Positions 1 to 24,875 of a stretch of 24,875 nucleotides of DNA are shown one piece after another (the first letter of the stretch is position 1; every line of letters starts with the position of its first letter). Location of the stretch: the NCBI GenBank assembly GCA_017538465.1, contig JAFYIW010000348.1:1-24875 (forward strand), in the 5' to 3' direction. A program made the translations under genes and the position numbers. This DNA comes from Victivallales bacterium. GTDB lineage: Bacteria; Verrucomicrobiota; Lentisphaeria; Oligosphaerales; Oligosphaeraceae. The notes under the pieces were generated by a model. The model saw only the letters and a list, made by a program, of their open reading frames with translations, was not told the origin of the DNA and ran no database searches.

Positions 1-498
1 AAGCGCGGTCTGCCCAATCTGCGCACGACGCCCGAGGCCCTCATGCCCCTGCTGGACTCCAAGAACCAGGCGCTGATGGCGAAATATGGCGTCTTCGTCG
101 GCAAGGAGATGGCCTCCCGCTACGAGGTCTTCAAGGAGGAATACGAACGGAAGATCCTCATCGAGGGAAAGATTGCCCTGAAGATCGCCCGCGAGAGCAT
201 CGAGCCGGTCATCTCCGAGCAGCTGCTTGAATTGGCGAAGACCGTCAAAAACCTGCAGGCGATTGGAGTGAGTGCGGGAATTTCCGCGCTGGGGAAAAAC
301 GCCACCCGCCTCGGCGAACACTACGCGAAGCTCGACGGGTGCATTGAGGCGCTCGCCCAGGCGGTGGATGACAATTCCATGCCTGGCATCCTCGAGACCA
401 TGGCGCAGCTCCGCCAAGTGGTCGATACTTTGGAATGCCTGGTGGATGACGCGAAATGGCCTCTTCCAAAATACAGAGAAATGCTATTTATCTACTAG
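1..498 (+). CDS. glnA: Glutamine synthetase type III, C-terminal part (5' end lies outside the window)
   Basis: Frame is open from base 1 (KRGLPNLRTTPEAL...), in frame with ORF 43..498. It ends with the GSIII-typical C-terminus LExLVDDAKWPLPKYREMLFIY and TAG at 496-498. Confidence 0.9.
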   Translation, partial: KRGLPNLRTTPEALMPLLDSKNQALMAKYGVFVGKEMASRYEVFKEEYERKILIEGKIALKIARESIEPVISEQLLELAKTVKNLQAIGVSAGISALGKNATRLGEHYAKLDGCIEALAQAVDDNSMPGILETMAQLRQVVDTLECLVDDAKWPLPKYREMLFIY

Positions 499-511
499 AA
501 TACTAGTAGAT
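490..511. other. Perfect 9-bp inverted repeat overlapping the GS stop codon
   Basis: ATCTACTAG-aata-CTAGTAGAT, followed by an AT-rich tract. Function unknown. Confidence 0.45.
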
Positions 512-530
512 TTAATTGATAATAAAATCC

Positions 531-569
531 ATTCCTGCACGGGCTGTCCATTGGTGGCCGTGCAGGGAT
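531..569 (+). terminator. GC-rich stem-loop between glnA and the SIS gene, possible terminator or processing hairpin
   Basis: CCTGCACGG (534-542) pairs with CCGTGCAGG (558-566), extendable to 12 bp with one G-U. The U-tract is weak (GTGTTTGT). Confidence 0.4.
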
Positions 570-611
570 GTGTTTGTATCGTGCAGCCCCTGTCAATTCC
601 CGTTTGAAAGA

Positions 612-2264
612 ATGAGTGCCCAGTCTGACCGAGCCGCCGAGGATTTTCTTCGGCATGAAACGCAGTTCCATCTGGGTTTTCTGCCGACGGAGCAGTCCAA
701 TCCGCTGACTCGCGACCTGGAGGAGCGTTTCCACGAGTCGCCTGCCGCGGGGGTGCGATGTCTTCAGCGCGTGGATCGCGAGGTGTTGGCGATGGCGCAG
801 CGCGTCTTTGCCTCGGCGGAATACCGCAAGTTGGAAGAGACGATGCTGGCGGTCGTCCGCAGTGGCCATCACGTGGTCTTCTCCGGCTGCGGGGCGACAG
901 GGCGGCTCTCCATCTTGTTGGAGGGGATGTGGCGCGACGCCGTGGAACGCGGGAAGGTCCCCCGTGAGCATCAGGATGCGGTCTTTTCCATCATGACCGG
1001 CGGGGATTTCGCGATGATTCGCGCGGTGGAGTTCTTCGAGGACTACGCGTCCTTTGGAGCACGGCAGGTGCAGGAGCTTTCCATGGTCGAGGGCGACCTG
1101 CTGGTGGCCATCACCGAGGGCGGGGAGACCAGCTCGGTGCTGGGGACCGTCCAGGAGGCCCTGCGCCGCAAATGCGCGGTCTTTCTGCTCTTCAACAACC
1201 CCGCCGAGTTGCTGGCGCGTCGCATTGAGCGCTCGCGCGAGGCCATCGAGGATCCCCGGGTGACGGTGCTGGACCTCTCCTGCGGACCGATGGCGCTGGC
1301 GGGCTCCACGCGGATGCAGGCCACGACCTCCGAGATGCTGGTCGCCGGCGCGGCATTGGAGGAGTGCGCCTGCGTGTTGACGGGGCGCGAGGCGCCGGAT
1401 TGGCCAACGGAGTTCGGAAAGCTGCTTGACGCTCTGGAGGCGTCCCTCTGTGTGCAGGCCTTGGCGGACTACCTTGCGCTGGAGGCCTCCATCTACCGTC
1501 GTGGCGGAACCGTGACCTACTTTGCGGACCGCTTTCTGCTGGATATTTTCACCGATACCGCCGAGCGCACGCCGACCTTCATGCTCCCGCCATTCCGTGC
1601 CAGCGGGGACACGGCGTCGCCACGCTCCTGGTCCTTTGTCAAGAACCCGCGTTTTACCACGGCGGAGACCTGGCGGCATGTGCTGAATCGACCGTTGCGC
1701 TGTCTGAATTGGAGTGCGGAGGAACTGCGTGCGCTGGGCGCTCCCGAGGGAATGGCGGTTCGTCCTCCGGCGATTTCGGTGGATGACATGCTGAAGATTC
1801 GCATCGGCAATGAGGAGGTCGCGGAACGCTGCGAGTCCTCCGAGGACACTGCCGTGTTGCTTACGCTGGGCACGCCTTCGGAGGAGCTTGCCTTGGCATA
1901 CGAGACGCTTGCCAGGGCCTTCCGGAAGTATGTTCGCGCGGATTTGCGTCAATGGGGACTGCCAACGACTCCGGCAACCCCGCTGGAATTGCTGGACCAC
2001 CTCGCGGTGAAACTCGCGCTGAATACCGTCTCCACTGGCACGATGGTGCTGCTGGGGCGGGTGAAGGGCAACTGGATGAGCTGGGTCGCCGCCACCAACA
2101 AGAAGCTTATCGACCGCAGCGCGCGCCTGGTCAGCGAATTGGGAGGAATAGACTACGCCGAGGCCGTGCGGCGCGTCTTCGCCGCGCGTGAGGAAATCGC
2201 CGCCATGCCGCCCGAACAGACGCCTCCCTCGCCAGTCCAGCTGGTTTTGAAGCAGCTGCACTAG
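612..2264 (+). CDS. Double-SIS-domain sugar-phosphate protein, GKRP-like / MurQ etherase family (~550 aa)
   Basis: Motifs TEQSNPLTRDL, GCGATGRL, GGDFAMIRAVEFFED, GPMALAGSTRMQA, DTAERTPTF, KLALNTVSTGTMVLLGRVKGNWM and ATNKKL. ATG 612 was chosen over 516 because the first conserved motif follows closely and 516-611 is intergenic hairpin sequence. Confidence 0.8.
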   Translation: MSAQSDRAAEDFLRHETQFHLGFLPTEQSNPLTRDLEERFHESPAAGVRCLQRVDREVLAMAQRVFASAEYRKLEETMLAVVRSGHHVVFSGCGATGRLSILLEGMWRDAVERGKVPREHQDAVFSIMTGGDFAMIRAVEFFEDYASFGARQVQELSMVEGDLLVAITEGGETSSVLGTVQEALRRKCAVFLLFNNPAELLARRIERSREAIEDPRVTVLDLSCGPMALAGSTRMQATTSEMLVAGAALEECACVLTGREAPDWPTEFGKLLDALEASLCVQALADYLALEASIYRRGGTVTYFADRFLLDIFTDTAERTPTFMLPPFRASGDTASPRSWSFVKNPRFTTAETWRHVLNRPLRCLNWSAEELRALGAPEGMAVRPPAISVDDMLKIRIGNEEVAERCESSEDTAVLLTLGTPSEELALAYETLARAFRKYVRADLRQWGLPTTPATPLELLDHLAVKLALNTVSTGTMVLLGRVKGNWMSWVAATNKKLIDRSARLVSELGGIDYAEAVRRVFAAREEIAAMPPEQTPPSPVQLVLKQLH

Positions 2265-4831
2265 TGTTTCGAGTGAATCACCAGTTTCCCTTGGGTGTTT
2301 TGGGGCAAAGTGACCTCGAAGACGCCGGGTCGGCGAGTGGTCACGGGGCAGGGCGCACCATTATATTCTGCGGCGCAGGAAGTCCCGCCGAGATTTGCGA
2401 TGAGCGTGGCGGAGTCGCCTTTACGTCCGCCGATTTCGAGTTCGGCGCTGAGGCCATCCTGCGTGAGTTCGCAGCTCTTGCGCAGGACATCGAAGCCGTG
2501 GGTGATGGTGCCTGGCACAAAGTATGCCGCATGCCAGATCAGCACGGGTGAGGAGAGGCCTCCGAAGTGGTGCCATCCTGCGCCGCGGCCGGAGCTGATG
2601 GAGAAGTGCTCGTAGCAGGCGTGAGAGGCCTGCACCTCGGTCTCCCAAAGCGTGAGTGCGCGCTCGGCGATTCGCCAGGCGAAATCCGCCTGCGCGTGGT
2701 CCAGTGCGGTCTTCCAGAAGAACCACTGGTAGGGCATCCAGACCGAGCCGTTCCAGTAGCCGTCCGAGCGCGAGTAGGGCGCGGCCAGGTCCACGGTGGA
2801 GAGTCCCGCACGGCACCAGCAGTGCTCGGGGGACTGGAGGGCGTCCCAGAAGCGTGCCTCCTGGGTGGGCGTGGTGACGCCGGCGACCAGCGGCATCACG
2901 CCATCGTAGCCGCGGTTGAAATTCTGTCCCGAGACGTGGCGGAGAATCCCGAGAGGCTTCCCGTCTTTGTCATGGTCCACGTAGCCGAAGAAGCCGGACT
3001 CCTCGTCCCAGGCGTAGGTCTGGAGGGTGTCGGTGAATCGTTGGATGTCGGCGTCATACACCGAGGTGTCTTCTCCCAGCAGCGTCGCCAGGCTTCGCAG
3101 CATCTTCGCGCCGCGGATGATGTGCGAGGTTCCCACGCAGGGGATCGCGGTGAGGCGTTTGGTCTCGTGGACGTGGCGCTGCGGTGGATAGTCGTCCCAG
3201 CCGCCGGAGTTGTAGAAGTAGTCCCAGGTGCAGACGGCGGGCTCCTGGGAGTGCTTGAGGGTGGTGGAGCGCTCGTCGTGCCCGGCGAGGTAGTCGTACA
3301 TCTGCTTGGCTCGCGGATAGAAGTATGCGAGGAGTTCATGGTCGCAGGTACGGTTCCAGAGTTCGTAGAGCAGATACAGCTGCACGGGGACGGGCGAGCC
3401 GTGAAGGACGAACGCGTTGTCCTGGTCGCCGGGCGCGGTGAGGTATGCGTTGAGGTTCTCGACAGCGCGGAGGGTGTCGATTTCGAGCAGTCCGAGTCCG
3501 ATGAATCCGGAGTCCCAAGTGTAGAGGGAATTCCAGAGGCGTCCAGGGGTGTGGTGGCGAACGCTTTTGCCACAGAAGTAGGTGGGATAGACCACATTGC
3601 TCAAGAGAACGGCGGCCATGCGCTCCTGGCTGAAGCGCCACGGCGATGCAGGCCAGACGATGAAACGCGACTCGGCTTCGCGGACGTGTTCCTGCGCACG
3701 GGCGAAGTCGAAGGCACCCAGGCGGGCGGGGAGTTCGTCGGGCGTGCCGTCGGCGACCACTGCGTAGAGCCAGCGGTCGGCGTGGGGTTCCACGCGAAGC
3801 GGCTGGAAGAGCGTCTCGAGGTGGCAGTCGGCTCCGCCGTGCTCGAAGTAGTCCTGCCAGACGTGCTCCTGATGCATCCCGTCGTGGTAGAGGAGGATCT
3901 TCGTGAAGTCATCCACGGAAAACCGGCGGACCAGCGTCTCCGGTGGTTCCCAGCGTATCCCGTAGGCTGTCGCGACATCCGCATAGCGCAAAATGACGGC
4001 GTGGTCGGCACGGGTGTATTCCGGCAGAGAATCGCTGGGTGCTGGCGTGAACATCGGCTCTTCGGGACTGATGGCAAAACAGTCCACCAGCAGTTCTTGG
4101 TCGGCGGAAAACGTGAATGTGTTACAACTTAAATTATTTGTAATTAAATAGTTATGTAAATTTCCATCGCCTTCGATGGCGATGGCGCCGAAATCGCCGG
4201 TCAGTGTCACTTTGCCCAGCGGGGCGGCGCGGAGCCAAAGCTTTTGAGAGGTGATAGGTGAGAGGTGAGAGGTGAGAGGTGAAGTTTTTATATCCTTTGG
4301 GATGCGGTAGGCGGAACCGCCGACGGTGTCGTCCATGCGCTCCTCGTAGGGGGCAAGTGCATCGAAGACCAGTCCGCGCGGCGAGGGGAGGTGTGGCTTG
4401 ATGATTTCCACGCCGGGAGCAGGTTCCAGCATCTTCACGGGATTGGGCACGAGGGAGGCGACGAGGCGGGCGGCGCAGTCCACGGGGAGGTCGGAGTCGT
4501 TCAGGAAATGGCTGGCGACCAGCCGGGTGTGGTCGTCCACTGCCACGAAAGTCACCTCGCAGACGAGTTTTCCCGTGTCGTCGAGTTGTTGCCGATAGGA
4601 ATACGAGGAGAGGTCGGGCGTGACATTCCAGGGGAGATATCCCGAGGGACGCAGCGCATCGGGGAAGGCGATTTTCCGGCGATAGATGCCGGGCATCACG
4701 GTGAAGTCGAAACGCGTGCCACGCGTCTGGTCGGTCAGGTGTGAGACGCCGAAGAAGCGCTTGCCGTAGGGACCCCACGCCGGCAGCGAGAGGTCATGGG
4801 TCTGGGCGAGATGTGCGAAATCGTAGGACAT
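2261..4831 (-). CDS. MGH1-like / GH63-type (alpha/alpha)6 glycoside hydrolase, no signal peptide (856 aa)
   Basis: Motifs LPAWGPY, LYTWDSGFIGLGL, SGGWDDYP, GYWNGSVWMPYQW and YEHF typical of six-hairpin inverting glycosidases (GH63/GH37-like). Long GC3-rich ORF. Confidence 0.75.
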   Translation of the reverse strand: MSYDFAHLAQTHDLSLPAWGPYGKRFFGVSHLTDQTRGTRFDFTVMPGIYRRKIAFPDALRPSGYLPWNVTPDLSSYSYRQQLDDTGKLVCEVTFVAVDDHTRLVASHFLNDSDLPVDCAARLVASLVPNPVKMLEPAPGVEIIKPHLPSPRGLVFDALAPYEERMDDTVGGSAYRIPKDIKTSPLTSHLSPITSQKLWLRAAPLGKVTLTGDFGAIAIEGDGNLHNYLITNNLSCNTFTFSADQELLVDCFAISPEEPMFTPAPSDSLPEYTRADHAVILRYADVATAYGIRWEPPETLVRRFSVDDFTKILLYHDGMHQEHVWQDYFEHGGADCHLETLFQPLRVEPHADRWLYAVVADGTPDELPARLGAFDFARAQEHVREAESRFIVWPASPWRFSQERMAAVLLSNVVYPTYFCGKSVRHHTPGRLWNSLYTWDSGFIGLGLLEIDTLRAVENLNAYLTAPGDQDNAFVLHGSPVPVQLYLLYELWNRTCDHELLAYFYPRAKQMYDYLAGHDERSTTLKHSQEPAVCTWDYFYNSGGWDDYPPQRHVHETKRLTAIPCVGTSHIIRGAKMLRSLATLLGEDTSVYDADIQRFTDTLQTYAWDEESGFFGYVDHDKDGKPLGILRHVSGQNFNRGYDGVMPLVAGVTTPTQEARFWDALQSPEHCWCRAGLSTVDLAAPYSRSDGYWNGSVWMPYQWFFWKTALDHAQADFAWRIAERALTLWETEVQASHACYEHFSISSGRGAGWHHFGGLSSPVLIWHAAYFVPGTITHGFDVLRKSCELTQDGLSAELEIGGRKGDSATLIANLGGTSCAAEYNGAPCPVTTRRPGVFEVTLPQNTQGKLVIHSKH
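4245..4282. repeat. Heptamer tandem repeat (TGAGAGG)x5 + TGA inside the GH63-like CDS
   Basis: TGAGAGG TGATAGG TGAGAGG TGAGAGG TGAGAGG TGA, translated on the minus strand within TSPLTSHLSPITSQK. Confidence 0.9.
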
Positions 4832-4870
4832 TTGCGTTTCGTGAGAGAGTGATGAAAAGGAATCGCCACT

Positions 4871-6145
4871 CTACCAGGTGACCTTGAGGAGGATGGCGTG
4901 TCCAGGAGCGAGCCAGGTCCCCTCGCCGTCCCAGCCGCCGTAGGTGATGACTTTGCCTGCACGCTGCTGGGAAAGCACCTGGATTTCCTTCGGGGGGGTG
5001 CGCCATACAAGGCCGCCGATGCTCGTGGAGTTCTTGCGGTTCTTGTTGAGGATCATCACGTAGGCCTCGCCGGTCTGACGATGGCGGAATTCGCCGACGG
5101 CCAGCGCCGCGCCGGGATTCCGTATGCCTTTGATGAACGAGCCTTCGCCGGGGACGTCCTCGCGCTCCAGCCGTTCGCCTGGCTGGAAATGATAGACTGC
5201 GGTGGATTCCAGCTGGTTCAGTACGGGGGCCAGCGCATGAACGGAGCAGAGGGCGTTGCGCAGGGCATACCATGTTGGCGAGCGGTGACCCCACAGGTCG
5301 ATGGGGGCGCAGCGGTAGTTGCCCAGGTCGGGCGTGAAGTAGGTGAAGAACTGCAGCCCCCTGGCGCCGTAGAGGAGTCCGGAGTAGATTTCGAAGAAAA
5401 GGTCGTCCTCGGTGGGGATGCGGTAGGGGAGATGCCCCACGGTGAGCACGCAAAGCTGGAAGGGGACGCCGTGGCGGATGGCGGCCTCGCGGGCGTCGGC
5501 GAGGTTCCTCCACCAGCCGTCATCGCGTTCGGGTTCGCTCCCCCCTTCCTCCATCAGGCCATAGAAGTCGTAGCCGAACCAGTTGGGGTGCACCATGTCG
5601 ATGAAGGTATCCAGGTGGGCGGCGTAGCCATGGTTTCCGATATATCCAGGTGGGACATAGTTGGGGTTGAGATTGATGTAACGTTCATGGCCAGGGTCGG
5701 CGAGTTTGAAGGCGGTGGAGGCGTCAGCCACGATGTGGAAGTGGTCGAGTTTGGGTTCATCTACGATGTAGTAGCCGTAGAGGGCGGGATGGTCGGCATA
5801 TTTGGCCACGACTTTCTGGGCGGCGTCCCACCAGTCCACCTCCTCGCCGTCATAGCCTTTCCAGAAGGTGGAATGGAAGTCGCTGTCCAGAATCCAGGCG
5901 ACCATTCCTGCCTGATGGATGAGGTCGAGTTCCTCGCGGGAATTGGCGAAACCGGCGATGGTGATGCCGCATTCGGCCATCGTGTCGAAGACCTCCTGGG
6001 TGAGCGGGCCAGGAGAATTGACCCGGTTCATTCCCCAGGCGCAGATCGGGAACCACTCGGCGTCGCCCGGGCGTGGATGGTCGGCGGCAATGACATTCAC
6101 GGCAAGGCAAAGCAGACAGAGGATGAGGGAAAGATAACGTTTCAT
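4871..6145 (-). CDS. Secreted uncharacterised TIM-barrel glycoside-hydrolase-like protein (DEP family), paralogue A
   Basis: Signal peptide MKRYLSLILCLLCLAVNVIA|AD gives start 6145 rather than 6181. Motifs FPICAWG, GYYIVDEP, YINL, YDFY, YGARGLQFFTY and GEFRHRQTG are shared with the three tandem genes at 10221-14075. Confidence 0.8.
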   Translation of the reverse strand: MKRYLSLILCLLCLAVNVIAADHPRPGDAEWFPICAWGMNRVNSPGPLTQEVFDTMAECGITIAGFANSREELDLIHQAGMVAWILDSDFHSTFWKGYDGEEVDWWDAAQKVVAKYADHPALYGYYIVDEPKLDHFHIVADASTAFKLADPGHERYINLNPNYVPPGYIGNHGYAAHLDTFIDMVHPNWFGYDFYGLMEEGGSEPERDDGWWRNLADAREAAIRHGVPFQLCVLTVGHLPYRIPTEDDLFFEIYSGLLYGARGLQFFTYFTPDLGNYRCAPIDLWGHRSPTWYALRNALCSVHALAPVLNQLESTAVYHFQPGERLEREDVPGEGSFIKGIRNPGAALAVGEFRHRQTGEAYVMILNKNRKNSTSIGGLVWRTPPKEIQVLSQQRAGKVITYGGWDGEGTWLAPGHAILLKVTW

Positions 6146-6191
6146 GGCGGTGAAATGGGGGGCGGGATTTAGGGACGTCAAAAAGCGGTTG

Positions 6192-6220
6192 ATTATACTT
6201 TACAGACTTTTTGCAGATTT
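6192..6220 (-). promoter_or_regulatory. Putative -10 box for the leftward operon with an upstream 11-bp direct repeat
   Basis: TATAAT on the minus strand at 6192-6197, ~47 nt before ATG 6145. Direct repeat TTTACAGACTT / TTTGCAGATTT at 6199-6220 (9/11 identical). No good -35. Confidence 0.5.
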
Positions 6221-6250
6221 GTCGCTGGAGACACAGTAAAATGCTATAGT
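6219..6250 (+). promoter_or_regulatory. Putative promoter for the oxidoreductase (extended -10)
   Basis: TG-C-TATAGT at 6242-6250, with TTGTCG at 6219-6224 (20-nt spacer). Confidence 0.45.
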
Positions 6251-6326
6251 AACGGAAATCACTGGAGGTCTGCGGCACATGAGACCCGCCATGTGATGGC
6301 CAAATTTTCAGAGGGACACCCCATTC

Positions 6327-7502
6327 ATGCGAGAGAACAGGTTAGTCGGCGCGCAAATTGGCTGTGGAGCATTTGCCAGAGAACAGCATCTGCCCAACAT
6401 GGCGTCAATGGGGGATGTCTGCCTCAAATACTGCTGCGACCCGGTGGCGGAGCAGGCCGCTTCCGCCGCACGGGAATATGGCGCCGAACGGCCGGTGGCG
6501 GACTTTCGGGAAGCCGTCGCGGACCCCGAGGTGGACTTTCTCACCATTGCCACCCCGCATGACCAGCATCTGCCCATCATCCAGTCGGCGGCCGCTCATG
6601 GCAAGCACGTCTTCTGCGAGAAGCCGATGGCGATGACGATGCCGGAGGCATTTGAAGTCATCCGGCTGGTCAAGCACAGCGGCATCAAGTTCTGCGTGGA
6701 CTTGAATCGACGCATGGCGCCCTCCATGAAAGCCCTGCGGGAAAGAGTGCACCGCCAGCAGGCCTCGCCGCGGCATCAGCCGTGGCGCTATGTGGAGACG
6801 GACCGCGAGGAGTTGCCGGAGGAAACACACACCCATCTGCTAATCCGCATCCAGGACGAAAGCTCGAGCTACCGGATGATTCACCTGGACCCCGCGCACG
6901 GCGGCGGGCAGATTCTTGGCGAGTCCGTGCATTGGCTGGATTTGGCTTGCTGGTTCTTTGCGCCGGCACGTCCCGTCGAGGTCACCGCCTGGGGCGGTGT
7001 CCGCATGAATCATGGAATCAACCTGAAGTTCGACAACGGCGACTCCGCCACGCTGGATTTCAGTTCCTGCGGGACCTTCGATTTCCCCAAGGAACTCTAC
7101 GAGGTCACCTCCCGGGCCGCGCTTTTTCGCAACCTCTTCTTCGTCGAAAACCGCTATTACGGCATTCCCGGGCTGGAGAAGGAGGTCTTCCCTTTGCAAC
7201 ATGACGACCTGCGCTCTGCGATTCCGGGCGAGGGCTTCGATGCCTTCTTGGCGAAAAGCCAGGCCAGAGCACGCCAGGCCGGCGAGAATCTGCGCAATGT
7301 TCCGCAACGGCTGGTGGTGGACAAGGGGCACCGCAATATGATGCGGGGATTCTTCGAGGCCATCCGCGTCAACGGCAGAACGCCCTGCGACGAATACTGC
7401 GGAATGCAGGCGACGCTTCTGGCGCTGCTGGCCATCCAGTCCATCAAGACGCGTAGTACGCTTCCCGTGCTGATGGAGGAATGGCGTCCCGCGATCGTCT
7501 AG
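6327..7502 (+). CDS. Gfo/Idh/MocA family NAD(P)-dependent oxidoreductase
   Basis: Rossmann motif IGCGAFAREQHLP, IATPHDQH, HVFCEKPMA and GGGQILGESVHWLD. GAGGG RBS-like sequence upstream. Confidence 0.9.
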   Translation: MRENRLVGAQIGCGAFAREQHLPNMASMGDVCLKYCCDPVAEQAASAAREYGAERPVADFREAVADPEVDFLTIATPHDQHLPIIQSAAAHGKHVFCEKPMAMTMPEAFEVIRLVKHSGIKFCVDLNRRMAPSMKALRERVHRQQASPRHQPWRYVETDREELPEETHTHLLIRIQDESSSYRMIHLDPAHGGGQILGESVHWLDLACWFFAPARPVEVTAWGGVRMNHGINLKFDNGDSATLDFSSCGTFDFPKELYEVTSRAALFRNLFFVENRYYGIPGLEKEVFPLQHDDLRSAIPGEGFDAFLAKSQARARQAGENLRNVPQRLVVDKGHRNMMRGFFEAIRVNGRTPCDEYCGMQATLLALLAIQSIKTRSTLPVLMEEWRPAIV

Positions 7503-7549
7503 CCGGGCATTCTCGCGGATGTTTTATAATTTGCCTTCGTGGAATAATT

Positions 7550-7634
7550 TGGTGCGAGAGGCGGGACTTGAACCCGCACGCCTTGCGGCACGAGAACCTA
7601 AATCTCGGGCGTCTGCCAATTCCGCCACTCTCGC
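7550..7634 (-). tRNA. tRNA-Leu (anticodon UAG)
   Basis: Minus strand GCGAGAGTGGCGGAATTGGCAGACGC-C-CGAGA-TTTAGGT-TCTCG-variable arm-GCGGGTTCAAGTCCCGC-CTCTCGC-ACCA. 85 nt, encoded CCA, long variable arm. Confidence 0.97.
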
Positions 7635-7642
7635 GGTTAGGT

Positions 7643-7680
7643 AAAAAAAAAGAATCTCGTTTCGCGGAGATTCTTCTTTT
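7643..7680 (-). terminator. Intrinsic terminator-like hairpin between the two tRNA genes (possibly bidirectional)
   Basis: AAGAATCTC (7650-7658) pairs with GAGATTCTT (7667-7675). The A-run at 7643-7651 gives a U-tract on the minus strand, and TTCTTTT follows on the plus strand. Confidence 0.7.
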
Positions 7681-7686
7681 CGTGAC

Positions 7687-7773
7687 TGGTACCAGAGAAA
7701 GGACTTGAACCTTCACGGGCGTAAGCCCACTGCGACCTGAACGCAGCGCGTCTGCCAATTCCGCCACTCTGGC
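7687..7773 (-). tRNA. tRNA-Leu (anticodon CAG)
   Basis: Minus strand GCCAGAGTGGCGGAATTGGCAGACGC-G-CTGCG-TTCAGGT-CGCAG-variable arm-GAAGGTTCAAGTCCTTT-CTCTGGT-ACCA. 87 nt. Confidence 0.97.
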
Positions 7774-7795
7774 ATCTTCGATTGTCAATGCGCTT

Positions 7796-7823
7796 ACTTT
7801 AATAGACGATTCCACGTTGTCAA
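7796..7823 (-). promoter_or_regulatory. Sigma70-type promoter for the tRNA pair
   Basis: Minus strand TTGACA (7818-7823), 16-nt spacer, TAAAGT (7796-7801), ending 22 nt upstream of tRNA-Leu(CAG). Confidence 0.6.
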
Positions 7824-7920
7824 ATCCCAAAGGAAATTTTTTTGTCAATTCGTGTCGCCCGGCTAGTGGAATCATCCGTGCTGCGGCTTGAGATAAATAA
7901 CCCGACTACCTTTAAGTTTC

Positions 7921-10083
7921 ATGAAGCATCTCGTTCGCCTTCTGCTTTGCGCCTTCTGTTTTGCGGCGTCCGTCGTCTCTGCCGAAATCATCCGGGATAT
8001 CCGGTTTGACGGACGGCCGCTGAAGGAACAGGGCGTGGAAGCGAAAAAGGACTACGGGGATCATCGTGGCATTGTCACCCAACTGCCGGCGGTCGCCGTG
8101 GAGGGCGCTGCTGTACAACCATGGCTCCTCTTCAATCCGGGTGATCGCAGCTGGACAGCGCTGGTGACGGACCTGGAGGGGCTGAAACTTCCCGCCGGCA
8201 CGCGCATCCGCCTGACCGTCTGGGTGAAAAGCAATCGTCCCGGCTATGTCCGAGTCGCGCTCTCCGAGGGCGTCTCCTACGGCGGGGACTGCCGTCTTTT
8301 GTCGCGTGGGCAGGGGATGTTTCCGTATGTGCGCCAGGCGCTGATTCTGGAACGGACGCTGGTGGAGGAAAGCGAGCTGCTCTCGGCGGCGGTGGGCATC
8401 GACTACCAAAGCGCGGGTGCCTGGGCGGCGGTGGACCGCATTTGCGTGGAGACGCTGATGAACGACGAGCTGGTCTCGCCCGGCGCCATCCCCGCCACGG
8501 ACTATCCGGAGCTTCTCATCACTTCAGAGCAGGCGTCAATTGTCGCGGCGGAAGTCGAAAGGCAACTGACGATTACGCAGAAGGAAATCGCGGCGCTGGA
8601 GGCGGCGGGCTTTGCCGAGCACGAGAGCGTCGTGCGTCGCCGCGAGGCCACGCGCCGGCTGGAGGATTTCCTGTCCGGTCGGCAATCCTCCATTAACCTG
8701 CTTGAGGTGGAACAGCAGTGGTTTGCGGATGCGGTGCAGCTTCAGCTTCAGCCCGAGTTGTTCGATTTCACCCAGAAGAGCATGCTGTTGCCGGAGAGTT
8801 CGACGCTCTGGAATGCGCGCGCGCCGCAGGGCGGGCATGACGGCGCGGTACTGCTGGTCTCCAATCAAAGTTGCCAGCCGCTGACCTACCAGCTTACGTT
8901 GCAGGGGGAACTCTGCCAGGCTCTCCGCTTCCGGAAACTGGCATGGGTGAATGAGCGGGCGGATTGCGCCGTGGAGACGGCGATGGACACGCTCCAGGAG
9001 ATCCCGTCCGAGGCCATCCAGGCATACGCGCTGGAATTCCGCGCCGGCGAATTGCCGCCGGGCACCTACGAGGGCGAGGTCGTGCTTACGCCACTGGGGG
9101 ATCGTTACCCTGTTCGGACGGCCAAATTGAGCTTCACCGTGCTGCCTTGGCGGATGTCCGCCCAGATGCCGGTGCGGACCTTCCTCTTCGACTATGGACA
9201 CGCCCTGCGGCCGGAGATGGCCCCGCTGATGAAGGAAGGGCGGCTTAACACCATCCAGTTTAATCTGGACGGCCGTGACCTCTCGCGAATCGCGAAATAC
9301 ACGCGCCAGATCGAGGCGGCCGGGCTGCGTGAAGGGTGCTTCGCCTACATCGAGGAGTGGTTCACCCGCGAGGAGGGTTGGCACGAAAAGGACGACGAGT
9401 GGCTTGACCAGCTCTGCGCCGAGATGGAGCGCAACGGCTGGGACTACGACGAGTGGTGCCTGCACATCTTCGACGAGGTCTTCGGCGACCTCTTCCTCGA
9501 GTGCGCCAAGGCCATCAAGGCCCATAATCCGAAGGTCCAGATCTTCTCGGACATGCTGGTGACCGACCTGGAGGTCCTGGAGCGCTTCAATCCCTACCTG
9601 GATTTCTATTGTCCGCACATCCGCACGCAGTTTCCGCCAGAGCGTGCCAATTACCAGAAGGCAATCGACTACATCTACGCCTCCGGGCATCCCGTCTGGC
9701 TCTACGACTGCGATTCCTGCGCCGTGCATCCCCTCGACATCGCCCGCGCCATCTCCTGGCGTGCTTGGCTGGACGGGGCGAAGGGCATCACCTACTGGGC
9801 ATTGATTGCCAGTCGGTTGCGAGCTCCAGAGGCGGGCGTGGAGAACTGGGGAATGACCTATCCCCTCGGAGGGAAATGGGTGCCCAGCCGTCGGCTCCTG
9901 ATGTATTTCGCCGGTCTGGAAGACTACCTTCTGCTGGAACGGGCCGCCGAACTCCAGCCTGAGCGCACGCGCGAAATCGCCCAGCGAGTCGTGGATGCCT
10001 TCTCCTACGGACAAAACACGATGTGCCAGGCGCACTACGCCGCCCGACAAGAACTGCTGGATATCATCGAGGCTGCCCAATAG
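7921..10083 (+). CDS. Secreted multidomain protein: N-terminal CBM-like beta-sandwich plus GH123/DUF4091-like catalytic region (720 aa)
   Basis: Signal peptide ...AASVVSA|EI. CBM-like LTVWVKS...AVDRICVE and Ig-like LPPGTYEGEVVLT segments. C-terminal LHIFDEV, WLYDC, GAKGITYW and SRRLLMYFAGLEDYLL resemble GH123/DUF4091 motifs. Confidence 0.6.
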   Translation: MKHLVRLLLCAFCFAASVVSAEIIRDIRFDGRPLKEQGVEAKKDYGDHRGIVTQLPAVAVEGAAVQPWLLFNPGDRSWTALVTDLEGLKLPAGTRIRLTVWVKSNRPGYVRVALSEGVSYGGDCRLLSRGQGMFPYVRQALILERTLVEESELLSAAVGIDYQSAGAWAAVDRICVETLMNDELVSPGAIPATDYPELLITSEQASIVAAEVERQLTITQKEIAALEAAGFAEHESVVRRREATRRLEDFLSGRQSSINLLEVEQQWFADAVQLQLQPELFDFTQKSMLLPESSTLWNARAPQGGHDGAVLLVSNQSCQPLTYQLTLQGELCQALRFRKLAWVNERADCAVETAMDTLQEIPSEAIQAYALEFRAGELPPGTYEGEVVLTPLGDRYPVRTAKLSFTVLPWRMSAQMPVRTFLFDYGHALRPEMAPLMKEGRLNTIQFNLDGRDLSRIAKYTRQIEAAGLREGCFAYIEEWFTREEGWHEKDDEWLDQLCAEMERNGWDYDEWCLHIFDEVFGDLFLECAKAIKAHNPKVQIFSDMLVTDLEVLERFNPYLDFYCPHIRTQFPPERANYQKAIDYIYASGHPVWLYDCDSCAVHPLDIARAISWRAWLDGAKGITYWALIASRLRAPEAGVENWGMTYPLGGKWVPSRRLLMYFAGLEDYLLLERAAELQPERTREIAQRVVDAFSYGQNTMCQAHYAARQELLDIIEAAQ

Positions 10084-10116
10084 TCGCCCGTTTCCTGCGC
10101 CTGTGCCCGTTCTGTG

Positions 10117-10136
10117 CCCGCGCCTTCTTGCGCGGG
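10117..10136 (+). terminator. GC hairpin after the GH123-like gene
   Basis: CCCGCGC-cttctt-GCGCGGG followed by TTCATT (weak U-tract). Confidence 0.4.
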
Positions 10137-10140
10137 TTCA

Positions 10141-10172
10141 TTGTCGGCGAAATCGCCAAACGGCTCTATATT
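10141..10172 (+). promoter_or_regulatory. Putative promoter/operator upstream of the tandem paralogue array
   Basis: TTGTCG-N20-TATATT with the dyad GGCGA-AA-TCGCC at 10146-10157. Confidence 0.4.
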
Positions 10173-10220
10173 AGAAATGATTTCTTTGGTTTGTGTTCTC
10201 AACCCCTAACTTGAGGTGAT

Positions 10221-11513
10221 ATGATGCGAAAAACCTTCTGGGCGGCAGCGTGCGTCTGCCTGTTGTCAACCTTTCTTTGGGCTGGGGAAGGCTCGGTCTC
10301 GGCGAAGCTGCTTGGCCTGAACGATGACCAGTTCCCGATTCTGGCGTGGGGCGGAATTACCCTCGAGCCGCTGGTGCGCCAGCCGGAATACTACCGCGAG
10401 ATGAAGGCGTGCGGCTTTACCATCGCATGCACGGCCTACAATGACGCGCAGATTGACGCGGCCCGCGAGGCGGGAATGAAGGTCCTCTTGGGAAACAGCG
10501 CCTTCGGCAACCGCGACTGGATGAAGCCCGATCCCGTTGGCTGGGCGGCGGACTTCGCGCCCTTCGCCGAAAAGTACAAGGACGACCCCGCCGTCGCCGG
10601 CTTCTATGTCAAGGACGAGCCGCAGACGACCGAGCTGGACGGCCTGGTCCCGATGGCGCAGACCATCCTGGACCAGAGCGGCAAACTCCCCTACATCAAT
10701 CTCTATCCCCTCTCGGCGAACATCACGCACTTCCTGCCGCTGACCTATGCCGAACACGTCGAGAAGTATATGCGCGAGAACCCCTCGCCGGTTGCCAGCT
10801 TCGACCAGTATGTCTTCTTCGAGGACGGGCAGATTCGCGAGACCTTCTACACCAACTTCAAGATCTTCCGCGACGCCGCGCTGAAATACGACAAGGAGTG
10901 GTGGTATATCGGCCTTTCCATCGCCCACCGCCACTATGCGGTGCCCACCTACGCGCAGATGAACCTGGCCGCCTTCGCCGCGCTGGCGTACGGTGCCCGT
11001 GGCATCAGCTGGTTTAAGTACTCCGACATCGGCCGCCCCGGCTGGTGGGCGGCCCCGCTCACCCCCTTCGGCGAAAAGACGCCCGTCTGGTTTGCGCTCC
11101 AGCGCGTGAACCGCTCCATCCAGAACTACGCATACGTCCTCAACCACCTCAAGAGCGACCGCGTGTACCACTTCATCACTCCCGCCACCAACAACCCCGA
11201 GCGCTCCGACGGACCGGACGCCGACAGCCTGATTTCCAGCGTGGTCAATATCGGCAAGGACCCCTTCCGCACCGGCGGCAACTGGATTGTCGGCGAATTC
11301 ACCCACGACCAGACTGGCGACCGCTACATGATCGTGGTCAACAAGGACCTCGACCGCACCTCGGAGTTCATCCCCGTGTGGCGAGATGGCAAGAAGCCCA
11401 AGGAGGTCCGCTACATCCAGGAGGCCAGCCACAACGAGACGCCTTTCGGACGCAGCACCGACTCCGACATCCTGGAGCCCGGCGGCTCCGTAATCCTCCA
11501 CCTCATCTACTAA
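10221..11513 (+). CDS. Secreted uncharacterised DEP-family TIM-barrel protein, paralogue B
   Basis: RBS GAGGTG (true start may be ATG 10224). Signal peptide ...STFLWA|GE. Motifs FPILAWG, GFYVKDEP, FDQY, YGARGISWF and GEFTH. Confidence 0.85.
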   Translation: MMRKTFWAAACVCLLSTFLWAGEGSVSAKLLGLNDDQFPILAWGGITLEPLVRQPEYYREMKACGFTIACTAYNDAQIDAAREAGMKVLLGNSAFGNRDWMKPDPVGWAADFAPFAEKYKDDPAVAGFYVKDEPQTTELDGLVPMAQTILDQSGKLPYINLYPLSANITHFLPLTYAEHVEKYMRENPSPVASFDQYVFFEDGQIRETFYTNFKIFRDAALKYDKEWWYIGLSIAHRHYAVPTYAQMNLAAFAALAYGARGISWFKYSDIGRPGWWAAPLTPFGEKTPVWFALQRVNRSIQNYAYVLNHLKSDRVYHFITPATNNPERSDGPDADSLISSVVNIGKDPFRTGGNWIVGEFTHDQTGDRYMIVVNKDLDRTSEFIPVWRDGKKPKEVRYIQEASHNETPFGRSTDSDILEPGGSVILHLIY

Positions 11514-11540
11514 CCACCAACGCGATAGGAGACCAAGCAA

Positions 11541-12815
11541 ATGAAACGACTCTTTCTGACGATTCTCTGCCTCGCGCTGGCAGCCCAATTCCTCCACGCC
11601 GCCGACGAGCTCCTCTTCCCCATCCTGGGCTGGGGCGTGATGGGCAATGCACATCATATTGAAAAGACCCCCGGTCTTCCCTATGACCACGACCCCGAAC
11701 TCTACCGCGAGATGAAGGACTGCGGGTTCTCCATCGCCGGCTTCGCCCACCGCGCCGAGCAGGTCGCCGCCGCCAAGGAGGCGGGCGTGAAGGTCTTCTG
11801 GTATGACGATCCCATCTGCAACCAGGACTGGGCGAACCTCGACCTCGAGAGGTTCCGCAACGACTTCATCAGAATCAACGAGCAGTGGAAAGACGAGCCG
11901 ACGGTCTGCGGATACTACCTCCAGGACGAGCCACGCGCCGCCGCGCTGGACAACCTGGCCGCCGCCTGCCAGATCGTCCGCGAGGTCGCCCCGGACAAGG
12001 ACCCCTACGTGAATCTCTTCTCCAGCAGCACGCAGCTCTACAACTACGCGCCTCTTACCTACGAAGCGTATGTGGAGAAGGTGATGGAGGGCAATCCCGC
12101 CCCCAACACCGGCTACGACCAGTATGTCTTCTACGAGGACAACCATGTGCGCGAGACGCTCTTCGGCTGCTGCGAGGTCTTCCGGAAACTCTCGCTCAAG
12201 CACAACAAGTCGTGGTGGTACTGCGGACTCTCCATCGCTCACCGCAACTACGCGGTGCCTACTTACGAACAGCTTAGCCTGGCGGCCTGGAGCGCAATCG
12301 CCTATGGTGCGAAAGGCCTGGCATGGTTCACCTACTTCGACTCCAATCGCACCGGCTGGCACTCCGCGCCGCTGAACGCCTACGGCGACCGCACCCCCAC
12401 CTGGTATCATCTCAAGCAGGTCAACCGCAGCGTCCAGAGTCAGGCGTCGGTTCTGCTGAAGCTGCGCAACGACCGCACCTACCATTTCGGCTCCACCGTT
12501 CCGGAATCCTCCGAACGCGTGAATGGCCCGGACGAGGGCAGCCTGATTTCCGGCGTGCTCAACGGCACCCACTGGCTGGTCGGCGAATTCACCCACGAGG
12601 AGACCGGCGAGCGCTATCTGGTGGTGGTCAACAAGGACATGACACACGCCAACGAGTTCATCCCCGTGTGGCGCGAGGGAAAGAAGCCCTTGAAAGTGAT
12701 GGTGAGGCTCAACCAGCTCAACCCCAGCGAAATCCCCTTCAACCGCACGCCCAACGACACCAACATCTTCGAGCCGGGTGGCGCGGCGGTCCTCCACCTC
12801 ATCTATGAAAAGTAA
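11541..12815 (+). CDS. Secreted uncharacterised DEP-family TIM-barrel protein, paralogue C
   Basis: RBS AGGAG. Signal peptide ...AQFLHA|AD. Motifs FPILGWG, GYYLQDEP, YDQY, YGAKGLAWF and GEFTH. Confidence 0.85.
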   Translation: MKRLFLTILCLALAAQFLHAADELLFPILGWGVMGNAHHIEKTPGLPYDHDPELYREMKDCGFSIAGFAHRAEQVAAAKEAGVKVFWYDDPICNQDWANLDLERFRNDFIRINEQWKDEPTVCGYYLQDEPRAAALDNLAAACQIVREVAPDKDPYVNLFSSSTQLYNYAPLTYEAYVEKVMEGNPAPNTGYDQYVFYEDNHVRETLFGCCEVFRKLSLKHNKSWWYCGLSIAHRNYAVPTYEQLSLAAWSAIAYGAKGLAWFTYFDSNRTGWHSAPLNAYGDRTPTWYHLKQVNRSVQSQASVLLKLRNDRTYHFGSTVPESSERVNGPDEGSLISGVLNGTHWLVGEFTHEETGERYLVVVNKDMTHANEFIPVWREGKKPLKVMVRLNQLNPSEIPFNRTPNDTNIFEPGGAAVLHLIYEK

Positions 12816-12836
12816 CGCTTACAGGAGGAAACACTG

Positions 12837-14075
12837 ATGAAAAAACTCATCCTGACCATTATGTTCTGCCTGGGCGCTACGCTTTTCGCAGTCGAACCCA
12901 ATCAGTTCCCCATCCTGGGCTGGGGCGTCCTTGACTATCTCCCGGAACATTCCAAGACGCCTGAGTTCTACGAGGAGATGAAGGAGTGCGGATTCACCAT
13001 CGCCGGATTCGCCTCCAATGATGCGCAGGTGGCCGCCGCTAGGCAGGCCGGAATGCAGGTCATCATCTGGCATCGCGACATCGCCGCCGTGGACTTCCGC
13101 CACCCCGATGCCGACGCCTGGCGCGAGAAGGTCAAGGCCGTCGTGGACAAATACGCCGACGAACCCGCCGTCTGGGGATATTACGTCAAGGACGAACCGG
13201 AACTGGCGGACATGGAGGGCGTCGCCATCATGTGCCAGCTCATCCGCGAACTGGCGCCTGGCAAGGAGCCCTACGCGAACCTCTATCCGCCCAGCGCCAA
13301 CCCGAACCACTGGGCACCGCTGGACTTCGAGGGCTATGTCGAGAAGGCGATGACGGAATTCGCCTCGAAGGCGGTCGGCTACGACCAGTATGTCTTCTAC
13401 GAGGACGGCAATGTCCGCGAGACGATGCAGAAGGGCTACAAGGTCTCCCGCGAGAAGGCGCTGGCCGCCGGCAAGGAGTGGTGGTATTGCGGACTCTCGA
13501 TTGCACACCGCACCTACGCGGTGCCGACCTTCCCGCAGCTCAACATGGCGGCCTTCAGCGCGCTGGCCTACGGCGCACGCGGGCTGGCGTGGTTCACCTA
13601 CCTCGACACGCGGATGCAGGGCTGGCATGACGCGCCGCTCAACGCCTACGGCGAGCGTACCCCGACCTGGTGGGCGCTCAAGCGCGTGAACCGCGACATC
13701 CAGGGACTCGCGCCTATCCTGAACCACCTCAAGAGCGACCGCGTCTATCACTTCGGCGACACCGTCCCCGGCTCAGCCGAACGCCTCAACGGCCCCGATG
13801 GAGGAAGCCTAATCTCCGGGATGCTCCTCTCCAGCCACTGGCTGATCGGCGAGTTTACCCATGACGAGACTGGCGACCGCTACCTGATCGTGGTGAACAA
13901 GGACACGACGCATACCAACGAGTTCCTCCCGCAGTGGCGGGACGGCAAGGTGCCCGCGCAGGTCAACTACGTCTTCACCGTCTTCCCCAACCGGGAGTGC
14001 GGAATCAACCGCAAGCCCAACGACAACAACATCTTCGAGGCCGGCGCCGCCGCGCTCCTGCACCTTCACTACTAG
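12837..14075 (+). CDS. Secreted uncharacterised DEP-family TIM-barrel protein, paralogue D
   Basis: RBS AGGAGG. Signal peptide ...GATLFA|VE. Motifs FPILGWG, GYYVKDEP, YDQY, YGARGLAWF and GEFTH. Confidence 0.85.
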   Translation: MKKLILTIMFCLGATLFAVEPNQFPILGWGVLDYLPEHSKTPEFYEEMKECGFTIAGFASNDAQVAAARQAGMQVIIWHRDIAAVDFRHPDADAWREKVKAVVDKYADEPAVWGYYVKDEPELADMEGVAIMCQLIRELAPGKEPYANLYPPSANPNHWAPLDFEGYVEKAMTEFASKAVGYDQYVFYEDGNVRETMQKGYKVSREKALAAGKEWWYCGLSIAHRTYAVPTFPQLNMAAFSALAYGARGLAWFTYLDTRMQGWHDAPLNAYGERTPTWWALKRVNRDIQGLAPILNHLKSDRVYHFGDTVPGSAERLNGPDGGSLISGMLLSSHWLIGEFTHDETGDRYLIVVNKDTTHTNEFLPQWRDGKVPAQVNYVFTVFPNRECGINRKPNDNNIFEAGAAALLHLHY

Positions 14076-14078
14076 TCT

Positions 14079-14106
14079 AAAGTCGAAAGGTTAAAGGTAA
14101 AAGTTT
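14079..14106. repeat. Degenerate intergenic heptamer tandem repeat
   Basis: AAAGTCG AAAGGTT AAAGGTA AAAGTTT (7-nt period). Confidence 0.6.
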
Positions 14107-14119
14107 AAGAATCCAATCA

Positions 14120-14809
14120 ATGCCAAGCAATCCCTTCATCGTGATTCCCTGCTACCGCGAGGACCCGGCGGTCGTGCGGCGCACGGTGGAGGGCATTGTC
14201 GGGGGGGCCTGGAAGATTGTGCTGGTGGATGACGGCTCGCCGGAGAAGCTTGTCCTGAATTGTCCAGAATTGTCTCAAAAAGTCACAATTCTGCGTCATC
14301 CCGTGAATCGCGGGCAGGGCGCGGCGTTGCAGACGGGCGCGGACTACGCGGTGCGCCATGGCGCAGATGCCGTGGTGCACTTTGACGCGGATGGCCAGCA
14401 CGACCCGCAGGACATCCCGCGCTTCCTTGCGGCACTGGATGCAGGAGACTGCGACATCGTTCTGGGGTCGAGATTCCTGCGTCCAGAGGATCTGGCTGCT
14501 ATTCCTGCCGGCCGCCGGCGGTTGCTTCGTCTGGCGCGTTTCGTGGAGACTTGCCTGACGGGGCTGGAGTTGACGGATGTCCACAATGGCTTTCGGGCGT
14601 TGGGGCCGCGCGCGCTGGCGGTCATTCGCATCCGCGAGGATCGCATGGCGCACGCCAGCGAGATTCTGATGCAGGTGGCACGAAAGCATCTTCGCTGGAA
14701 GGAACTGCCCACGCACATCGTCTATAGCGAGTATTCCTCCTCCAAGGGGCAGAAGGTCGGGAACGCTTTCAATATCCTTTGGGATCTTTTGCTGGGGAAA
14801 TGGCTGTGA
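14120..14809 (+). CDS. Glycosyltransferase family 2 (DPM/polyprenol-phosphate synthase-like)
   Basis: Motifs VIPCYRE, LVDDGS, HPVNRGQGAALQTG, FDADGQH, GSRF and DVHNGFRA. Confidence 0.9.
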   Translation: MPSNPFIVIPCYREDPAVVRRTVEGIVGGAWKIVLVDDGSPEKLVLNCPELSQKVTILRHPVNRGQGAALQTGADYAVRHGADAVVHFDADGQHDPQDIPRFLAALDAGDCDIVLGSRFLRPEDLAAIPAGRRRLLRLARFVETCLTGLELTDVHNGFRALGPRALAVIRIREDRMAHASEILMQVARKHLRWKELPTHIVYSEYSSSKGQKVGNAFNILWDLLLGKWL

Positions 14810-14819
14810 GGATGGCGCT

Positions 14820-15410
14820 ATGATACGGGTGGCGGAATGCGATTTGGTGGCGCTGGATTTTGAGACCACCGGCACGGCGGAGGGGGGCTTCCTGAACACC
14901 CCATGGCAGATTGGCCTGGTGGTGATTGCTAACGGCAGGGTGACTTTGGAGCGTAGTTTCCAATCGTTGCTGCACGTGCCGGAGGACCAGCCCTTTAATC
15001 CCTACGCGCCGGGACGCTGGGCGCAGCTGCGCCACGAACTCGCCCAGGCCCCCGCCATCACCGAACTCTGGCCACAACTCCAGCCGATGCTCATCGGTCA
15101 TCCGCTGGTCGCGCATCACGCGCCGACCGAACGCACGCTGCTGCGACAGCTTTTCCCGCTTCAGGAGTTCGGGCCCTGGATTGACACCCTCGCCATCGCA
15201 CGCATGGCTTTCCCAAAATTGTCGGATTACAAACTGGAGAACCTGGTGCCGGCCCTGGGACTGGCGCCATTGCTTGAACAGCGTTGCCCCGGATTGGCTT
15301 CCCATGATGCCTTCTACGATGCGGTTGCTTGTGCGACCTTGCTGGAGACCGTCCTCGCCGCCCCTGGCTGGAACCACGCCCGCATTGAGGAACTGGCCGC
15401 CTTGCGGTAA
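14820..15410 (+). CDS. DEDDh 3'-5' exonuclease (DNA polymerase III epsilon-like)
   Basis: ExoI DFETTG, ExoII VAHHA, WIDTL and ExoIII HDAFYDA. Confidence 0.88.
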   Translation: MIRVAECDLVALDFETTGTAEGGFLNTPWQIGLVVIANGRVTLERSFQSLLHVPEDQPFNPYAPGRWAQLRHELAQAPAITELWPQLQPMLIGHPLVAHHAPTERTLLRQLFPLQEFGPWIDTLAIARMAFPKLSDYKLENLVPALGLAPLLEQRCPGLASHDAFYDAVACATLLETVLAAPGWNHARIEELAALR

Positions 15411-15451
15411 GTTGAGTTGCCGCATTGTATGATTCGATTTAACTGTAATTC

Positions 15452-16843
15452 ATGAGTTCCGAAATCATCTATTCTGATAATTTTCCCGCTCCGCCCGCCC
15501 GACTCTTTTTCGTGGGCATTGGTGGCATTGGCATGAGCGGTCTGGCGCAGTTCCTGCGCTGGCAGGGCTATGCGGTCGCCGGCAGCGATCGCGGACTGGC
15601 GGAACCCGCCCGCGCCCAACTCTACGCCCAGCTCCGTGCCCAGGGCATCGCGCTTTATCCCCAGGACGGCTCTGGACCACGGGATTTCCAGCCTGACGCT
15701 TTTGTGGTCTCGACCGCCATCGAGCCGGACAACGCGGATTTGGCCGCCGCGCCGCAGGTACCGATTTTCCACCGCGCCTTCACGTTGGCGCGGGCGTGCG
15801 AACGGCAGGGTGCCACGCTGATTGGCGTGGCGGGCTCCTGCGGCAAGACCTCCGTCACGGGATGGATTGCCAGCGCACTGAAGACGCTTGGCCGTCGAAT
15901 CGTGATGATTGACGGTGGCTACACGCTCGATTTCGAGGACGCCGACTATCCGGGAAATTTCTTTGCCGAAGACACCCCCGGGTTCATCGTCGCCGAAATC
16001 GACGAAAGCGACAAATCCATCCGCGAGTTCTCGCCGGAATACGCCGTGGTCCTCAATGTCGGTCACGACCACTACGGGATGGACGAACTGCGCGAGGTCT
16101 TCCGCGCCTTCCTCTCCCGTGCGAAACGCGGCGCGGTCTATCCGGCGACGGAGCCGTCTTTGAAGCCCGCGCAATGCCCGTCCATGGCCTTCCAAGAGGA
16201 GGCACCGGGCTATGCGGTGGATGCACACGGAATTCACTTCGAAGTGGCATCAGGCGTCATGGTCCATAGTCTCCAGGCCGGACAGCATAGCGCCTGGAAT
16301 GGCCAGGCGGTGTTTGCACTGTTGCGGCAGGCATTGCCGGAGGCCTCCGATGCGGATTTGGCGACCGCGATGGGGGGCTTCCGCGGTGTGCGCCAGCGCT
16401 TCGAAATCATGAGCAATGCCAATTCTCCTGTTGCGGTGATCAATGACTTCGCGCACAACCCGGAGAAGCTCACCGCCGCGATTTCCGCCGCTCGCGAACG
16501 CTACGGCTCACCGCTGGCGATGGTCTGGCAGCCGCATGGCTTCAAGGCACTGGGCGACCAGCGCGAGGCTTTGCAGGAGGCTCTGCGTGGTGTTCTTCGT
16601 CCGGAAGACCAATTCCTGATGCTGCCCGTTTACTATGCGGGGGGAACCACCTCTGGCAAGCCGACCTCTCTGGAAGTATGCGAGCAATATGCGGCGTCGG
16701 GACTGCCGGTGGAATATGTCGCCACGCGCGAAGCAGCCGAAGCGCGTTTCCGTGCAATGACTACTGCCAAGGCGTGGCTGGTCCTGGGCGCCCGCGATGC
16801 CTCGTTGCGGACTTGGTCCAAGGCGCTAGCGAAGGATAATTAG
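15452..16843 (+). CDS. murC: Mur ligase, MurC-like (UDP-MurNAc--amino acid ligase), divergent
   Basis: Motifs GIGGIGMSGLA, VAGSD, P-loop GSCGKTS, EIDESD, NVGHDH, GVRQRFE, NDFAHNP and QPH. Confidence 0.7.
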   Translation: MSSEIIYSDNFPAPPARLFFVGIGGIGMSGLAQFLRWQGYAVAGSDRGLAEPARAQLYAQLRAQGIALYPQDGSGPRDFQPDAFVVSTAIEPDNADLAAAPQVPIFHRAFTLARACERQGATLIGVAGSCGKTSVTGWIASALKTLGRRIVMIDGGYTLDFEDADYPGNFFAEDTPGFIVAEIDESDKSIREFSPEYAVVLNVGHDHYGMDELREVFRAFLSRAKRGAVYPATEPSLKPAQCPSMAFQEEAPGYAVDAHGIHFEVASGVMVHSLQAGQHSAWNGQAVFALLRQALPEASDADLATAMGGFRGVRQRFEIMSNANSPVAVINDFAHNPEKLTAAISAARERYGSPLAMVWQPHGFKALGDQREALQEALRGVLRPEDQFLMLPVYYAGGTTSGKPTSLEVCEQYAASGLPVEYVATREAAEARFRAMTTAKAWLVLGARDASLRTWSKALAKDN

Positions 16844-16896
16844 TTATTTAGGTGTTCGCTTGTCGGTTTTTCTGTGCCTGGGGCGAGGGTGGAAAC

Positions 16897-18558
16897 CTAT
16901 CGCTTATCGTCCGACAATCCAGTATGGCGTTGGATTTCATGGAGGCAACAATGTTTCACGGCATTGTCCTCGGCAAAAAGATACACTCCTCCCTTGGTTC
17001 GGGTGAGGGCAGTGTATAGCAATTCGCGGGTTAACATGGATTGGACGGGGTTTTCCTCATTATATGTATTGATAGGTGGCAAGACAATGATGACGTCATT
17101 GAACTCAGAGCCTTGCACTTTATGAATGGTCGAGGCGAAAGCCATTTCCCGGTTCGGAAGAAGGGGTAGCGAGATGCTCCGAATCCCGTCTGCCTCTGGC
17201 AGAAAGAGTTTTTCGCCTTGCGCAGGGAGGATGACTCCGACATCGCCGTTGCTGACTCCTAGATTCTTGTCATTTTTGGTGATCATCATCGGGATCGGAC
17301 AATTTCGGTTCCTTTTCTGAAGTTTTCCCAGCACCAGTTGGTTCAATTTTTCACCGCCGAATCTGCCTTTTCGCACGGCACAGAGAATTTTGCAGTCATT
17401 CAATGCCGCGAGCGCGCCTTCGGGAGTGTCCTGTTGACAAAATGCCGAAAAGTGCTCCTCGATGATTTTGCCAAAACTCGTCTTTGAATCGGCATGCTCC
17501 CCTTCCGTATCCGTTTTCAGACGATTGCAGTAATGGACAAATTCCTGCCCGGCCTTCAGACAGTCGAGCGCGCCCTCGGCATCCCCGTTTTTTATGCATT
17601 CGGCCAACTTTGCGATTTCTCCGTCAGCCGGGAAACGCTTGCTGTCACGTAGTTCGCATTTGCAGCCATTTTCAGCGATGATTCGCATTTTGCACAAGTC
17701 GCCAAAGACTCGTCCAGGCTCCACCGACGAAAGCTGGCTGGCGTCGCCGACAAGAGTCAGGCCACATTGCTCCGGCAAGGCATCCAGCAACTTTGCCATC
17801 ATCGAGAGCGAGATCATGCTCGCCTCATCCACAATCAGCCAGTCCAAATCCAACGGGTTGGAGTGGTCATGTCTGAATGTGACAAAGTCGTAATTGGAAC
17901 CGAGCAGGGAATGGAGCGTGGTGGTGTCTGGGATATTGTCCAGTCCGAGAACCTTCGCTTCCTTGACCATGGCCTCCTTCACGCGGGTGGCCGCCTTTCC
18001 CGTCGGCGCGGCCAGACCGAGGCGAAGGTCTGGCTTTTGCCCTTGGATGAGCTTCACGGCACGGGCGATGGTGTAGGTTTTTCCCGTGCCTGGACCGCCA
18101 GTCATTATCGTGAACCGATGACTTCCCAGCTTCTGGATAGCCTCGCGCTGAAGGCCATTCAAATTCTTGAATGCGCCGTCCCCCGGAATGTCGATGGCGT
18201 TTTCGAATGGCGGTTTTCCGCCCGCCATGGATTTGATCCGTTCCCTGACAAATTGTTCATGGCACCAGTTCCGTCTGGTGTAGAGGCGATTATGTGCGAG
18301 CACAAACAACTTGTCGCATGGTTTGGATTCTGGTTTTGATGCATCCGCGATAAAGACAAGCGGGGACGCCTTCAGCAATTCAACCTCATCATCATTCAAC
18401 GGGATGCAGACCCCGCCACTCTCCTCTCCCGCCATCGTCCGGCCACAGATTTCAGCCACCCTTTCATCCATGCCGGCACGCAGGACGAAAGAGCGTACCA
18501 GCCTGGCAATGGCGCTTTCGGCAAAGAGTTCATTCGTATCGGCTGTTTCGTGGTTCAT
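16897..18558 (-). CDS. recD: Exodeoxyribonuclease V subunit alpha (RecD)
   Basis: Walker A GGPGTGKT, APTGKAA, TTLHSLL, DEASM, GDASQLSSV, TIHKVQGSEF and YTALTR. Start overlaps the recB stop (ATGA at 18555-18558). Confidence 0.95.
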   Translation of the reverse strand: MNHETADTNELFAESAIARLVRSFVLRAGMDERVAEICGRTMAGEESGGVCIPLNDDEVELLKASPLVFIADASKPESKPCDKLFVLAHNRLYTRRNWCHEQFVRERIKSMAGGKPPFENAIDIPGDGAFKNLNGLQREAIQKLGSHRFTIMTGGPGTGKTYTIARAVKLIQGQKPDLRLGLAAPTGKAATRVKEAMVKEAKVLGLDNIPDTTTLHSLLGSNYDFVTFRHDHSNPLDLDWLIVDEASMISLSMMAKLLDALPEQCGLTLVGDASQLSSVEPGRVFGDLCKMRIIAENGCKCELRDSKRFPADGEIAKLAECIKNGDAEGALDCLKAGQEFVHYCNRLKTDTEGEHADSKTSFGKIIEEHFSAFCQQDTPEGALAALNDCKILCAVRKGRFGGEKLNQLVLGKLQKRNRNCPIPMMITKNDKNLGVSNGDVGVILPAQGEKLFLPEADGIRSISLPLLPNREMAFASTIHKVQGSEFNDVIIVLPPINTYNEENPVQSMLTRELLYTALTRTKGGVYLFAEDNAVKHCCLHEIQRHTGLSDDKR

Positions 18559-21500
18559 CCGTTCACCTCCATTCCCAAAGTCCGGGAAAATTCGTCAAGC
18601 AATGTTTCGGCTGGCCGGTCTTCAAAGACCGCCGCATCACTTTGGGCGGTGATGCCGCGCAGGAAAAAGTAGCGCACGCCACCGAAATTTCGCTCCCAAG
18701 AATAGCTATCGCCCAATCTGGATTTAAGATACTGGTGCAGGACGGCCGCATAAAGCATATACTGGAAGAAGTAGCCATGCTTCGCCATTTCCATGCGGAT
18801 GCCGTCTGCCGTGAAATTCGCGATGTCATTGCCCAGGCTGTTGGATTTCCAGTCGATGATATAGAAGAATCCGTCATGACGGAATACCAAATCCATAAAG
18901 CCTAAAAGAAAGCCCTGGGGAATCGGCCGGTCCCACTGGTTCATGGCGTTGATGAACTCCCGTTTGGCGGGATCGTTTGCCCAATGTCTCAGAAGGATTT
19001 CCCTGAGCGCCGAAGTCGTTTTTGATGCATCGGCGGACGAGAAGGTGAACTCCTGTTCGCTAAGGCGATTGGCCCAGGATATGTCCCGCAGGGGGAAAAG
19101 CTTCCCCTCTGGGGAGGTGATTGGATATCGTAGCGTCTCCGCCACCATCTTGACCGTGACATCAAGCGTCTTCGCCGGCTTGTATCCGCTATTTTGCAGT
19201 TCCGCCTCCGCGACGCTTCTGATCTTTCCCTCGTCCGCGTCAAAGGGGATCTTCTCCAAGATGTTGTGCCAGCAGGTGCCAAGCCGGGCGCCGGCGGGAA
19301 TGGTGAAGATGGGGTGGACATCCTCGTTGTCGGAATCGTAGAGGGGCGAGTCAACCTCATCGCGATCACGCGAAGCATCGAAGTCATTCTTTCCAGGTCC
19401 AGGCGCCAGGGAGGTGTAGCTGCCTCTGACCGGAGGCTGGCGGTCAAACGACCTTGGATCCAGCGCGTTTCTGGCTGTCTCCGGCGGCAAATCTGGCGTA
19501 TAATAGCCTTCCGCCATTCTGACTTCCGTGTCTTTCAGCCACTCGTATGGGGGATTGTCGCCAGAGTTGTCTTTCAGGTTCCGGAGCAGATTCTTCAGCG
19601 GCTCGTTCAGCTTTTCCAAAGCCTCCAAACTCGGTGTGAAAAGAATGGTCTGCTGAATGGCACGCGTGAGCGCCACATATAGCAGGCGGATTTTCTCAAG
19701 ATGCAATTCCGCCTCCGCCTTCGCTTTTCCCGGTTTCCCCGGGGCGAAAACCAATTGGTTTTGGTTCATTTCATCATGATAGTAAGGCAACGGGAATTGA
19801 TTTCTGGGGTCATGTCTGCTACAGATCGTCCAGCAGTCCGGCAAAAAGACAACGGGAAACTGGAGACCTTTTGAGGCATGGATGGTCAGGATTTTGACGG
19901 CTTCGCCATCGGTCTCCAGTTCGCGTTCGTATTCCTCCGAATCACTTTCTTCTCCGCTCGCCGACGAGGTGCGGATGCGCTCATTCAGCCAGTCGATAAG
20001 CGCCTCCGGCGTTGAGTCGATTGTCTTGGTGGCGGCACAGCACAGCTCCATGATCTGCCCGATGTCGGAGAGCAGACGCTCTCCATTCGGGGCCTGGGCC
20101 AGGCGTTGCAGATACCCTTCCTGCTCCATTCGGTTTGACAACGCAACAAAGCCACGCGTGAGCCAGACATTCTTCAGTTCCCTGAAGTGCTCGATATGTC
20201 CAGTCAGGTCCTCCGGGGTCTCCAGGGTGGCGACCTCCTGGGGGGAGCAGCCACCGAAGACGGTGAGCAATGCCGCCCGCAGATGCTCGTTTGCGCCTGG
20301 CCAGGAGGTGCCTGCCTCGGCAATCGCCTCCAGAAATACTTTCAGCCGCTGGGCAATAGGGGTGCCGAAGACATTTCCCGGATTCCGAATCACGCACGGA
20401 ATCCCCTTCGCCAAGAGTTTCTCCTGCAGTGTCGACATGTCGCTTTTCGCATTCATCAGAATCGCGATGTCTTTGGGGGTGAAGATGCGTTTTCCCACGG
20501 CATCCCGCTGATTCAGAATATCCAGAATCTGCCCGGTCATCCTATCGATGATGGCGGGCATGTCTTTAATTTTGGCAGGAGAATCGTCAGCCGGGGTAAA
20601 CTCGATAATCCGGAGCGGCCTCTCCAACGGCGTTCCCTTGATTTTGTCCGGGGCGGCTTTGGCGATGGAGGGATGATAGGCTATGGTCTTGTCACCGAAG
20701 GTCTCGCCAGGAGCGTTTTCGTGAAACATGGCGTTGACGACATCCACCAGCCGTCCAATGGAGCGGTGGTTGGCATTGATGAAGTGCTCCTGCAAATTCC
20801 CTTCGTTTTTGGCCGTGAAATAGGTATAGATGTCCCCGCCGCGAAAAGCATAGATGGCCTGTTTCGGGTCGCCTACGAAATACACTGGGCAGGGATGCTC
20901 CTTGTCCAGGAAGATATTCTTGAAGATGTCGTATTGAACGGGATCCGTGTCCTGGAATTCGTCAATCAGTGCCACCTTGTATTCCTCGCGCAACTTGTCG
21001 GCCAGTGCCTTTCCGTAGGTTTTGTTTTTCAGGGCATCTCTCAAGGCTCTCAGCAGATCATCGAAGTTCAGGCTTTCGCGCTCATAACGCTCTTGCTCAT
21101 ATTTTCCAACAATGTCGTTGGCGACCTGGAGAGTCGGATCATCGGAAAGAATCGTGTAATCGGTCTTGTCGCCTAATTTCAGGACATATTTTTGCAAGTT
21201 GTTCAGGGGGATGTTCTTGTGTGTCCGCCACCAGTCCAAGACACGGGCCCGCAAATCCGCAGCCTTGCTGTTTTGGATTTCCTGAGACAAGTTCATGCCA
21301 GTCTCAAAGGCGTAGCGGGTTAGCACACGTTGGCAAAAGCCGTGGATGGTCGAAATGGCGGCATAGTCGAACTCTAGCAGGGCTAGTTCCACTCGTTGCC
21401 GAGCGGAGGCCTTGTCGGATGGGCATGCGATGAGTTTGCCCGCCCGTTCAGCCCGCTCGTGAATCTCCCTTTCGCTTTTTCCCTCGCAGGGGATCCCGGC

Positions 21501-21743
21501 AAAACACCTTTGCAAATCCTCCAGGACGGTGTGGAGACGTTCGCGCAGTTCCTTGGTGGCGGCCTCCGTATAGGTCATCACGAGGATATTGGCGACTTTG
21601 AAATCCGTCTCCATAATGAATCGTGCATAGAGATTCTGGATGTTATAGGTTTTTCCCGTGCCTGCCGAGGCTTCGATAAGATGCGCTCCCTGGTTCACCT
21701 GAAAAGTGGGACTGTAGATTTCGTTGTTGAAGTCATGGTCCAT
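18555..21743 (-). CDS. recB: Exodeoxyribonuclease V subunit beta (RecB), helicase plus nuclease
   Basis: Helicase motifs EASAGTGKT, TIHGFCQRVL, DEFQDTD, VGDPKQAIYAFRG, TIHASKGLQF and LYVALTRA. Nuclease motifs GTCWHNILE, GFMDLVF, IIDWKS and QYMLY. Confidence 0.95.
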   Translation of the reverse strand: MDHDFNNEIYSPTFQVNQGAHLIEASAGTGKTYNIQNLYARFIMETDFKVANILVMTYTEAATKELRERLHTVLEDLQRCFAGIPCEGKSEREIHERAERAGKLIACPSDKASARQRVELALLEFDYAAISTIHGFCQRVLTRYAFETGMNLSQEIQNSKAADLRARVLDWWRTHKNIPLNNLQKYVLKLGDKTDYTILSDDPTLQVANDIVGKYEQERYERESLNFDDLLRALRDALKNKTYGKALADKLREEYKVALIDEFQDTDPVQYDIFKNIFLDKEHPCPVYFVGDPKQAIYAFRGGDIYTYFTAKNEGNLQEHFINANHRSIGRLVDVVNAMFHENAPGETFGDKTIAYHPSIAKAAPDKIKGTPLERPLRIIEFTPADDSPAKIKDMPAIIDRMTGQILDILNQRDAVGKRIFTPKDIAILMNAKSDMSTLQEKLLAKGIPCVIRNPGNVFGTPIAQRLKVFLEAIAEAGTSWPGANEHLRAALLTVFGGCSPQEVATLETPEDLTGHIEHFRELKNVWLTRGFVALSNRMEQEGYLQRLAQAPNGERLLSDIGQIMELCCAATKTIDSTPEALIDWLNERIRTSSASGEESDSEEYERELETDGEAVKILTIHASKGLQFPVVFLPDCWTICSRHDPRNQFPLPYYHDEMNQNQLVFAPGKPGKAKAEAELHLEKIRLLYVALTRAIQQTILFTPSLEALEKLNEPLKNLLRNLKDNSGDNPPYEWLKDTEVRMAEGYYTPDLPPETARNALDPRSFDRQPPVRGSYTSLAPGPGKNDFDASRDRDEVDSPLYDSDNEDVHPIFTIPAGARLGTCWHNILEKIPFDADEGKIRSVAEAELQNSGYKPAKTLDVTVKMVAETLRYPITSPEGKLFPLRDISWANRLSEQEFTFSSADASKTTSALREILLRHWANDPAKREFINAMNQWDRPIPQGFLLGFMDLVFRHDGFFYIIDWKSNSLGNDIANFTADGIRMEMAKHGYFFQYMLYAAVLHQYLKSRLGDSYSWERNFGGVRYFFLRGITAQSDAAVFEDRPAETLLDEFSRTLGMEVNG

Positions 21744-21767
21744 AATTATGTCAATCTCCGTTGCATT

Positions 21768-24700
21768 TCAAATGATTTGGATTCCATCCAGCGGGGCTAG
21801 CCATTCCTTGGGAAGGATATCGTCTTTTGGCATTGTTTTCTCGAGATCAGGATATTCCACAGGCGTCGGCCCAGTGGCCAATTCCAGCAGAGACCCCAGT
21901 AGCTTTTCAGCTACGTTCTTGTCCAGCGGCAGGCAGCAACGCATTGTATCGGGGCTGAATGCGATGGTCGTGATATCACCGTCCCGCACTGCATTGAAAA
22001 CCAAGTGACGGATTTTGATTTCCACAAGTGTGGAATCGTATATGCCATCAGCCCAAAAGAAGACATGTGGTTTTGAATTGCCGTCGCCGGTCTGAAGGCG
22101 GATGGTGCCATAACTGCCTTTCAAACGGACTGTCCCTCCTGCTGACATGGGCAGTTCAAGAACAAAATCCTCTGTCGGCTGTTCCAGGGAAGCATTGTAG
22201 GTCTTTGCCAAATTGAGCGGGTTGCCGTCATCTCCCATGCATGCATAGAGGATTGTCTTGCTTTTGCCTTTGCCTTGGGTAAATTCAATGACTCGTTCAT
22301 AATGATTTTGGGCATTGACAATGGCATTTTCTGCCGAATCTTCATCAGGAGCGTTTCCCATTTCCACTACCAATTGAGCGGGAGGCTGATTGACCGGGAC
22401 TTTCTCCAGTGCAAGTCGCTTTTGTAGTGCCTTGTCAAGGGTTGCCATCAGGCATTCGTCATCATTGAGTTCACTCGTCCAGGGAGTTTTTGCCTTCAGC
22501 CGTTTTTCGAGCAGGAAGCGATTGGGGTGGGCGAAGAACTCCACAAAGTCGTCCAAGGCGATTTCCGTCACGCCATCTACTTTTAGCGGGAATGCCACAA
22601 GAGACGAGGCGGTTGCCGGATTCGCCGGGGCCTTCCGCGCCTCATCCAGAGACTTTGCCATTTCTTCGTATGTCCTGGAATAACTTGGCGGCAGTTGTGC
22701 CTCCATCTGGGATGTCTCAATGAAATACCGATGGCTATAGCCTTGAAGTGGATGATTGTAGGTAGTGAACGCAATCTGTCTGGCCTTGAAATAGTCCGTC
22801 AGATTGGTTAGCAGGACGGAGGATGGGATGTCTTCGTTGGAGCGCATTTCCTTCCCGACGAAACTGAACGACAGGAACTTTTCTGCGCAGAGTGCTGCCT
22901 TCAACAGGGCGAAGGCATCCTTCTCCCTGGCAGTGGCGTCGAACAGGCTGGGATGCCGTCCAATTGCATCGAAGGATGCCTGGCGGTCCACCCGCGGGAA
23001 TACCCCGTCGTTCAGACCACAGATCCAGACGAATTTATGGGGTGTCGCCGTATAGGCGTTCAGCGGAGCGAACTGGACGGCATCGGCGGGAGTTCTACGT
23101 CCTGGCATCTGGCTATTGATTGCCTCCTGCATTGCCTGGATGAAGACTTCCCCTTCGATTTCAGCGTCTTTGAGTCCGGCGGCCAGCATATTCTCGGCAA
23201 CCGAATGGATTGCCGTGCGAATTCTGTTCAACTCCAATGAATTGTCATTGCTCTCTACATAAAATGTGTTGATGATTTCCAGAAGCCTTTCCCGAGTCGT
23301 TTCCGGCGTGGCTTTATTCCCTTGGGAAAACTCTCCGCGGATCCTAGCCAAATCTCCGACGAGCGACCACAGGGCGGCCACGCTTTTCGCACGCTCTCCC
23401 TCCACATGCCCGATGGGGTGCAATTGCCCAGGCAGGTCGCCGACCGTCAATAGCAGTTCCTCATTCTCCGGGAAACCGTAGAGCAATTCCGCGGTCAGGC
23501 GGTCTAGCCCTCGTTGCCAGGTGAACGGATAAGGGCCATCCGCCTTGTCCAGTTTCAGGATATGTGCGACATCATCATCGTTCAATCCCCAGTGGATATT
23601 GGCCTTTCTGCTCATGTCGCAAAGAGCATCGACGGCATTTTCGTCCAAGCCGTATTTCGTCCGAATCGCGGGAATATCCAGCAACTTGAAAACAGCGCTT
23701 GCCTCGAAGCGGTTTTTTCTGAATTCCAACAATTTTACAAATGATTGCATAAGCGGCGTGCTGCCCGCAATTCCTCCCATCGTGATTGGTATGTAGCCCG
23801 CATTTTCAGGCATCGACGGGAAGACCGCATCGACAAATGGTGCATAGGTCTCCCAGTTTGCGCAAAGCACCAACGCCTCATGGGGGGCATTCCGCTCATC
23901 TTTCAAGAAGTCATGCAGACCGTCTTTGATTGCCTCCAATTCCCGACGGGGAGAATAGGTGCGATGGACACTGATCTGCATGTTTCCCATTGCCTCCAAG
24001 GGGTCCCGTCCTTCTGTCGGAGTTTCCACATCGCCCATGCAATCATCGCACAATGCCCCAAGAATTCCCCGTGCACCAGAGGCCATGGCTCCCAGCAGAC
24101 GCTCCTCTGGCGAGTCATAGAAACGCCCGATGTCAATGGACAACTCGCCGGGGGGCTGTGCCAGCTCCAGAGCCACCCGATGCTTCTTGAGATCATTCTG
24201 GATTTTCTCCCGCAACCGTCGAGCGACCTCTTTCTGGGAAGGCGTTTCCGCCAGCCAGTCATCCTTGGGATTGAAATTCCAGAAGGTCATCGGCATCGCC
24301 TCGGAGATTTTCTCCAGCAGCCGCAGCATCGGCTCGGGGATGAACGGAATGTCAAAGACAAAGACCGCCGGATAACGTGGGAATCCGACCTCGAATGCCT
24401 TTTTGGCGTCCGTCGCTGGACTCAATGCGTCCTCGAATTCCTTGGCGTATGAATTCTGATTCTCCTGAACCAATTCACGGTAGAGCGCAATTTGCCATTC
24501 TGGGACCTTGAAAACTGGTGCATGACAACTGCTGTCCTGCTCCCATTTGCGTAGCATCTTGAAGCGCGAGTTCAAGTAGTCGTCATAGAGGCACGCCAAT
24601 TTCGCCGAAAGGGAATACCGCTTGGTCGCACGTTTTTCCGTGGCTCCGTTCACATAGTTCAACAGCGCCTGTAATTCACCGTCGGGTGCGGCCTTTTCGA

Positions 24701-24875
24701 GAAGCCGATAGATGCGCCACGTCAGGATGCTTTTCGAATAAGGGTGCTGATTGGCATGACGCTCTCGTGGTGATTCTAGGCGAACCGTCGCCCCGAGCCA
24801 GTCGTTGACAAACTCGGGAAGCCGCACGAACTCAAGATCCATCATGATTTGCGGAATCTTTTTCTCAAGTAGAAA
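21768..24875 (-). CDS. recC: Exodeoxyribonuclease V subunit gamma (RecC), 5' end outside the window
   Basis: Frame stays open to the window edge (FLLEKKIPQI before MMDL). Motifs LACLYDDYL..R..ML..WE, WQ.ALYREL, HRTYSPRRELE, HWGL, TWQRGLDRL, CGLNDGVFPR and HPLQ.YS. Located upstream of recB-recD. Confidence 0.92.
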   Translation of the reverse strand, partial: FLLEKKIPQIMMDLEFVRLPEFVNDWLGATVRLESPRERHANQHPYSKSILTWRIYRLLEKAAPDGELQALLNYVNGATEKRATKRYSLSAKLACLYDDYLNSRFKMLRKWEQDSSCHAPVFKVPEWQIALYRELVQENQNSYAKEFEDALSPATDAKKAFEVGFPRYPAVFVFDIPFIPEPMLRLLEKISEAMPMTFWNFNPKDDWLAETPSQKEVARRLREKIQNDLKKHRVALELAQPPGELSIDIGRFYDSPEERLLGAMASGARGILGALCDDCMGDVETPTEGRDPLEAMGNMQISVHRTYSPRRELEAIKDGLHDFLKDERNAPHEALVLCANWETYAPFVDAVFPSMPENAGYIPITMGGIAGSTPLMQSFVKLLEFRKNRFEASAVFKLLDIPAIRTKYGLDENAVDALCDMSRKANIHWGLNDDDVAHILKLDKADGPYPFTWQRGLDRLTAELLYGFPENEELLLTVGDLPGQLHPIGHVEGERAKSVAALWSLVGDLARIRGEFSQGNKATPETTRERLLEIINTFYVESNDNSLELNRIRTAIHSVAENMLAAGLKDAEIEGEVFIQAMQEAINSQMPGRRTPADAVQFAPLNAYTATPHKFVWICGLNDGVFPRVDRQASFDAIGRHPSLFDATAREKDAFALLKAALCAEKFLSFSFVGKEMRSNEDIPSSVLLTNLTDYFKARQIAFTTYNHPLQGYSHRYFIETSQMEAQLPPSYSRTYEEMAKSLDEARKAPANPATASSLVAFPLKVDGVTEIALDDFVEFFAHPNRFLLEKRLKAKTPWTSELNDDECLMATLDKALQKRLALEKVPVNQPPAQLVVEMGNAPDEDSAENAIVNAQNHYERVIEFTQGKGKSKTILYACMGDDGNPLNLAKTYNASLEQPTEDFVLELPMSAGGTVRLKGSYGTIRLQTGDGNSKPHVFFWADGIYDSTLVEIKIRHLVFNAVRDGDITTIAFSPDTMRCCLPLDKNVAEKLLGSLLELATGPTPVEYPDLEKTMPKDDILPKEWLAPLDGIQII

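Follow-up and report, generated by a model that had tools for sequence, protein, structure and literature searches.

The window, i.e. the whole stretch of 24,875 nucleotides analysed here, comes from a rumen Victivallales genome. Its genes and features between positions 612 and 16843 are as follows.

612-2264, plus strand: SIS/GKRP-like protein with a double SIS, 550 residues (PF22645, 1.2e-11)
2261-4831, minus strand: GH63/MGH1-like (alpha/alpha)6 hydrolase, 856 residues (PF22422, 1.5e-26; PF03200, 6.6e-8)
4871-6145, minus strand: DEP4, secreted DEP paralogue
6327-7502, plus strand: Gfo/Idh/MocA NAD(P) oxidoreductase (Gfo), 391 residues, cytoplasmic (PF01408, 1.3e-21)
7550-7634, minus strand: tRNA-Leu(tag)
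7687-7773, minus strand: tRNA-Leu(cag)
7921-10083, plus strand: P720, putative secreted, distant GH123-superfamily glycosidase, 720 residues
10221-11513, plus strand: DEP1
11541-12815, plus strand: DEP2
12837-14075, plus strand: DEP3
14120-16843, plus strand: GT2 (polyprenyl-phosphate glycosyltransferase type), RNase T-like exonuclease and MurC, co-directional and of housekeeping type

In a Pfam scan of all the open reading frames of the window, the genes other than the putative glycan-related ones correspond to the C-terminus of GlnN, GT2, RNase T, MurC and RecDBC. The large minus-strand frames are RecD, RecB and RecC. Two of them, of 1062 and 553 residues, are of a size alike that of SusC/D; this identity was rejected, since they are RecB and RecD. 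The same scan finds no SusC/D, ABC transporter, kinase or regulator among the window frames, as the initial annotation had stated, and bears out its labels of GH63-like, Gfo/Idh/MocA and GKRP/MurQ-like SIS proteins (PF22422, PF01408 and PF22645, respectively).

DEP1, DEP2 and DEP3 are arranged in tandem, with gaps of 27 bp (DEP1/DEP2) and 21 bp (DEP2/DEP3). The DEP4 gene shares the strand of the GH63-like gene and is situated 39 bp upstream of it. The SIS and GH63-like genes are convergent, their stops overlapping by 4 bp, so that no common transcript is possible. An arrangement around divergent promoters had been described. Divergent gene orientations are indeed observed, but the promoters themselves are not demonstrated, six sigma-70-like sites being found against 3.4 +/- 1.9 expected.

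Exported proteins and proteins lacking a leader

P720 and the four DEP proteins begin with a pair of K/R residues; a 12-residue hydrophobic core (mean Kyte-Doolittle score of 2.3-3.1) and an A-x-A-like site come next. By direct reading of the sequence, these are Sec-type leaders, and the five proteins are predicted to be exported, in agreement with the initial annotation. No such hydrophobic segment is present in the SIS protein (-0.1) or in the GH63-like protein (0.2), and the score of 1.5 obtained for Gfo corresponds to its Rossmann beta1-Gly motif, not to a leader. These three proteins are predicted to lack a signal peptide, as had also been proposed.

The best NCBIfam match of the SIS protein is MurNAc-6-P etherase (2e-40). 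It falls below every equivalog or subfamily cut-off that would define it as a MurQ (138.7 bits against 168 for NF003915; 105.5 bits against 302 for TIGR00274). Its relatives of solved structure are MurQ (PDB 4s12, 3.5e-21) and GKRP (7e-11). The N-terminal SIS domain matches both the MurQ etherase and vertebrate GKRP, whereas the length of 550 residues, the two SIS-like halves and a fusion to DUF6259 in relatives set the protein apart. This fusion is found in G012, and a GHL6 gene adjoins the SIS gene in relatives; these partners differ from those in the window. Because of this linkage with glycosidase-like domains, a sugar-phosphate role for the SIS protein is plausible. A GlnN-SIS fusion, suspected from frames of 1200-1330 residues in relatives, was rejected, the partner being DUF6259. 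DUF6259 has no similarity to the N-terminus of the GH63-like protein.

The GH63-like protein resembles GH63/MGH1-like hydrolases (TTHA0978, YgjK, mannosylglycerate and glucosylglycerate hydrolases) by its C-terminal (alpha/alpha)6 catalytic domain, which scores above the Pfam cut-offs (94.3 bits against 27 for PF22422; 32.2 against 22.4 for PF03200). Its solved relatives are TTHA0978 (PDB 2z07, 5e-7) and YgjK (1.5e-4). It differs from these enzymes by an unmatched N-terminal region of 430 residues and by very low equivalog scores. As for Gfo, DgpA and levoglucosan dehydrogenase come first among the relatives of solved structure, the relationship being limited to the Rossmann domain.

P720 and the DEP family

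P720 alone matches no Pfam family at E<=0.01 and is absent from a genome-wide PF13320 search at E<=1. Direct sequence searches of PDB, Pfam and NCBIfam with P720 and DEP3 gave nothing significant, information being obtained solely from family profiles and predicted folds. The P720 family comprises 358 representatives at E<=1e-3. Among 35 homologues, 6 of which match PF13320 (GH123_cat, formerly DUF4091; best 1e-13), residues D518 and E519 never vary. Since P720 itself has no such match, it may be placed in GH123 only at the superfamily level. The family profile matches NgaDssm (8k2j, 4.6e-21) and BvGH123 (4e-5) with the DE motifs aligned. The DE pair is also aligned in an hhalign comparison with the seven canonical GH123 proteins of the genome (99.9% probability, E 2e-31). 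In a Foldseek search of the PDB with the AF2 model (pLDDT 90.9), the top 21 matches are all GH123 or Group 1-4 beta-N-acetylgalactosaminidases (E 3e-29 to 1e-20, target TM 0.54-0.63). The model combines a CBM-like beta-sandwich at the N-terminus (about 22-180) and a helical linker with a GH123-type beta-sandwich and with a TIM barrel that bears D518-E519. With GH123 and Groups 1-4 (NgaP, CpNga123, BvGH123, NgaDssm, NgaAt, NgaCa, NgaLy), P720 shares the beta-sandwich and (beta/alpha)8 barrel, the invariant DE after strand 4 and the strand-8 Gly...Trp. It differs from them by the lack of a PF13320 score, the additional CBM-like domain and the helical linker. Considering profile and model together, P720 is assigned as a distant GH123-superfamily enzyme. 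The earlier 'GH123-like' label thus stands through profile and fold only, without any Pfam match of the protein itself, and P720 is a divergent enzyme missed by the Pfam and NCBIfam models tried.

P720 homologues elsewhere adjoin catabolic genes (heparinase II/III-like, GH2, GH43, SASA esterase, fucose kinase). A 416-residue gene downstream of a P720 homologue (L104/L105) was considered as a DEP relative and rejected. The PF13320 search shows that the genome carries seven further GH123 genes. Such a pattern is presumably typical of glycan foragers. A literature search on Victivallales/Lentisphaerae and GH123 found nothing specific.

DEP1-3 are 45-53% identical to one another, and DEP4 belongs to a separate deep subfamily. 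The DEP family has no Pfam or NCBIfam model, and none of 37 members matches PF13320. It is broadly distributed, with at least 515 loci in PVC phyla, Armatimonadota, Acidobacteriota, Hydrogenedentota, Sumerlaeota and some Bacteroidota. In the AF2 model (pLDDT 94.2), the barrel starts at residue 26, right after the signal peptide, and the sole extra domain is a C-terminal beta-sandwich (298-411). D119, E120 and P121 are invariant in 37/37 sequences, strand 4 ending at residue 119 in the model. N148 and D183 (after strand 6) are also invariant, and D183 could be an alternative nucleophile or base. At the strand-7 nucleophile position, the 37 sequences have Ser (20), Ala (10), Gly (4) or Thr (3), the end of the strand reading L-S/A-x-A-H. 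Hence, with respect to clan GH-A, the strand-4 Glu is present and the strand-7 nucleophile Glu is absent in all 37 sequences.

The best folds retrieved with the DEP model are GH35, GH42, PslG, GH157 and GH164 (TM 0.5-0.66), and no GH123 structure occurs among the top 50 Foldseek matches. At the profile level, DEP matches GH42 (3e-5) and GH158 (1e-4), its DE being aligned on the clan GH-A 'NE'. The hhalign comparison with the P720 family (87.8% probability, E 3e-6) extends from strand 1 to strand 8 and brings the DE and strand-8 motifs into register; that with canonical GH123 is weak (22.9% probability, E 9e-4, 54 columns only). DEP is thus akin to clan GH-A (GH42/GH35 beta-galactosidases, GH157/GH158, GH5, GH39-like PslG) by its fold and motif order, its strand-4 Glu, its strand-6 x-Y and its strand-8 aromatic residue. 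However, Asn-Glu is replaced by Asp-Glu, the strand-7 Glu by Ser/Ala/Gly and the strand-6 His by Asp183. With GH123, DEP shares the DE(P) motif, the missing enzymic nucleophile and the strand-8 motif, but the N-terminal beta-sandwich and DUF4091 core that would define GH123 membership are absent and a C-terminal beta-sandwich is found instead.

Proposed function of the exported glycosidases

In the model that we propose, P720 and DEP1-3, four Sec-exported glycosidases, would form the functional core of the locus. DEP would be a smaller, uncharacterised family with a clan GH-A-type barrel, remotely related to P720. In both cases, the Asp-Glu pair after strand 4 would carry out substrate-assisted retaining hydrolysis of beta-linked GalNAc/GlcNAc. 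The Asp would orient the substrate's 2-acetamido group, this group acting as the nucleophile, and the Glu would be the acid/base. In GH123 and in Groups 1-4, a demonstration of DE-motif substrate-assisted catalysis is available (Sumida et al., 2024; PMC11087588). In such a scheme, the P720/DEP genes would be co-transcribed and N-acetylhexosamine glycans would be trimmed outside the cytoplasm, uptake and downstream metabolism being encoded elsewhere. The N-acetyl-sugar theme attributed to the exported enzymes in the initial annotation is supported by the Asp-Glu dyad, which is invariant both for P720 and for the DEP family. As judged from conserved residues and the predicted fold, the DEP proteins are probably substrate-assisted beta-N-acetylhexosaminidases.

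A further step, which we put forward tentatively, would be to consider DEP as a new GH family of minimal, single-barrel substrate-assisted beta-N-acetylhexosaminidases, derived from a clan GH-A (GH42-like) barrel through an Asn-to-Asp change and loss of the nucleophile. This family would be a sister or a precursor of GH123 and, in rumen Victivallales, would act alongside a divergent GH123-like enzyme, the four secreted enzymes having split specificities. From its conserved residues, neighbouring-group catalysis is predicted for DEP, on the scaffold of clan GH-A. If this family were confirmed, DEP would be an addition to CAZy and an evolutionary bridge from GH42-type to GH123-type barrels. Annotation of the turnover of N-acetylhexosamine glycans (mucin-type, glycosaminoglycan, microbial cell-surface) in rumen and soil PVC bacteria would also be improved.

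Alternatively, the DEP proteins might be clan GH-A glycosidases or non-hydrolytic enzymes with a relocated catalytic residue, acting on non-acetylated sugars such as beta-galactosides, and Asp-Glu would then be no sign of neighbouring-group catalysis. The nearest relatives of DEP in sequence and fold are indeed GH42, GH35, GH158, GH157 and GH5, not GH123, and the invariant D183 and N148 could supply a base or a nucleophile. Moreover, the candidate acetamido-binding Tyr is not conserved: the DEP position aligned near the near-invariant Y595 of P720, taken to correspond to the substrate-contacting Y392 of NgaLy (PMC11087588), is Tyr in 13/37 sequences and Asn in 11/37. However, the invariant DEP Asp takes the place of the clan Asn in just the manner of GH123 and GH20-type enzymes, the strand-7 nucleophile is missing throughout, and the homology signal to the P720/GH123-like family spans the whole barrel. 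In addition, a GH123 gene adjoins a DEP gene at four sites, among them a second GH123-then-DEP pair in the same genome (contig C37) and 2 of 77 DEP loci from other phyla. This alternative as a whole appears unlikely.

It may also be imagined that the target of P720 and DEP1-3 is the envelope or exopolysaccharide of the cell itself, not external glycans taken as food, and that they remodel it together with the downstream GT2, like PslG/PgaB in biosynthetic operons. In the relatives, DEP3 is invariably followed by GT2-RNaseT-MurC with gaps of 10-44 bp, and PslG (4zn2), of the same two-domain size, is the second-best fold match of DEP. Housekeeping, T2SS and Kdo-transferase genes surround the closest DEP homologues, a GT2 gene directly precedes a DEP homologue in two loci (L098 and L016), and capsule or O-antigen roles have been suggested for some beta-N-acetylgalactosaminidases (PMC11087588). 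The best NCBIfam match of GT2, polyprenyl-phospho-GalNAc synthase PpgS (1.8e-49), goes in the same direction, but its score is far under the cut-off (168 bits against 370). Furthermore, GT2 adjacency is limited to 2 of the 77 other loci, and both the catabolic neighbours of P720 homologues and the seven further GH123 genes of the genome argue against an envelope role, which we regard as quite doubtful.

Conservation of gene order

Synteny was compared with three MAGs of the same genus (G001-G003), and phyletic counts were made over 41 genomes. The block made of the two tRNA-Leu genes, P720, DEP1-3, GT2, RNase T and MurC is kept together in G001, G002 and G003. One contig of 81% identity has DEP1-3-GT2-RNaseT-MurC and no P720, and the P720-DEP adjacency is lost outside the genus. 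In G001-G003, the SIS, GH63-like, DEP4 and Gfo genes are unlinked from P720-DEP1-3, being found on other contigs, and mostly unlinked from each other. DEP4 orthologues (78-80% identity) are located elsewhere, at a distance of 70 kb from the GH63-like gene in G002. Within the genus, the nearest homologues of Gfo, encoded on other contigs, reach no more than 55-57% identity, and the GH63-like gene adjoins SIS only in G000 and G002. GlnN and SIS are adjacent in G001 and G002; the SIS protein is conserved beside GlnN in the genus, outside the conserved glycosidase block. Phyletic patterns also differ, with SIS in 24 of the 41 genomes, the GH63-like protein in 6, a strong P720 match in 7 and DEP in 15. 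Within 10 kb of the DEP genes in the 77 loci from other phyla, no homologue of P720 or of the GH63-like protein is present. A weak SIS-domain match (28% identity), not a comparable homologue, occurs in one locus, and weak Gfo-type matches occur in two. No recurrent DEP neighbour emerges from these loci, the commonest being DUF1559/N_methyl (8), sulfatase (4) and SSF transporter (4).

The tRNA-Leu pair marks the point at which gene order ceases to be shared with the other species of the genus. The same pair precedes P720 in G001-G003, whereas the DNA on its left differs by species, with 11 small genes having no Pfam match in G003 and a sigma-54 activator and PriA in G002. A tRNA-targeted genomic island was considered and rejected: the tRNA 3' end is not repeated within 1-8000 and the G+C content is uniform (0.59-0.65). 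For these reasons, the left half is viewed as a rearrangement rather than a demonstrable insertion. A chimeric assembly was likewise rejected. Two independent ENA scaffolds, obtained from other samples, show the gene order of the window, which is therefore real.

The initial annotation had gathered the eight genes into a single route, leading from periplasm to cytoplasm, for a glycan that is N-acetylated or ether-substituted, in which fragments released by the DEP and GH123-like enzymes would be finished by the GH63-like, Gfo and MurQ-like SIS proteins. It could be invoked that the genes are contiguous in this species with an order recurring in independent assemblies, that DEP4 and the GH63-like gene are 39 bp apart on one strand, that four of the gene families co-occur in all four genomes of the genus and that SIS has glycosidase-like partners in relatives; nevertheless, the unconserved gene order even within the genus, the differing phyletic patterns (24/41 for SIS against 6/41 for the GH63-like gene), the 0/77 DEP loci with P720 or GH63-like neighbours, the convergence of SIS and GH63-like, and the lack in the window of a transporter or kinase linking the compartments make a single route very improbable. 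By the refuting outcome that the initial annotation itself had named, the idea of one route fails: the left half is dispersed in relatives, as expected for unrelated genes, and the adjacency conserved in related genomes is limited to P720-DEP1-3 followed by GT2-RNaseT-MurC. The apparent eight-gene system falls apart in sister species, which shows that contiguity in one MAG does not attest a pathway.

Thus, 612-14075 would be a species-specific juxtaposition of three units, with a synteny break at the two tRNA-Leu genes. The first unit would be GlnN and SIS, the latter being widespread in the family with other partners in relatives. The second would be a variable carbohydrate-active set, the cytoplasmic GH63-like and Gfo proteins and the secreted DEP4, found at unlinked sites in sister species. 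The third would be the genus-conserved series running from the tRNA-Leu pair through P720, DEP1, DEP2, DEP3, GT2 and RNase T to MurC. Taken as a whole, this mosaic of three units, with P720 and DEP1-3 as an exported HexNAc glycosidase core, is the explanation that we hold to be somewhat probable. As a gene cluster, the locus is ordinary. Because only the four secreted GH123-like glycosidases are conserved in relatives, it would amount to an ordinary enzyme block that includes an uncharacterised family.

An organisation differing from that of Bacteroidota PULs had been emphasised. Such an organisation would be expected of Lentisphaerota and is therefore no distinguishing feature. As in the SusC/D-centred PULs, several secreted glycosidases are encoded side by side. 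In contrast with them, the locus has no SusC/D, sensor or regulator, its host is a member of Lentisphaerota and its gene set is not conserved as a unit.

No RNA runs containing the window DNA were found. Apart from tRNA or low-complexity segments, comparison at 80% likeness with four ruminant metatranscriptomes gives only short pieces from relatives, of 150 nt on DEP1 and, in one case, of 295 nt on P720, nothing usable for co-expression. The clustering seen in the window, specific to this species, might nonetheless be adaptive. As a weaker addition to the mosaic model, it may be envisaged that DEP4, the GH63-like gene and Gfo were recently recruited beside the conserved block, a new pathway assembling in this species.

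Gene order within the genus

The window corresponds to contig C385 of a 2.3-Mb MAG (G000) with a completeness of 85%. The other MAGs of the genus, labelled 'Victivallales bacterium' (phylum Lentisphaerota), come from rumen and abomasum. The gene map was established from the ORF listing, a tRNA scan, Pfam and NCBIfam.

1-498, plus strand: C-terminus of GlnN
612-2264, plus strand: SIS protein, GKRP/MurQ-like
2261-4831, minus strand: GH63/MGH1-like hydrolase
4871-6145, minus strand: DEP4
6327-7502, plus strand: Gfo/Idh/MocA oxidoreductase (Gfo)
7550-7634, minus strand: tRNA-Leu(tag), from the tRNA scan
7687-7773, minus strand: tRNA-Leu(cag), from the tRNA scan
7921-10083, plus strand: P720, GH123-like
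10221-11513, plus strand: DEP1
11541-12815, plus strand: DEP2
12837-14075, plus strand: DEP3
14120-14809, plus strand: GT2
14820-15410, plus strand: RNase T
15452-16843, plus strand: MurC
16897-24875, minus strand: RecD, RecB, RecC

The five proteins that the initial annotation had called secreted do carry leader-type N-termini: a pair of basic residues, then a strongly hydrophobic 12-mer, then a small-x-small site. A leader-type segment is absent from the SIS and GH63-like proteins, as well as from Gfo, where the moderately hydrophobic N-terminus corresponds to the Rossmann beta1-Gly motif. Since the leader pattern is as claimed and no transporter, kinase or regulator is encoded within the window, the original observation was correct.

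The reading of the eight genes from SIS to DEP3 (SIS, GH63-like, DEP4, Gfo, P720, DEP1-3) as one pathway is not supported, as their order dissolves in same-genus genomes. Each protein was searched in 40 relatives of the same genus, family and order. Counting G000, strong matches to P720 were found in 7 genomes (G000-G004, G013 and G024), the DEP family in 15, the GH63-like protein in 6 and SIS in 24. Co-occurrence of the four is confined to the genus and, even there, they do not stand together. From the tblastn map of fetched regions and the tRNA scan, the three sister genomes G001, G002 and G003 are collinear over the two tRNA-Leu genes (tag, cag), P720, DEP1, DEP2, DEP3, GT2, RNase T and MurC. 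The GlnN-SIS order is kept in G001 and G002, and SIS adjoins the GH63-like gene in G000 and G002 only. DEP4 orthologues (78-80% identity) are carried by other contigs in the sister genomes, and 70 kb separate the DEP4 orthologue from the GH63-like gene in G002, where the latter is preceded by a GH39-like gene and an amidohydrolase gene. The nearest homologues of Gfo, only 55-57% identical, are located elsewhere. A metagenome contig with 81% identity retains DEP1-3, GT2, RNase T and MurC, and the upstream P720 is absent. The order in the window is itself real; it recurs from GlnN through SIS, GH63-like, DEP4, Gfo, P720 and DEP1-3 to GT2 and beyond in two ENA scaffolds from other samples, with identical proteins.

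Left of the tRNA-Leu pair, the DNA is unlike from species to species, with a sigma-54 activator and PriA in G002. A genomic island was considered and rejected: neither an att-like repeat of the tRNA ends nor a compositional break was found, and the site is for that reason called a synteny breakpoint. In a G003-type genome, the spot held in the window by Gfo, DEP4 and the GH63-like gene is filled by eleven co-directional genes (L095:525-9288; 80-876 aa) with no Pfam match, possibly a prophage or its remnant. A second synteny break lies 3' of MurC (16843-16897 in the window versus L095:19303 and L001:13994). There, the window runs on into the minus-strand genes RecD, RecB and RecC, where the G+C is lower (0.52-0.56); G003 and the 81% relative have AIRC (PurE-type), followed in G003 by LarC-like genes.

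Within a CAZyme-rich Lentisphaerota genome, the cluster is an ordinary mosaic, particular to this species. All that is left of the single-pathway reading is its N-acetyl-glycan theme, retained for the conserved P720-DEP1-3 module. As regards expression, no public RNA run containing the window DNA was found; as DNA, the species is present in samples SAMN15830049 and SAMN15830079. Ruminant metatranscriptomes contain fragments from relatives on DEP1 and P720, which are uninformative on co-regulation.

P720 and the DEP family as putative glycosidases

Single-sequence searches with P720 returned no match. An exhaustive search yielded a family of 358 representatives. D518 and E519 are invariant among 35 aligned homologues, six of which match PF13320 (GH123_cat), and W512, Y595, G622, W626 and Y647 are near-invariant. 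The family profile retrieves the solved beta-N-acetylgalactosaminidases 8k2j (4.6e-21) and 8k2h (2e-12) (Sumida et al.) as well as BvGH123 (4e-5), with the DE motifs aligned. The top 21 structure matches of the AlphaFold model (pLDDT 90.9) all belong to GH123 or Groups 1-4, and comparison by hhalign to the genome's own seven canonical GH123 proteins gives a probability of 99.9%. These profile, fold and hhalign matches place P720 in the GH123 superfamily, as a divergent enzyme with an extra N-terminal CBM-like sandwich. PMC11087588 ascribes to the DE motif a retaining, substrate-assisted cleavage of beta-GalNAc or, in the case of Group 2, HexNAc. P720 is of interest as a GH123 relative missed by the Pfam and NCBIfam models.

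The seven canonical PF13320 proteins of G000 (539-1294 aa) come in addition to P720 and to seven DEP-family genes, three of them beyond DEP1-4. They are encoded on contigs C279, C391, C138, C380, C37, C336 and C149 (loci L100 and L107-L112). Their Asp-Glu pair is invariant, and the alignment consensus reads D-E-P.

DEP proteins have no family match in Pfam or NCBIfam; 9 of 37 members give sub-threshold matches to GH42. The model (pLDDT 94.2) combines a (beta/alpha)8 barrel with a C-terminal beta-sandwich, and the nearest solved folds are GH35, GH42, PslG, GH157 and GH164, at 10% identity. Weak matches of the family profile are to GH42 over strand 8 (3e-5) and, over strands 3-4, to GH158, GH157 and GH5; in the latter region, the Asn-Glu of clan GH-A aligns with the Asp-Glu of DEP. 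The strand-7 nucleophile position of the clan is occupied by Ser, Ala or Gly in DEP. D119, E120, P121, N148, D183 and R205 are invariant across the 37 sequences. The DEP and P720 family profiles align over 197 columns, spanning strands 1 to 8, at 87.8% probability (E 3e-6), and their DE and strand-8 motifs are in register; against canonical GH123, the probability is just 22.9%, around the DEP motif. DEP proteins are read here as minimal barrel glycosidases that probably share the neighbouring-group chemistry of the GH123 type, with the caveats that D183 may be an alternative catalytic residue and that the candidate acetamido-binding Tyr is poorly conserved.

In a maximum-likelihood tree, the orthologues of DEP1, DEP2 and DEP3 fall into three well-supported clades, each including the 81% relative, so the triplication predates the genus. 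DEP4 groups with a paralogue on contig C28 in a distinct, deep subfamily. The residual interest of the cluster lies in this uncharacterised family.

Neighbourhoods beyond the genus

At least 515 DEP-family loci were collected (one genome per species), and 80 were kept with 10-kb flanks, 77 of them outside the genus. Near DEP in these 77, homologues of P720 or of the GH63-like protein occur in none, a weak SIS-domain match (28% identity) in one and weak Gfo-type matches in two. Clustering of all flanking ORFs gave no recurrent DEP partner. The gene-neighbourhood check proposed at the outset went against a shared system. The nearest DEP homologues (45-50% identity, gut Lentisphaeria) have housekeeping genes as neighbours and in some cases form independent tandem arrays.

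GH123 genes flank DEP genes in one Pirellulales and one Armatimonadia locus. On contig C37 of G000, a DEP-family gene, truncated by the contig end, comes 35 bp after a canonical GH123 gene (403-2910, minus strand). P720 homologues of other lineages (29-36% identity) never adjoin DEP genes; their varied catabolic neighbours include heparinase II/III-like, GH2, GH43, SASA esterase and fucose kinase/pyrophosphorylase genes and a GntR-type regulator. In locus L105, a homologue (5861-7972, 33% identity) lies directly 3' of a heparinase II/III-like/DSE-like protein (2550-5762, 1070 aa), a hint that the substrates of this branch are of the glycosaminoglycan type.

The SIS, GH63-like, Gfo and GT2 genes

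Similarity of the SIS protein to MurQ and GKRP is limited to its first SIS domain, and its scores are under every MurQ cut-off. In many family members, it makes up the N-terminal half of a protein of roughly 1250-1330 aa, fused to DUF6259 (PF19773, 6.4e-64). Open frames of 1212-1334 aa are present in G007, G008, G010, G012, G013, G018, G019, G023 and G024. The fusion gene of G012 (L010:9011-13009) is followed by a GHL6/alpha-L-fucosidase-like gene. Thus, SIS has its own, different, sugar-related partners. It is unfused (550 aa) in the genus of the window.

In the GH63-like protein, a genuine MGH1-type catalytic domain follows a 430-aa N-terminus without family match. Its G001 orthologue (C350:7514-10147) shows one in-frame TGA and two separate matches, possibly reflecting a pseudogene, a sequencing error or a frameshift. 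Inside the window copy, a TGAGAGG heptamer array (4245-4282) draws many unrelated contigs in all four metatranscriptomes (word depth 6.5-87). Their flanks are unlike, a low-complexity behaviour for which these matches were rejected as expression evidence. Gfo is of the generic type of sugar dehydrogenases.

GT2 is similar to polyprenyl-phosphate sugar synthases; PpgS, the best match (1.8e-49), scores far under the cut-off. A small GT2 of this type directly adjoins DEP genes in three Lentisphaeria lineages (window 14120-14809, L098:685-1365 and L016:9096-9749), the L098 and L016 copies being only 25% identical to that of the window.
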